64,000 nt of DNA from Nitrosopumilaceae archaeon (GTDB lineage: Archaea > Thermoproteota > Nitrososphaeria > Nitrososphaerales > Nitrosopumilaceae). The stretch is taken from the NCBI GenBank assembly GCA_965209085.1, contig OZ242376.1:1024001-1088000 (forward strand), written 5' to 3'. The notes beneath the pieces were generated by a model. It was given only the letters and a program-made list of their open reading frames with translations, was not told where the DNA came from and did not search any database. Below, piece by piece: positions 1-64,000 of this stretch. Position numbers and translations under genes: made by a program. Within the stretch, counting starts at the first letter, position 1. Each line of letters begins with the position of its first letter.

Positions 1-3000
1 TAACGTCTATGATTTGGACGCCGTTTGTAGGAGAGGCCGATGCAAACAGTGCAAAAGTTGAGGCACCTATTGTTACGGTTGTAACGCTTTGTGCATTGTA
101 TAGTCGCGGATACTCTGTGCCGTTTACAAGTGTTGCAATAACAGAGGGGGATGCAGGTGAGCTGATGTCGAGTATACTAGTATTACCGATACCACCTGCA
201 GCTATGGCATATTGGGTATTATCTATTGTAAAGATGGATGTTTTGTATGCAGGTATGAAACCGGTATTATTAAATACTATACTAGGTAATGCAGGATTTG
301 TAACGTCTGCAATAATCCATGCTGCGCTGGATCCTTCCGTTAACAAGGCATATGTTTTACCACTTGTTTCAAACAGATTGATGGTAGTAGGAGGTATATT
401 GGTTGAAAAATCAGTACCTTTTGTTAGTATTCCACTCGGAGAGTGGATAAGTTTAGTTTCAAGTGCCAATTGCGCTACATTCAAAACATTCACAGTACGG
501 GATATGGTGTTACCTGGATTTCCTGCAACATCTGCAGGAGCTGCATAGGTTAGCGTGTACGTACCTATTGTATTTGTATTTACTGTATCACTGCTGTATA
601 CTATAATGTTCTCATACGAGGCATCTGATGCAATAGCACCCGGATCCGTAAAAATAGCCCCCTTTGCAACGTTTACATTGTCTGTACCGCGCAGCGATAT
701 GGCAGGTCTTATTGTATCAATTGTAACGTATGAATTGTCAGTTATTTCAGAGTTTGTCACGTATAAGATATTCCCTCTAGCATTTTCCAATAAAATGGTA
801 AACATTGCATCACCGTTTGGACTTTGATCAGATATTGTAGCAGAAAGGGTCACAGTATTGCCAGATATAACAGGTGTAGCATTTGTGCCAAACAGCGTAC
901 CGCTTACACTGGTCGGATCAAAGCTGTCCAAAACAAGTGTGAGTGATACTGTCTGCCCGGCGCGTGCAAAATTATCACTGCCAGTGCCTGATATGCCCAA
1001 AGATGTAACAAGTGTTTGCAAGCTATTCGATACGGTAACTGTTCGTGTTATACTAGGACCGGCATTTCCTGCCCCATCAGCTGCAGCAGTATACGTGTAC
1101 GTTACTGTAGAGTTTATCACGCTAGTATCCAAAGTGCCGATGATTACAGTAGTAAATGTATAAGGATAGTTTGGGTCCCCATCAGTTATGATTACACCAG
1201 GGATGGACGGATCAATTGAATTCAAAGGTACCATAAAAGATGAGTTGCCAATGAGGGATATTTCAGGTGCGATTGTATCGATGAATATGCGACTGTTCTG
1301 CGGTATGGCACTCTCTGTTACAAACAGGGTTGTACCCTCAGCGTTTACAACCTGTATTGCAAAGGTGATATTTGATTCAACAGGGGTGGCAGGTACTGTT
1401 ACTGTAGCGTTATAATTGGTACCAGTTATGGTTGCATTGGGGGTTAATTCGAGTATTTGGCCTGCATGCGATGAGATTGTATCATTTACGGTAAATGCAA
1501 TTCCCAATGTATCACCTGCTTTGGCATATGATTGGTCAGGATTACTGGTAGTTGAGATTACAGCAGAGGATCTCACACTTATGATTTGCAGACCATCATA
1601 TAATGATGTCACAAGGACATATGTTAAATCATTTATGCGTGCAAGAGCAATATCAGATGTACCATTCAGATTTGTATATCCACTAGTATCATCTGCAATA
1701 TTGTATGCCGGTAACGGGTTTTGTGGGTCTGTAATGTCTATAACTTGGATGCCATTATCACCATTTGATGCCACAAAGGCATACGTGGATAATCCTATTT
1801 GTTTTGCGACTATAGATAATGGGGCATTTAGTGTGTCATATCCGTCTATTCCGTCAGTAACTGAAGATACAGGGGAGGGGTTGTATGGGTCTGTAATGTT
1901 TATAATTTGGACGCCATTATCAGTTTTGGCTGCCACTAGGGCATACGTTGAGCCATCTATTGCTATCGTAGTGACATCCCATGCACCATCTAGTTCCGGA
2001 TATAATGTACCATCTGTAACCGAAGATGCAGGGGAGGGGTTGTATGGGTCTGTAATGTTTATGATTTGTACACCATTATCAACACTGGCTGCCACTAGGG
2101 CATACTGTGAGGATCCAATTGTTACGGTGGTAATGCCTTGTGCGCCATCTAGTACAGGGTATGTTGTACCATCTACTATATTTGATACATGTTTTAGACT
2201 GTCGGGGAATGTAGCGTTTACGATTTGGACGCCTTTATCAGTATTTTGGGAGGATATCAGGATATACGGTGTGGATCCTATTTTTATAGTGGTAACGCCA
2301 GTTGGAGAATTTACTGTCGGATATAAAGATCCACCGTCTATAGAACGGAGTACGGATGGTGATGCAGGATTGCTGAGATTGTAAATATTAACGCGGCTAG
2401 TAAAAGTTGACATGATGCCATACGGCAGACCGTCTACTGTAAGGATGGCCGAATCATGCGTAATAAAGCTGCCAATATTTTGTTCAGATATAACACTAGG
2501 TAATGCAGGATTTGTTATATCTAGAATAAAGAAATCATTGTTTGTATTAAATCCGTTGGTTACAAGAGCATATGTTTTGTCATTTATTTTAAACGGGTCT
2601 ATAGAGTTAAAGGTATAATCGCTGCTAAAATCAACGCCTCTGGTTAATTTTCCAGATGGAGATATAGATTGAAATTCAAGATCTAATGGCGGCACATCAA
2701 GGACATTCACAGTACGGGATATAGTGTTACCTAAATTTCCTGCACCATCTGCAGGAGCTGTATAGTTTAGCGTGTACGTACCTATTGTATTTGTATTTAC
2801 TGTATCATTGCTGTATACTATAATGTTCTCATACGAGGCATCTGATGCAATAGCACCTAAATCTATGAAATTGGCCCCGCGTGCCAGGGTTATATTTTCA
2901 GTACCGAGCAGAGATATCTCAGGTTTGATGGTATCAATGGTAACATACGAGCCATCCTTTATATCGATATTGGATATGCTAATTTGATTTCCGCTAGAGT

Positions 3001-6000
3001 TTGTCACGGTAATTGAAAATGTAGCATTTCCATCATCGCCAGATACGACAGTGGCAGTAAATTCAGCAGAACCGCCGGTTGTATCATTTACCAACTCTCT
3101 TCCAAGCAATGTTCCAGTGATATTGCCCAAATCGGAACCATCTGTGACAAGAGTGAGGGTTATGATTTTGCCTGCATTTGCATAATTGGTGCCTGATGAG
3201 CTTGCAATACTCAGCGAGTTGATTGTAATTGGTTCAGTCTCAACCACTGTAACTGTACGGGATATGCTATCTCCGAGATTTCCTGCATTATCAGCATCTG
3301 CCGTATACGTGTAAACAAAAACAGCGCCAAGTATGCTGGTATCAAGTGGAGGGTTTACTGTGGCGGTGTAAGTTCCCGAATAGTTTGGATCACCGTCTTT
3401 TGCAGTGGCACCGGGATCTGCATATGTGCTGCCTAAAACTATGGTTCCGTTTGCAGATCCTATCAGGGTTATGTTTGGAGGTATGGTATCGACAAATACG
3501 TTGGGACCGGTTAGATTATCTTCTGTAACAGTCAGGGTTGTTCCGTTGATGTTTGTAACAGTAAAGGTAAATGTAGCGTTTGATTCGGTTGCATTATTTG
3601 GAGTATTTAAATCTGCAAAGAGTTGACGGTCATTGCCACTAGTAATAAATTGAGTATCGGGGTCAGTGTTTAGAATTTGACCCGTATAGGTTATAATTGT
3701 ATAATTTACCGTCAACTCTAGATCCAGTCTATCGCCTGCTTTGGCGTATGATTTGTTGGTATTGAAAGATGTTATGGTAAACTCTGTGATACCAATTGGC
3801 AGTGTATCCTGTACGATAACATTCCGTGTTATGGTAGATCCTGTATTGCCTGCAGGATCATCTGGTGCAGTATAAGTGAGGGTATAATTACCAACTATTG
3901 CAGTATTTACATTGCCGGCTCCGGATACTTGTACGCTACTTGTTGCATATGATGCATCAGTTGCTGTGGCACCTGGATCCGTATAGGGGGAATTTGTTGC
4001 AACGCGAGTGTTGTTTTCACCGTTTAATGTTATGCTAGGTGCAGTTGTATCTATGGCAATATTTGATCCAGTCAGGTCTCTATTTGTAAATGTTGTAAAT
4101 GTGGAATTATCCTCGTTGTATGCGGTAATCAAAAATGTGACGCTGGCAGTATCGACAAAGGTTCCAGCAACTGTTACCGTGGCGGATGCATTATTGCCAG
4201 TGACAGTATATGCAACAGGATTGTTGGCAATTGTTCCTACAATATAATCAATCGTGCCGTTTGTAGCAAGCGTTACTATAATCACATCCCCGTCTTTGGC
4301 AAAAGAGGTGTTTACATTGTTGGATTCAATTGTCAGCGAATTCAGACCCAGAGGTTTTGCAAATACTGTAACTGTTCTAGTTTGTTGATCCGGCTCGTTA
4401 CCTGCAACATCCGCAGTGCCAGTATAGGTAATGTTTTGTGGGCCAAGTATCGCGGTGTTTAATGATGTGTTAGATACGGAACCTGCATATGATGCATTGT
4501 TACTATCTGATATTGTGGTGCCCGGATCCTGATATGTCTCACCCTGGAATACAGAACCTGCACCGCCAGTCAAAACAATTACGGGTTTTATCGTATCTAT
4601 TGTGACAAACGAGCCGTCTGTGGTGTCAGTAGTTATTATTGAAATTTGGTTGCCGCTAGAGTTTGTCACGGTAATTGAAAATGTAGCGTTTTCATTTGTA
4701 TCACCTAGCTGGACGGTAACAGTAAAGGTGGCATTGCCGCCGTTTGTAGTATTTGTAGATGATCTACCAAGCAGTGTTCCAGTAAAGTTGCCAAGATCCG
4801 AACCATCAGTGGCAAGTGTGAGGGTTATGATTTTGCCTGCATTTGCATAATTGGTGCCTGATGAGCTTTTAATAGTCAGCAAGGTAACATTTATTGGGTC
4901 AACATCCACTATCCGAACGATTCGGGTTGTGTTATCTCCGGGATTTCCTGCATTATCATCATGTGCTGTATACGTGTATTCGTAGATTGCACCAGGTATT
5001 GCAGTACTAAATGTGCCGTTTATGGTGGTGTTGTAAGTGCCCGAATAGTTTGGATCACCGTCTTTTGCAGTGGCACCCGGATCAGTATATTCGCTGTCTA
5101 AAACTATTCCACTGTCTGCAGGTCCTATCAGGGTTATGTTTGGAGGTATTGTATCGACAAATACGTTGGAACCAGTTAGATCGTTTTCTGTTACAGTCAA
5201 GGTTACTCCGTTGGCATTTGTAACCGTAATGGTAAAAGTGGCGTTTGATTCGATTGTACTAGTTGGAATTACACGACTTGCTGCGAGGGTACTACTTGAC
5301 GAAGAATTAGTAGTGAGTGAACCGTTTTGAATTTGTACCGTATCGCTTGTAATGGTATCGTTTATCACCAACGTTAGAGTCAGCACATCGCCAGCTTTTG
5401 CGTATTGGGTGTTTTGGTTGGAAGATGTAAATGTTAATATGTTAATTTTAATTGGCGGTGCATCCTGTACTGTAACAGTCCGTGTTATGACAGGTCCAAT
5501 ATTACCTGCAGGATCATCAGGTGCAGTATAAGTGAGAGTATAGATGGCATTTGTTGTAATATCTAAATTGCCGGTTCCGGATACCTGTACGCTATCTGTT
5601 GCATATGATGCATCAGATGCTGTGGCGTTTGGATCCTCATATGGTTGATTCCTGATAACAATGGTGTTGTTTGCACCGTTTAATGTTATACTTGGTGCAG
5701 TCGTATCTATAGTGACATATGATCTGTCTGTGATGTTAGCATTTGTTACTGATATTTGGTTGCCACTAGAGTTTGTCATGGTAATTGAAAATGTAGCGTT
5801 TTCATTTGTATCACCGGACTGGACGGTAACAGTAAAGGTGGCAACGCCGCCGTTTGTAGTATTTGTAAATGATCTATCAAGCAGTGATCCAGTAAAGTTG
5901 CCAAGATCCGAACCATCAGTGTCAAGTGTGAGGGTTATGATTTTGCCTGCATTTGCAAAATTGTTTCCAGAAGAGCTTGCAATACTCAGCGAGGTAACAT

Positions 6001-9000
6001 TTATTGGTTTAACGTCAACCACTGTAACTGTACGGGATATGCTATCTCCGAGATTTCCTGCATTATCAGCATCTGCCGTATACGTGTAAACAAAAACAGC
6101 GCCAAGTATGCTGGTATCAAGTGGAGGGTTTACTGTGGCGGTGTAAGTTCCCGAATAGTTTGGATCACCGTCTTTTGCAGTGGCACCGGGATCTGCATAT
6201 GTGCTGCCTAAAACTATGGTTCCGTTTGCAGATCCTATCAGGGTTATGTTTGGAGGTATGGTATCGACAAATACGTTGGGACCGGTTAGATTATCTTCTG
6301 TAACAGTCAGGGTTGTTCCGTTGATGTTTGTAACAGTAAAGGTAAATGTAGCGTTTGATTCGGTTGCATTATTTGGAGTATTTAAAAATGCAAGGAGTGT
6401 AATGTAGGTTTCAGCAAATAAAGTATCTGGGTTAGTGTTTAGAATTTGACCCGTATAGGTTGTAATTGTATCATTTACCGTCAACTCTAGAGTCAGTCTA
6501 TCGCCTGCTTTGGCGTATGATTTGTTGGTATTGGCAGTTGTAATGGTAAACGCTGTGATATCAATTGGCAGTGTATCCTGTACGATAACATTCCGTGTTA
6601 TGGTAGATCCTGTATTGCCTGCAGGATCAACAGGTGCAGTATAAGTGAGGGTATAGTTGTCAGCTGTTGCAATATCTACAGTGCCGGTTCCGGATACTTG
6701 TACGCTACTTGTTGCATATGATGCATCAGTTGCTGTGGCACCTGGATCCGTATAGGGGGAATTTGTTGCAACGATAGTGTTGTTTTCACCGTTTAATGTT
6801 ATACTAGGTGCAGTTGTATCTATAGTGACATGTGAGCTGTCTGTGATGTCAGCATTTGTTACTGATATTTGGTTGCCACTAGAGTTTGTCACGGTAATTG
6901 AAAATGTAGCGTTTTCATTTGTATCACCGGACTGGACGGTAACAGTAAAGGTGGCAACGCCGCCGTTTGTAGTATTTGTAAATGATCTGCCAAGCAAGGT
7001 TCCGGCGATATTGCCCAAATCAGAACCATCAGTGGTAAGAGTGAGGGTTATGATTTTGCCTGCATTTGCATAATTGGTGCCTGATGAGCTTGTAATACTC
7101 AGCGAGGTAACATTTATTGGGTCAGCATTAACAATCGTAACGCTTCTTGTCTGGTTTTCAGGTATATTACCAGCTGAATCCGCTTGTGCTGAATACGTGA
7201 CCAAATAACTAGCACCCAATACCGCACTGTTTATATTTTCAGATACGGTTGCGGATGTTTGTACATAGTTTGGATCATTGTCAGTTACTAGGGATCCATC
7301 ATCAATGTAAGTTGCATCTAGTGTCAAACTTTTATCGCTAGAACCTATCAGGGTTATTACCGGAGATTGTGTGTCTATATTGACATTGCTTGCAGTAATG
7401 TCCAATTCAGTTACAGTTTTTGTATTACCTGCACCATCAGAGATTGTAATGGCAAATACAGACGGGCCATTTGACGTATTCTCATCAATGTTCACACTGG
7501 CAGTGATGGTATTGCCAGGTACATTGGTTTGCGGTGTTTTTCCTAGTATGTGTCCATTTAGAAAAGATACAGGTTCATTTGCAACCAATGTGAGTGTTAT
7601 AGTATCAGATGATTTTGCAAATGCAGAATTGATATTGTCTGATGTGATAGAAAGTGAATTTAATGATGGCGCGATGGCATCTGTTGCAGTTACAGATCCA
7701 GAGTTTGCAATATTGCCTACAATATCAGATACACTCCCAATCAGTGTTATAACAGGTGTTGCATCTGCAGTAATGGGATCAGTTTCTATTCTCACCACAT
7801 TGTTTAAAACTGTTGCAGCAATTGCACTGATGCTGCCACTATCTATAGAAAAGTCGTTAGCGTTCAGGTTAGTGGAAGAAATGTCTTCATTGAATGTTAT
7901 TTCAATCGACGTTGTATCTAGTGTTCTAGCAGAAGACATGAAAGGTGGGGTTGTATCAGATATAGTAATTTGTTCTTTAAGCATTGCCAACCCCGTAATA
8001 TCACGCATTAATCCACTCATTTGTAACGTAGAGTTTGGCTGTAGTTTTCTATCAAATGTAAGACTGGTTGAGAGATTATCATTAGAAGTTGTAATACTGG
8101 TGATTACTCTTTGTGTCACATCTTTACTACCTACACCCTGAACCAAATCTATGAACGTTATCTCAAAGTCTTCTTCACTTATCAGGTCTTTACGTATTGG
8201 TTCGCTGTACGAGATATTCAAGTTGTAATAGTTGTCATATTCAGCTGATGTAATCGTTGGACGTATTCCGTCAGACACAGTTATGGTTGTTCCAATTGTG
8301 ATATTACTAGGTTGATACCTCGGAATACCAATATTAGTATCGGATATGTTGCCAGATATTGTTATAATAGGTGTGCTATCAGATGGCAGTTGATCTGTCG
8401 TAACCAAAATTATCTTGTTACGTTCAACTGATGCGCTTTGTAAAGACAATGAATCAGATAGTGTAAAGTCGGTCGTCTCAACATCTGCCATGTTTTTACT
8501 TAGTGTCAGAATGATCTTATTTCCATCGCCAGTTTCTGCCCTCAGTATTCTCGCAGGCAACAGAGTTTGATCCACTTTAATCGTAAAGTTTTTCAAAGCA
8601 ATGTTTTGCAGGTTATCAACAAAATTTTCTCTAGGGGCAAGTATTAGGTCTAGATTTGACTGGTTGAAAACAAATGGTAGGGGATCGGCGGGATTACCAT
8701 TAAATTGTATACCCAGATAACCATATACAGGGGTGATATGTGCTGGTTTCTTGTCATTTATTGTATAACCAGACACATCAAAAGTGACTATGTTATCATC
8801 AGACAACAATATCATAGTAAGAAAAATATTGGTGGATCCTCCATCATAACCCCAAAATGCGTTTATAGGGTATGGTCCCACTGTATCTGGTACGGTATGT
8901 GCAGTATACTCTATAGAGTTGCCACTACCATCTTTTATTACAGAATCAAGTATCTCAATGAGGGGAGTATCAACACTTGACAAAACGGTTGTGTTTAACA

Positions 9001-11440
9001 GTACAGTATTGCCAGATATTGCCGCATTTTTTACAACAGCGATAGCACTCGTGTTAGATATGCGAAAACTGTCAACTTTAAACTCAGTATCAGCTATAAT
9101 AGTTTCTGAAAATTCAATACTTAACGAGGTGTTTGATGCATGTGTAATGCTAGTTATTCTAGGAGCAACGCCGTCCTCTGCTGTGGTAGATACGTTAGTT
9201 GGAACTAGTTGTAATTGTATGTCTCCAGATACCGCATCTATAACAACGTTTGATGTTTTGGCAGTGTCTGTAGTATTGGTTTTTATTATAACATGAGGTA
9301 TGTTGTCATTATATCCTGCAAAAGAGAGTACATGCAGACCGCCTCGAGCGTTGAGATAATTGGCGCCGAGTACAATGTTTGGTGCACCGTTGGAATTTAA
9401 ATCTCCTAGTACAGCTATAGAACGTGCGATTTGAGAATTGCGTTGGAATTCAGTGTTGCGAGGTTCTAGAATTAAATCATCTATCGTTGCACTTGAAATT
9501 TCATAATACCCGTTTACAGATGTTCCGTTTGCTCCAAGGGATAATACATAAAATGCACCTGCAGTTTGAAAATTCGGAGTTTCGGGGGCAGATATTATCA
9601 TGTCGGTGTAGCCATCACCATTTATATCATTTAGTTTTGCTATGGATGACCCAAAAGCAACTGCTGGGCCAAAATCAGGTGGAAAATTTGAACCATGTAT
9701 ATTCATTCTACTAATATCTAGTATAGTTTCTCCGCGTTCACCTAGATGTATTGTGTATATAAAACTGTCCTTAGTTGCAGAATCGATGCTAGTTATCATG
9801 ACATCCGTATATCCATCATGGTTTAGATCACCCATGTTTTCAACAGCTACTCCAATAAGGGTCTCAGGGTGGTTTGGAAATGATGGAACTTGACTCTGTA
9901 TTACAGATAAATTATATTCAATTGTCTTTATCGGGAGACCATCACTGCCAAGATGCATGATGAAAAAAGAACCAACAACTATGGATGTATTTATACCGTT
10001 TTCAATGATAAAAGCAGGTGTGTTTATAGCTGAAACTAGAATGTCTTGTATTCCATCAGTATTTAGATCACCCATGTTTGTAATAGCAGTACCAAAGCCT
10101 AGACCGTTGTGTATTGTACTGTTAATATCGGCATATCCTAACACGCTAGAACCGTTTGGTCCAAGAAACAGCACGTACACAGAACCAAAAGCATCACCAT
10201 CAACCCGTACAGCACTGGCACCTACGGCGATATCCGTAAAGCCGTCACCGTTTATGTCGCCCAAATTTTCTAGAGATAAACCAAATCTTGAACCCAAGGT
10301 AGTATTATCGATTTTTGATAGTTCTGGCATATTTTCAGAGTCGCCGTCAAATAAAAATACGTCCAAAATAGACTCGGCATTTTCTCCCAAATGTACTATT
10401 GCTACGGCCCCACCCGCAGATGACTCACTTGCGTGTTTTGGTATTCCTACCATGATATCCTCGTATCCATCATCATTGATGTCACCCAAAGGAGATACAG
10501 CATATCCAAAATCATCATAGTATTTTATAAATTCTAAACCTGGCGTCGTACTGTCAAAAGTTGTTATTGATTTTATTTGTCCAGATATAGCCGCAGATTT
10601 CACACTTGCGCCATCCACTGTTATAGCAGAAGTCAAGGTGTTGTTTCCACTAAAAAAAGCATGCTGGTTGGTATTAAATCTCAACAAAATTGTTTCATTG
10701 TCGACATGTTTTGCACTAGCGGTTAACGAAGGGTCTTGTACGAACACCGTTCTAGTTTTACTAAAGGGTACATTTCCTGCGCCATCATTAGGTGCGGTAT
10801 ATTCCACAATAAACGTACCTATTGTACCAGTTGTTATAGATGAAGAATTGTCAGTTATTGTACCAGAATAAAGCGGATCACCATCAATTGCACTAGCTCC
10901 AAATTCCGTATAAGATTCACCCTGTGTAACGAATACGCCAAATGGACCGTTTAATGTTATGACAGGTATGCGTTTATCCACAAATACTGGCGTCGTACCT
11001 TGTGAAAGATTTTCTTCAGATAATGATATGTCTCCAGAGTTACTGGATACGTTTATTTCGAAATTTGCATAACCGTCAGGATCAGTTTCCAATATGGTTA
11101 TTGTGGCATTGAGTTCATTACCCAAAACTGATACGGTGGCATATTTACCATGTATTGTCGCCGTGGCATTATAATGCAACGTTTCATTCGCTTTAAAGTT
11201 TACAGTGATAGTATCGCCAGCATTGGCATATGCTGGATTTGTATTATTACTACTAGTTGTAATATTACCCGTTACCGGTTCGGTTAATGTTATAATGGGT
11301 AATGATAATGGTTGGTTTTCTTGATCACCAGCACCAAAAGTTAATTCTGCTGCTGCAACATCCTGGACATCATATGCAAAAGGGGAAATAAATGGTAAAG
11401 GCGACAACAACACTAGTGCAAATATTGCAACTGCATACAT
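1..11440 (-). CDS. Giant secreted/surface protein (>3813 aa, runs off the left edge): signal peptide, Ig-like/DUF5011-like repeats, FG-GAP (integrin-alpha-like) repeats, LVIVD-like repeats
   Basis: Manual translation from ATG 11440 gives MYAVAIFALVLLSPLPFISPFAYDVQDVAAAE. The same frame reads TNGVQIIDV at the left edge. The track lists no minus-strand ORF here, consistent with no in-frame stop. Motifs: FGYAVSPLGDINDDGYEDIMVG, LENLGDINGDGFTDIAVGA (FG-GAP); PVITLNG...YTAPxDxAGN (DUF5011-like); GVQIINITDPYNPSP (LVIVD-like). Confidence 0.9.
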   Translation of the reverse strand, partial: MYAVAIFALVLLSPLPFISPFAYDVQDVAAAELTFGAGDQENQPLSLPIITLTEPVTGNITTSSNNTNPAYANAGDTITVNFKANETLHYNATATIHGKYATVSVLGNELNATITILETDPDGYANFEINVSSNSGDISLSEENLSQGTTPVFVDKRIPVITLNGPFGVFVTQGESYTEFGASAIDGDPLYSGTITDNSSSITTGTIGTFIVEYTAPNDGAGNVPFSKTRTVFVQDPSLTASAKHVDNETILLRFNTNQHAFFSGNNTLTSAITVDGASVKSAAISGQIKSITTFDSTTPGLEFIKYYDDFGYAVSPLGDINDDGYEDIMVGIPKHASESSAGGAVAIVHLGENAESILDVFLFDGDSENMPELSKIDNTTLGSRFGLSLENLGDINGDGFTDIAVGASAVRVDGDAFGSVYVLFLGPNGSSVLGYADINSTIHNGLGFGTAITNMGDLNTDGIQDILVSAINTPAFIIENGINTSIVVGSFFIMHLGSDGLPIKTIEYNLSVIQSQVPSFPNHPETLIGVAVENMGDLNHDGYTDVMITSIDSATKDSFIYTIHLGERGETILDISRMNIHGSNFPPDFGPAVAFGSSIAKLNDINGDGYTDMIISAPETPNFQTAGAFYVLSLGANGTSVNGYYEISSATIDDLILEPRNTEFQRNSQIARSIAVLGDLNSNGAPNIVLGANYLNARGGLHVLSFAGYNDNIPHVIIKTNTTDTAKTSNVVIDAVSGDIQLQLVPTNVSTTAEDGVAPRITSITHASNTSLSIEFSETIIADTEFKVDSFRISNTSAIAVVKNAAISGNTVLLNTTVLSSVDTPLIEILDSVIKDGSGNSIEYTAHTVPDTVGPYPINAFWGYDGGSTNIFLTMILLSDDNIVTFDVSGYTINDKKPAHITPVYGYLGIQFNGNPADPLPFVFNQSNLDLILAPRENFVDNLQNIALKNFTIKVDQTLLPARILRAETGDGNKIILTLSKNMADVETTDFTLSDSLSLQSASVERNKIILVTTDQLPSDSTPIITISGNISDTNIGIPRYQPSNITIGTTITVSDGIRPTITSAEYDNYYNLNISYSEPIRKDLISEEDFEITFIDLVQGVGSKDVTQRVITSITTSNDNLSTSLTFDRKLQPNSTLQMSGLMRDITGLAMLKEQITISDTTPPFMSSARTLDTTSIEITFNEDISSTNLNANDFSIDSGSISAIAATVLNNVVRIETDPITADATPVITLIGSVSDIVGNIANSGSVTATDAIAPSLNSLSITSDNINSAFAKSSDTITLTLVANEPVSFLNGHILGKTPQTNVPGNTITASVNIDENTSNGPSVFAITISDGAGNTKTVTELDITASNVNIDTQSPVITLIGSSDKSLTLDATYIDDGSLVTDNDPNYVQTSATVSENINSAVLGASYLVTYSAQADSAGNIPENQTRSVTIVNADPINVTSLSITSSSGTNYANAGKIITLTLTTDGSDLGNIAGTLLGRSFTNTTNGGVATFTVTVQSGDTNENATFSITVTNSSGNQISVTNADITDSSHVTIDTTAPSITLNGENNTIVATNSPYTDPGATATDASYATSSVQVSGTGTVDIATADNYTLTYTAPVDPAGNTGSTITRNVIVQDTLPIDITAFTITTANTNKSYAKAGDRLTLELTVNDTITTYTGQILNTNPDTLFAETYITLLAFLNTPNNATESNATFTFTVTNINGTTLTVTEDNLTGPNVFVDTIPPNITLIGSANGTIVLGSTYADPGATAKDGDPNYSGTYTATVNPPLDTSILGAVFVYTYTADADNAGNLGDSISRTVTVVDVKPINVTSLSIASSSGNNFANAGKIITLTLDTDGSDLGNFTGSLLDRSFTNTTNGGVATFTVTVQSGDTNENATFSITMTNSSGNQISVTNANITDRSYVTIDTTAPSITLNGANNTIVIRNQPYEDPNATASDASYATDSVQVSGTGNLDITTNAIYTLTYTAPDDPAGNIGPVITRTVTVQDAPPIKINILTFTSSNQNTQYAKAGDVLTLTLVINDTITSDTVQIQNGSLTTNSSSSSTLAASRVIPTSTIESNATFTITVTNANGVTLTVTENDLTGSNVFVDTIPPNITLIGPADSGIVLDSEYTDPGATAKDGDPNYSGTYNTTINGTFSTAIPGAIYEYTYTAHDDNAGNPGDNTTRIVRIVDVDPINVTLLTIKSSSGTNYANAGKIITLTLATDGSDLGNFTGTLLGRSSTNTTNGGNATFTVTVQLGDTNENATFSITVTNSSGNQISIITTDTTDGSFVTIDTIKPVIVLTGGAGSVFQGETYQDPGTTISDSNNASYAGSVSNTSLNTAILGPQNITYTGTADVAGNEPDQQTRTVTVFAKPLGLNSLTIESNNVNTSFAKDGDVIIVTLATNGTIDYIVGTIANNPVAYTVTGNNASATVTVAGTFVDTASVTFLITAYNEDNSTFTTFTNRDLTGSNIAIDTTAPSITLNGENNTRVATNSPYTDPGATATDASYATSSVQVSGAGNVNTAIVGNYTLTYTAPDDPAGNTGSTITRNVIVQDTLPIGITEFTITSFNTNKSYAKAGDRLDLELTVNYTIITYTGQILNTDPDTQFITSGNDRQLFADLNTPNNATESNATFTFTVTNINGTTLTVTEDNLTGPNVFVDTIPPNITLIGSANGTIVLGSTYADPGATAKDGDPNYSGTYTATVNPPLDTSILGAVFVYTYTADADNAGNLGDSISRTVTVVETEPITINSLSIASSSGTNYANAGKIITLTLVTDGSDLGNITGTLLGRELVNDTTGGSAEFTATVVSGDDGNATFSITVTNSSGNQISISNIDIKDGSYVTIDTIKPEISLLGTENITLARGANFIDLGAIASDASYENIIVYSNDTVNTNTIGTYTLNYTAPADGAGNLGNTISRTVNVLDVPPLDLEFQSISPSGKLTRGVDFSSDYTFNSIDPFKINDKTYALVTNGFNTNNDFFILDITNPALPSVISEQNIGSFITHDSAILTVDGLPYGIMSTFTSRVNIYNLSNPASPSVLRSIDGGSLYPTVNSPTGVTTIKIGSTPYILISSQNTDKGVQIVNATFPDSLKHVSNIVDGTTYPVLDGAQGITTVTIGSSQYALVAASVDNGVQIINITDPYNPSPASSVTDGTLYPELDGAWDVTTIAIDGSTYALVAAKTDNGVQIINITDPYNPSPVSSVTDGIDGYDTLNAPLSIVAKQIGLSTYAFVASNGDNGIQVIDITDPQNPLPAYNIADDTSGYTNLNGTSDIALARINDLTYVLVTSLYDGLQIISVRSSAVISTTSNPDQSYAKAGDTLGIAFTVNDTISSHAGQILELTPNATITGTNYNATVTVPATPVESNITFAIQVVNAEGTTLFVTESAIPQNSRIFIDTIAPEISLIGNSSFMVPLNSIDPSIPGVIITDGDPNYPYTFTTVIIGTLDTSVINSTVTYTYTAAADGAGNAGPSITRTVTVSNSLQTLVTSLGISGTGSDNFARAGQTVSLTLVLDSFDPTSVSGTLFGTNATPVISGNTVTLSATISDQSPNGDAMFTILLENARGNILYVTNSEITDNSYVTIDTIRPAISLRGTDNVNVAKGAIFTDPGAIASDASYENIIVYSSDTVNTNTIGTYTLTYAAPADVAGNPGNTISRTVNVLNVAQLALETKLIHSPSGILTKGTDFSTNIPPTTINLFETSGKTYALLTEGSSAAWIIADVTNPALPSIVFNNTGFIPAYKTSIFTIDNTQYAIAAGGIGNTSILDISSPASPSVIATLVNGTEYPRLYNAQSVTTVTIGASTFALFASASPTNGVQIIDV
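3241..3611. repeat. Intragenic direct repeat, copy 1 (copy 2 at 6016-6386, offset 2775)
   Basis: About 370 bp that appear identical by eye; the shadow ORFs 3346..3528 and 6121..6303 translate identically. Confidence 0.9.
6016..6386. repeat. Intragenic direct repeat, copy 2
   Basis: Matches 3241-3611. Confidence 0.9.
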
Positions 11441-11614
11441 ATTGAATTATCACGATAATGTGTATATAAACATACGTGATTGATCAGGAGTCCCAATTGT
11501 GATCCATTTTCCAAAGTTTTCCTTAAACCCATGATAAATTCAAACAGATCAATATGGACGTATTTTGATGATTTATTGGAGTGAAAACATGTAAGCAAGT
11601 CTGATGCACTTGAA

Positions 11615-12145
11615 GTGTTGGCAAACCCATATCAGGACAGATGGTGTTATCTGTTTAACGTCCTTGATGCATTCACACGCGAATGGGTCAGATATGCGTT
11701 TGAGTCAAGAGCTATTACCGACGGTGCAATTGCAGCATTAACTGTAACCTTGGCATCCAAGAAACCGGACTGCTCAAAGCTTGTTTTAAGAACCGACAAC
11801 GGTTCCCAGTATATTTTAGCGCAATTTGTCAAGGCTGTAAAGCATACGGTGTGAGGTAAGAATTCATCCACTATCATACGCTAGAGCAAAATGCTCATGT
11901 GGAATCCTTTCACAAGAGTTTCAAGATAGAGTATGTCCGGCCGCGCGACTTGAGACGTTCCAGGATGCCAAAGCTGCAACATTATACGCCTTTGAGGATT
12001 ACAATCAGAACCGGGTACACTCTGCAATAGGATACGCAACGCCATCAGAATTTGGCACCGCACGGAGGGCAATGATAAAAATGAGCCATCAGATCCTATC
12101 ATTTTTAATGCAAAAATTGTTCTCATTGTACGGGGGTCCGCACCA
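11615..12145 (+). pseudogene. IS3-family transposase (integrase core) remnant with probable right end
   Basis: WCYLFNVLDAFTREW...LVLRTDNGSQY, then a frameshifted NAHVESFHKSFKIE. Ends in ...GGGGGTCCGCACCA, resembling an IS3 terminus. Confidence 0.75.
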
Positions 12146-12427
12146 TTATACAATCAAACAAAAACCATTCAAAATACAGTATGCTCCAAAACAAGATGGA
12201 CGTATTTGCATATTCTTTTACAGTACGCAGTTGCATAACTTTTGATCGGACATCTTAGAATACGTGTTTTATACATGCAAAATGTAGTATAAACACACGC
12301 AAAAGTTCGTGAGCTAAAAATCACCTTCATACAATAATATGGTGATGATAAAACCCGCACGAGTTTTTAATCGTCGTCATGTTTGATAGAATTCCCACAT
12401 CAGATTCAATCAAAGCTTGTGCAGACG

Positions 12428-12720
12428 CTAAGCGATATTGCAAAATGTGTTGTATGCTGATACTTTTATTCGAATCTCCTGGACAATATTATCCCATTTC
12501 TTAGAGTATACAGATTCGCCAAAGATTTTCTTAAACGTTGAAAAGACTATCTCTGTTATCCATCTCTGTCAATAATGCACACGTTTTTTCCACTTGGTTC
12601 TATTGTGCATCATCTCATCTTTGCATATGTGCATTATGTGTAGTCGATCTTTTCATCCATCGAGCTGATCCCGTACTGTTGAATTGCGTGCAAATCCTCC
12701 AGCCCTTAACCCAGAGTTTA
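12428..12720 (-). pseudogene. IS5-family transposase C-terminal remnant
   Basis: Manual translation RNSTVRDQL...KWKKRVHY*QRWITEIVFSTFKKIFGESVYSKKWDNIVQEIRIKVSAYN resembles the C-terminus of the transposase at 56784..57596. Upstream boundary is approximate. Confidence 0.7.
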
Positions 12721-13066
12721 TGCAAACTTGTTCTTGCATCCACTCTCAGGTATGCAAACGTGTGGAATACATGCCTGAAATCAACTAGCAAAAATCCAAA
12801 CGTTCGGACATTTTATTTTTCATATTCACTAGCAGCGCATAATGCACAAGTTTACTGGAGTTATCTGATTGGATGTAAATCTCATAATTGGAGCAGCAGG
12901 CCGAGAATAAATCAAATGGTATTCAAAGTCATACGTTTGTACACCTTTATGTCATAAGAGCAGACTGCCGCCGGAACCAGAGTTGCCTTTGGTGCAATTG
13001 AGACTATTGGTCAAGATTACCATAGTTCATAACGCTTAAGACGCTCTAGCCGTGTTTTGTTTATGT

Positions 13067-13963
13067 ATGGATTGGGGAATGGAGAATCGTCTAGCGCGCA
13101 TAATAAAACCCATAGATGGTAAGGCAGTCATGCTTGCAGTGGATCACGGATATTTCCTTGGACCCACCGAGAAATTGGAGAATCCCAGAAAAACCGTAGA
13201 ACCTCTTGTAAAATATTGCGATTCACTCATGCTTACGCGTGGCGTGCAACGTTCGTGTATAGATGCAAGACATCCGGTTCCAATAGTTTTGCGCGTATCA
13301 GGCGGCAGCAGTATAATAGGCGATGATCTTTCAAACGAAGATATTGTAACGAGTGTTAAAGAGGCCGTACGGCTCAATGCCAGTGCGCTTGCCATGTCCA
13401 TATTTGTGGGCTCAAAATACGAACACAGGACAATTGTAAATCTAGGCAAACTAGTCAACGAGGCTGAAGAGTACAACATTCCAGTACTAGCCGTAACTGC
13501 AGTTGGAAAAGAGATGGCAAGGGATGCACGGTATCTTTCACTTGCGTGCAGAATTGCAGCAGAACAGGGGGCACGCATAGTCAAGACATATCACTGTGAA
13601 GATTTTTCCAAAGTTGTAAATTCGTGTCCGGTACCGGTCATAATTGCCGGAGGAAAAAAGATACCGGAAAAAGACGCCCTTACTCTCACACATAATGCCA
13701 TAAAGTCTGGCGCCGTGGGAGTTGACATGGGTCGCAACATATGGCAATCGGAAAATCCAGTACCGATGATCCGCGCCGTGCGTGCCATAGTGCATTCAAA
13801 CCATACCGCAGAGCAGGCATACAAAATGTATGTAGAGTTGTGTAAAAATACAAACAAACCCAATGAAAATAAAGAAAGAAAACAGTTCAAGGGGAAAGAT
13901 CAGTATAAAAACAGACAAAATAACAAATCACATGCGTCAAATAAAAAACACAATCCGCGATAA
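13067..13963 (+). CDS. Class I aldolase, DhnA/LsrF family
   Basis: LAVDHGYFLGP, ARIVKTY (Schiff-base Lys), PVIIAGGKK, GVDMGRNIWQ; K/N-rich C-terminal tail. Confidence 0.85.
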   Translation: MDWGMENRLARIIKPIDGKAVMLAVDHGYFLGPTEKLENPRKTVEPLVKYCDSLMLTRGVQRSCIDARHPVPIVLRVSGGSSIIGDDLSNEDIVTSVKEAVRLNASALAMSIFVGSKYEHRTIVNLGKLVNEAEEYNIPVLAVTAVGKEMARDARYLSLACRIAAEQGARIVKTYHCEDFSKVVNSCPVPVIIAGGKKIPEKDALTLTHNAIKSGAVGVDMGRNIWQSENPVPMIRAVRAIVHSNHTAEQAYKMYVELCKNTNKPNENKERKQFKGKDQYKNRQNNKSHASNKKHNPR

Positions 13964-13987
13964 CTGAACAATCATCACGGTTTTTTC

Positions 13988-14497
13988 CTACAGGGCATCT
14001 TTTATCCCATATTGATCAAGAAGTATGAAAAGAGCATCCTTTGAATCAAGTTTTGTATAATCATCCAACAGCGAGGCGTTTAATTCAAAAAAAGTGTGTC
14101 CCCATTTCTGTCCTCCCAGTATAAGATGCGCCTGTTTGTGAAAACCCAGTATATACAAAGCTCCAGATATTGCTTCAGCTGTGGTCAGCTTGTTTAATTT
14201 TGAATAATTTACAGGATTGCCTGCAAAAAGTGGCGGCAGCCGTCTGTGCAATCCCGCCTTTTGCCGCTCAAATACGCCATCTGAGAGACGCCAAGAGCAA
14301 TCCACCGCGGTAATGGAGCGGGCACGTTTTTTATCTGCGGCAAGTAAGAACGCATCTGCAAACGGATTCAAAAGAAGTGTTGTATCTGCTGCATTTTTAA
14401 TTCGCTTTGCATTCCCGTCTCTTATCATTTTTGCAGCAGTACACTTGCGCGGATCATCCTGCTCGTACATTATTAGCCGAATATACACCAGTGCCAC
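13988..14497 (-). CDS. tsr3: 16S rRNA aminocarboxypropyltransferase Tsr3 (DUF367)
   Basis: DDPRKCTAAK, DCSW, RRLPPLFAGNPVNY, KLTTAEA, WGHTFFELN. Confidence 0.9.
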   Translation of the reverse strand: MALVYIRLIMYEQDDPRKCTAAKMIRDGNAKRIKNAADTTLLLNPFADAFLLAADKKRARSITAVDCSWRLSDGVFERQKAGLHRRLPPLFAGNPVNYSKLNKLTTAEAISGALYILGFHKQAHLILGGQKWGHTFFELNASLLDDYTKLDSKDALFILLDQYGIKDAL

Positions 14498-14506
14498 CTA
14501 TACCGT

Positions 14507-15544
14507 TTATTCCAATAGTGGTTTCCGTCCAACCAGTATCTTCATTGCCCCATCCCCGCTTCGCGCATGATCAAATGCTTTTTGTGAAACATCCAACAGG
14601 TATTTGTGGGTTATCAAAAGACTTGCGGGAATTTTCCCCGATGCTATAAGATTCAGTGATTCGGCAGTATCATTATCTGATGCTGCATAGCTGCTCAGTA
14701 TTTCAAGTTCCTTTGAATATACATATTCCATGTCAAGGTTTATGGCAGAGTTTTTTGATGGAACGCCAAACATCATTACTGTTCCGCCCTTTCTTGTCGA
14801 TTTTATCGCATCATGTAGCGCATCCATACTTCCGGTGGCCACTATGGATATATCAGAGCCGCGCCCGTCAGTGGAAGAGAAAATTTCATCATGTGCCAAA
14901 TCCATCTTTGAGAATCCTTTTGCAATACCGTGTTTTTGTGCAAAATCCGTCCGAAATTTGTTGGGATCAATGCATACAATCCCCCCCATACGGCGGTGTT
15001 TTGCAAGCATTGCGTGCAGTAATCCGGCAGGTCCTGCCCCATATATGGTGATAAAATCCCCATCATTTGCATTTATGCGCCCCCATGCGCGCACACAGCA
15101 TGCCAGCGGTTCTATCATCGCAGCATCATCAAATCCTACAGATTCTGGGAGTTGAAGTACCCCACCTCCCCGAACGTTCCATTCTGGAACCGCGTATTCT
15201 TCGGCCAGTCCGCACGGTTGCAGGTTTGATTTAGAGTAATGCTCACACAAAGTTTCAGATCCGCTCTTGCATAGGTGACATATCCGGCATGCAACATGAT
15301 GGTGCGTGAAAACCCTATCCCCCACGGATATATTCAAAACATCAGGGCCCACTTTCAGTACGGTTCCGGCCGGCTCATGGCCCAGTTTTGTAGACGGTTT
15401 TGAATAACTTCCAAAGACTTTTTCAACATCAGAACCGCATATGCCGCATGATTCCATACGTACCAGTATCCCCCCACTGCCAATTTCAGGGGCGGGCAAA
15501 TCTTTTACGGATACAAACCCGTCGTTTGCGACTGCCGCCATCAT
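14507..15544 (-). CDS. Zn-dependent medium-chain alcohol/polyol dehydrogenase
   Basis: CGICGSD, GHE, CxxCxxC...C structural Zn site, GAGPAG Rossmann motif. Start uncertain (track start 15601). Confidence 0.85.
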   Translation of the reverse strand: MMAAVANDGFVSVKDLPAPEIGSGGILVRMESCGICGSDVEKVFGSYSKPSTKLGHEPAGTVLKVGPDVLNISVGDRVFTHHHVACRICHLCKSGSETLCEHYSKSNLQPCGLAEEYAVPEWNVRGGGVLQLPESVGFDDAAMIEPLACCVRAWGRINANDGDFITIYGAGPAGLLHAMLAKHRRMGGIVCIDPNKFRTDFAQKHGIAKGFSKMDLAHDEIFSSTDGRGSDISIVATGSMDALHDAIKSTRKGGTVMMFGVPSKNSAINLDMEYVYSKELEILSSYAASDNDTAESLNLIASGKIPASLLITHKYLLDVSQKAFDHARSGDGAMKILVGRKPLLE

Positions 15545-15584
15545 GCCCGTATTGTGTGTTTTAGGTATAAGTAGATTCAGTCCC

Positions 15585-16712
15585 CTATGGGGTAGGGACA
15601 TTTTCAGGTGTTATTGCAGATGAGAGGTTTTCCTGCGGGCTGATTAGTTTGAGAATTTCATTGTTTAAGAGTGTTAATTTTAGCGAGTTTGTATCCAGTA
15701 TATCAGGGGGTATGTTTTGCAGTGGATTTTTCCAGTATGGATCGTTTAATTCTTTTATCGATAAAAGCAGCAGCGGGTTTGCATGTATGATTGATTCAGG
15801 ATAACAGTTTAACATGTGGCCGTTTTGTATTTTAATAAATTCCCAGTTTTGGCATGCGCCATCCTGTGCCAGATCAGTGTTGTCAAATTCCCAGTCAAAT
15901 CCGTTTCCTGCTGCTGCGTCAGGATATCCGTTGCCGCGCACCAGTAAAAGCTGCTCTGCTACATAATCAGCAGTGGTTTTTATCGACAGCGCTCCGGGGT
16001 ACAGATATACGACGTTTGGGTGCGAGGTTATCGCATCAAACATATTTTGTGTCGCATATTCATTGTGCAGCAATATTACCCGGCCATATTTTGATAGTAT
16101 TCCCGGATTTTTATCAATCTCAACATCTGTTATAAAGTCATAACCGAGTATTTTCAACACCTGATATGCTGTATTACCTTCAGCATACGCGCCATCATCA
16201 TCGTATATGATTTTAGATGAGATACAGTTTTCACATCCGCCCATGTAATGGTACGCCAATCCGCCGGGGGCGTACGCTGTGCGCGTAAAGGACGGATATA
16301 CTGCAATTGTGGAATTTTCAGTATTGCGAAGATACGAATAGATTGTATCAACATCATCGCGGGGTTTTATGGTTATCCTCGAATACGTATTGTTTGCGAT
16401 TTTTTCAGAAGTCTTACCGTACAGTTTGAATATTATTTGCGGTGCAGACAGGTCCACCAAATCATCTCCTGTAGGATGCGGCACATTTAGCGTATCGGAT
16501 TCAGGCAAACCGGATGACATTTGAAAAACCAATACTGCCACTACAATTACAACAGCTATTACACCCCCTGCAACTGCAATCATGCGTTTTTTATCAAAAG
16601 TCTGTTTTACGGGTGCAATCTCAGATGCCGGCACTTTTTGTACCGTATAGTGTTGTTGCTCTTTGGCGGATTTTTTTGCCTCGTATCGAAAACGTTTTGT
16701 CTTTTTTACCAT
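15585..16712 (-). CDS. Membrane-anchored hypothetical protein
   Basis: 375-aa ORF with a basic N-terminus, one TM helix (IAVAGGVIAVVIVVAVLVF) and a soluble domain. Confidence 0.7.
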   Translation of the reverse strand: MVKKTKRFRYEAKKSAKEQQHYTVQKVPASEIAPVKQTFDKKRMIAVAGGVIAVVIVVAVLVFQMSSGLPESDTLNVPHPTGDDLVDLSAPQIIFKLYGKTSEKIANNTYSRITIKPRDDVDTIYSYLRNTENSTIAVYPSFTRTAYAPGGLAYHYMGGCENCISSKIIYDDDGAYAEGNTAYQVLKILGYDFITDVEIDKNPGILSKYGRVILLHNEYATQNMFDAITSHPNVVYLYPGALSIKTTADYVAEQLLLVRGNGYPDAAAGNGFDWEFDNTDLAQDGACQNWEFIKIQNGHMLNCYPESIIHANPLLLLSIKELNDPYWKNPLQNIPPDILDTNSLKLTLLNNEILKLISPQENLSSAITPENVPTP

Positions 16713-16715
16713 TGC

Positions 16716-17009
16716 CTAAACGCCCAGTATCTTTTTTAGCATTGCCCGATAGTCCACCGTGGATTTTGTGCTGCCAACGGCAGGCAGTGAGAAAACAATG
16801 GTGGATTTTGCCGCCCGAAGTTTTGTCAGTTTGTCCGATATGGGATTTGAGACATCATCGCTTACCAGTACAAGGCCCACGTTTGAGTCCTCAGTTAAGG
16901 CGTTTATTTCACGGAATGCATCATCTGGCGTTTCTGAAATTATGCCAGAGACACCGGCGAGCTGAAAGCTTGTAACAAACGATCTGCTCCCCACGGTAAC
17001 GATTTTCAC
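16716..17009 (-). CDS. atpF: A/V-type ATP synthase subunit F
   Basis: GTG start; KIVTVGSRSFVTSFQLAGV...VGLVLVS...RAMLKKILGV. Confidence 0.85.
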   Translation of the reverse strand: MKIVTVGSRSFVTSFQLAGVSGIISETPDDAFREINALTEDSNVGLVLVSDDVSNPISDKLTKLRAAKSTIVFSLPAVGSTKSTVDYRAMLKKILGV

Positions 17010-17084
17010 ACATAGACTTGGCTTGTGTTGTAATTTAACCTTTTTTTGCAAACGTTGATTATACAGTCCCATTCATACACATAC

Positions 17085-17381
17085 ATGGAGATTGACGCAT
17101 CAAAGGACGTATACCTTTTTGTCCACGGCAGAAATGAGCTTGTGGATAAAGCCACAAAGGCGCTTGTTGCAAAAGGTTTCCAAGCTGAAAAAATTACAGA
17201 GGCGGATTCGCAGAAAACAGGCAATGTTGGCGATTATATGGCAATGTTATGGATGCCTCCAAATCCGGATCACATCAAAGTACAGCAGATAACTGGCGTG
17301 GATTCAAGCGTAGAGCCAAAGGGTATGACAGGCGCATGGACCGGTGTCTCAAAAAATGATCTTTTTACCGTCCAGCTGTAA
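17085..17381 (+). CDS. Hypothetical protein
   Basis: 98 aa from ATG 17085 (MEIDASKDVYLFVHGR), divergent from atpF. Confidence 0.65.
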   Translation: MEIDASKDVYLFVHGRNELVDKATKALVAKGFQAEKITEADSQKTGNVGDYMAMLWMPPNPDHIKVQQITGVDSSVEPKGMTGAWTGVSKNDLFTVQL

Positions 17382-17666
17382 CTGGGATAAAAGTTGGGCA
17401 AGAAACGCACCATATTGGGAATCGGGAAATTTTACAGCGCGTACATTTTTTTTGGCCATACGAACTGATTCTACATGGTAGCATCCTTTTCCATCCCGCA
17501 TCCTGTCAAAAAAATACGCGCTGCATGAGCAAAATCCCTCCTCTTTTTCAACCCAGTGCTCTCCGGTTTTTCCCACAACGGTCCAGACCTGGCGGCCGCT
17601 TGGCTCAAATACATGCAGCTTTACCCGGCCTTCCTGCGCGGCAATTCTAGCTTTATCAGAGCTCAC
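17349..17666 (-). CDS. SWIM zinc-finger protein
   Basis: FCSCSAY...CYHV (CxC-xn-CxH). Confidence 0.75.
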   Translation of the reverse strand: MSSDKARIAAQEGRVKLHVFEPSGRQVWTVVGKTGEHWVEKEEGFCSCSAYFFDRMRDGKGCYHVESVRMAKKNVRAVKFPDSQYGAFLAQLLSQLQLDGKKIIF

Positions 17667-17697
17667 AAGGAATTAATCATACCTGCATTCTATATCT

Positions 17698-18447
17698 GTG
17701 ATGGTACAGATACGCATGCTGCCCTCAGAGCCGGCACTGTCAATAGTTGGCAGTGGACGGCACCTTGTAATTGCAGACGTGCACATTGGATTTGAATCAA
17801 GGCTTGCATCAGCTGGCATATGTCTTGGCAAGGAATCTGCGGCGCGCAAATCCGCAAAGAGGGTTTTAGAGATGATGAGAAAATCAAAATCAGATTCGCT
17901 GGTACTGCTTGGGGATGTAAAATCAGGAACGGATAAAATTACAGACTATGAATGGCGCAACGTGCCGCAATTTTTTGACGAGCTTGGAGATATTGACATC
18001 ATTTTGGTTCCAGGAAATCATGACGGAGGCATATCAAAACTGGTTCCAGAGCACGTGTCAATATCTGGTCAGTCAGGTGTTATAATTGACAGAGTATTAC
18101 TGACGCACGGGCATGCCATGCCTTCAGATAAATTCAGTGCTGTAGACAATATTGTAATGGGTCATGTCCACCCCACATACTCTAGAGGGGATTCGGTTCT
18201 AAACGGCAGACCGGTCTGGGCATACTTGAAGGCAAACCGTGAGTGTATCTTCCCATCAGGTACCGGCAGCATCGGCGTTACCGTAATGCCCTCATTTAAC
18301 GAGCACATGCACGGGAGAGGACGAAAATTGCACAAGAGAACATCGCCCATACTCAGACGCGCCCTGCAAGGACTCTTGGCTGCAAAAATTGTATCCATGG
18401 ACGGGGCAATACTTTGCAACGAATCAGAGATAACGGCAGCATTGTAG
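17698..18447 (+). CDS. Calcineurin-like metallophosphoesterase
   Basis: ADVHIG, LLGD, GNHD, THGH, MGHVHP motifs. Confidence 0.85.
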   Translation: MMVQIRMLPSEPALSIVGSGRHLVIADVHIGFESRLASAGICLGKESAARKSAKRVLEMMRKSKSDSLVLLGDVKSGTDKITDYEWRNVPQFFDELGDIDIILVPGNHDGGISKLVPEHVSISGQSGVIIDRVLLTHGHAMPSDKFSAVDNIVMGHVHPTYSRGDSVLNGRPVWAYLKANRECIFPSGTGSIGVTVMPSFNEHMHGRGRKLHKRTSPILRRALQGLLAAKIVSMDGAILCNESEITAAL

Positions 18448-18462
18448 GGAAGATTGAATTTT

Positions 18463-21400
18463 CTAGTAGTCTTCGCGGTAGGGTTCAAGCGGCATGATGG
18501 TTGTTTTATTTTTTATCGACCATTCAATGGTCTTTACAAAAGATTCGGCAAGCTCAGGCGTGGTGAGGACTGGAATTCCCATCTCTAGTGCCTTGCGACG
18601 TATGAGATATTCATCAGAAAGCATTCCCACGTATTTTTCAAGGGTCGATGTTCCAGGTATGTTTATTATAAAATCAATTTTATGCTCGTATAACAAATCC
18701 GATATGTTTGGTTTTCTGTCCGGTTCGCTTATTTTATGGACTGTTTTGGCACCTGGCAGGGTTTTTGCAAAAAATTCCACAGTGTGCTCTGTTGCACAAA
18801 TTTCAAATCCCATCTGGTGCAGCGAGGCAATGATCGGCAAAAGACGTTCTTTGTTTTCAGTCCCACCTATGGTGACAAGCGCCATTCCCGAATGCGGTAT
18901 GTGATACCCCACGGAGGTGAGCGCCTTGGATAATGCATCATAAAAGCTGCTCCCAAAACACGCAGCCTCTCCTGTTGATTGCATCTCCACTCCCAGCACA
19001 ATGTCTGCCCCTTCAAGCTGCATGAATGAAAATTGGGGTACCTTTATCCCGTACACCTCTGTTTTTTTCCAGTGATCATGGCGTATCTCCGGCAGTCCCT
19101 CCCCCAATATTGCACCAGAAGCTAAAGAGATGAGGTTTGTTCTGACAAGTTTTGAGACAAACGGCATGGAGCGGGACGCGCGTATGTTGAGCTCTATTAC
19201 GTATACGGTTCCCCCGTTTATTAGAAACTGCAAGTTGAATGGACCGCGTATGTTAAAGGCAATTGCAATCTTTTCGGTATAATCTGTAATGGTTTCTATC
19301 ACCTTGTTGTTTAGTCGCCATGGTGGTATGCACATCATCGCATCCCCAGAATGCACTCCCGCGCTGTCAATGTGCTCAACTACTGCCCCTATTATCACGC
19401 GTTTTCCATCGCAGACTCCGTCAACATCCACTTCAAGCGAGTTTAACATGAATTTTGAGACAACCACGGGATGATCATTTGATATGTCTACAGCTTCGCC
19501 AATGTATTTTTTCAGCTCATTTTGCGACCATATGACGTTCATTGCCGCGCCGCTCAATACGTAAGAGGGCCGTACCAGTACAGGATACCCGACCCTTTGT
19601 GCAAATTCTTTTGCACTAGTTATGTCCGTAAACGTCTGCCAAAGCGGCTGCCTAATGTGCATTCCATCAAGCACAGAGCTGAATGTGGAGCGGTTTTCGG
19701 CCCGGTCCACATCATATGATGATGTGCCAAGTATTGGAATTTTATTCTCGGCCAGCTCGGGGGTGAGATTGTTTGCAGTCTGCCCTCCAACGCACGTTAT
19801 TACACCATGTGGTGATTCAAATTCGGCAATGTCCAGTATGCGCTCCACTGTAAGCTCTTCAAAGTACAGCCTGTCACTTGTGTCATAATCAGTTGAGACA
19901 GTCTCAGGATTACAGTTTACCACGATAACATCCCCCTTGCGGCGTTTTTTCAGCCCCAAAACCATGTTTACCGTTCCCCAGTCAAATTCCACGCTGCTTC
20001 CAATGCGGTAGGGTCCGGCCCCCAAAACGATGATGCTCTTTAATTTATCCTGTATTTTGATGTCATCAGAGTCCCCGCCGTACGTCATGTACAGGTAGTT
20101 TGTCTTTGCTGGCCACTCTGCTGCAAGTGTATCTATCTGTTTTACGCACGGTTTTATTCCAAGACGCAGTCTCATCTCCCGGATATGGTTATGGGTGGTT
20201 TTTTGCGCGCGTGCAATCTGCATGTCAGAAAAACCCAGCCGTTTGGCATCGCGCATGCGCACCCCATCTGTTGCATCGGGCAATTTTTTCCCCATCAAAA
20301 CTATGTTCCGTATTTTTTCAACAAACCACGGATCTATTGCAGAGAGTGAGGATATTTTCCCAGTGTCCATCCCAAGGGCAATTGCGTGTGCCACATTGTA
20401 CAGTATGTTATCGTCAGGGTGTAAAAGGGCATACTCTACTTCCTCCTCTGTGGGCAGATTCCCGTCCCTCTCTGATAAGATCAGCCCGTCACGTCCGGTG
20501 TCAAGCATACGGATGGCTTTTTGCAGCGACTCCTCAAAGCTGCGCCCGATTGCCATAACCTCTCCGACTGATTTCATTGTAGGACCAAGGTTTCGTTTCG
20601 CCATCTCGAATTTGTCAAAATCCCACCTTGGATGTTTGCATACGATGTAGTCAAGTGCCGGCTCAAAGCATGCAGTTGTTTTCTTTGTAATGCTGTTTAC
20701 AAGCTCTGGCAGCGTATACCCGAGTGCAATTTTTGCAGACATGTACGCCAAAGGATATCCTGTGGCCTTGCTTGCAAGAGCTGATGAGCGTGAGAGTCTT
20801 GGGTTTACCTCTATTGCTGCAAAACGCGATGATTTTGTATCCAGGGCATACTGAATGTTGCACTCTCCTACTATCCCCACGTGCCGTATGGCCTGCAGTG
20901 CCGCAAGGCGCATTTCATGGTATTCCTGGTTGTTTATTGTCTGCGACGGAGCTACTACCACGTTGTCTCCTGTATGCACACGCATTGATAGGACATTTTC
21001 CATATTACACACTATGACGCTATTGTCTGCAGCATCACGCATGACCTCGTATTCTATCTGCTTCCAGTCCCCGACATATTCCTCGATGAGCACCTGTCCC
21101 ACCATGCTTGCAGATATTCCCCTTTGAACTATCTCGTGCAATTCAATTTCATTGTGCGCCACTCCCCCGCCTTTTCCTCCAAGCGTGTACGCTACGCGCA
21201 CTATGACAGGATATCCAAGATCCGCTGCAGCATCCTTTGCACCATCAAAGCTTGTAACAGTTTTACCGCGTAAAACCGGTATCTTGCATTGTTCCATGGC
21301 ATCCTTGAAGAGCTGCCTATCCTCAGTATTGCGTATTCCATCAATCTGTGTTCCAAGCACCTTTATGCCGTATTTTGATAAAATACCCGCATCATCCAAA

Positions 21401-21723
21401 CCCACACCGCAGTTTAATGCAGTCTGGCCTCCAAACGATAAGATGAGCGCATCGGGGCGTTCCTTTTCTATGACAGACTCTACATATTGGGAATTTACCG
21501 GTAAAAGGTACACCTTGTCAGCTGAGCGCGTATCAGTCTGTATTGTGGCCACGTTTGGATTTACAAGAATGCTGGAAATTCCCTCCTCGCGCAAGGCTTT
21601 GAGGCATTGGCTTCCAGAGTAGTCGAATTGGCGGCTGTTTTAACAGCTTTCGCCGGCTTCTCCGATCTTTATTGCCCCGCTTCCTAGCACGAGTATTTTC
21701 TTTAGAGTCTCATTTTTTGGCAT
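18463..21723 (-). CDS. carB: Carbamoyl-phosphate synthase large subunit, two exons (21723-21649 and 21627-18463; 1079 aa if spliced)
   Basis: SD GGAGGTG precedes ATG 21723; exon 1 reads MPKNETLKKILVLGSGAIKIGEAGE and exon 2 FDYSGSQCLKALREEG. Two ATP-grasp halves and an MGS domain follow. The ORF track starts too late (21594). Confidence 0.92.
21628..21648 (-). other. Putative 21-nt bulge-helix-bulge/BHL-type mRNA intron (AGCUGUUAAAACAGCCGCCAA)
   Basis: Contains an in-frame UAA. GGCG/CGCC 4-bp central helix, 3-nt AAA and AAU unpaired segments, GCUGU/ACAGC stem-loop. Removal restores GEAGEFDYSG. Confidence 0.8.
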
Positions 21724-22879
21724 GTGCACCTCCATTCATCAGGCTCTGCAGCTCTTTGAATACAAACTTGCAGTCAAACGGTCCAGGAGACGCCTCTGGG
21801 TGAAACTGCACTGCTATGCATTTTTGTTTTTTATGACGTATTCCTTCCACGGTTCCATCATCGGCATTTTTAAACCACATCTCAAATTCGGAATTTTCAA
21901 GTGATTCAGGACTGATGCAGTATCCGTGGTTTTGACTCGTCACGTATACCCTGCCATCCTGCAAATTTATGCACGGTTTGTTTTGTCCACGGTGTCCGTA
22001 CTTTAGCTTGTACGTTTTTGCCCCTCCTGCAAGTCCGATTATCTGCGCTCCAAGACATATTCCAAGTGTGGGGATGTTTTTGGATACAAGGTTTTTAACA
22101 GTCTGCACCGTTTGGTGGCATTTTTCAGGATCTCCAGGTCCGTTACTCACAACCACCCCGCTTGGTTTGTAGGAGAGTATTTTCTCAGCTGTTGAATCCC
22201 ATGGAACCGTAATGACCCTATACCCAAGATCACGCACGCATCTTATTATGGCGTTTTTTACACCCACGTCAATTATGACGACCGATTCTTTTCCATTACC
22301 GTATATGTGATCCGTTGTTGTTGAAACTTGCCCCACCAGGTTTTCTGAAGAATACGCATCTGATGCGCGCATCCGCTCAAGTATTTTGTGCTCATCAATC
22401 TCATCATCGGATACGGCAACAGCTGCCATGCCCACTCCCTCCTCGCGCAGTTTTTTTGTCAAAGATCTTGTATCAATTCCAGATATTGCAGGTATTTTTT
22501 GTCCGTGCAGCCATTCATCAAGCGTCATGGACATGTTCCAGTGGCTAGCAACAGTGGAGAGCTCGTGCACCACAAGCGCCCGTGGCTGTATGCGTCCGGA
22601 TTCAGAGTTTACATGTATGCCATCCTCATCTTGAACAGACATGTCAGGTACGCCGTAATTTCCCACAAGCGGATATGTGAGGGTTAGGATTTGCCCGCAA
22701 TACGAGGGATCCGTCAAAGTTTCCACATACCCGACCATCCCTGTATTAAAGACAATCTCGCCAACAGCTGTCCCAGAATATCCAAACCCCGTGCCGTTAA
22801 ATACAGAGCCATCACTTAGAATCAGTTTCCCATTTTTATTGGCGTATTGCGCCTCTTTGATAGCTATAGTTAACCCGAT
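21710..22879 (-). CDS. carA: Carbamoyl-phosphate synthase small subunit, start codon non-canonical/uncertain
   Basis: SNGPGDP, LGICLG (catalytic Cys), GHRGQN, QFHPEA. The conserved N-terminus GKLILSDGSVFNGTGFG...GEIVFNTGMVGY lies upstream of the first ATG (22738). Confidence 0.88.
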   Translation of the reverse strand: MGLTIAIKEAQYANKNGKLILSDGSVFNGTGFGYSGTAVGEIVFNTGMVGYVETLTDPSYCGQILTLTYPLVGNYGVPDMSVQDEDGIHVNSESGRIQPRALVVHELSTVASHWNMSMTLDEWLHGQKIPAISGIDTRSLTKKLREEGVGMAAVAVSDDEIDEHKILERMRASDAYSSENLVGQVSTTTDHIYGNGKESVVIIDVGVKNAIIRCVRDLGYRVITVPWDSTAEKILSYKPSGVVVSNGPGDPEKCHQTVQTVKNLVSKNIPTLGICLGAQIIGLAGGAKTYKLKYGHRGQNKPCINLQDGRVYVTSQNHGYCISPESLENSEFEMWFKNADDGTVEGIRHKKQKCIAVQFHPEASPGPFDCKFVFKELQSLMNGGAHAKK

Positions 22880-22900
22880 CTTTAGTGCTATTTGTAGTGA

Positions 22901-22915
22901 TTTTTATATTTTTGG
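22901..22915 (-). promoter_or_regulatory. Candidate BRE/TATA of the carAB operon (CCAAAAATATAAAAA)
   Basis: TATAAAAA at 22908-22901 with an A-rich BRE-like element directly upstream. Confidence 0.55.
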
Positions 22916-22925
22916 AAATAAAATT

Positions 22926-22941
22926 TGATCGCATGCGATCA
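22926..22941. promoter_or_regulatory. Perfect 16-bp palindrome TGATCGCATGCGATCA between cdvC and the carA promoter
   Basis: Self-complementary sequence overlapping the cdvC stop codon. Confidence 0.4.
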
Positions 22942-24132
22942 GAGTGCGCCAAACTGGTCTGTCCACTTTGAAAAAGCCCTCAGCATCTCCACTGAGACGC
23001 TGGGTTTTCGGCGGGTCAGAATGATTCTAAAATCCGCAAGCGTCAGGGTCCGTGGCGACTGGGACTCTTCGTTTTCCGTAGGCTCGCAGTATTCAGGCGA
23101 ATTGAACATTTCAGTTACTGCACTTAGCTGTGCTGACTGGCAGACATCGCGTATATCACTGGCGCTATACCCTTCAAACATCTTTGCTAAAATTTGATTT
23201 TTCAATTTTGGATCGTGGTTTAGCTTGCACGTATACGTGTCAAACAGGTTTTTTCTAGACTCCAACGTAGGCAGCGGCACGTGGATGCGTTTTTGGAAGC
23301 GGCGCAGAAACGGCGAATCAAGGCTCCAAGGTTTGTTGGTTGCCCCAATAACGTACAGTTTTGTTTCCTTTGCCTTGTCTTTTATTCCATCCATCTCTAC
23401 TAGAAATTGGTTTCTAGTTCGAACCTCGCCGCCAATCTCGCTGTTGCGTTCCCCTAAAAGCGAGTCAACCTCGTCAATGAACAGTATGACAGGCTTGCCC
23501 TCTTGTCCTGAATATTTTCTTGCCATATCAAACAGCTTTGAGACATTTTTTTCCGCCTCTCCGAGCCATTTTGACATCATTGATGCAGCATCCACGTTTA
23601 TGAAATAACCGTCAATCTCATTTGCCGTAGCAGCTCCCAGTATTGTTTTGCCGCATCCTGGAGGTCCGTACAAGAGTATTCCGTGCGGCCATCCAAGCGG
23701 AAGCAAGTCTGGTCTTTTTGCAGGATATACAATTGATTCACGCAGTGCGTTTTTTGCATCATTCAAACCTATCACCTGATCCCACATGATGTCCGGTTTT
23801 TCTTTCATTACAAGATCGTCAAAATCATTTCGTGATTTTTGATTTTCAAGATTATCTTTTTGCTCTGAGGATGACGCGTTTGGATCCACTGCCGGCTCCA
23901 CACTGCACGAATCCTGCAGTGCCTTTATGCGTCGCTGGTAGGAATTGGTGCGTTCCGTATACAGTGAGTTTAGCTTGTTATTTGGATATAGTGTCATAAG
24001 TTTCACTAGCGAATCTATGGCCTTTTGATAGTTGGATACTGCCATACCTCTAGCGCCATGGGAGTCATGCCTTATTGCATCGGTGGCATATCTACTAGCG
24101 CTGTCTTCTAATTCTTGGGGTGCCATGCTCAT
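22939..24132 (-). CDS. cdvC: Vps4-like AAA ATPase CdvC (MIT + AAA)
   Basis: N-terminal MIT helices (A...D..G....A...Y..AI..L), GPPGCGKT, FIDEVD, GATNKPW, RRFQKR. Confidence 0.88.
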   Translation of the reverse strand: MSMAPQELEDSASRYATDAIRHDSHGARGMAVSNYQKAIDSLVKLMTLYPNNKLNSLYTERTNSYQRRIKALQDSCSVEPAVDPNASSSEQKDNLENQKSRNDFDDLVMKEKPDIMWDQVIGLNDAKNALRESIVYPAKRPDLLPLGWPHGILLYGPPGCGKTILGAATANEIDGYFINVDAASMMSKWLGEAEKNVSKLFDMARKYSGQEGKPVILFIDEVDSLLGERNSEIGGEVRTRNQFLVEMDGIKDKAKETKLYVIGATNKPWSLDSPFLRRFQKRIHVPLPTLESRKNLFDTYTCKLNHDPKLKNQILAKMFEGYSASDIRDVCQSAQLSAVTEMFNSPEYCEPTENEESQSPRTLTLADFRIILTRRKPSVSVEMLRAFSKWTDQFGAL

Positions 24133-24175
24133 ATATGCTCTAATATGGTTATGACAGTCAGCCTTGCCATTATGC

Positions 24176-24559
24176 CTAGTAAACAGCACTTGAAGAGTTT
24201 GTTAAATTAATTCCACTAGGGTTTGCCCCCTTTAGACCAAGTCTGGCCTTTGCCTGCATTATCTCAGATATTGCATCACCGGCACTCAGAGTCAGCTCAT
24301 CCGTCTCTGCCTCTATGCGCCCTATCAGGTCAGCTGATGCATACATGGAATCGACAAACTCTGCAAGAAGATCCCGAATCTGTTTTTTATGCTCGTGTTT
24401 TGTGAACAGATAGTCTGCCATCTGGGCCACTTTGTGAACGTCCATCAGCTCCTCAAGGTCAAGTTTTAAGAGCAGGTCAGCATCGGATTTTTTTACGTGT
24501 TTTAGACGCTCCCGTACGGCATTTGACAATTCCCTGGCCCGGTGTGCATGCTTTTCCAT
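24176..24559 (-). CDS. Hypothetical helical protein
   Basis: 127-aa ATG ORF co-oriented with cdvC. Confidence 0.65.
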   Translation of the reverse strand: MEKHAHRARELSNAVRERLKHVKKSDADLLLKLDLEELMDVHKVAQMADYLFTKHEHKKQIRDLLAEFVDSMYASADLIGRIEAETDELTLSAGDAISEIMQAKARLGLKGANPSGINLTNSSSAVY

Positions 24560-24643
24560 GTGGAATCTTGCATACTAGGTTTTTAACCCCCTAAACATGT
24601 GCGGCACGTATTATCCAATATTAAAGTAAAAATACAAAATGTT

Positions 24644-24985
24644 TTATTCAGAGTGGCTGCAAGAGCAGGATTTTGTGGCGTTTGGATTGTTTATTTTAAA
24701 TCCAGATCCCATCAGGCTATCAATATAGTCGACGTTTGCTCCACTCAGATGATCCTGACTGTAGCTGTCTACTAGAATTTTTACCCCGTTTTCTTCCAAC
24801 ACTAGATCGTCCTCTTCTGCAGCTTTTTCAAATCCCATGCCGTATGTAAGACCAGAGCATCCGCCGCCTTGGACGTAAACTCTTAGGAATTGTGGTTTTT
24901 CCGATTCTTGTTGGATGAACTCTTTTATTTTTTCAGCCGCTTTTGAAGTCACTGTAATCAGTTTTTGTGTTTGTTCTGTTGCCAT
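24644..24985 (-). CDS. A-type Fe-S carrier (HesB/IscA/ErpA family)
   Basis: LRVYVQGGGCSGLTY, FKINNPNATKSCSC. Confidence 0.9.
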   Translation of the reverse strand: MATEQTQKLITVTSKAAEKIKEFIQQESEKPQFLRVYVQGGGCSGLTYGMGFEKAAEEDDLVLEENGVKILVDSYSQDHLSGANVDYIDSLMGSGFKINNPNATKSCSCSHSE

Positions 24986-25210
24986 ACTACTAGCATTATA
25001 ACTTGCATATATAATATTTTTGTTTAAATTTGGGTACGAATTCACGTCGTGCCTGTAATTTACATGAAAAATTAAGATCTAGGCACAAAATAAGGCTAGG
25101 TGCTGAACTCGTACAAATTTTGTTGGTATTTGTAGTTAGTGCTTGAGCATGCATGTGTTAGTCACAATATGTGCAGATGTGTTTTTAACCACCCATATGG
25201 TGCCAAATGT

Positions 25211-25315
25211 GTGAACCGCCGTTTCATAATTGTCATATGCGTGCTTGGGGTAGCCGTGGCCAGTGCGTTCTTTATGGGATCGCCGATGTTCGGCGGTTTT
25301 GACGGATCTAAATAA
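25211..25315 (+). CDS. Possible 34-aa single-TM microprotein
   Basis: GTG start; MNRRFIIVICVLGVAVASAFFMGSPMFGGFDGSK*; stop overlaps the bioF stop. Below the ORF-track cutoff. Confidence 0.45.
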   Translation: MNRRFIIVICVLGVAVASAFFMGSPMFGGFDGSK

Positions 25316-26444
25316 TTTTAAAAAAACGCCCTGCAGATTCTACAGCATCAGATATGGCGCGTATTTGCGCCAAACTCATGCTAGCTGTTACCGAAAGCCG
25401 TATTCTGGCATGTGCTTTCTCCACGGTTGGATACCTGACAGCCTGTGCGTATATGCCGTTTTTTAGCAGTTTTTTTGAAAATGCAACTGTTGTTTTTTCA
25501 TCCCCAATGTGTACTGGTATGATATGAGAGCAGTTGTTTGTATCATATCCGGCCTTTTGCAAATATTTGTGCAGCAAGACGGTGTTTTTTCCAAGTATTT
25601 TTTGTCTTGCCTGTCGCAATGGATATTGGATTCTTATCATAGCATGTGATGCAATATGCGCCGGCAGTGCAGAAGTGTATATCATGGTCCTGGCAGTGTT
25701 TATGCACAAATCTGCAATACGCCGGCTTGATGCAACATATCCTCCAAAAGAACCAAGAGCCTTGCTTAAACTGCTTACGTATACGTCGGGTTTTCTTTTA
25801 AAATGCTCCCAGCTTCCCATCCCCGTATCCCCTAGTGCAAAATCCCCGTGTGCATCATCAAGTATGGTTACAGCTCCGTATTTGTCCGCTATTTCACATA
25901 TGCGCCGCGCATCGGAGAGATCACCGTCCATGCTAAACGTTCCTTCCGTTACGATAAACACCCGTCCTTTGGGTTTTTTGCATTTTTTTTCCAAATCATT
26001 CATGTCGTTGTGTCCGTATACTGTGATCTTTGCCCCGGAGAGTCTGCATGCGTCGATTATACTAGCATGGTTTAGCGAATCTGACAGTATGCAATCACCC
26101 TTGCCTGCCAAAGCCGTCATTGCCCCGATATTTGCCATGTACCCGGTTGGAAATACAAGCGATGCTGTAAACGGTTTTGCCTTTACAATGACGGATTCAA
26201 GTTTGTGTATTGCCTCATCGCTTCCGGAAAGCAGTCTAGAGCTTGACTGCATTTTTCCCGTGCGCTGCATTCCAACTGACGGTGAAATTCCAAGATAGTC
26301 ATTAGAGCATGCGTTTATCAGGCATCGCCTGCCAATGAGTATCTCCGAGTTCCTAGTCAGAGAAGGGGTCATTTTGCGGTACAGTCCATGTCTGCGGATT
26401 GCCAAGATTCTCGAGTTTACAAACGCGAGTTTATCTTTCATCAT
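25308..26444 (-). CDS. bioF: 8-amino-7-oxononanoate synthase
   Basis: CSNDYLG, SSRLLSG, GYMAN, DSLNHASIIDA, FSMDGD, DDAHG, SLSKALG; adjacent to bioB. Confidence 0.85.
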   Translation of the reverse strand: MMKDKLAFVNSRILAIRRHGLYRKMTPSLTRNSEILIGRRCLINACSNDYLGISPSVGMQRTGKMQSSSRLLSGSDEAIHKLESVIVKAKPFTASLVFPTGYMANIGAMTALAGKGDCILSDSLNHASIIDACRLSGAKITVYGHNDMNDLEKKCKKPKGRVFIVTEGTFSMDGDLSDARRICEIADKYGAVTILDDAHGDFALGDTGMGSWEHFKRKPDVYVSSLSKALGSFGGYVASSRRIADLCINTARTMIYTSALPAHIASHAMIRIQYPLRQARQKILGKNTVLLHKYLQKAGYDTNNCSHIIPVHIGDEKTTVAFSKKLLKNGIYAQAVRYPTVEKAHARIRLSVTASMSLAQIRAISDAVESAGRFFKII

Positions 26445-27415
26445 CCAAGGCCAGCCTTTTTTATCATCTCGAAATCTTTTTTCGGAGTATTTCCCCCGGT
26501 TGTAAGATATCCTGCAGTTATGATACCGTTTGCACCTCCTCGCAACAAAGATGCCCCATCATCATCAAACGCTTTTTCCCTTCCGCCTGAGATCTTTATT
26601 ATTGAATGCGGCAGTAAAAATCGCAGTACTGCAAACATGCGTGCGGATTCTGTAGCACCAAGTGGCGTTTGAAACTGCAACGGGGTTCCTGGCATTGGAA
26701 CAAGTATGTTTACTGTTATCTCTTCGGGGCGGATTTTTGCAAGATCCAACGCAAGCTCGAGCCGCTGTTTGCGGCTCTCGCCCATTCCGATTATCCCGCC
26801 GGTGCACAATTCCAATCCGGCATTGCGCGCTATGTGCAAAGTTTCCAACCTGTCATCATATGTGTGCGTTGTACATATTTTTGGAAACATGGATCTGCTA
26901 GTTTCCAAATTGTGGTTGTAGCGGCGCACCCCCAGACTGTGCAGCATTTTGGCCTGATCTTTTTTTAAAAATCCAAGGCTGCATTCAACGGATATTCCAA
27001 CTTCACGTACGATGCGGCGTATTATGCTGCAGACTTGTTTAAAATCATCAGCTGAAGGCTCCCTCCACGCTGCCACAAGACAGTATGATTCAGAACCTTG
27101 TTCCTTTGCATCATGTGCCCTGCGCATAATCTCGTCTGCCGGCGGCAAATCATATGTGTCAATTCCCGTGTTGTAAAATGCAGATTGGCCGCAAAACGTA
27201 CAGTCTTCACTGCACATATTTTTTTTAATGTTGTGCAGCTGTTCAACATCAACGCCGGTTCCGTTTATCTCCCTGGTAATCTCATCTGCAGTTGAGGCCA
27301 AAAGTGAAATATATTCATCATCAACATCCATTAAAAATTGCGCCTGTTGGGCACTCAGACCTTTGTCCGATATGGCATCGGATTTGCATTGCTGCACCAT
27401 ATTTTGTACGCTCAA
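26441..27415 (-). CDS. bioB: Biotin synthase
   Basis: CSEDCTFCGQS, YNHNLETS, CTGGIIGMGE, GYLTTGG. Confidence 0.93.
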   Translation of the reverse strand: MSVQNMVQQCKSDAISDKGLSAQQAQFLMDVDDEYISLLASTADEITREINGTGVDVEQLHNIKKNMCSEDCTFCGQSAFYNTGIDTYDLPPADEIMRRAHDAKEQGSESYCLVAAWREPSADDFKQVCSIIRRIVREVGISVECSLGFLKKDQAKMLHSLGVRRYNHNLETSRSMFPKICTTHTYDDRLETLHIARNAGLELCTGGIIGMGESRKQRLELALDLAKIRPEEITVNILVPMPGTPLQFQTPLGATESARMFAVLRFLLPHSIIKISGGREKAFDDDGASLLRGGANGIITAGYLTTGGNTPKKDFEMIKKAGLG

Positions 27416-27583
27416 CGCTTCAATTCGAATGTATGCTCTAAATAAAAATAACTGTGAATGGCTCTGTAAACTTGTGTGATCATATTTTGATTACATAACG
27501 ATCTCTGAACTATATAGGTAATGAGATTATTTATTATATATGTGGTGATGGAGGAGGTCCATAATTGTTGGGGCTTTATTGAT

Positions 27584-27663
27584 TAGACCGCATGCATAAT
27601 CATTAAAATCAGTCATTTTTATTCGTAAAAATTGTGAATTTGGCCTATTATGCATGAAGTCTA
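27584..27663. mobile_element. 80-bp MITE-like element, copy 1
   Basis: 17-bp imperfect inverted ends TAGACCGCATGCATAAT / ATTATGCATGAAGTCTA; 33-bp core identical to 36734-36766. Confidence 0.65.
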
Positions 27664-28048
27664 TTGTGATAAAGTGTAAAGTTTAGGGGCTTTTTTCAGA
27701 TATTTGCCTACAATCTAAAAATACAATCAAATTATATTTTATGTCTTCATATGACGTCATCTTTATTTGATGATGCCCTGTATGATCTTTTCCCATATTA
27801 AGAGCATGAAAGTTTGAAGAATTGCCGAATGGTAATTTTTCACAATTAGCAGTTTTCATAAAATCCTCTATGCTATCATGTCTAATAATATTATTAATGT
27901 AAGTATCAACTTTCCATCTATAAAATTGATCTAATTTATGACGACTGGTAAGAAAATTAGGATACTATACCGCAGATCATAAATTCGTTTAAATTCTGAA
28001 TGATGTTCATAAATGATTCATGTTTTTTACATCTATAACTTCGTCATA

Positions 28049-28246
28049 TTATGATATTATTGATGGTTTTTTTAAACGAATTAATGCTTTGGGGTATAGA
28101 CTATGTTCTTTGTCATAATTGTATGCCTCATACATATACTCACCAATATCTGTATAAAATTCCAATTTTGATTGATGTTCCAACCACTCGTTAAATTTGC
28201 CAGCAGCTAACGTATCTTCTTGATCCCATGTTGGTTCCGTACTCAT
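28049..28246 (-). CDS. Small hypothetical protein in an AT-rich island
   Basis: 65-aa ATG ORF with protein-like composition. Confidence 0.4.
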   Translation of the reverse strand: MSTEPTWDQEDTLAAGKFNEWLEHQSKLEFYTDIGEYMYEAYNYDKEHSLYPKALIRLKKPSIIS

Positions 28247-28492
28247 ACATGTATTATTCCATTTGTTAATTTAAGGATTGCATCTTGCACTCAAACCTGC
28301 AGTATCCCAAGTTCCCCCGCTTTACATCATATTTATCCCCTACCTACGCGTCAATAACATTTTCGTCCGGTTCGGGCATCTTTCATGCAAATGCATGTAT
28401 TGGTAAGGCGGACATGCCGTATGTTTGATACGGTCAGCAGATGGTGTTATCTATTCAGCATTCTCAGAGGTTTGTGCCATCATCTTGCATGT

Positions 28493-30616
28493 TTAAGGCA
28501 CGATAAACTGGATACCGTTTTTGGACAACTCTGTCATTACAAGATATGTTCCAGGTTTTAGAACTCCAAGTGATTTTTCCCAAATTGTCGTAAATTTACC
28601 CGATTGCACCGTTGCATTAAACTCATCACCAAGGGGTTCGCCATCTATTGTAGATATGACAAAGTGTATGATATCAAGATTGGGTATGTTTTTTCCGCGT
28701 ATCTCAAGTGTGTTATTATCTCGTACTGTAACTGTAATTTGTGCGCCAGATTCCATCGCTTCGATGACTTTGAATTCGGCAACGCCCACATTTGTAGCGC
28801 CGCTCTGAGCCTTTAGAGTCCATGTTCCAAACGTCGCATCGGTTGGAATTCTAAATGTGTCATCGGATATTTTTCCATTTATAGAGCTGTCCCCGCTAAA
28901 CACCTGCTTGGTTTTTATCACTGTTCCGTCAGGATCCAAAAGAGACAGATCCAAGAGAACCGGCGTGTTTGTTTCAATGTTACCTAGTACGAGTATGTCA
29001 GAACCGGGAATATATTCGGATTTTGTTGTTTTTACCGTAACAAGTCCTGTCCCGTATCCAATGTTGACTCCAAATATAGCCTCTTTTTCGATGTTTCCTT
29101 TTGTCACTATCATCGTGTATACTCCCGTGGTATAATCACCCAAATCTAGCAGATGGTTTAATCTGCCATTGGATCCAATTGTTCTCGATTCTTCAGGTTT
29201 GTTCCTATTGTCACTATCTAACACTATGATGGTGACTTTACCCGGATTGCCTTCTATTATCACGTTTACGGATTCAGATGATCTATAGTTTATTTTGTCA
29301 AGATGCAGCTCTATGCCTTTTGTTGGAAGCTCCCCCAACCCTCCAAATACGATTGCCCTCTCAGAGTTTTGAGAAATGTGCAGTGTGTACGTACCTTCCA
29401 AATCAGAGTGCTTTGTAGGAAATTCTATGCGCACGTTTCCTTCCAAATCAGGCTCTATTATCTCAGAGTATACCTCACTGCCCCTTGGATCAGTTATCGT
29501 CACATCTATTGCATGTCCGGGAAGAACTTTTCCAGTGAACGTCATGACATCGCCTGGTTCAAATTGTAGCAGTGTAGAAGAAATGTCAATTATCCGCGTA
29601 TCATCAACTGTAAACAATCGCGATTCTGTCGTACGGCCGTTTGTAGCCTGTATCGTATAAGAGCCGGCAGTCATGACAGATGGTACAAGAACATTGTGCT
29701 TCCAGTTTCCAGAGACGCTTGTTTCAATTATCTTTGATTCCAACGTAACTAGGTCAGGTCCAAATACGGTTATGACAATGTACGAGTTTTGCAGTGCGGT
29801 TCCATGAAACTCTGCAATTTCAGAAGTCTTAACATCCACAGGTCCTAAGATCATGATGCTCTCTATGGCATTTGGTGTAATCTTTGTCTTTGCGGTACCA
29901 AGCCGTATGCTAAGATCCTTGCGGTTGTCCTGCGAATCCAACAGGACAAAGTTGGTTCTATCAGCACCAATGTTTTCAGGTATGCGTGCAGTCTCCAATA
30001 TTTTGCCATTCTCTGATGCAGTATACGTACCCACAAGCTGCGATTCAATGTAAAAATCAACACTCTCGCCTGGAGATATTCCATCAGCTACTATTCTAAT
30101 GCTGGCCCCCACATTTGGCCTCTCTGGCACTATGCGAAATGACGTGGAATCTGCAATTGCGCCCCTTTGCGGTATGGGGTTATCAGGAGTGGGGGGTGTT
30201 GGCTCGGCAGGTTTATCGGCAATTATGATGCCAGAGCCTACGACATTGCCGTTTGTGTCAAATGCGTTCCAGTTTATCTGAAAATCATCAGAATCTACAG
30301 TCATGCCAAACTGTGCAGACGCTCCAGATTCCAGCGGAACCGGTGCTACAAACGTAAGAATTCCAGCAGGGTTTAATGACGCAGTCCAGTCGTTGCCAGT
30401 TTTGTATGATCTAAAATCGCCAGGATCCAACCAAACAGAGAACGTCTGTATAGTTGTACCAGGGGAATTTTTTACAGTCAGTATGGCACTTTTTCCCACC
30501 AAATCGCCTGTAACCTGCACCTGTGCAAACGATTCTACAAAGACGGACGGGGCTGCAAATAAAATGATTGTAATTACCAGTGCCAATCCGAACGTCTGTT
30601 TTGACATATAGATCAC
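28493..30616 (-). CDS. Secreted multi-Ig-like-domain hypothetical protein
   Basis: Signal peptide MSKQTFGLALVITIILFAAPSVFVESFAQ, Pro-rich linker, repeated beta-sandwich signatures (DP.G...GTYT). Confidence 0.75.
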   Translation of the reverse strand: MIYMSKQTFGLALVITIILFAAPSVFVESFAQVQVTGDLVGKSAILTVKNSPGTTIQTFSVWLDPGDFRSYKTGNDWTASLNPAGILTFVAPVPLESGASAQFGMTVDSDDFQINWNAFDTNGNVVGSGIIIADKPAEPTPPTPDNPIPQRGAIADSTSFRIVPERPNVGASIRIVADGISPGESVDFYIESQLVGTYTASENGKILETARIPENIGADRTNFVLLDSQDNRKDLSIRLGTAKTKITPNAIESIMILGPVDVKTSEIAEFHGTALQNSYIVITVFGPDLVTLESKIIETSVSGNWKHNVLVPSVMTAGSYTIQATNGRTTESRLFTVDDTRIIDISSTLLQFEPGDVMTFTGKVLPGHAIDVTITDPRGSEVYSEIIEPDLEGNVRIEFPTKHSDLEGTYTLHISQNSERAIVFGGLGELPTKGIELHLDKINYRSSESVNVIIEGNPGKVTIIVLDSDNRNKPEESRTIGSNGRLNHLLDLGDYTTGVYTMIVTKGNIEKEAIFGVNIGYGTGLVTVKTTKSEYIPGSDILVLGNIETNTPVLLDLSLLDPDGTVIKTKQVFSGDSSINGKISDDTFRIPTDATFGTWTLKAQSGATNVGVAEFKVIEAMESGAQITVTVRDNNTLEIRGKNIPNLDIIHFVISTIDGEPLGDEFNATVQSGKFTTIWEKSLGVLKPGTYLVMTELSKNGIQFIVP

Positions 30617-32706
30617 ATTTTTGCCTTTTGTATCCTATCTATATCAGACTTTGCAGTTATATTTTGATACTGCCGGATTCTCTCTGCAATAAGCCTGTAC
30701 AGTGAACGCAGATTATCTTTTGTACGGTCTGTAAGAAATCCGGCCTCATCTAGTGCTATTTTGCCACAGATATACCGTGTAATTTCTTCGTTGTCAAATA
30801 ATCCCCAGTTATCCTCGCGCTTGTCCTCCCACATGCCCCGCAGACTGTCCAAAATTCCAACCTCGGATCTTGCCTGCACCTCACCTGCTTGTATGTCCAC
30901 GTATCCTTCACGGCGCAGTTTTATCTCGTATGTCTGATTTACTGCATGAAGGTAATCGTCGGGAATCAGGTAATCCTCAATTGATTGGACAGGTTTGCCG
31001 TCTCTTTCATAAAATATAATCTGAGAGCTGTTAAAGCCGTTTGCTGTAAGTTGTGCGGATATCTGTTTTGATTCCTCGCTGTTATCAAGCAGTACAAACG
31101 TCCTATAATCATGCTTTTTGTAAAATATCGCCAAAGGTAGCACCGAGTTTTTCGTGTATGCTGGAATCACGTTCAAAGGATTCATGGAAATGTTTGGATC
31201 CTGAAGATATCTGTCAAACGCGTTCAGATACAAACTATCCGACATTGTCTCAACTATGATTACAGGTCTGGAGTTTATGCCGTTTTCACGATCAACTATG
31301 GAGCTTACTATGCCGCGCGCGAGACCGTAGAGTATCGGCGTCAGTGTTGCATCATCAGCATTCCAATAGTCGTAAAATATGTGGCTTAGGTGTTTTTTCT
31401 TGTCAAGTTCCACCACTAGCAGATTGCCGGGGGTATAATCAAATATCATGAATGGTGAATGCGTTGCATACAAAACCTGATTAGAGCCGGCAAGTGATTT
31501 TAAAAGATCAGATATTCCCATCTGTTGTGTCGGGTGCAGGTTGCGCGCCGGCTCATCAAGTAGCAGTATGGCCTCTTTTAGTTCGGCCCTTTGTGTCTCG
31601 GCTGCAAAGTTTACTATGAATGAAAACGTCCACTTGAACCCTTCAGCGCGCCTGTTTAAGAGACCCGTGTTTGTAACGGTTCCATCATGGTGAACATCAG
31701 ATATTACCACGCTCATTATGTTACCTGGCTGGTAGGTGAGGCTCACGTGTATCGGGTCCCCTTTCCATGCCGGATTTAAGCGCGATGTGAGTCTGTTGCT
31801 TGCAGTGTTTAGGAATTTTATGAGTCGGGACGGACTATCGTGTAAACTTTCCATTTTTTCCACGTCCAATTCTGCAAGATAAAACAAATTACGGACAGTT
31901 TCAGCTTTGTCAAATTCCTCCACATATTCAAGTTCGTTATACACCTTGCCTTTGGAGTTTTTTACGTATTCGTTTAGATTTATGTTTCCATAGATTTTTT
32001 TATAATCGGAAAAGTATACGAATCTTGGATGCAGGTTTAGTGCGACAAAATTTTCCAGTGCTTTTTTGTCAGTCTTGCCTGAAAGCAAATTTTTGAATTG
32101 GTTTGTCGGATCTGCATAAATTTTTTCCCATTCTTGCAGTATCATCGGTTCCTGTGATGCGTTTACATGAAACGTGTTGCTAAATTCTGACATTCCGGTA
32201 TCAAATTCCTCCTGCGTTTCTGGAGGAGTTTTTTTGAAGAATCCGGTGTCAAGCTGTATGCGTATGTGGTTTGGCAGCGTGTCAAGAAAACCCAGTATTT
32301 TTTCAGTAAAGTTATCCCATGAATTTATCTCCTCGTTTGCATCATCGCTTACATCAAGTCCGCCAAAATCGTACACGGGATCCTCGCGCTTGTTTGTTCG
32401 CATTATTGTTACCCGTCCCACATCAGGCAGGTTTGGAAATTTATCTTTTATCAGGGAAATTTCTTTATTTGTAAGCTCAAATTCCCCCTCCACTATATTC
32501 ATCTCTGATTTTAATTCCTCATCCATCTCATCGCACAGATCCAAATCCGAGAGGGTTTCGGTCCGATTCAACAGCATCAAAGCCTGCAATATGGTGGTCT
32601 TGCCGCTTTCGTTTCGCCCCACAAATGCGGCCAGATCCCCCACGGTTATCTCTCCAGAATCGTGTATGCACCGATAGGCGCGTACACGGAATTTACGCAG
32701 TCTCAA
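30613..32706 (-). CDS. OLD-family-like ABC ATPase with probable TOPRIM domain
   Basis: MRLRKFRVRAYRCI, GRNESGKTT, LLLDEP, YATHSP, IIVE..SD, LLDN. Confidence 0.75.
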   Translation of the reverse strand: MRLRKFRVRAYRCIHDSGEITVGDLAAFVGRNESGKTTILQALMLLNRTETLSDLDLCDEMDEELKSEMNIVEGEFELTNKEISLIKDKFPNLPDVGRVTIMRTNKREDPVYDFGGLDVSDDANEEINSWDNFTEKILGFLDTLPNHIRIQLDTGFFKKTPPETQEEFDTGMSEFSNTFHVNASQEPMILQEWEKIYADPTNQFKNLLSGKTDKKALENFVALNLHPRFVYFSDYKKIYGNINLNEYVKNSKGKVYNELEYVEEFDKAETVRNLFYLAELDVEKMESLHDSPSRLIKFLNTASNRLTSRLNPAWKGDPIHVSLTYQPGNIMSVVISDVHHDGTVTNTGLLNRRAEGFKWTFSFIVNFAAETQRAELKEAILLLDEPARNLHPTQQMGISDLLKSLAGSNQVLYATHSPFMIFDYTPGNLLVVELDKKKHLSHIFYDYWNADDATLTPILYGLARGIVSSIVDRENGINSRPVIIVETMSDSLYLNAFDRYLQDPNISMNPLNVIPAYTKNSVLPLAIFYKKHDYRTFVLLDNSEESKQISAQLTANGFNSSQIIFYERDGKPVQSIEDYLIPDDYLHAVNQTYEIKLRREGYVDIQAGEVQARSEVGILDSLRGMWEDKREDNWGLFDNEEITRYICGKIALDEAGFLTDRTKDNLRSLYRLIAERIRQYQNITAKSDIDRIQKAKM

Positions 32707-32843
32707 TAAGCATAAATCCGATCAATAGAATTTAACACATACGGCAAAAAAAAATCTGACAAAATGGCGATAAATGATGCAGAATTATGCCATGATCAAT
32801 ATCTGGCAAAATAGATATATGCTAAAACGACTAGGCGTATATT

Positions 32844-33287
32844 GTGGCTAGAAATGCAGTTTATGCAGTATTCTTACTCCCGCTCGTTGCAGGCATAGTG
32901 TTTGGGGCGGTAGTCTTTGCCCAAGCCACAGAGGAAGGATATTTTTTGGCAGAATCATCTCTTGAACGCAGTGATGGTTCGATTCAGATAAGAGGACTAT
33001 CAAATACGTACTCGCTATCAAACCCAATAGAGATCAGTATCGCCGTTTTGGACAAATCGTACGAATGCGGGGATTTGTACATAACCATACAGGATTCTGC
33101 AGGAAAAACAGTATCCCAAAACGGGTATTTTAAAGAGTGTTTTTCCAACAGCGAGGCAAATCTTCCCACCACTGAGACATATTCTGAAAAGATAGACCAA
33201 AAGGGCAAATACACCATGGAGGCAAAAATGTATGATCGCGATCGCGTAAATTCCATCCATGTAAAAGAAACATTTTACATAAGATAG
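32844..33287 (+). CDS. Secreted/membrane-anchored hypothetical protein
   Basis: Hydrophobic N-terminus followed by a beta-rich domain. Confidence 0.65.
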   Translation: MARNAVYAVFLLPLVAGIVFGAVVFAQATEEGYFLAESSLERSDGSIQIRGLSNTYSLSNPIEISIAVLDKSYECGDLYITIQDSAGKTVSQNGYFKECFSNSEANLPTTETYSEKIDQKGKYTMEAKMYDRDRVNSIHVKETFYIR

Positions 33288-33353
33288 GTGAACGATATAT
33301 AATGACGCATATACGGGCAATCGTGTGAACAAAATGAGAGAGAGGCTGTATTT

Positions 33354-34364
33354 ATGATGGACGTAATAGAAGAGATTATCAAATTTAGAAAGGATTTAGA
33401 GGATGCAAAAAAAGACGTCAAAGGTATAAACGACAAGAGTAAAAAATCCGCACCGGTGAAAAAAACAAAACCGGTCAAAGGCGCATCCACAAAGGCTGTA
33501 CCAAAAAAGAAACCCCAGATAGTGGAAAAAACAAAACCTATCCCCAAGGCTGCAAAATCGGCACCAAAAAAACAGCCAGTACCTGCAAAGAAGACAAAAG
33601 ATGAACACAAAGCAAAGCCGGCACCAAAAAAACAGCCAGTACCTGCAAAGAAGACAAAAGATGAACACAAAGCAAAGCCTGCTTTGAAAAAACAGCTAGT
33701 ACCTGCAAAGAAAACAAAGCCGACACCAAAAAAACAGCCAGTACCTGCAAAGAAGACAAAACCGGATTTGAAGCAAACTCCCAAAATAAAAAAAACCCCA
33801 GATAAAAAACAGACAGATGGTAAAAAAACTGCAAAGTCACAGGATGTGCCTACAAAGGGTGGAAAATCATCTTTGAAAAAATCAAAAGCTGATGAAAAGA
33901 GTAAACCTGAACCAGAAGAGGAAAAAGATCAGACTCTTGAAGAGCAGATAGAAAAAGAAATGAGCGAAGATGAGATCAAAAATCTTGATATTGAAAAAGC
34001 AAACATGGAGAAAATCACCTACAAGGTCTGTGAATTGCTTGCAACTTTTGCATCAAACACCATGCATCAGAATCAAATTTGGAAAAAAATGAGAATAAAT
34101 GCCAGGGACGGTGCAAGACTTGCTCTAAGACTTGAGAGACGCGGAATAATCAGCAGGGAAAAGATTCTTGACAAAGGGAGATGGACGTACAATCTTACCC
34201 TGGTAAAATCCCCCATCAGTACTGAATCAATAATCAAGGCTCCGTGTCTTACATGCAAGGTTGAACAAAAATGCACGTTAGATGGTGAAGTTAGTCCTAG
34301 AACGTGTCAGTGGATAAACGACTGGGTTTTGATAAAAACTACAGGATCAAAGTCTAAAAAATGA
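33354..34364 (+). CDS. TFE-beta/RPC34-like transcription factor (winged helix + Cys4 Fe-S domain) with a long Lys/Pro-rich N-terminal extension
   Basis: HQNQIWKKM...GARLALRLERRGIISREK (wHTH), then APCLTCKVEQKCTLDGEVSPRTCQWINDW, matching the RPC34/TFE-beta C-terminal pattern. Confidence 0.75.
   Translation: MMDVIEEIIKFRKDLEDAKKDVKGINDKSKKSAPVKKTKPVKGASTKAVPKKKPQIVEKTKPIPKAAKSAPKKQPVPAKKTKDEHKAKPAPKKQPVPAKKTKDEHKAKPALKKQLVPAKKTKPTPKKQPVPAKKTKPDLKQTPKIKKTPDKKQTDGKKTAKSQDVPTKGGKSSLKKSKADEKSKPEPEEEKDQTLEEQIEKEMSEDEIKNLDIEKANMEKITYKVCELLATFASNTMHQNQIWKKMRINARDGARLALRLERRGIISREKILDKGRWTYNLTLVKSPISTESIIKAPCLTCKVEQKCTLDGEVSPRTCQWINDWVLIKTTGSKSKK
33561..33762 (+). repeat. 60-bp coding tandem repeat (APKKQPVPAKKTKDEHKAKP) x2 plus degenerate copies
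   Basis: Visible directly in lines 33541-33780. Confidence 0.9.
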
Positions 34365-34954
34365 GACCGCATGAGGCAAAACGTGATTTTTTCCGACGTC
34401 TTGCAAAAGAACAGGGATTTAGAAGCCGCGCAGCATACAAATTAAAACAGCTAAACAAGGCATATCGCATAATAGGTCCGGGTTTTGTGGTGCTTGATTT
34501 GGGTTGCGCACCTGGAGGCTGGCTTCAGGTAGCCGTAAAAGCTGCTGGAAACCGCGGCAAAGTGGTTGGCGTTGATGTATCATACGTAGAAGAGGTGCAC
34601 GGTGCTGAAATTTTGCGCTCAGATATAGAGGATGATGGGATACACGATGAGATTGCAAAAGTTATCAGAAGCAAAGTTAATGCTGTAGTATGTGATCTCT
34701 CGCCGCAAGTAATAGGCAGCTGGTCATTGGATCATGCAAGACAGATATCGTTGAATTATAGTGCCGCTGTGATAATGGAGAGGATCATAGCGCAAAAAGG
34801 CAACGCCGTATTCAAAGTCTTTGATGGCCCACATGCGTCCGAATTTGGTGCGTATGTGTCAAAAAAATTTGCAAAGATGAAACTTACAAAACCAATGGCT
34901 AGCAGAAAATCTAGCAGTGAAGTGTACGCCGTGTGTCTTGGATACCACGGTTAG
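34361..34954 (+). CDS. rlmE: 23S rRNA Um2552 2'-O-methyltransferase (FtsJ/RrmJ)
   Basis: FRSRAAYKL, LDLGCAPGGWLQ, CDLSP, KPMASRKSSSEVY. Confidence 0.92.
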   Translation: MRPHEAKRDFFRRLAKEQGFRSRAAYKLKQLNKAYRIIGPGFVVLDLGCAPGGWLQVAVKAAGNRGKVVGVDVSYVEEVHGAEILRSDIEDDGIHDEIAKVIRSKVNAVVCDLSPQVIGSWSLDHARQISLNYSAAVIMERIIAQKGNAVFKVFDGPHASEFGAYVSKKFAKMKLTKPMASRKSSSEVYAVCLGYHG

Positions 34955-36081
34955 AGCATACATTTTGTTATCTGCTCAAATGTGGCGTTTGTTCTAAATC
35001 CGGTGGGATCAAACGAGGTGGGGCTTGCCGCATATCCGGAGCTTTGCAGCCGTTGTATTGCATCTGCAAGCTTTGGAGGTGCAGTTTTGCTTTTTTTTGC
35101 AACCCCATCAAGCGTGTAATAACTTGGAGGTAGTGCAGATTCTGCAGATGATTTTGCAAGGATTTTTGCACAAGTCTTATCCACCGGTAGGTTTTCAGAT
35201 TCGGCAATCATCTGGTTTGTAAATTTTTCATCAAAGAGCCGTCCAATCCAAACAGGGCCAGCTGTTGCCGTATTTTTTTCACAGTAAGGACATGAAAAAT
35301 TTGCACAGTCTGCAATACCCCTATTGCCGCAGTGCGTACAGGAATACACGTATCCGGTTCCTGCCGAACCCGGATGGTTTTTCACTTTTACATATATCCG
35401 GTAATAATGCTGATCACAGTGTACAAAAAGCGGTTCAAATGAACGGTCTATGCGGGCGCACACATGGCCAAGACATCCAAGCATGAGCCGCACACCTATC
35501 TCCATGCCAAATTCGGCATGACGGATTGGCACTCCCCCGTATCTGCGTATGCATGCGGGGTTGAAGAGTCCCCGTAAAACCTGCAAGTCTGTTGCCGTGG
35601 CAGAGAGCATTCCCCCGTGGGCCACAGAGCGCAGCGCACAATCAAAATATTTTGCCGGAGAGCCAAACGGATCTACGTCCGCTGCCATTGCCCGCATTCC
35701 AGTCTCAGAGTGTGATGCCAAAAAACGGCATGCATCCTGGTTTGAGAATTTTGTTTTTTCAAGATTGTTTTTTCTAGAAGATTCCTTTGCCATTTGTATG
35801 GCGTTTGGATTTGCGTCGTTTAATATGACGTTTTCAAATCCATCCAGCTCGTTTGCCACGCGCAATCCCCGCGCTCCAAGGCCGCACAATGCGTCAAGAT
35901 ACGTCAGATCACCCCCATAGTCTTTTGCTAGTGCCGCATACGCCAAAAGTGACATGTCGCGGCTTATGCGCGCCCTAGGGTTGAAAAACGCCGGATTCCT
36001 CGGAGGTGTTTTAGATTCTGCGGATCCTTGTGGTATAAACAGATGTGTTTTGCCTTCTGTTACCAAGACTGTCTTGTTCAT
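34951..36081 (-). CDS. trm1: tRNA (guanine26-N2)-dimethyltransferase
   Basis: FFNPRARISRD, DALCGLGARGLR, DVDPFGSP, TATD, CxxC...CxxC, GFRTNA. Confidence 0.9.
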   Translation of the reverse strand: MNKTVLVTEGKTHLFIPQGSAESKTPPRNPAFFNPRARISRDMSLLAYAALAKDYGGDLTYLDALCGLGARGLRVANELDGFENVILNDANPNAIQMAKESSRKNNLEKTKFSNQDACRFLASHSETGMRAMAADVDPFGSPAKYFDCALRSVAHGGMLSATATDLQVLRGLFNPACIRRYGGVPIRHAEFGMEIGVRLMLGCLGHVCARIDRSFEPLFVHCDQHYYRIYVKVKNHPGSAGTGYVYSCTHCGNRGIADCANFSCPYCEKNTATAGPVWIGRLFDEKFTNQMIAESENLPVDKTCAKILAKSSAESALPPSYYTLDGVAKKSKTAPPKLADAIQRLQSSGYAASPTSFDPTGFRTNATFEQITKCML

Positions 36082-36703
36082 GTATAATTTCCCACATACG
36101 CTGTATAATTATTGTACGAGATCATTACCGACTGTGCAAATTTCACAACTGTATACTGGCAAATCTTGTGCCTGCCCAGTCTGAGAATGACAGACGAGTG
36201 CGGTGCTGTTCAATCTATGGATGTTAAAAATAGTGTTAAGGGTCTTGGGAAAACTCCATTTAGGAATTATCCAAACAGTCAATAAAATACAATTTTTGTG
36301 ATTCATAATCAGGCTTTACAAATATCTCACATCTGTCAAAATTAAACAAAAGATAGCCTTTACTCTTATGGGGGATGTTCACAATCAACATATGCATGAT
36401 GAGAGGTTAAATTTTCACAAGTGCTTATTTCCTTTTTAAATTGTAAAATGATATCTCGAAAAGGATCACTGATATATTCAAAATCACGATCCCATTCAGA
36501 TCATTTAGGTATAATCATTTTCCAAATCCACGCCAATACACAAATAAAAATAGATTATAATTAAAACTCTTTTTCTTGATCTTCAGTATGTGTCTTGAAT
36601 TTTTCTTCGGCTTTCTCAACTGCCTTGTAATGCCGTTCAGACCATTTGCGTTCCATAATATGATAAACCAAAGATGGTACGTATTATTGTTATCGGTAAA
36701 TAA

Positions 36704-36786
36704 TAGACCTTGTGGCATAATATCATCCAAATTAGTCATTTTTATTCGTAAAAATTGTGAATTTGGTTCATTATGCATGCGATCTA
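36704..36786. mobile_element. 83-bp MITE-like element, copy 2
   Basis: TAGACC...GCATAAT...ATTATGCATGCGATCTA; shares the core AGTCATTTTTATTCGTAAAAATTGTGAATTTGG with copy 1. Confidence 0.65.
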
Positions 36787-37068
36787 ATATTTAAATTCTC
36801 ATTTTGAATCAACATCTTTTACTTATCATCTCGCCCCATTATTATGCCCGCCTTATCAGCTGGCATTTTATCGCCAATACCCTGGACCATAAACTAGAAT
36901 TTTTACAAATCTCCAAAATTATGAGATTATCCAGGATAGATTCCCATAGATATTTGCCAAGAAATTGAACATGAATACGACATATTGTACATATTTTGTA
37001 CATGCCATTTTTTTTATCAAGTATATGATGACGGTTTTCTTATATCATGGTATGTGAGGGTTTATTCT

Positions 37069-37677
37069 GTGATAATCTGCGGTGTGGATGAGGCAGGTAG
37101 GGGTCCGATGTTTGGTCCGCTAGTCGTTGCAGGAGTTGCAATAGAGCGCTCAAAGTTGGGCAAGCTTCGCAATCTTGGTCTGAGGGATTCAAAGAAACTA
37201 AGTCCCAAAAGGAGAGAAGAGCTATATTCGGTCATAACAAAGGTGGCCGATGCGTACACCATATCAAGAATACAGCCGCACACCATAGATAAGAGCGTCT
37301 TTAAACACAAGCTGAACGAGCTGGAGGCAAAATTAATGGGCCGCATAATAGATAGACTGTCTGCAGATATTGCATACGTTGACGCATGCGATGTGAATGC
37401 TGCAAGATTTGGCAGAAACGTTGCAAAAATATCCAAAGGTGCGATTGTGCGCTCATATCATAAAGCTGACGACAGATTTGCCATTGTTTCAGCTGCGTCC
37501 ATAATTGCCAAAGTGGCAAGAGACAGGGCGGTTTTGAAACTTGGCATAGATGGAAGCGGTTATCCTTCAGACCCAAAGAGCAAGAGGTATCTTGTACGGT
37601 ACGTCAAAAAATACCACAAAGCCCCATCGTGTGCGCGCCAAAGTTGGAAGCCGGTAAAGATTGCGTTAAAGATCTAA
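37069..37677 (+). CDS. rnhB: Ribonuclease HII
   Basis: ICGVDEAGRGP, LRDSKKL, HKAD, VSAASIIAKV, GSGYPSDP; GTG start inferred. Confidence 0.93.
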   Translation: MIICGVDEAGRGPMFGPLVVAGVAIERSKLGKLRNLGLRDSKKLSPKRREELYSVITKVADAYTISRIQPHTIDKSVFKHKLNELEAKLMGRIIDRLSADIAYVDACDVNAARFGRNVAKISKGAIVRSYHKADDRFAIVSAASIIAKVARDRAVLKLGIDGSGYPSDPKSKRYLVRYVKKYHKAPSCARQSWKPVKIALKI

Positions 37678-38378
37678 TGCGCTACAATCATCGCATGATC
37701 TTTGTCGTACGGCAAGAGATCAATTACTTCCAACACGTCCATTTTGCGGGCGATTTTTTCTTTTTCTTCCTTTACCACCTGACTAGGTGTCTTTACAACG
37801 TCTATACTCCTAGTTTTTATCACCAAAAACAGCACTCCCCCCTCCTTTAGATATATTTGACAGTTTTCAAGGACAATCTGCGTCTGATCAGGCTGCGCAA
37901 TGTCAGCGTATACGACATCCACTTTGCCGTATACTGCAGAATATTCCCTAGGGCGCCTTGCATCCTGCAATACTGGAACTATGTTTTTACGGTATGATGC
38001 AACCCTGTCCAAAAAATCACGTGCCACGCGGCTTGCATGCTCTACGCAAAACATCATCCCCTGGGGTCCAACTATGTCCGAGATGTGGCTTGCGGTGGTT
38101 CCAGAAGAGACGCCAAGGTATAGAACCGAGGAGCCGTTTGTAAATGGAAATGTTTCAAGACCGTTTTTAATTGATGCTGCAAGTTTGCTGCGAAATGGAT
38201 CCCATGTACGATATTCAACGCCTTTTTTCTCCACAAGCCGCTCTTTGTATACGGTATTTCCAGGTACGAGGTTTTCTGTTGCAAGATTCATTCGACCGTC
38301 GGAACGCACAAGGTATGTGCCTTTGTGCCTACCTTCTACTAAAGCGCTTCCGCGATTTTGCTCCACGTTTTTTGTCAT
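37674..38378 (-). CDS. flpA: Fibrillarin (box C/D rRNA/tRNA 2'-O-methyltransferase)
   Basis: EYRTWDPFRSKLAA, VLYLGVSSGTTASHISD, DIAQPDQ, PYDKDH. Start is ATG 38378 or GTG 38366. Confidence 0.92.
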   Translation of the reverse strand: MTKNVEQNRGSALVEGRHKGTYLVRSDGRMNLATENLVPGNTVYKERLVEKKGVEYRTWDPFRSKLAASIKNGLETFPFTNGSSVLYLGVSSGTTASHISDIVGPQGMMFCVEHASRVARDFLDRVASYRKNIVPVLQDARRPREYSAVYGKVDVVYADIAQPDQTQIVLENCQIYLKEGGVLFLVIKTRSIDVVKTPSQVVKEEKEKIARKMDVLEVIDLLPYDKDHAMIVAH

Positions 38379-40509
38379 CCCCACTAGATCTGCCACCTCT
38401 ACGACCCTGACCTCCGGCACTACCGCCAGATCTGCTCCTATCCCCGTATCCTGTACTGCGGCGTTCGCTACTACGTCCTTCGCGCCAGCCTGAATTAGAA
38501 TCACCATCATTTTGCGTTCTTTTGTATCCACCGCCACGATAGCCATCATGAGTCTCATTTGTATCGCGTCTGCCTCTAAAACCGCCCCGGTCATCATCCC
38601 TGCCGTATCCGCCAGAATCACTATCGCTACGCTTTTTGAATTTATCAAATCCGCCCCGATCATCATTTCGGCGGAATCCTCCCGAATCACGATCGTCGCG
38701 CTTTTTGAATTTATCAAATCCGCCCCGATCATCATCTCGGCGGAATCCTCCTCGGTCATCATTTCGGCGGAATCCTCCCGAATCACGATCGTCGCGCTTT
38801 TTGAATTTATCAAATCCGCCCCGATCATCATCTCGGCGGAATCCTCCTCGGTCATCATTTCGGCGGAATCCTCCTCGGTCATCATCCTTACGGAATCCTC
38901 CCTGGTCATCATTTCGGCGGAATCCTCCCGAATCACGATCGCCGCGCTTTTTGAATTTATCAAATCCGCCCCGATCATCATTTCGGCGGAATCCTCCTCG
39001 GTCATCATCCTTACGGAATCCTCCCCGGTCATCATTTCGGCGGAATCCTCCTCGGTCATCATCCTTACGGAATCCTCCCCGGTCATCATTTCTGCGGAAT
39101 CCTCCCGAATCACGATCGCCGCGCTTTTTGAATTTATCAAAACCGCCTCGGTCATCATTTCGGCGGAATCCTCCTCGGTCATCATCCTTACGGAATCCTC
39201 CCGAATCACGATCGCCGCGCTTTTTGAATTTATCAAATCCGCCCCGGTCATCATCTCGGCCGGATCCTCCATCTTTATTTCCAAAACTTTCACGTGTTTT
39301 ATTTTCCCGATCTGGTTTGAAATTGTCTTTTTTTGCACCCCGTTCCTTAAATCCGCTGCCGCGTTCACTGTTTGTCGTATCCGATTTGGGTTCTGGCGGT
39401 TCGTCATATTTTGTGCTAATTTCAGTTATGCGTATATTTAGTTTCTCCATGAGCGTATTGTTTATGCCGTTGCCGTATACGTCCACGCGTGCGGCTATGA
39501 CAGCTTTTGCCGCCACTGCTCGCGCAATTTTACCCCTCTGCCATCGCGGAGCTGCATGAACTAGTGCGTGCTGGAACAACAGTCCGTGTTTTGGAGGTGG
39601 CGCTCCGGTTTTTAACGAACGAAATAGTGCCCGTTCTGCTCCAATCACCTGTATTGTACTAGCAGGTAAGGATGAGAGTTTTTTTAGACTTCCGGTTCTA
39701 GCAAGTATGCGGGCTGCCACACCAGTTCCAAGTATGATGGCAAGATTTGGAGCCACATTGTTCATTTCTTTTTCAAGATGATTTTCCAAGTTTTTTCTCA
39801 GATCAAGCATATCCAACATTCTTTGTGCAAGAGACTTTACTATTGCAAGATTTTCATCGGATATTTCCCCTCCGCGGCTTTTTTCCTGCACCACGTTGAG
39901 CATGTTTACCTTGGATTCGGGAAATCCAGCTTCGGTAAATGTAGCCTCGTTTAGATCTTCTCTTCGCCCAGATGCTGCTATTTTCGAATATCCTGCAATG
40001 CCGTCTATTATGTTATCTAGTTCCGGAAAGTGCAGACCGTACCATTCACGCAGTCTTGAACTTAGTGCATTGCACACTTTGTCCACCTCATCCAGTGTGT
40101 TTATCGACTGTATTACGTGCAGATCAGGACTGCTTGAAACCTCGGTAACTTTTGATGATGAAAGTGACATTGCAAAGTTGCGCAGTTTTTCAAGAGCGTC
40201 TTTTTCATCGGATGCAAATCCAGATTCTACCAGTATTTTTGGTTTTTCCATCTGTATTTTTTTCATATAATCCTCGTCTGCCATCCGCACGTCTATGGAT
40301 TCATTTTTTAGCATCATCATGAGTGATTCATCAGTTATCAAAAATCCAGTCTGCTCTTTTGCCAAATGATCTACCAAATCAGACGGGAGTGATTTTTTCT
40401 GTTTTATTGCAACGTATTCTGCCGCAGGGTCTGCAAACGGTATGGTATGTAATTTTACATCATCCTTGTATACGACTATTCCAAGCTCTGTGAGTACGAC
40501 TGTATGCAT
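38329..40509 (-). CDS. nop5: Nop5 (Nop56/58) box C/D RNP protein with an approximately 350-aa RGG-rich tail
   Basis: RLREWYGLHFPEL, APNL, LPASTIQVIGAERALF, PPKHGLLF, RGKIARAVAAK; directly upstream of fibrillarin. Confidence 0.92.
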   Translation of the reverse strand: MHTVVLTELGIVVYKDDVKLHTIPFADPAAEYVAIKQKKSLPSDLVDHLAKEQTGFLITDESLMMMLKNESIDVRMADEDYMKKIQMEKPKILVESGFASDEKDALEKLRNFAMSLSSSKVTEVSSSPDLHVIQSINTLDEVDKVCNALSSRLREWYGLHFPELDNIIDGIAGYSKIAASGRREDLNEATFTEAGFPESKVNMLNVVQEKSRGGEISDENLAIVKSLAQRMLDMLDLRKNLENHLEKEMNNVAPNLAIILGTGVAARILARTGSLKKLSSLPASTIQVIGAERALFRSLKTGAPPPKHGLLFQHALVHAAPRWQRGKIARAVAAKAVIAARVDVYGNGINNTLMEKLNIRITEISTKYDEPPEPKSDTTNSERGSGFKERGAKKDNFKPDRENKTRESFGNKDGGSGRDDDRGGFDKFKKRGDRDSGGFRKDDDRGGFRRNDDRGGFDKFKKRGDRDSGGFRRNDDRGGFRKDDDRGGFRRNDDRGGFRKDDDRGGFRRNDDRGGFDKFKKRGDRDSGGFRRNDDQGGFRKDDDRGGFRRNDDRGGFRRDDDRGGFDKFKKRDDRDSGGFRRNDDRGGFRRDDDRGGFDKFKKRDDRDSGGFRRNDDRGGFDKFKKRSDSDSGGYGRDDDRGGFRGRRDTNETHDGYRGGGYKRTQNDGDSNSGWREGRSSERRSTGYGDRSRSGGSAGGQGRRGGRSSGDDKKRGAKSRKRFSRR
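38580..39270 (-). repeat. Coding tandem repeat array (DDRGGFRR/RK units interspersed with DDRGGFDKFKKRGDRDSGGF)
   Basis: Repeated GGAATCCTCCTCGGTCATCA and GCTTTTTGAATTTATCAAATCCGCCCC blocks. Confidence 0.93.
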
Positions 40510-40695
40510 GATGCCCCTCTGCCATGTGGCATTAAATACGTAGTTAGAGATACTCTAGTACACCATGCTAAAAGATTGAATTTATTCCAATTTACGGCAC
40601 AGGCGTCAGAGCCGCAACTTTTGTGGATAAACGTATCCTGTTACACGTGCTTTATGCCAAACTGTTAATATGCCAAAACCTGCAAATTGATACGA

Positions 40696-41601
40696 ATGCC
40701 CAGCCTTGCTACAAACTTTGGCAGCATCAGCCTTGAAAAACCAACAATGCTAGCTTCGGGAATTTTAGGCATATCCGTTGAAATATTCAAACGTATCTTC
40801 GAATCAGGCGCCGGCGCGGTGGTTTCAAAATCACTGAGTACAAAACCGTGGCAGGGATACCACAATCCAACATTTGTAGGACTTGGAAACGGCGGCTGGA
40901 TAAACGCAATAGGTCTCTCAAATCCAGGGGCTGCAGAATTTGCAGAAATTATCAAGGACAATAAAGTGCCAATTATAATCAGCATGGTTGGATCTGATCC
41001 GTCGGATTTTACAGAGATGGTTAAAAAATTTCACGGGATGAATGTTACAGCGTACGAGCTAAATCTCTCCTGCCCGCATGTGGCAAAGGTGGGATTGGAG
41101 GTTGGAGATGATCCGGAACTTGTATCAAAGATTACCGCGGCTGCAAAGTCTGCATCTAGCGTGCCGGTGATAGCAAAGGTGGGTCTTGGAACTACAAACT
41201 ATCTCTCAACTGCAGAAGCTGCCATTGGTGCCGGAGCTGATGCAATAACGGCAATAAACACACTTCGTGCAATGGCAATAGATGTAGAATCCAAAAAACC
41301 CGTGTTAAGCAATGTGTTTGGGGGATTATCAGGTGCGCCGATAAAACCTGTTGCCGTCAGATGCGTGCATGAGATATCTGAAAAATTTGATATTCCGGTA
41401 ATAGGATGCGGTGGCATTGCATCATGGGAGGATGCTGCAGAGTTCATTCTAGCAGGCGCCTCAGCTGTGCAGATAGGCAGCGCCATAGGAGAGTATGGAA
41501 TAAGCATCTTTGGAGAAATAAACGACGGACTTGGAAAATATATGGATAGGAAAGGATTTGGATCCATTGCAGACATGGTGGGACAAGTTGAGAAATCCTA
41601 A
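40696..41601 (+). CDS. pyrD: Dihydroorotate dehydrogenase B, catalytic subunit
   Basis: LASG, INAIGLSNPG, ELNLSCPH, INT, GGLSG, IGCGGI. Confidence 0.93.
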   Translation: MPSLATNFGSISLEKPTMLASGILGISVEIFKRIFESGAGAVVSKSLSTKPWQGYHNPTFVGLGNGGWINAIGLSNPGAAEFAEIIKDNKVPIIISMVGSDPSDFTEMVKKFHGMNVTAYELNLSCPHVAKVGLEVGDDPELVSKITAAAKSASSVPVIAKVGLGTTNYLSTAEAAIGAGADAITAINTLRAMAIDVESKKPVLSNVFGGLSGAPIKPVAVRCVHEISEKFDIPVIGCGGIASWEDAAEFILAGASAVQIGSAIGEYGISIFGEINDGLGKYMDRKGFGSIADMVGQVEKS

Positions 41602-42394
41602 CATTCACAGACTCTTAAAGGTGGAACGCGTGGTGGATGAAACGCCGACTGTTAGAACTTTGATAGTCTCCGATGAGATACTGTATGATGCTCATCCTGG
41701 ACAATTTTGCATGGTATGGGTTCCTGGAGTTGCAGAGTTGCCAATGAGTATAATGGTGATGCAAAAAAGACCATATGCTGCATTTACTGTAAGAAAACAC
41801 GGACCGGCATCAACTGCCCTGTACAACATGCAGGCCGGAGACAGTATAGGGTATAGGGGACCGTATGGAAACAGTTTTGATTTGCGCAGCGGCCGCATCA
41901 TGCTAGTGGGAGGCGGCACGGGACTTGTTCCCCTTATGCGGCTCATCACACGACTTGGAGCAGATGATGAGGTAACGCTCATCATGGGATCAAAGAGAAA
42001 AGACGAAGTGTTGTTTGAGAAAACCGCAAAGATGATTGCGGAAAATCGCAGATGTGAAATCATAACCGTTACCGAAGATGGTAGTTACGGCTCAAAAGGA
42101 CTTGTCACAGACATGGTAAAGGTACAAATCAATTCCAAATACGATGCATTGTACACGTGCGGGCCGGAAATGATGATGTACAATACTGTAAAAATTGCCC
42201 ACGATGCCAAAGTGTTTGCGCAGGCAAGCATCGAGAGGGCGATGAAATGCGGCATGGGAATATGTGGAAGCTGCTGCATGTCTGATGCAATTGTCTGCAG
42301 CGATGGCACAGTATTTGATGCTCAGAGACTTCTTGCAAATGCAGACTTTGGGCATGTGCACCGCGACAAGTCTGGAATTTCAATCAAATACTAG
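41588..42394 (+). CDS. pyrK: Dihydroorotate dehydrogenase electron-transfer subunit
   Basis: PGQF, RGPYGN, VGGGTG, CGPE, MKCGMGICGSC...VCSDG. Confidence 0.92.
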   Translation: MRNPNIHRLLKVERVVDETPTVRTLIVSDEILYDAHPGQFCMVWVPGVAELPMSIMVMQKRPYAAFTVRKHGPASTALYNMQAGDSIGYRGPYGNSFDLRSGRIMLVGGGTGLVPLMRLITRLGADDEVTLIMGSKRKDEVLFEKTAKMIAENRRCEIITVTEDGSYGSKGLVTDMVKVQINSKYDALYTCGPEMMMYNTVKIAHDAKVFAQASIERAMKCGMGICGSCCMSDAIVCSDGTVFDAQRLLANADFGHVHRDKSGISIKY

Positions 42395-42673
42395 CGCGCA
42401 TATTTGGCATCAGATTTTGCACCATATGCAAGATGAGGTTCTCCGCCAGCATGGTGGAATTGTGCAGACTGCAAATGTACACATATTGTCTGTTTCAAAA
42501 ATTGCACCGATACTAGTATAGCGGCACGCCAATGTTCATGAACGTCCAACCATCTCTGTACTATTGGATTGAGACTATTTTTAGCTCACGAACTTTTGCG
42601 TGTGTCCATATGCGCGTATTTGCCATAATAGTCACACAAGATTTAAAACAAATGCGCCTGAGAGCGTGCTCGT

Positions 42674-44401
42674 ATGCCAACTCCAAAGATAGTTCTAACA
42701 GCAGATAGGACATTAATGTCCCCGTACCGCAAACTCTCGCTTGCCACATTCTTTGGCTGTGCGCCAGCTCTTGACCCCCACCGCGATCCGAAGAGTTTTT
42801 GGTATAAAATTCTTGGAAGACAGGTTACTCCGAAAATACTCTTTGATTTCATCTGCAATTACATACCCCATACAAACGGTGTTGCCGATTATGCCCCATA
42901 CGGTCTCCGCAAAGTTGAGGCAGGTTTGTTGCGTGACGGTTTCAAACGCGATGAAGTGGTTGTTGCACATCCGGATCATATTGAACAATTCATAGGTCCT
43001 GGTACCGAAGTTGTCGGTACGTATGAAATGGATCCGCTTGGAATGGGTCCTGTAACAATGACGTTCACATATGGCCGTAAACAAATGTCGTATGATGAAT
43101 TTTACAACAGGGAAATGCACCAAAGAATAAACGCCGCAAAAGAAAAAACCGGCAGCCATGCAAAAGTAATTGCAGGAGCTTCTGGTACATGGCAGTACAA
43201 TTATGATCCAGCAAAGATAGAAGAATACGGCCTGTACGCCATATTAGAGGGCGAGCTTGGCGGAATAGCCCCCGAGATAGACGGACATGCTGGCAGATTT
43301 TTCAGATATTTGATAAACGGGGATTTTGACAACATGGATCCGTTTAGAAAACGCAAAGATTTCAAGGTGGACATTAAAGAATTCAAGAGGGGGGATAAAA
43401 CTCACCACGGAAGATTTGTCAATTTTTGGGACAGACCAGACCTTGACGATATACCAAACATCGTAGAGCCTAGCATGCACGGAATGGTGGAAGTTATGAG
43501 AGGCTGCGGACGCGGCTGTAAGTTTTGTGACGTGACTTTGCGTTCTTTGAGGTATTATTCTCCAGAAAAAGTCAAAGAAGAGATAGAAGTCAATATCAAA
43601 AAAGGCGGTTCAAAGTCAGCATGGATACAAAGTGATGATATATTCGTGTACGGAATGAATCCACGTACGGCTAAAAACATGGAGCCAAACAGGGAAGCGA
43701 TGGAGGATTTGTTCAAAGCCATAATGTCAACAGGCGTTGAACATACAAACCCCACGCACGGGACACTTGCAGGTGCCATTGCAGACGAGAGACTGCTTCC
43801 AAACATATCCAAGATAATTCGTTCAGGTCCGGACAATCTCACGGGTATACAGTGCGGTCTTGAGACAGGAAGTATCAGATTGATTGAAAAGTATGCAGAC
43901 CGCAAGCTTGCGCCATACAAGCCATCCGAATGGCACTGGGTGATAAAGGAAGGCGTGAAAACATTAAACGAGAATTACTGGATTCCGGCATTTACGTTAA
44001 TTATGGGTCTTGACAACGACGAGACTCCTGAGGATTCATGGGAAACCATACGGGTATTGACAGAATTGGAAAGGGAGCAGCCTGATTCAATGTTTACCGT
44101 AACTCCCCTCACTTTCGTTCCAATAGGTCTGCTTGAAAAATCAGACTTTTTCAACATTGGAAGCGAGATGGATCCCGCACAGCTTGGAGTTATGTACAAG
44201 ACATGGCAGCACAATTTCAAATACGGAATAAAGAAATTCATGACAAAGACTGGAGGCAATAACGGACCAAAAAAATTCTTTTTCAACGCTCTTGCGCGCA
44301 CTCTTGGCGGCGTACCCCTTGGAGCAATGGAGAAATACGCCAGAAGAAAGGGCGGAGAGCACGAGTTGACCATAGAAAAGATCAAGGCCAATTACTGGTA
44401 A
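42674..44401 (+). CDS. Radical SAM protein with probable B12-binding-type N-terminal domain
   Basis: EVMRGCGRGCKFC (CxxxCxxC), APYGLRKVEA, GLETGS. Confidence 0.85.
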   Translation: MPTPKIVLTADRTLMSPYRKLSLATFFGCAPALDPHRDPKSFWYKILGRQVTPKILFDFICNYIPHTNGVADYAPYGLRKVEAGLLRDGFKRDEVVVAHPDHIEQFIGPGTEVVGTYEMDPLGMGPVTMTFTYGRKQMSYDEFYNREMHQRINAAKEKTGSHAKVIAGASGTWQYNYDPAKIEEYGLYAILEGELGGIAPEIDGHAGRFFRYLINGDFDNMDPFRKRKDFKVDIKEFKRGDKTHHGRFVNFWDRPDLDDIPNIVEPSMHGMVEVMRGCGRGCKFCDVTLRSLRYYSPEKVKEEIEVNIKKGGSKSAWIQSDDIFVYGMNPRTAKNMEPNREAMEDLFKAIMSTGVEHTNPTHGTLAGAIADERLLPNISKIIRSGPDNLTGIQCGLETGSIRLIEKYADRKLAPYKPSEWHWVIKEGVKTLNENYWIPAFTLIMGLDNDETPEDSWETIRVLTELEREQPDSMFTVTPLTFVPIGLLEKSDFFNIGSEMDPAQLGVMYKTWQHNFKYGIKKFMTKTGGNNGPKKFFFNALARTLGGVPLGAMEKYARRKGGEHELTIEKIKANYW

Positions 44402-44725
44402 TCTCTGAATTCAAATGCGCGTTTTACAGATAGAGGATTACATCAAAAATATCAAATATTTCAAAAAACACATTTTACAGCAGACATTCTAAGCGGCCAC
44501 TCCAGGATACAATTTCACACAAATATTCCAACATCCGCGTACAGTATCCGCGAGGCTGATTGCAGTTTTGTGCTAGCATGCTGCAAATGTCAACAGATTG
44601 TGCATCCCAAAACAGGAGTTTGATCGTATGAAGTCAGATATTAAACGATACAGAGCACCTCTTCAAAGACGTTTTTACTCTGCATTTTCCACGTTAAACG
44701 CACGTTAGATAGTTTGGCATTCTTC

Positions 44726-45200
44726 TCATGTATTCAGATCCTCTGATCGGTCAGCTTGTCTTACTGCAAACCACGACATCCAGTAATGCACGCCGTGTAC
44801 GTCGATCATATGTCTGATCTCTGTTGCAACTGCTGGCGTGTAATCGATAATGTCACGCGTTTTTGTATACGAGTATTCCAGGATACTGCCACAGCTGCAT
44901 TTGGTATTTTTCATGGTATGCTTTACAGTACTGGTTGGATTGTGTTTGTGTGATACTCCCTTGTAACCTGGACTGCCGCCGGGTTTTTTTGATGGCAGTA
45001 ATTTTCCATTTTCTCTTGCCTTGCGTTTTTCTTACATGTATTCAAGTGAACGTGAAGAGGTTGGTGTGTTGGAATTTTCATAATATACGAGTCAAGTTTT
45101 GAGGATTTTAATTTCCCTATCCTTTGCGTCCAATCTATGCGTAAATTCTGTCATTTGTTTATTCATCTTTTCAACAAAAACTCTCAGTCTTCCAATTCAT
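44726..45200 (-). pseudogene. IS66-family transposase N-terminal remnant
   Basis: Manual reading: coiled-coil segment, YENSNTPTSS, KKPGGSPGYKGVSH, then KCSCG zinc-ribbon start; broken by stops and frameshifts. Boundaries approximate. Confidence 0.6.
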
Positions 45201-45327
45201 GACATGTGGGACATTGATTGCTCGTGAAATGGATTATTTATTGATGGTATTTGGATCTAAATGATCGTATGTTATTGACTAATTTGTTAGGCATGAGCTG
45301 ACCTCATACATCCATCAGGATCGTAAA

Positions 45328-45335
45328 TATATAAA
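45328..45335 (+). promoter_or_regulatory. TATA box of a probably leaderless rps30e transcript
   Basis: TATATAAA about 30 nt before ATG 45360. Confidence 0.55.
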
Positions 45336-45359
45336 TGCGACATTACATGTGTACAATAC

Positions 45360-45542
45360 ATGGCAACTCACGGTTCGCTGACAAAGGCCGGCAAGGTCAG
45401 AAGTCAGACTCCAAAAGTGGAAGGAAGAAAAAAAATCGGCACAAATTCCAGCGTCAGAAACAAGAATAACTACAAAAAACGCATAGTTTTAAGCAGATTC
45501 CCGGGGCAAAACAAACCTGGTCAGAGAAGACGCAGACGTTAG
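45360..45542 (+). CDS. rps30e: 30S ribosomal protein S30e
   Basis: HGSLTKAGKVRSQTPKV. Confidence 0.95.
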   Translation: MATHGSLTKAGKVRSQTPKVEGRKKIGTNSSVRNKNNYKKRIVLSRFPGQNKPGQRRRRR

Positions 45543-45573
45543 AGAATTGTTTTAATACATTTTCAATGGTTCG

Positions 45574-46149
45574 TTGTACATGGTAAAGAATATAATTGAA
45601 AAGGATGCAATAGCAAGAATCGAGGCTGCTCTGTATTCTTCAGGAAGACCGCTGAAAATTGACGAGATTATCCGAGCTTCTGGGACAGAGTCACGGATCA
45701 AAACAAAACAGATGCTTGATGATCTTGTAAAAAGGACAAAATCATCATTCAAGGCAATAGAGATAGCCGTGTTGCCTGACGGATCTTATGTTTTTCAGTT
45801 AAAGCCAGAATACAGCAGTTCTGTCAGAAGATACGCCTCAAAACCCATTTTGCCAAAAGCCACGTTAAAGACACTCTCATACATTGCATATACGCAACCT
45901 GTATCATCCAAAAATTTGGTCGATACTCGTGGTAATGGCGTGTACAGTCATTTAAAGGAGCTCCGGCAGCTTGATTTCATATCACATCAGAATGTGGGCC
46001 GACTCAAGATATACACCACCACTGAAAAATTTCAAAAATATTTTGGAATACAAGGAGATCAGGATACGTTAAAAGCAAAGCTCTTCAAACAGGTAAGAAA
46101 AACATCCAAAGGTACAGACGTGCCTCCAAAAGAAGAAACATCCGCATAA
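45574..46149 (+). CDS. scpB: SMC-Scp complex subunit ScpB
   Basis: IEAALYSSGRPL, TLSYIAYTQPV, RG, YTTTEKFQKYFG. Confidence 0.88.
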   Translation: MYMVKNIIEKDAIARIEAALYSSGRPLKIDEIIRASGTESRIKTKQMLDDLVKRTKSSFKAIEIAVLPDGSYVFQLKPEYSSSVRRYASKPILPKATLKTLSYIAYTQPVSSKNLVDTRGNGVYSHLKELRQLDFISHQNVGRLKIYTTTEKFQKYFGIQGDQDTLKAKLFKQVRKTSKGTDVPPKEETSA

Positions 46150-46241
46150 AATTTCAAAAAATGTTTATGATGCATGAATTATGCACGATTACTGGTTCAG
46201 TATTGCTTTATCTATAAATAACACCAGTATTGGATATAATT

Positions 46242-46622
46242 GTGAAAAAATGCGTTGAAAATCTTGCAACAAGCAAGCTGACCGGAGGGCGAAGACATCC
46301 ACTTCGTACCCGAAGAAAATACGAGATTGACAGATATCCAAACGAGCCAATACAAGGAGCTCAGGAATCTGTTGCAAGAAAAGTCAGAGGCAAGGCACAA
46401 AAGACGGCGCTGAGAACCGCAGATTTTGTAAACCTTGCATCCGCAGGTAATAAAGTCACAAAGGTAAAAATAACCAAAGTGCTTGAAAACCCGACAAATA
46501 ATGATTATCAAAGAAGGGGTGTTATTACAAAAGGCGCACTGCTAGAAACCAGCAGTGGAAAATGCAGGGTTGTTTCAAGACCCGGTCAGCACGGCGCAGT
46601 AAATGCCATACTAGTAGAGTGA
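46242..46622 (+). CDS. rps8e: 30S ribosomal protein S8e
   Basis: KLTGGRR, RRGVITKGA, VVSRPGQHGAVNA; GTG start inferred. Confidence 0.93.
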   Translation: MKKCVENLATSKLTGGRRHPLRTRRKYEIDRYPNEPIQGAQESVARKVRGKAQKTALRTADFVNLASAGNKVTKVKITKVLENPTNNDYQRRGVITKGALLETSSGKCRVVSRPGQHGAVNAILVE

Positions 46623-46628
46623 GTTTTC

Positions 46629-46937
46629 ATGAAAGACTACGAACATGTCGTAGTATGGCTAGATTATTTCAACAAGATACTTTCTAGAAATGCCGGCAGA
46701 CGCCTTGTGAGGGAAAATTGCGTCAACGACCCATCATTCAAGGAGCTTTCTGATGCTGCCACGGCGGCAGGTTTTGAGATAACAGATTCAAATGAAAAGG
46801 CACGGTATCCAAGAAGGCCCTACGTAAGATCAGGATATATTTCAGTTCCAAAAAAATCAAAAAAAATGGACATACTTGTGAAAATAGGCAAAAAGATGGC
46901 CGGAAGTAAAGCTAGACGGAAAGCGATCAAAAACTAG
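46629..46937 (+). CDS. srp19: Signal recognition particle protein SRP19
   Basis: VVWLDYFNKILSRNAGRR, ARYPR; follows rps8e. Confidence 0.88.
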   Translation: MKDYEHVVVWLDYFNKILSRNAGRRLVRENCVNDPSFKELSDAATAAGFEITDSNEKARYPRRPYVRSGYISVPKKSKKMDILVKIGKKMAGSKARRKAIKN

Positions 46938-46999
46938 CTATATGATAAAGTAATCCCAACCAAAGATTATTGATACTAGCACATTATACCATATGTCAC

Positions 47000-47248
47000 T
47001 TGCAGGAGATAGGAAAAATCGTACACTTGGCTCAGAGCGGCAGACTCATTGTAGAACTGTCCGTTGAGTTATCCGAAGGCGACATACTATATGATCAAAG
47101 AAGAAACAAAGTCGCACGGGTTGCAGAACTTATCGGACCCGTTTCAGCTCCGTTTGCCTCGGCAATACCATATGAGAATGTTAGAGGCGGTGCTGGCAGC
47201 AAAATGTACGCAATGCCTTCGCCTGCAGAGGAAAGAAGAGACAAATGA
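47000..47248 (+). CDS. gar1: H/ACA RNP subunit Gar1
   Basis: IGKIVH, KVARVAELIGPVSAPF; directly before tfb. TTG start inferred. Confidence 0.8.
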   Translation: MQEIGKIVHLAQSGRLIVELSVELSEGDILYDQRRNKVARVAELIGPVSAPFASAIPYENVRGGAGSKMYAMPSPAEERRDK

Positions 47249-48192
47249 ACAACGAAGAGAATATAATCAATTGTCCAGAGTGCTCGTCAAAACTGTTAGA
47301 TGACGTGTACAAAGGAGAAATAGTCTGCTCAGGCTGCGGCATAGTCGTAGAAGAGCAGACTGCAGACCATGGACCAGAATCCATAAGCTCTGATCCAAGC
47401 GAACGCATGAAACTTGCGCGCGCTACAGGACAGACAACCTATTCACAGCACGACTACGGGATCAGCACCAGCATCTCCATGGGAACAAAAGACTTTAGCG
47501 GCAAGTCAATAAACGCGGCAATGTCAAACAAGATGAAAACACTGCGAACATGGCAGGATCGCATAAGAGTTTCCACTCCAAAAGAGAGAAGACTTGCAAG
47601 CGTACTGACAAAAATAGGCAGTGCATGCGAGAGCATGTCACTCCCGTACAACATACGCGAAACAGCGTCCGTGATATACCGAAATCTCAACGACAAGATG
47701 GAGGTAAAGGGCAAGTCTGTTGTTTGCATGTCAGCAGCGGTGATATTCACCGCATGCAGGCAGTGCGGAACGATCAGATCCATTGATGAGATCTGCAAGA
47801 GCATGTGCGAATCAAACGACGTAAAAGCAAAGGCAAAACTTGCCACAAAATACTATCGCAACATGGTAATCGAAATTGGTACAACCATGGCTCCCAGCAC
47901 CTCGATAAACACCTACATATCCAGAATTGCAAACGTTGCAAAGATTGACGCCCGTGTGGAAAGAACGGCTCTTGAACTAGCCGAGAAAATGGGCAAGGGC
48001 GGTGTAATGGACGGTAAAGCGCCAAACGGCATAGCGGCAGCCTACCTGTACATTGCGACCAATCTGCTTGGGCACAAGATGGTTCAAAGGGAAATCTCAA
48101 ACACTGCAAACATAACAGAGGTTACCATACGCAGTAGGTGTAAGGAAATGCTAGAGCATTACAAATTACAAATAACGCTTCGAGCAGTCTAG
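47245..48192 (+). CDS. tfb: Transcription initiation factor IIB (TFB paralog)
   Basis: CPEC...GEIVCSGCG zinc ribbon, LRTWQDRIR, GKAPNGIAAA, ITEVTIRSRCKE. Confidence 0.93.
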   Translation: MNNEENIINCPECSSKLLDDVYKGEIVCSGCGIVVEEQTADHGPESISSDPSERMKLARATGQTTYSQHDYGISTSISMGTKDFSGKSINAAMSNKMKTLRTWQDRIRVSTPKERRLASVLTKIGSACESMSLPYNIRETASVIYRNLNDKMEVKGKSVVCMSAAVIFTACRQCGTIRSIDEICKSMCESNDVKAKAKLATKYYRNMVIEIGTTMAPSTSINTYISRIANVAKIDARVERTALELAEKMGKGGVMDGKAPNGIAAAYLYIATNLLGHKMVQREISNTANITEVTIRSRCKEMLEHYKLQITLRAV

Positions 48193-48199
48193 TCTGCCA

Positions 48200-48218
48200 T
48201 TTTATTTTTTTATTTTTT
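48200..48218 (+). terminator. T-rich archaeal terminator after the rps8e-tfb run
   Basis: TTTTATTTTTTATTTTTT just after the tfb stop. Confidence 0.5.
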
Positions 48219-48288
48219 AGATTCCCCAGTGGAACCTATTAGGAGCAGCTAAAATCCACTTATCTTATATACGAATAAAAATTTATTC

Positions 48289-49077
48289 ATGATAATGGCA
48301 GAATTGGAGATTAAAGATCTGCGCGTTGAATGTGAAGGCAAGGAGATTCTCAAAGGGGTAAATCTTAAGACAGGTTCCGGACAGGTGCATGCAATAATGG
48401 GTCCAAACGGTTCTGGTAAAAGCACCCTTGCATACACGCTTTTAGCCCATCCAAAATACAAAGTCACCAGCGGGGACATACTGCTTGATGGTGAAAGCAT
48501 TTTGGATCTTAGAGCTGATGAGAGGGCAAGAAAAGGATTGTTTTTGGGATTCCAATATCCCACCGAAGTTTCCGGTGTCGGTTTTTCACATTTTCTACGC
48601 ACATCATACAATTCACTTAGCAAAGCTTTGCAGGGAGATGATCGCGAAGTGTTCATTACCGTACGAGAGTTTCAAAAATATCTAAAAGAAAATCTTGCCA
48701 AAGTTGGATTGCGCGATGAGTTTTTGACAAGATATCTAAACGAGGGATTTTCCGGCGGCGAAAAGAAACGCTCAGAGGTACTTCAAATGGCAGTTATAAA
48801 ACCCAAAATATCCATACTAGATGAGCCAGATTCCGGACTTGACGTTGATGCTGTCCAATCAGTTGCCAAAGCAATCAGCGATGTCTCCAGCAAGGATTCA
48901 ACTATAATTATAATTACACACTATGCGCGCATTTTAAAATTTCTTAAAAAATTAGACTATGTGCACGTGTTTGCACATGGTAGAGTCGTAAAAAGCGGCG
49001 ATGCATCATTGGCAGACAAGCTCGACGAGAAAGGATACGACTGGGTTTTAAAGGAATTTGCACAAATTTCAGATTAA
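48289..49077 (+). CDS. sufC: Fe-S cluster assembly ATPase SufC
   Basis: MGPNGSGKST, LNEGFSGGEKKR, LDEPDSGLD, IITHY. Confidence 0.93.
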   Translation: MIMAELEIKDLRVECEGKEILKGVNLKTGSGQVHAIMGPNGSGKSTLAYTLLAHPKYKVTSGDILLDGESILDLRADERARKGLFLGFQYPTEVSGVGFSHFLRTSYNSLSKALQGDDREVFITVREFQKYLKENLAKVGLRDEFLTRYLNEGFSGGEKKRSEVLQMAVIKPKISILDEPDSGLDVDAVQSVAKAISDVSSKDSTIIIITHYARILKFLKKLDYVHVFAHGRVVKSGDASLADKLDEKGYDWVLKEFAQISD

Positions 49078-51560
49078 TTTTGCGCCATCTGTTGCGTGCG
49101 ACATGAGCGTCTCTTTCGGAGTGCAACATATATCATTATTGTAGCAAAGAGCGCAGCTAGTGCAAGGAATAGCCAGGAATTTTCCCCACCATCATCATAT
49201 TCATACACGGTGTTTTCTGGTATAATTTCTGGCAGTGCGGATGCTGAATCCACTGCAAGAAAGTTTACCGTATGCGATGCGGTCCGCAGTACAGAATCAG
49301 ATAGTGCAAAGAGTGCAATATCTCCTGCCCCCTGTGCAAACGAGGCAGTGCTGTTTGCTCCAAGTTTTACAGAGGCAGAATTTGAATCCACTAGCACCTC
49401 TCCGGTCTCTGCAAGATTTCCCCTAGCATCAGTTACATAGTAGCGTATGCTATCTGCATTTTCAACGCGTACTGTGATTTCAGATTTTGTGCCGCGTTCA
49501 ATTACCTGCGGCCAGTCAACATCCAGAATTTTTGGCACCATGCTCTCTTCAAATCCGCCCATCTCATATGCTGCAAAAGGATACCCATCATCAAACGATG
49601 ATATTCGTATGGTTCTAGATTCTGGCGTATACCCGTCAAGACGGTACGGACCGTTTCCTATTACAGCATGTTTGTTCTCAGTTATCCACTGATCTGATGC
49701 GCCATATCTTTCCGCACGGTATTCAGCACTTGTGTATCCGGCCAGGAACGGATGCACAAAATCGGATTTTGAGAATTTTTGCAGATATTCTTGTATAAGA
49801 TAGGCATCTTTTTGAATTATCATTGAAAGCCATCCGGTGTTGCCGCTTATGGCACCGGATTTTGAAAACGACGCCTTGTTATCAGATACAATCTCTTCCA
49901 TTGCAGCGTTTAGCTCCCATGGAACCGAGGGCCAAACGCTGGCCCATGATGCAATCTCTGAATCATCAAAATGCCAGTAATCCACATACACTTCCAGAGT
50001 ATCAGAATCCACCTGTTTGACGCCTTTAAGGGTCTGCACGTACGGGCCGGCCCTTGCCGTAAACTCTGAATCCTTGTGCAGATCATCAGAACCTGCATCA
50101 TGACCCCATTCGTATATAAAATAAACAGAATACAGCACATCTGTCATGTCAACTGCTCTGCCATTATGCCATTTGCCAAAAACATAATCCAACGTCACCT
50201 TGCTTGTCGCAGTGGTATCAAGGCGGACGTTTGTCCATTTTTTATCCACCACATCCCAGTATACGGCATCAGTTGGAACCGGCAGCGATGATTCAAGACC
50301 GGCAGTCTCCACATCCCATACAGTCCGAAGCGGAAGTATTTGGCCAGTATATGGATGACGAAATGATGCCGGATCAGAGAGAACGCCCCAGATGTAACTT
50401 GAATAATAGTCAGTAAAACCCACCACAGGATTCCACGAACCCTGATAAATTTGCTTAACGCCAATGCGCATCTTGTCAGAATCGGTTTTAGCGTTTATCA
50501 GCGAGAGCCTAGTTGGAATTCCGGCACCAAAATCATTTACCAGTCCGTCCACCCCTTTGGATGCAGCATACAAATCGTTTTTGGCAGCGACAAATATTCT
50601 AACAGCCTCGCGCACTCCCTCATCGGTGGCAGCCCGCATAAGGTCTGCCCGCTCAGATTTTGATGCAAAATTGCCAGCATATATGACCTGTGTGAGGTTG
50701 TCCAGCAGTTTGTTTTCATAGTTCCAGTATCCAGGATTGTTAAAGCCCGGCATGTTTGAAAACCACGGCGAATACATTTGTGCAAGTCCTGTTTGATCGT
50801 ATTTTACAAGCGCCGTTGAGGCACCCCATCCTTCCGTGTATACGGACCATTCAAGATTTGCAGGATCGGATCCGTATACTGTAACAAACGCCTTGTTTAA
50901 ATCCCCATAATCGCGCTTCACTGCAAATCCAAGCCTCTCCAAATCCGTTGCAAGTATATCACCCATTGATTTCCGTATTGAATCATCGCTCCGGATAAAG
51001 ACGCGTATTGTAACATCCTGGCCATCAAACATCCATACGCCATCATGCAGAATAGCTCCCGCATCAGACATTGCCAAGTGTATGATTTTTTTTGCAAGCT
51101 GCGGATCGTATTGAAAGTTTATCGACTGTATCTTATCCAATATGGTCAGATAGTCCGGATTGTGCGGACCGTAATTTGAAACCATCACGGTGCCGTACCC
51201 CCCCATCAGCTCATTTACAATCAGTTTTCTGTCAATCAGATAGTTTAGCGCATACCTTACATCCCGCATTGAAAACGGGTTGAATGTTTCAGAATCGGCA
51301 GGATTTACCAATATGCTGTAAAACCCTCCAGGCGATTCAAAGACTTGCAGATTTTCCCGGTATGAGGGATCCTCTAGGCGCTCGGATGGAATTCGAAAAT
51401 AATACGTGTCCAAATTTCCTGCGGCAATCTCCTCCAATGCAGTATTCTCGTCAAGATATTGGACAAACTCTACGCGCTCAAGATACGTCCCTTTTTCAGC
51501 ACATGCTGCAGGCACTGTAATCATTCCAAGTATGGTAATATACAGAATATACGTTTTCAT
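49074..51560 (-). CDS. Peptide/nickel-type ABC transporter substrate-binding protein (family 5) with C-terminal anchor
   Basis: Signal peptide, NPFSMRDVRYALNYLIDR, KWHNG, IGNGPYRL, C-terminal TM helix + RKRR. Confidence 0.8.
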   Translation of the reverse strand: MKTYILYITILGMITVPAACAEKGTYLERVEFVQYLDENTALEEIAAGNLDTYYFRIPSERLEDPSYRENLQVFESPGGFYSILVNPADSETFNPFSMRDVRYALNYLIDRKLIVNELMGGYGTVMVSNYGPHNPDYLTILDKIQSINFQYDPQLAKKIIHLAMSDAGAILHDGVWMFDGQDVTIRVFIRSDDSIRKSMGDILATDLERLGFAVKRDYGDLNKAFVTVYGSDPANLEWSVYTEGWGASTALVKYDQTGLAQMYSPWFSNMPGFNNPGYWNYENKLLDNLTQVIYAGNFASKSERADLMRAATDEGVREAVRIFVAAKNDLYAASKGVDGLVNDFGAGIPTRLSLINAKTDSDKMRIGVKQIYQGSWNPVVGFTDYYSSYIWGVLSDPASFRHPYTGQILPLRTVWDVETAGLESSLPVPTDAVYWDVVDKKWTNVRLDTTATSKVTLDYVFGKWHNGRAVDMTDVLYSVYFIYEWGHDAGSDDLHKDSEFTARAGPYVQTLKGVKQVDSDTLEVYVDYWHFDDSEIASWASVWPSVPWELNAAMEEIVSDNKASFSKSGAISGNTGWLSMIIQKDAYLIQEYLQKFSKSDFVHPFLAGYTSAEYRAERYGASDQWITENKHAVIGNGPYRLDGYTPESRTIRISSFDDGYPFAAYEMGGFEESMVPKILDVDWPQVIERGTKSEITVRVENADSIRYYVTDARGNLAETGEVLVDSNSASVKLGANSTASFAQGAGDIALFALSDSVLRTASHTVNFLAVDSASALPEIIPENTVYEYDDGGENSWLFLALAALFATIMIYVALRKRRSCRTQQMAQN

Positions 51561-51651
51561 GCATGCACGGATACAGTATCTCGTATATGGGTTTGTCCAT
51601 TTTTTATTTTGCACGCCTACATTTATCTAAACAGCGGATACGATATCGCAT

Positions 51652-52278
51652 ATGATGATGCAAGTTTCAGGACTTTGTGCAATAATTCCCGGCGGCATAT
51701 CTGCAGAAGATTATGCCATAGTTGTAAATACAGATCATGTTAGTGCAAAATCAGTACTGCTAGACCTAGTTGAGAATCAAATCGGCGTGCAAAATGGCAA
51801 AAGTTTTGAATTCAGTACAGGGGATAAGCTTCGTGCCGCGATGCTTTGTCTGCAAAGGGGTGCTGTAATTGATGAGATTGCCCAAAATCTGAACTGGAGG
51901 GATTTTGAAGGACTGATATCGGAGATACTCTTAGAGGCGGGTTTTGCCACAATACGCAACCACATAATGAAAAACCCCCGCAGGGAGATTGACGTGGTCG
52001 GAATAAAGATGGGTGTTGCCATGACAATTGACTGTAAGCACTGGAAAAGAGCCCCAGTATCAGCCCTTGCCACTGCAGCATCAAAGCAGACAGAGCGCGC
52101 AAAACAGTACGTTGCATGCACCAATGGCGCCATTGCAGTTCCAGTAATAGTTACCCTGTATGATGATGATGTGACATTTTGTGCAAAGGTGCCCATAGTA
52201 CCGGTGCACAGATTTGCACCATTTGTAGATGAGTTTTACGGAAATTTGGAAAAGATGAACGTTATAGAAAAAAGCTAG
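51652..52278 (+). CDS. Mrr-like restriction-endonuclease-fold protein
   Basis: WRDFEGLISEIL...GF, EIDVVG...IDCKHW (PD-(D/E)XK). Confidence 0.75.
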   Translation: MMMQVSGLCAIIPGGISAEDYAIVVNTDHVSAKSVLLDLVENQIGVQNGKSFEFSTGDKLRAAMLCLQRGAVIDEIAQNLNWRDFEGLISEILLEAGFATIRNHIMKNPRREIDVVGIKMGVAMTIDCKHWKRAPVSALATAASKQTERAKQYVACTNGAIAVPVIVTLYDDDVTFCAKVPIVPVHRFAPFVDEFYGNLEKMNVIEKS

Positions 52279-54010
52279 TGATGAATAATGCAAATGATAC
52301 TGATGCGTGTATTGCCGTTAGTTTTAAGGAATTGGACACTGCCATTCTAAAATGCGTGAATATCTTTGATCCCATTATTGAAACATGCACACTCCCTTCT
52401 AGAATTTCAAATGACGCAGGCTGCACTGAATCGCGCGCGATTTTGGCAATCTGCATGTACCATTCAGATATGTTCTCTTTGGGTGTGAGCAGTCCAAACT
52501 GATGGTAGCCCTGTCTTGTCCGCACCAGTTTGTGGGAAAAATGTGTATCAGATGTGCACGTTTCAAGCAGGCAATATCCGCTCTCTGAGAAATTTTTTAC
52601 GATAAACTCGCGCACGCCGTTTTCCATATTGTTTGAATCAGACCACCCAATGTGGTATTCGGTGCCGTTTATCCGAAGGCATAAAATTCCAATCCCGCCG
52701 TTTGCAAGATCTGGCGCATTAAGGTTCATTGACGCAGAATTTGCATATCCAAATTCAAGCGGATATGCCGGTTTTGAGATCAAATCATCAAGACACGAGC
52801 GTGCCGCCTTTATCATGTCTTCAGAATCAGATCCTGATATTTCATCACCCATTGCGTTGTGGCAGTCAACCACAAGCGTTCGCTCAAAGCCGCGGTTTTT
52901 AGAGTACTGTCGGATTTGGTTCTGTATCGAGCCTGGCAGATCTTCGGTGCCAAACGGCGAGAGTGAGAGGAATAATACTGCGTTTTTTCCAAACAAAATC
53001 CCGGTAACTCTTGCGCGGTTTATCTGCACTGTTATAGGTTCAGTACAGGTTGCACCTGTATCTGAAATGGAGCATTTTGAGAGGCTAGAGACGTAATTTT
53101 CTACATGCTCAGCTGAAGGCAGATTCATCGCATGATCTGATATGCTGTGCATTACCATCGCCTGAGAATCAAGACTTTTGTATATCGTATAAGGGATGTT
53201 GCTTCCCCCCACGGGATGGTAAGGTCCTGGATGTATACCAGGAAAGACTAGGCGAATTTCCGAATCCCCCCCGTTGGATTTGAGATTGACCTGCGCTGTG
53301 TTAACTTGCGATGGTTTGGACCATTCTTCAAGTATGCTTTCCACATCCCCAAGATCACCGGACCTTGAACGAATATAGGCCTGCACAAGACGATGCGTAC
53401 TTTGTATGTGCGGTCTGCCGGCACGATCCGTAAGATATGACCATACTGCTGCAATTGCAAAAAACGCTCCGCCGTATCCCAGTGTTATGGGATGTACTAT
53501 CGCCAATGCCCAGGAATCTATAGGAATCATTACTGCAAATACTGCAACAGGCTGCAGTATTGCAATGGCCCACGCCTTGCGGGCAGGAACACCAAGCGTG
53601 GTTGTAAGCATACCCAGTCTAAATGCTATGAAAATCATCATGCCCAATCCCACATAATGCACCGGCGGGGCATCAAATGAGAGTATTCTAACAGCCGCCA
53701 ATCCAGAAAGCAGTATCAAGGCCCAAAGAAGGCTTCCGTACAATGACTGGTGCAGTGCCTTTGAATATTCTTTTTTTGCAATCAGTCTTGAATCTATTAT
53801 CTGTGTTATTCCAAGTATTCCAAGTCCGCTCACAAGATATGGCACAATCTGCGCGATTTCCCCTATTCCATACCAGACATGGGACATTGTTATCACGCAT
53901 GTCATTATGGCCATCGAGATTGCAAGGGATATCCAGTATGATGACGGGGTTACAAGCGTTATAGAATACTTGTTATGCAGCCTTGATACATCGTCAGAAG
54001 AATCGACCAT
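52262..54010 (-). CDS. DUF2070-family membrane protein
   Basis: About 6 N-terminal TM helices, HPGPY..VGGSN, VDCHN, DSNNM, TSDTH. Confidence 0.75.
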   Translation of the reverse strand: MVDSSDDVSRLHNKYSITLVTPSSYWISLAISMAIMTCVITMSHVWYGIGEIAQIVPYLVSGLGILGITQIIDSRLIAKKEYSKALHQSLYGSLLWALILLSGLAAVRILSFDAPPVHYVGLGMMIFIAFRLGMLTTTLGVPARKAWAIAILQPVAVFAVMIPIDSWALAIVHPITLGYGGAFFAIAAVWSYLTDRAGRPHIQSTHRLVQAYIRSRSGDLGDVESILEEWSKPSQVNTAQVNLKSNGGDSEIRLVFPGIHPGPYHPVGGSNIPYTIYKSLDSQAMVMHSISDHAMNLPSAEHVENYVSSLSKCSISDTGATCTEPITVQINRARVTGILFGKNAVLFLSLSPFGTEDLPGSIQNQIRQYSKNRGFERTLVVDCHNAMGDEISGSDSEDMIKAARSCLDDLISKPAYPLEFGYANSASMNLNAPDLANGGIGILCLRINGTEYHIGWSDSNNMENGVREFIVKNFSESGYCLLETCTSDTHFSHKLVRTRQGYHQFGLLTPKENISEWYMQIAKIARDSVQPASFEILEGSVHVSIMGSKIFTHFRMAVSNSLKLTAIHASVSFALFITSFFL

Positions 54011-54015
54011 TTGCC

Positions 54016-54183
54016 TCACGGTATAAGGAATATGTCAAGCAACCACGAGAGAACGATCAGGCTTATTGGCATTGTTACGACTATTTTTGGAGAGATTTTT
54101 ACCCCTTTGGTCTCATCCTCAAAGAACCGTAACAGTCCAGCGCCCGAAGCCGGAAGCGGGGCACTGTTTTTCTTGCTACTCAT
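54016..54183 (-). CDS. secG: Preprotein translocase subunit Sec61-beta (55 aa, not in the ORF track)
   Basis: MSSKKNSAPLPASGAGLLRFFEDETKGVKISPKIVV...; AGLLRFF signature plus one TM helix. Confidence 0.88.
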   Translation of the reverse strand: MSSKKNSAPLPASGAGLLRFFEDETKGVKISPKIVVTMPISLIVLSWLLDIFLIP

Positions 54184-54230
54184 ACGGTTTGAAGCAATCT
54201 AGGTGCATTAAAAACTTTGGGCATGCCGGA

Positions 54231-55391
54231 GCTCTGTCCATGAATGAGCATTTTTTATAAAATCCGATCAAATTCATTCAAAATTATATAACATGTTCAC
54301 CAATTCACCATTATCAAGCCCTGCTCATCTTGTCAGTATTGCAAATATTGGGTTTTAGAGTATAGCACACGCTAGGATCATATCTGACACAAAGTGTCAG
54401 AATCTAGACTGCGGCAGCTAGAATGTGAATATTATAACACAAGACAAAAAAGCCCAATTCAATTTTCTGTGTTGCAAATTTGCGGGTACTCGGAGTGGAT
54501 GAAAACCTTCTCTTCATGGATGAAAACGTGGCCTCTACGTTGCTGCGTTTGTAGTATATGGATGGAAATTCATCAGGATTATCACGATGCCATCGAAGCA
54601 TTTTTCCCATTGCGTCAAATCCACGTACACGAACACCTTTTCTTGACATTATTACAGGAATTCGTCCAATCTTTTCTATGAGCGTGCACATGTTGCATGA
54701 AAGATATGCTGCATCAAGCATCACGTGGCCAGAACCGTGCGGCAGTGTGTCATATATTTGCTCAAATATTGGTACATCATGGCGTCGTGCATGGGTAATA
54801 TCCTATGATATGATTATGCCGTTTTCAGCAGTTACAATATGCAATTTGCGATAATCCCGTCTTGACCTTGATCCATTTTTTGCATAAAGCCACGTGTTAT
54901 GCCCGTTTATTGCAATTCCTGTAGAATCCCCGTACAGCGTACCTTTCATTCCAGGTCTACCTGCAGAATTTATCATCCATGTGATGAAATGCTCATAAAT
55001 TCTAGTAGATGCTACCTGCAACGCTAACCTTGACGGGACTCTTTTCAAGCCCGGTATTGATAGTAACCGTGATGAATCTTCAAGATAATCTCCAAGTTCA
55101 TCGTATGACAGTTGTTGTATTGTCTTTAGGGCAATACACACAGTCATTCCTAGGGGGTCAAAGCCGGTTTGTCCTAACGGACTTGGTTTCCATGGATTTA
55201 CCCCTTGATTTTTTGCTTTCATTATAATCGAGGTTAACATTTGGTGTGATCTGGCAAGATTTCCTCGTCGTTTGTGCTTTGTTGATTTCATTAAATTGGC
55301 TCGGATCTACTGATCCAAAGCTTTTTCGGTTGTTTACATTCATGATCTAAAAGCTTTATGGTATGTTTTTGATTTTATTCATGGACAGAGC
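54231..55391 (-). mobile_element. IS5/IS4-like insertion sequence (1161 bp); transposase 55291..54404 interrupted by one in-frame TAG
   Basis: Perfect 15-bp TIRs GCTCTGTCCATGAAT (54231-54245) and ATTCATGGACAGAGC (55377-55391); DSTG, KLHI, LDAAY, YYKRSNVEATF motifs. Confidence 0.85.
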
Positions 55392-55519
55392 CGCCAAAAC
55401 TCAAAAAAGGATCACTTTTTAGTCAATTCGTATACGATTTGCATTTATGACTATGCATAGATAAATTTGCGACCCTAGTTTACACACTTATGAATAATTA
55501 GTTTATTAAATTCAATTTA

Positions 55520-55861
55520 TTACTTTTCCAATTTATTTAATCTATTTACTATTTCAGGTATTTCATAAGCATGGAGTTTTGTCATTTCAAATACCTTGTC
55601 ACCTGTTTTTTCAACATTAGATAATAGCCCCTTTGCATCTTTTAGGTCAATTTTTATATGCTCTAATTTCTGATCTACATCATCAAATCTATTAGATACA
55701 TAAACGCTAAACTTTTCAAAACGAGTATTTGCTTGATCTGCATGATCTACAAACGCCTTGTTAATTTGTATAATTAATCCATTAAGATCCTTAATAATTG
55801 CATCCGTTAAATTATCAACCTTTATTTCAAATTGATCTAACCGTTTCTCTATATCAGTCAT
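55520..55861 (-). CDS. AT-rich coiled-coil hypothetical protein
   Basis: 113-aa ATG ORF with heptad-like pattern, located between two IS elements. Confidence 0.65.
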   Translation of the reverse strand: MTDIEKRLDQFEIKVDNLTDAIIKDLNGLIIQINKAFVDHADQANTRFEKFSVYVSNRFDDVDQKLEHIKIDLKDAKGLLSNVEKTGDKVFEMTKLHAYEIPEIVNRLNKLEK

Positions 55862-56058
55862 ATTATTTTAAGATTAGAATTTTCTTTTAAACCTATCTGT
55901 CGGGATTCGTGCCTATGCACCGATAAGTTTACAGAACCGGCATGCCAAAGATGGACTGTGATTGGGTCAGGTACGTCCAACAAGTCCATGGAAATTACAG
56001 ACATTGGAAAACGGTTTTAGCACAATCTTACATGTGTTGGTGAGAGGGCATGCACCCG

Positions 56059-56304
56059 TTATCGGGCATTATAATACAAGATGATTTGATCCTTTGCATC
56101 CCCAAGTATTTCCTTTATTGTGTACACGTATCCGTCAGATTCAACAGAATCTGACCATCTTTGCAGCGTATCAAAACTGCATCCTGTAAATTCTCCAATG
56201 CCAGAATCTCCTCCAAGAATCCATGGATTTGCACATCCAGAAGATATCAATGCAGCAGCTCCAAATAAAAGTGCAAAAAGGACAATTGTTACGCCAATTT
56301 TCAT
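56059..56304 (-). CDS. Small secreted (possibly lipo-) protein
   Basis: MKIGVTIVLFALLFGAAALISSGC: signal peptide ending in a lipobox-like SGC. Confidence 0.55.
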   Translation of the reverse strand: MKIGVTIVLFALLFGAAALISSGCANPWILGGDSGIGEFTGCSFDTLQRWSDSVESDGYVYTIKEILGDAKDQIILYYNAR

Positions 56305-56350
56305 TTTTTTAAGGGGTGTATTTTATTAAATAACTGTTATGGTAACTGTA

Positions 56351-57780
56351 GGTCATATCACAACCTGCCTAATTCTGACATTTTGACTAAAACGATATTA
56401 AAATATCCAAGTTGGCGACAATTTTGATTCCATAGATTTAGATCATCCCACAAAGTGGACGAATTATGAGAAACACCCACGGAGATGATCCACTATGAGT
56501 AAAAAACACTGTAATAAAAATATCAAATGCAGAGACCAAAGAGGCGGATAAAAAAAGGATTGCCAAGAAAACCTGAAAAGCCGTGCTGCATCCATGCTGT
56601 TTGGCCATCTGAGCCAGTTTGCAGTCCCAAAAGAATACAAAAAAGAACTCAAATGCATGAACAAATGTAAGAACGGCAGACGTTACATGTATCCGGACAA
56701 GCTTTTTTGGGTATTATCGGTAATCCAAGCGTGCACAAGTTACTCAAGCTGCACTATTGAAGGGATGGTTAGAAAAGTAATGGATGATGCATCTCCATCT
56801 AGCAGTACGATATACAAACGCATACAGAGATTGGACATTTCTGATAACGGATTGGAAAAGATGGCCCGCATGTGTGGTCTCTTTAAAAACACTTGATCCG
56901 ACAAGGCGCATGAACGGACAGCCTACGATGCTCATCTCTATTGATTCAAGCGGACTGAAACTATCAAAACTTGGATCATGGATAAAAGAAAAATGGGGCA
57001 TATCAAGTCCGTTTCTAAAACTGCATCTTGTCATAAACGTAGAAACGCTTGAAATACTCGATTTTAAGATAACAAAAAGCAACAAGAGTGATGCATCACA
57101 GTTTCCACAGATGATAAGAAAGGCACGCAAAAAGATCAGATGGCAGCTTGCGCACATGATATCTGAGATGGATTCAACTGAAGAGACTGCCAAATACAAA
57201 AACACAATGATGAAAATTCTTGGCGATGGGGCATACGGTACAAAAGAAAATTACAACGTGTGTGACAAACTTTGCATGTCTGGTCTGTTAAAGGTGCGTA
57301 TCAATTCAGCACTGTCAGGCGGCAGTCATGAACGCAATACGGCGGTGCAAGATCAGCTTGGAGGAGATGCAAGCAAGCGTACAATGGATGATGTTTCAAT
57401 ACAAAAACGAAAGGAAAATCTGAAAAAATGGAAAAAAGATATAGAGTATGGAAAAAGATGTCACTCTGAAATTGTTTTTGCAATATTCAAAGAAAGGTTT
57501 GGAGAACATGTACGATCAAGACATATGAAAAACATAAAGCAAGAAATTGGCATGAAAATCCTAGTGTACAATTTGTTAATATGTGCCGTACACTGACACA
57601 AACTGCAATAAGCCTAGCGGACGCTGTATGCAGATGTGTGAATTTTGGAAGATTTTTGTGTAAAATTACGGTTTGATAACAAATGGGTCCGGATATCGAT
57701 GACAGATGTGTGTTTTTGAAATATTTACTGTCATTTTGGATGGAATTTCCAATAGAATTTTCAATAGTTGTGACATGGCC
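56351..57780 (+). mobile_element. IS5-family element (1430 bp) with disrupted transposase
   Basis: Imperfect 14-bp TIRs GGTCATATCACAAC / GTTGTGACATGGCC flanked by TA. IDSSG, KLHL, GDGAY, YGKRCHSE motifs. In-frame TAA near 56549 and a frame change near 56885. Confidence 0.85.
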
Positions 57781-57985
57781 TAGGTAACTGCGTAGTTGTG
57801 TTGTGCAAATGGCACATCTGGGAATAATCATATCCGAGTGATTAGATCGGTTAAAAAAGACTTGTTGCATTACAGGTTTGTATCAATCGTATTTGGCCAT
57901 ATGATCATGTCTAATGTACTAGTCAGGATACGAATGCGTACAATCAAATTTATTCACGATTATAAGTGACGCATACTGTATACTG

Positions 57986-58522
57986 GTGTTGAGTTTTAGA
58001 GCCAACATGCGGCACAAGAGCAAGGCCACATATCTTATCCCGGATTCTGTAGACGAGTCAAAAATTCTCTCCCTAGTATGCGGCAGTATGCTAATAGAGT
58101 TTTCAATACCAGGCAAAGATTACGGGATGATCACGGTGCAAAATACAACGGACAAAGGTTTTGGGGTTCCGTTGGAGTATAAAATAAATGCCTCGGATTT
58201 TGATGTTACCGTTGATGGTTTGCGCGCCGCAATGTTTGTCATGTCCCAAAAATCCCTTCCTGCAAAACAATTCGACTTGGATAATACTTTGCAGTCAAAT
58301 ATGTATAAAAAAACATCCAGTATTGAGAGTTTAAAACGGCGCGGCGGCTCCAAATTTCACATCGCGTATGACCGCGACAGATATTCTGCAGGTCTTCTAG
58401 GAATCGCCCGTGGCAGATGCATCCTTGTTGGATTCATACTGCTTGAGAGATTTGCTGCAAAATCCGGCTCCAAATATGGCAAAACACTGGCACGTTTTGG
58501 TCCAAGCGGATATATTGGATAG
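57986..58522 (+). CDS. Hypothetical protein
   Basis: 178-aa ORF convergent with the next gene; start uncertain. Confidence 0.55.
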   Translation: MLSFRANMRHKSKATYLIPDSVDESKILSLVCGSMLIEFSIPGKDYGMITVQNTTDKGFGVPLEYKINASDFDVTVDGLRAAMFVMSQKSLPAKQFDLDNTLQSNMYKKTSSIESLKRRGGSKFHIAYDRDRYSAGLLGIARGRCILVGFILLERFAAKSGSKYGKTLARFGPSGYIG

Positions 58523-58530
58523 ATTGTAAA

Positions 58531-58839
58531 TTATTTGCGCATCTTGGATATTGTGCTTGCCAGTGCATCTATTGATTCAATAATTTCTTTCCTGTTTTTT
58601 GAATCTGCATTTTCCAGCTCTGTTGTAAGATCGTTTAATTTTTTTTCCAAACGCTCCAATACGGATTCTGATGGGGGGTTTTGTTTTGTTTTTTCAGGAT
58701 CCGGCGCCCTTCCGCAGTTTGTGCATAACGCGTTGCCATTTTTCATTACCCGGACACCTTTACAGTACGGACAAGGTTCTGCCACCAAAGTGGCCCCCTG
58801 CAGCAGCATCATGACAGCTTTTTTGTTTAAATCATCCAT
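58531..58839 (-). CDS. UPF0148/SSSCA1-like zinc-ribbon protein
   Basis: LLQGATLVAEPCPYC...ALCTNC plus a coiled coil. Confidence 0.8.
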   Translation of the reverse strand: MDDLNKKAVMMLLQGATLVAEPCPYCKGVRVMKNGNALCTNCGRAPDPEKTKQNPPSESVLERLEKKLNDLTTELENADSKNRKEIIESIDALASTISKMRK

Positions 58840-59085
58840 ATCATATGTAGAGTATGATCGTCTTAAAAAAATGTCGGAATGATGGGTCGGATTTACAGGC
58901 AGTTTTTGACGTATTATTGCATATAAATGGGCATATCATCGTAAACGGATGGTAAAAATGTCTTTGAGTAAATGCCCAGTATTGTTTAATATCCCACCCC
59001 GTACGGTATTTTGGTTTTATTCGTGGCTATAGCCCCCACTCATACGACAGGCTTAATAGATACGCTAAGGTACTATAAATGACGA

Positions 59086-59394
59086 ATGGCAACAATTTGT
59101 GGCACCTGTGGATTACCAGAAGATCTTTGTGCATGTGGTGAACTTGCCAAAGATAGCGTAAAAATTATTGTAAGACTTGAGACTAGGAGATTTAAGAAAA
59201 AAGGAACCATGATAGAGGGATTGGATCCAAAACTCAACGATCTTGAAAGGGTTGCAAGAGAGTTAAAAAACAAGTACGCCTGCGGCGGAACGGCAAAAGA
59301 AGGATACGTTTTTTTGCAAGGAGATCACCGCGATACGATAAAAGATTCACTTGTAGGTCTTGGATTTGCAGAGTCTAGCATAGAATTACACTAG
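59086..59394 (+). CDS. Translation initiation factor aIF1 (SUI1)
   Basis: CGTCGLPEDLCAC, LKNKYACGGT, LQGDHR. Confidence 0.93.
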   Translation: MATICGTCGLPEDLCACGELAKDSVKIIVRLETRRFKKKGTMIEGLDPKLNDLERVARELKNKYACGGTAKEGYVFLQGDHRDTIKDSLVGLGFAESSIELH

Positions 59395-59406
59395 GCAGGA
59401 GATCAT

Positions 59407-60384
59407 GTGAGAATACAAATCCAGATTGCATCATCTGTTTTTTGCGCGTTTTCTGTATTCATATGCGGATTGTTTGTAATCTCGCTAGCACTTGGTGCAT
59501 ACGTGTTTTATGCAAGCGATGTTGGAGACGGAATAAACCACGAATATCCCATAAACAGCGTCATCGGAATGTACGGGGGCGAACCGATTTCTGCAATAGA
59601 TGGCATTACGATGGGCCAGATTTTTGCCATAATGTGGGCGCTTACTGTCGGAGTGTTTGTAATTTCAATAAAGGGACCAAAACTTGGATATTTTCACGCA
59701 CTTGAAAAGATGCGCACATCTTCAGAATCTGGCGCCATATACAGTCACATGTTTCAGGCCACAAGATGGTTTTCAATTCTCATACTAGTCTCCGTTGTAA
59801 TAGTTGCAGTGCAGGGATTATTTGGCGTGGAAACTTTGCCGCCTGAGATCAAAAACGATTTGGTCGGTTTTTATCAGGTTTCAAATGCGCCGTATATTGA
59901 AGAGGGAATATTTCGCATTCTTTTAATCGGCGTGCCTTTGTATATGGTATACTCGCACAGGGCATCTGGAGTTCATTTTCTAAAATCACTGTGGCATCCG
60001 GATGCGCATTTGCACGTGGAGAGGAAAACATTTGTGGCCGTTTTGATTTGCGCGGTTGCAGCACTGTTTGGAGCAGCACATGTGCTTGTAGGCGAACCCT
60101 GGAGTGCGGGTAAAATTGCACAGGCCACGGCGGCAGGAATCATACTAGGATGGGCGTATTACAAATATGGCATAATTCCGGCCCTCCTAGTCCACATTAT
60201 GGCAAATTATATGCTTTTTTCCCTAATGTATTCGGCAGTGGCAGTTTCAGGCGCTAGCATATCCCAGATACAGGAGAGCCAGTTTTTAGAGACTTTGGAG
60301 ATTTTGATGGTTTCTGCAGGCGCATCAGCTGCCCTTGTTCTAATATTGCAGGTATTGCACAAACGCTGCACAGCTAAACCGTAA
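59407..60384 (+). CDS. CPBP (CAAX/Abi) family intramembrane glutamic protease
   Basis: APYIEEGIFR, LFGAAH, LLVHIMAN motifs. Confidence 0.85.
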   Translation: MRIQIQIASSVFCAFSVFICGLFVISLALGAYVFYASDVGDGINHEYPINSVIGMYGGEPISAIDGITMGQIFAIMWALTVGVFVISIKGPKLGYFHALEKMRTSSESGAIYSHMFQATRWFSILILVSVVIVAVQGLFGVETLPPEIKNDLVGFYQVSNAPYIEEGIFRILLIGVPLYMVYSHRASGVHFLKSLWHPDAHLHVERKTFVAVLICAVAALFGAAHVLVGEPWSAGKIAQATAAGIILGWAYYKYGIIPALLVHIMANYMLFSLMYSAVAVSGASISQIQESQFLETLEILMVSAGASAALVLILQVLHKRCTAKP

Positions 60385-60417
60385 ATAATTATAACTTGCA
60401 ATCATACGTATAGTCAG

Positions 60418-61470
60418 ATGGGTTTTAAGACACATATTGTCCGCAAAGTTGGAATTATGTTTGGCGTACTGTTAATCACCATGCTTTTGACCATATCCCT
60501 TGTAGGCTCAAACATGGACCATATTCTAAAGCAGGGCGTTGCGTTCCAAGTTCGCGCCGAATCCAGCTCCGATCCCCGCATTGCAGCGTCATTTTCAGAT
60601 CATACAGAATTTGAAGAATACATCCAGTTCAAAATAACAGAACGTGAGAAGATTCTCGGGCTTGATGAACCATGGCACTCCCCGCAGCGCGTCGGATACG
60701 CAATGTACCGCATAATTACACTTGATTTTGGCCAGGCCGTATTTTTAACCAGTGATGCAGGCTCATCAGATGTGTTGGATATTTTGGCAGAAAAACTTCC
60801 CAAAACCGTGCTGCTCTTTACCAGTTCAACGGCAATTATTGCAGTTATCGGCATTCTTGTAGGATCCGCATCAGCTTCACGAATAGGTTCGACAACTGAC
60901 AGACTTGTGTCCGCTTTTGCCGTAATAAGTTCCAGTTTTCCCGTATGGTGGGTTGGCATGCTGATGATACTGCTGTTTGCTTTTGTACTTGGAATATTTC
61001 CCGCAAGGGCAACGCCGGATATTGCACCCGGCGAACCGGGATATTATCTCTCGCTTGCATATCACATGGTTTTGCCGCTTGCCACCATTGTCTTAATTGG
61101 ATTTGGTTCGTGGTCGTATCTGGTACGCAATTTTATGATAGGCGCCATGCATGAAGAGCACATATTTGCAAAACGTGCCATTGGAATATCCAAAAGAAAA
61201 ATAGTATACTCTCATGCACTTCGCAACGCTGCACCCCCAATCATAACCGTGCTTGCACTGAGCGTTTCAGGCTCGCTTGGCGGAGCCATCATAACTGAAG
61301 CAGTCTTTGACTGGCCGGGTATGGGGAGGCTCTACTTTGAGGCCATAACCGTGTTGGATCTGCCGGTAATCATAGGAGCCACGTATACGCTAACGGTGTT
61401 TTTTCTCATCAGTGTTTTCATAGCAGACATGCTGTACGGATATTTTGATCCGCGGGTGAGAATAACATGA
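60418..61470 (+). CDS. Peptide ABC transporter permease (DppB/OppB-like)
   Basis: HALRNAAPP, GAIITEAVFDWPGMGRL, DPRVR. Confidence 0.9.
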   Translation: MGFKTHIVRKVGIMFGVLLITMLLTISLVGSNMDHILKQGVAFQVRAESSSDPRIAASFSDHTEFEEYIQFKITEREKILGLDEPWHSPQRVGYAMYRIITLDFGQAVFLTSDAGSSDVLDILAEKLPKTVLLFTSSTAIIAVIGILVGSASASRIGSTTDRLVSAFAVISSSFPVWWVGMLMILLFAFVLGIFPARATPDIAPGEPGYYLSLAYHMVLPLATIVLIGFGSWSYLVRNFMIGAMHEEHIFAKRAIGISKRKIVYSHALRNAAPPIITVLALSVSGSLGGAIITEAVFDWPGMGRLYFEAITVLDLPVIIGATYTLTVFFLISVFIADMLYGYFDPRVRIT

Positions 61471-62846
61471 CATTATCTGCGAGCGTGCCAGGTTCGGGAA
61501 TCATATCAGAGATGCTTCATACAAAATCCGGTAAAATCGGGATTACGATGCTTTTGGCACTTGTGGCACTCTCAGTATCAGTTCTTGCAAGCACCCCTAT
61601 TGACACTCTTCAGGAATGGAACGATCCCAGCGTGTGGTTTGAGAGACCAAAGTCAGCGATGCCAGCATGGGTAAACATATTCTCTCCAGATGAGCGCATA
61701 CCAGAGCATGTAATTTTGCGCGGAGTTGCAGCAGATAGCGTACGGTATGACAGCATATATGCTGCCGTGCAGAATTTTGTTATAGAGTACAATTACGACG
61801 GATTTCCAAACGACATCATATACGAATATGCTGCATCATATACTGGAGCTCCCCTGCTTAGCATCAATGTTGAGAGACCTGACGGTAAAAGCATAATGCT
61901 GTATGCGGATTCGCTTCCGTATTCAAAAGAGGTGGTGCGCCATACGGAGCGCATCTTTTCTGCAGATCCGGCAATAAAATCAAACCTGCAAATGTACGGT
62001 GATTTTTTTACATTTTCCACGGATGGAATAGCTTCTGAATCCATAGTGTTCTCAAAGGCGCACGTTCATGAACCCCTGCATGGAACATACCACATCACGG
62101 CAAGTCTGTACGGTTCACCGGATGCGGCGCACATAAGAGAGTCCACCATTATTCTTGGAGGCAGTGTATACGGACTGCTTGGAACAGACGATCTCCGGCG
62201 GGATTTGGCAATAGGCATAGCATGGGGCACGCCACTTGCGCTTTTCATAGGCGTTACAGTGGCAATAGGTTCCGTAAGCATGGGTCTCCTGTACGGCGTA
62301 TATGCTGGATACCGCGGCAAGTATACTGATGAGACCATGATGCGTCTTAATGACATAGTTTATGCCTTGCCGGTTTTACCGTTTTTGATAATTCTTTCAG
62401 TTACGATAAGCAACAGCATATTCGTGATGGTTTTGTTTCTAATGGCCTTTGGCTGGGTCGGAGTTGCAAAAGTTGCCCGCAGTATGGCGTTGCAGATAAA
62501 AACTCAAAGTTTTGTAGAGGCATCCCGCATGATGGGCAGAAAAGACATGGGTGTCATATTGCGACATGTTCTGCCCCAGCTTTTACCGTATGCGCTTGCA
62601 AGTGTGGCAATATCGGTTCCGGCTGCAATTACCACAGAGGCCGGTCTTAGTTTTCTTGGACTTGGAGATCCGTCATTTCCCACATGGGGACAGATTCTGC
62701 ATGATGCCGGAACCCACGGAGCTGCTGCGCGCGGAATGTGGTGGTGGATAGTACCTCCGGGTTTGATGGTTGCAGTGGCAGGACTGACGTTTGTCTTTAT
62801 TGGAAACTCACTTGATAAGATTGCAAATCCAAGAATACGCCGCTAG
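61467..62846 (+). CDS. Peptide ABC transporter permease (DppC/OppC-like)
   Basis: LLGTDDLRRD, FVEASRMMG, EAGLSFLGLG, WWWIVPPG. Confidence 0.9.
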   Translation: MTLSASVPGSGIISEMLHTKSGKIGITMLLALVALSVSVLASTPIDTLQEWNDPSVWFERPKSAMPAWVNIFSPDERIPEHVILRGVAADSVRYDSIYAAVQNFVIEYNYDGFPNDIIYEYAASYTGAPLLSINVERPDGKSIMLYADSLPYSKEVVRHTERIFSADPAIKSNLQMYGDFFTFSTDGIASESIVFSKAHVHEPLHGTYHITASLYGSPDAAHIRESTIILGGSVYGLLGTDDLRRDLAIGIAWGTPLALFIGVTVAIGSVSMGLLYGVYAGYRGKYTDETMMRLNDIVYALPVLPFLIILSVTISNSIFVMVLFLMAFGWVGVAKVARSMALQIKTQSFVEASRMMGRKDMGVILRHVLPQLLPYALASVAISVPAAITTEAGLSFLGLGDPSFPTWGQILHDAGTHGAAARGMWWWIVPPGLMVAVAGLTFVFIGNSLDKIANPRIRR

Positions 62847-62879
62847 TTTGCCGCATTGCATATTTTACAAAATACCGTA

Positions 62880-63191
62880 TTAGAAATCTGCACGTTTTGT
62901 TTTAGAGCCGCATCTTGGACATTCGCTTGCCTTGTGCTGGTTGCCGCATACAAGACAAATGTATTTTATCGGACGGCTTTCGTTATGTTCGGGGTTTGCA
63001 CCCATTCCAAACATGCTGCCGCCAGTACCACCCATCCTTCCCGTGTAACGTCTGCGTAAAAAGAACGGAAATGCGATAAAAAGTACCAACGCCACGCCAA
63101 GACCGTATGGGAAAGGTAAAACCATCTGTATGCCTATGCTTACCACCAAAGAGGCCACTAAAAATATGATGTAAGTTTTGTAATTGAACAT
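62880..63191 (-). CDS. Small membrane protein with C-terminal zinc ribbon
   Basis: Two TM helices, Gly-rich linker, CLVCG...CPRCG. Confidence 0.7.
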   Translation of the reverse strand: MFNYKTYIIFLVASLVVSIGIQMVLPFPYGLGVALVLFIAFPFFLRRRYTGRMGGTGGSMFGMGANPEHNESRPIKYICLVCGNQHKASECPRCGSKTKRADF

Positions 63192-63236
63192 GGCATACGA
63201 TACTTGAAATAACATATAAGGCTAACCAATCCAATA

Positions 63237-64000
63237 GATCATGTCACAACTATTGAAAATTCTATTGAAAATTCCATCAAAAATGACAGAAAATCTTCCA
63301 AAAACACACATCTGTCATCGATATCATGACCCATTTGTTACCAAACCGTAATTTCACACAAAAATCTTCCAAAATTCACACATCTGCATACAGCGTCCGC
63401 TAGGCTTATTGCAGTTTGTGTCAGTATGCTGCACATATTAACAAATTGTACACTAGGTTTTTCATGTCAATTTCTTGCTTTATGTTTTTCATGTATTGAT
63501 CGTACATGCCCTCCAAACCTTTCTTTGAGCATTGCAAAAACAATTTCAGAGTGCCATCTTTTTCCATACTCTATATCTTTTTTCCATTTTTTCAGATTTT
63601 CCTTTCGTTTTTGGATTGAGACATCATCCATTGTACGCATGCTCGCACATCCTCCAAGCTGATCTCGCACCGCCGTATTGCGTTCATGACTGCCGCCTGA
63701 CAGTGCTGAATTGATACGCACCTTTAACAGATCAGACATGCAAAGTTTGCCACACACGTTGTAATTTTCTTTTGTACCATATGCCCCATCGCCAAGAATT
63801 TTCATCATCGTGTTTTTGTATTTGGCAGTCTCTTCAGTTGAATCCATCTCAGATATCATATGCGCGAGCTGCCATCTGATCTTTTTGCGTGCTATCTGAT
63901 CATCTGTGGAAACTGTGATGCATCCCCCTTGTTGCTTTTTGTTATCTTAAAATCGAGTATTTCAAGCGTTTCTACGTTTATGACAAGATGCAGTTTTAGA
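63237..64000 (-). mobile_element. Second, inverted and more degraded copy of the IS5 element at 56351-57780 (partial; runs off the window)
   Basis: Near-identical reverse complement of about 57020-57780; TIR GATCATGTCACAAC preceded by TA; small frameshifting deletions. Confidence 0.88.

Follow-up and report, generated by a model that had tools for sequence, protein, structure and literature searches.

Twenty-one nucleotides (21648-21628, minus strand) lodged in carB, the gene for the large subunit of carbamoyl-phosphate synthase, in an archaeon of the ammonia-oxidising type very probably form a genuine and ancient archaeal bulge-helix-bulge (BHB) intron of the carB pre-mRNA. The anatomy of this insert, its conservation, the covariation that it displays with its counterparts and the exact restoration of the reading frame upon its deletion are observed. 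Its splicing would be an obligatory and probably constitutive step in the maturation of the message, not a switch, and the dependence of CarB on this step is, judging from the comparison of genes, well founded. In what follows the 64-kb stretch of DNA that was analysed is named the window.

The carB frame and its surroundings

On the minus strand of the window, carB starts at 21723, behind a GGAGGTG sequence that resembles a ribosome-binding site (21733-21727). Its exon 1 (21649..21723), an ATG followed by 24 codons and ending with GAA, is translated as MPKNE...GEAGE, an N-terminus that matches that of the 1080-aa CarB proteins of Nitrosopumilaceae. After these 25 codons, as compared with homologues, the 21 extra nucleotides separate the GAA codon of GEAGE from the TTC codon of FDYSG, two peptides that directly abut each other in full-length relatives. 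Read without excision, the frame (21723-21640) produces 27 residues, MPKNE...GEAGESC, and then ends with a TAA (21642-21640). This stop codon is placed in the UAAA loop (21642-21639) of a 5-bp hairpin (21647-21643 with 21638-21634), stacked across a 3-nt bulge on a 4-bp helix. An insert with a length multiple of three, a stop in its hairpin loop and a 27-aa unspliced product is just what the original prediction had described. Beyond the stop, the frame still comprises 1054 codons that make a complete carbamoyl-phosphate synthase large subunit. This exon 2 (18463..21627, minus strand, 1054 codons and a stop, from the F of FDYSG) is open to its normal end and belongs to TIGR01369 with a score of 1356 bits, profile positions 25-1051 being matched from its residue 1.

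The gene setting is archaeal, with carA, cdvC, bioF/bioB, nop5/fibrillarin, pyrD and pyrK. It had been claimed that pyrD and pyrK were intact, and both are present and open (40687-41601 and 41531-42394, respectively). No gene for a tRNA-splicing endonuclease or an RNA ligase was found within the 64-kb window, where neither ARAGORN nor Rfam gave a match. Some other features of the region deserve mention. On the minus strand, an ORF with a Nop5 domain (38329-40509) and one with a fibrillarin domain (37674-39407) share about 1 kb, read in different frames; tandem repeats of a 27-nt unit (38578-39270) lie within this shared part, and this is why both frames are open. An ORF of at least 3813 codons (2-11440, minus strand) runs off the end of the window, and the 1147-aa part of it that was scanned (8000-11440) comprises FG-GAP and Ig-like surface domains. 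Finally, an ORF for a DDE-type transposase (56784-57596, plus strand) suggests the presence of an insertion sequence.

The operon partner located upstream, carA (21710..22882, minus strand), overlaps the start of carB by 14 nt at its end, and it has an anomaly of its own. Its conserved N-terminus is open in frame (22738-22903) and lacks a canonical start codon: AAG is found at 22882-22880, where the 390-aa CarA proteins of Nitrosopumilaceae have ATG or TTG, and the first in-frame ATG, GTG or TTG appears at 22738, which corresponds to profile position 32. Truncation at the N-terminus is likewise annotated in its two closest relatives, which are 98% and 84% identical to it. A BHB motif or a frameshift was considered as the cause of the missing start and dropped: the candidate -1 slippery site, which would follow an out-of-frame ATG (22833-22831, then G-GGA-AAC-TGA), is not conserved in L001-L003.

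Conserved inserts, pairing and cut sites

Loci coding for CarB were collected by a scan of species-representative genomes for conserved peptide words. The matches listed comprise 80 loci, mostly bacterial, seven of which are thaumarchaeal (L001, L002, L003, L004, L005, L006 and L057). Among these 80, the GEAGE-FDYSG junction is uninterrupted in 71, all from bacteria or non-thaumarchaeal archaea; it is interrupted in six, lies at the very start of a contig that begins inside the insert in one (L004), and is not in view in two. The six interrupted loci (L001, L002, L003, L005, L006 and L057) are all thaumarchaeal and the interruption falls at an identical codon boundary, so that, within the matches listed, every thaumarchaeal locus with the junction in view (6/6) has an insert. 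All relatives come from metagenome assemblies. The inserts are 21 (window), 21, 22, 26, 28, 29 and 52 nt long, and without their removal the frame ends 3-72 nt past the 5' splice site in all seven; this bears out the claim that full-length CarB needs the insert to be removed. Exon 2 is open over 1054-1102 codons in the window and in the six of six loci that reach the stop, L005 running off its contig.

Two observations on these relatives stand apart. Exon 2 of L004 and of L006 has some 96-99 bases in excess over the stretch matched by the first 420 query residues, for ORFs of 1096-1102 aa as against 1054 aa in the window; this could be due to in-frame protein insertions or to further in-frame inserts. 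Where the start codon of carB is expected, some 75 nt 5' of the intron, L057 reads TTT, L002 TCG, L006 ATT and L005 TTG; starts that are displaced or non-canonical may be widespread in such operons, unless the assemblies are in error.

The fold of the window sequence taken alone (21610-21680) is no better than that of shuffled sequence (z = -0.25). It is thus no proof of a structure, and the comparative evidence alone counts. The comparison is made on a set of only seven sequences, which align cleanly. Over the central helix, the intron stem and a candidate outer helix, 96.7% of the pair cells are paired; this figure falls to 13-50% when partner columns are slid by 1-3 positions, and none of 500 shuffles attains it. 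The intron stem is paired in 94.3% of its cells, with compensatory double changes at four of its five pairs. The central helix (96.4% of cells paired) joins GGCG at the end of exon 1 (21654-21651) to CGCC within the intron (21633-21630) in the window, the partner of GGCG being CGCC, CGCU, CGUC or CGCA across the set. Its exon strand is fixed by coding, and its changes are of the G-U kind and on one side only, together with one G-A mismatch in L002. When left unguided, RNAalifold recovers both helices and the 3-nt bulge. The BHB geometry ascribed to the insert at the outset holds: a 4-bp helix, a 3-nt bulge and an intron stem that covaries are seen.

The order of the elements is the same throughout: the exon GGCG, an AAA bulge, the intron stem-loop, the complementary four-base intron strand and an unpaired AAU or AUU. 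In the window this core motif extends over 21627..21654, with its bulges at 21650-21648 (AA/A, 5' side) and 21629-21627 (AA/U, 3' side) and predicted cuts after 21649 and after 21628. The AAA bulge at the 5' splice site is invariant in 7/7 sequences, and AA/U or AU/U follows the central helix in 7/7. If both strands are cut after the second nucleotide of the bulge, GAA/UUY is obtained and GEAGE-FDYSG is restored, again in 7/7. In L005 and L006 any other boundary loses E-F. In L003 and L004 a TAA comes immediately before the F codon, which means that the whole insert has to go, its 3' end being untranslatable in frame. An outer helix pairing the two exons (21612..21667, minus strand), drawn from the count of pairs in the alignment and from RNAalifold, is possible and weak. 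In one version 21665-21662 pairs with 21626-21623, a shifted position that leaves 7 nt unpaired on the 5' side; in that preferred by RNAalifold 21667-21656 pairs with 21624-21612 and leaves a 5-nt loop. The bases of both are constrained by coding. This helix being weak or displaced, the 3' bulge is not cleanly closed and the motif is of the relaxed BHB form.

What is described of the enzymology agrees with this picture. In solved endonuclease-RNA complexes, according to the account consulted, the nucleophile is the 2'-OH of the second bulge nucleotide, its target the phosphate of the third, and the scissile bond follows the second nucleotide; the bulge at the 5' site of a pre-tRNA starts with position 36 (PMC12397907). 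Among endonucleases, the (alpha-beta)2 and epsilon2 types alone are said to cleave relaxed motifs, and the enzyme of Thaumarchaeota to be of the (alpha-beta)2 type (PMC5829648). We may then propose the following course of events. The central helix, of 4 bp, would arise when GGCG, the final coding bases of exon 1, pairs with CGCC in the 3' terminal part of the intron; it would be flanked on one side by the 3-nt bulge and the intron stem-loop and on the other by a 3-nt single-stranded stretch. The tRNA-splicing endonuclease would cleave each strand after the second bulge nucleotide and an RNA ligase would join GAA to UUC, yielding an uninterrupted GEAGE-FDYSG frame and a CarB protein of 1079 aa. 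For carB both the cutting and the joining are predictions from sequence.

The expectation that more micro-introns of this kind were hidden in the genome was not confirmed in the window. A palindrome search found that of the insert once, at carB. A covariance model of the carB motif gives this site 41.3 bits and finds no second copy in the window, the runner-up reaching 11.4 bits (E = 1.4). Run on 17 loci, the same model finds only its six training sites, the cut and independent copy in L004 (16.1 bits) and one weak match (10 bits). A generic scan for BHB motifs joining ORFs, on both strands of the 64 kb, gave 122 candidates including carB and had no discriminating power.

History of the insert and the case for a gate

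It had been anticipated that gene callers would mis-start such genes, and the annotations bear this out well. Of the 120 CarB proteins that best match the window, 112 run through the junction without a break and 8 begin downstream of it, without exon 1 (P0001, P0002, P0004, P0021, P0022, P0050, P0082 and P0105). The closest relative within this set, with 85% identity, is N-truncated and has Cenarchaeum symbiont of sponge as its source name. Among the best 120 matches to one CarB of Nitrososphaeraceae, which are Nitrososphaerales relatives, exon 1 is missing in 115: 114 start downstream of FDYSG and one inside the intron, leaving five that are contiguous. In metabolic reconstructions, entries of this sort could pass for truncated or defective enzymes.

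A FastTree phylogeny of 52 rows, with SH-like supports only, takes in the window together with the 7 loci that have the intron and 8 outgroup loci; to these are added the 8 truncated proteins and one in four of the 112 contiguous ones (28). The contiguous thaumarchaeal carB genes make one clade (28/28 sampled rows, support 97), nested among lineages that are intron-bearing or N-truncated, and the outgroups are contiguous. We infer that the N-truncated proteins carry the intron, on the basis of their truncated annotation only. This distribution is probably explained by one gain at the base of Nitrososphaeria, followed, probably too, by one loss in the marine Nitrosopumilus/Nitrosopelagicus clade. 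Besides this, the junction is uninterrupted in five Nitrososphaerales-like CarB proteins (P0345, P0346, P0350, P0354 and P0359), 81-82% identical to that of L002, a pattern which suggests that their group has lost the intron independently, as a second event.

What would such an insert be for? The original prediction saw it as an on/off gate, tying nitrogen use to the maturation of stable RNAs: the efficiency of splicing would shift with the growth or nitrogen state of the cell and would set the output of CarB. The idea draws some strength from the fact that the unspliced mRNA is unable to yield CarB in 7/7 orthologues, and from the maintenance of the intron at one site across deep lineages. 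The way in which translation is blocked tells another story. When conservation of a stop or of a frameshift was looked for, as had been proposed, the block was found in 7/7, yet it is due to an in-frame TAA in 2/7 and to frameshifts in 5/7. This mix is that which unselected short A/T-rich inserts would give, matching the neutral expectation, and it provides no argument for regulation. The stop itself is not conserved. The loops vary freely in sequence and in length, from 3 to about 36 nt, with no conserved loop sequence, and neither a sensor nor an alternative fold nor a known RNA family was found at the carB insert, Rfam giving no match. Moreover, a large clade has lost the intron, a second group apparently did so as well, and no substitute for it is apparent: the intron-less clades (28/28 sampled; 5 of the best 120) indicate that it is dispensable. 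A regulatory gate thus appears improbable, and the use of splicing as a switch is unsupported.

The most interesting form of this idea, because the motif lies only 75 nt past the start codon, 25 codons into the gene of an organism in which transcription and translation are coupled, is a race. Ribosomes that enter from the carB start might possibly compete with the folding and cutting of the motif, and the intron would be retained as a functional element: the leading ribosomes would open up the motif and come to a halt at the intron, unless the tRNA-splicing endonuclease got there before them. We consider this unlikely. Were it true, the supply of CarB, and hence the synthesis of arginine and pyrimidines, would track the spare capacity of RNA processing, and a splicing checkpoint acting on a pre-mRNA would control central nitrogen metabolism in ammonia-oxidising archaea. 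The start-codon anomaly of the adjacent carA might then belong to the same unusual mode of expression.

A BHB intron that is spliced as a matter of routine has to be weighed against three further readings. In the first, the ribosome itself would deal with the insert, by hopping over it or reading through it, as in the bypassing of gene 60 of phage T4. A hairpin that contains a stop codon immediately 3' of a conserved codon, as seen in the window insert, does recall that situation. Translational bypassing requires matching take-off and landing codons, and the codon preceding F is CAA, CAA, CAA, TAA, CAT, AAA or TAT, which never matches the GAA take-off codon (0/7). Five of the seven inserts have lengths that are not divisible by 3, and for these read-through would be useless, since the frame would be beyond rescue. 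Recoding is accordingly very unlikely.

In the second reading the lineage would be host-associated and carB, perhaps with carA, in the course of decay; alternatively, the insert would be an artefact of assembly. An in-frame stop at codon 28 and the sponge symbiont named as the source of the nearest CarB relative (among the best 120) would fit this scenario, and the missing canonical start codon of carA leaves some room for a decaying operon in this lineage. Independent assemblies from soil, thermal and marine lineages share the identical insert site, however, with stems that covary; 1054 further codons are open with 1356 bits against the CarB model, and the protein is 85% identical to its nearest relative over its full length. 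Further lesions were sought in exon 2 and none was found, in the window or in the six of six loci that reach the stop. We give this reading almost no credit. Nor do we grant more than a token chance to a split enzyme, in which the 27-aa peptide and a separately initiated exon-2 protein would assemble into an active CarB: an in-frame TTG at 21594, 11 codons past the junction, does open a 1043-aa ORF, but the break would fall inside the invariant glycine-rich GEAGE-FDYSG stretch, no conserved start codon follows the insert, and gene callers choose widely differing downstream starts.

Kinship with known introns

A full-text search of the literature, with subscription journals outside its scope, found no report of an intron in carB or in a thaumarchaeal mRNA; the archaeal mRNA introns that it returned were only those of cbf5 and one case in a 5' UTR. 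According to the 2020 study of this latter case, a single archaeal mRNA BHB intron had been reported before it, that of cbf5 in Crenarchaeota (PMC7714728). The 5'-UTR intron, in HVO_1309 of Haloferax volcanii, is akin to that of carB in that the tRNA-splicing endonuclease acts there on an mRNA, and excision of this intron seems to be of consequence for expression; it differs by its location in an untranslated leader and in a euryarchaeon, and the account given there reports no broad conservation (PMC7714728).

The splicing of HAC1/XBP1 by IRE1/RtcB-type enzymes would be the model of a gate, with a small non-spliceosomal intron whose removal changes the frame. As it is described, that system has a dedicated stress-sensing nuclease, while neither a sensor nor dependence on conditions is visible for carB (PMC13149111). 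The BHB introns of archaeal tRNA and rRNA, as far as the available descriptions go, share with the carB insert the geometry of the motif and the predicted cuts after the second bulge nucleotide. Their substrates are stable RNAs in which the mature fold aids recognition; the outer helix of carB, by contrast, is weak and built from protein-coding bases.

There remains cbf5, with its pre-mRNA intron of Crenarchaeota that was reportedly the subject of work by Watanabe (2002) and Yoshinari (2006). Splicing has been established by experiment for cbf5 and is deduced for carB. As surveyed by Yokobori (2009), the introns of cbf5 are 16-44 bp long, with motifs that are often relaxed, and some of them preserve the frame; a link ties them to the hetero-tetrameric endonuclease, they have been gained and lost, and they are often mis-annotated, and for Cenarchaeum symbiosum and Nitrosopumilus maritimus the table of that paper gives a count of 0 (PMC2738675). 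The resemblance, within what that survey covers, is extensive: a very short intron (21-52 nt in carB) at a single conserved site of a protein-coding gene, a BHB motif that is often relaxed in hosts with a hetero-tetrameric endonuclease, an essential conserved motif interrupted by copies some of which are in frame and some not, a history of gain and loss, and routine mis-annotation.

The putative carB intron is thus an addition to a known and very small class, in another gene and another phylum than cbf5. Conserved across soil, thermal and host-associated ammonia oxidisers, it would imply that pre-mRNA splicing by the tRNA machinery is more than a peculiarity of Crenarchaeota and reaches beyond genes of RNA biology. 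It might also serve as a phylogenetic marker, with one gain and one or two losses, and would offer a tractable natural substrate for exploring how splicing and translation coexist without a nucleus. Unlike cbf5, which codes for an RNA-modification enzyme, carB codes for a core enzyme of metabolism.
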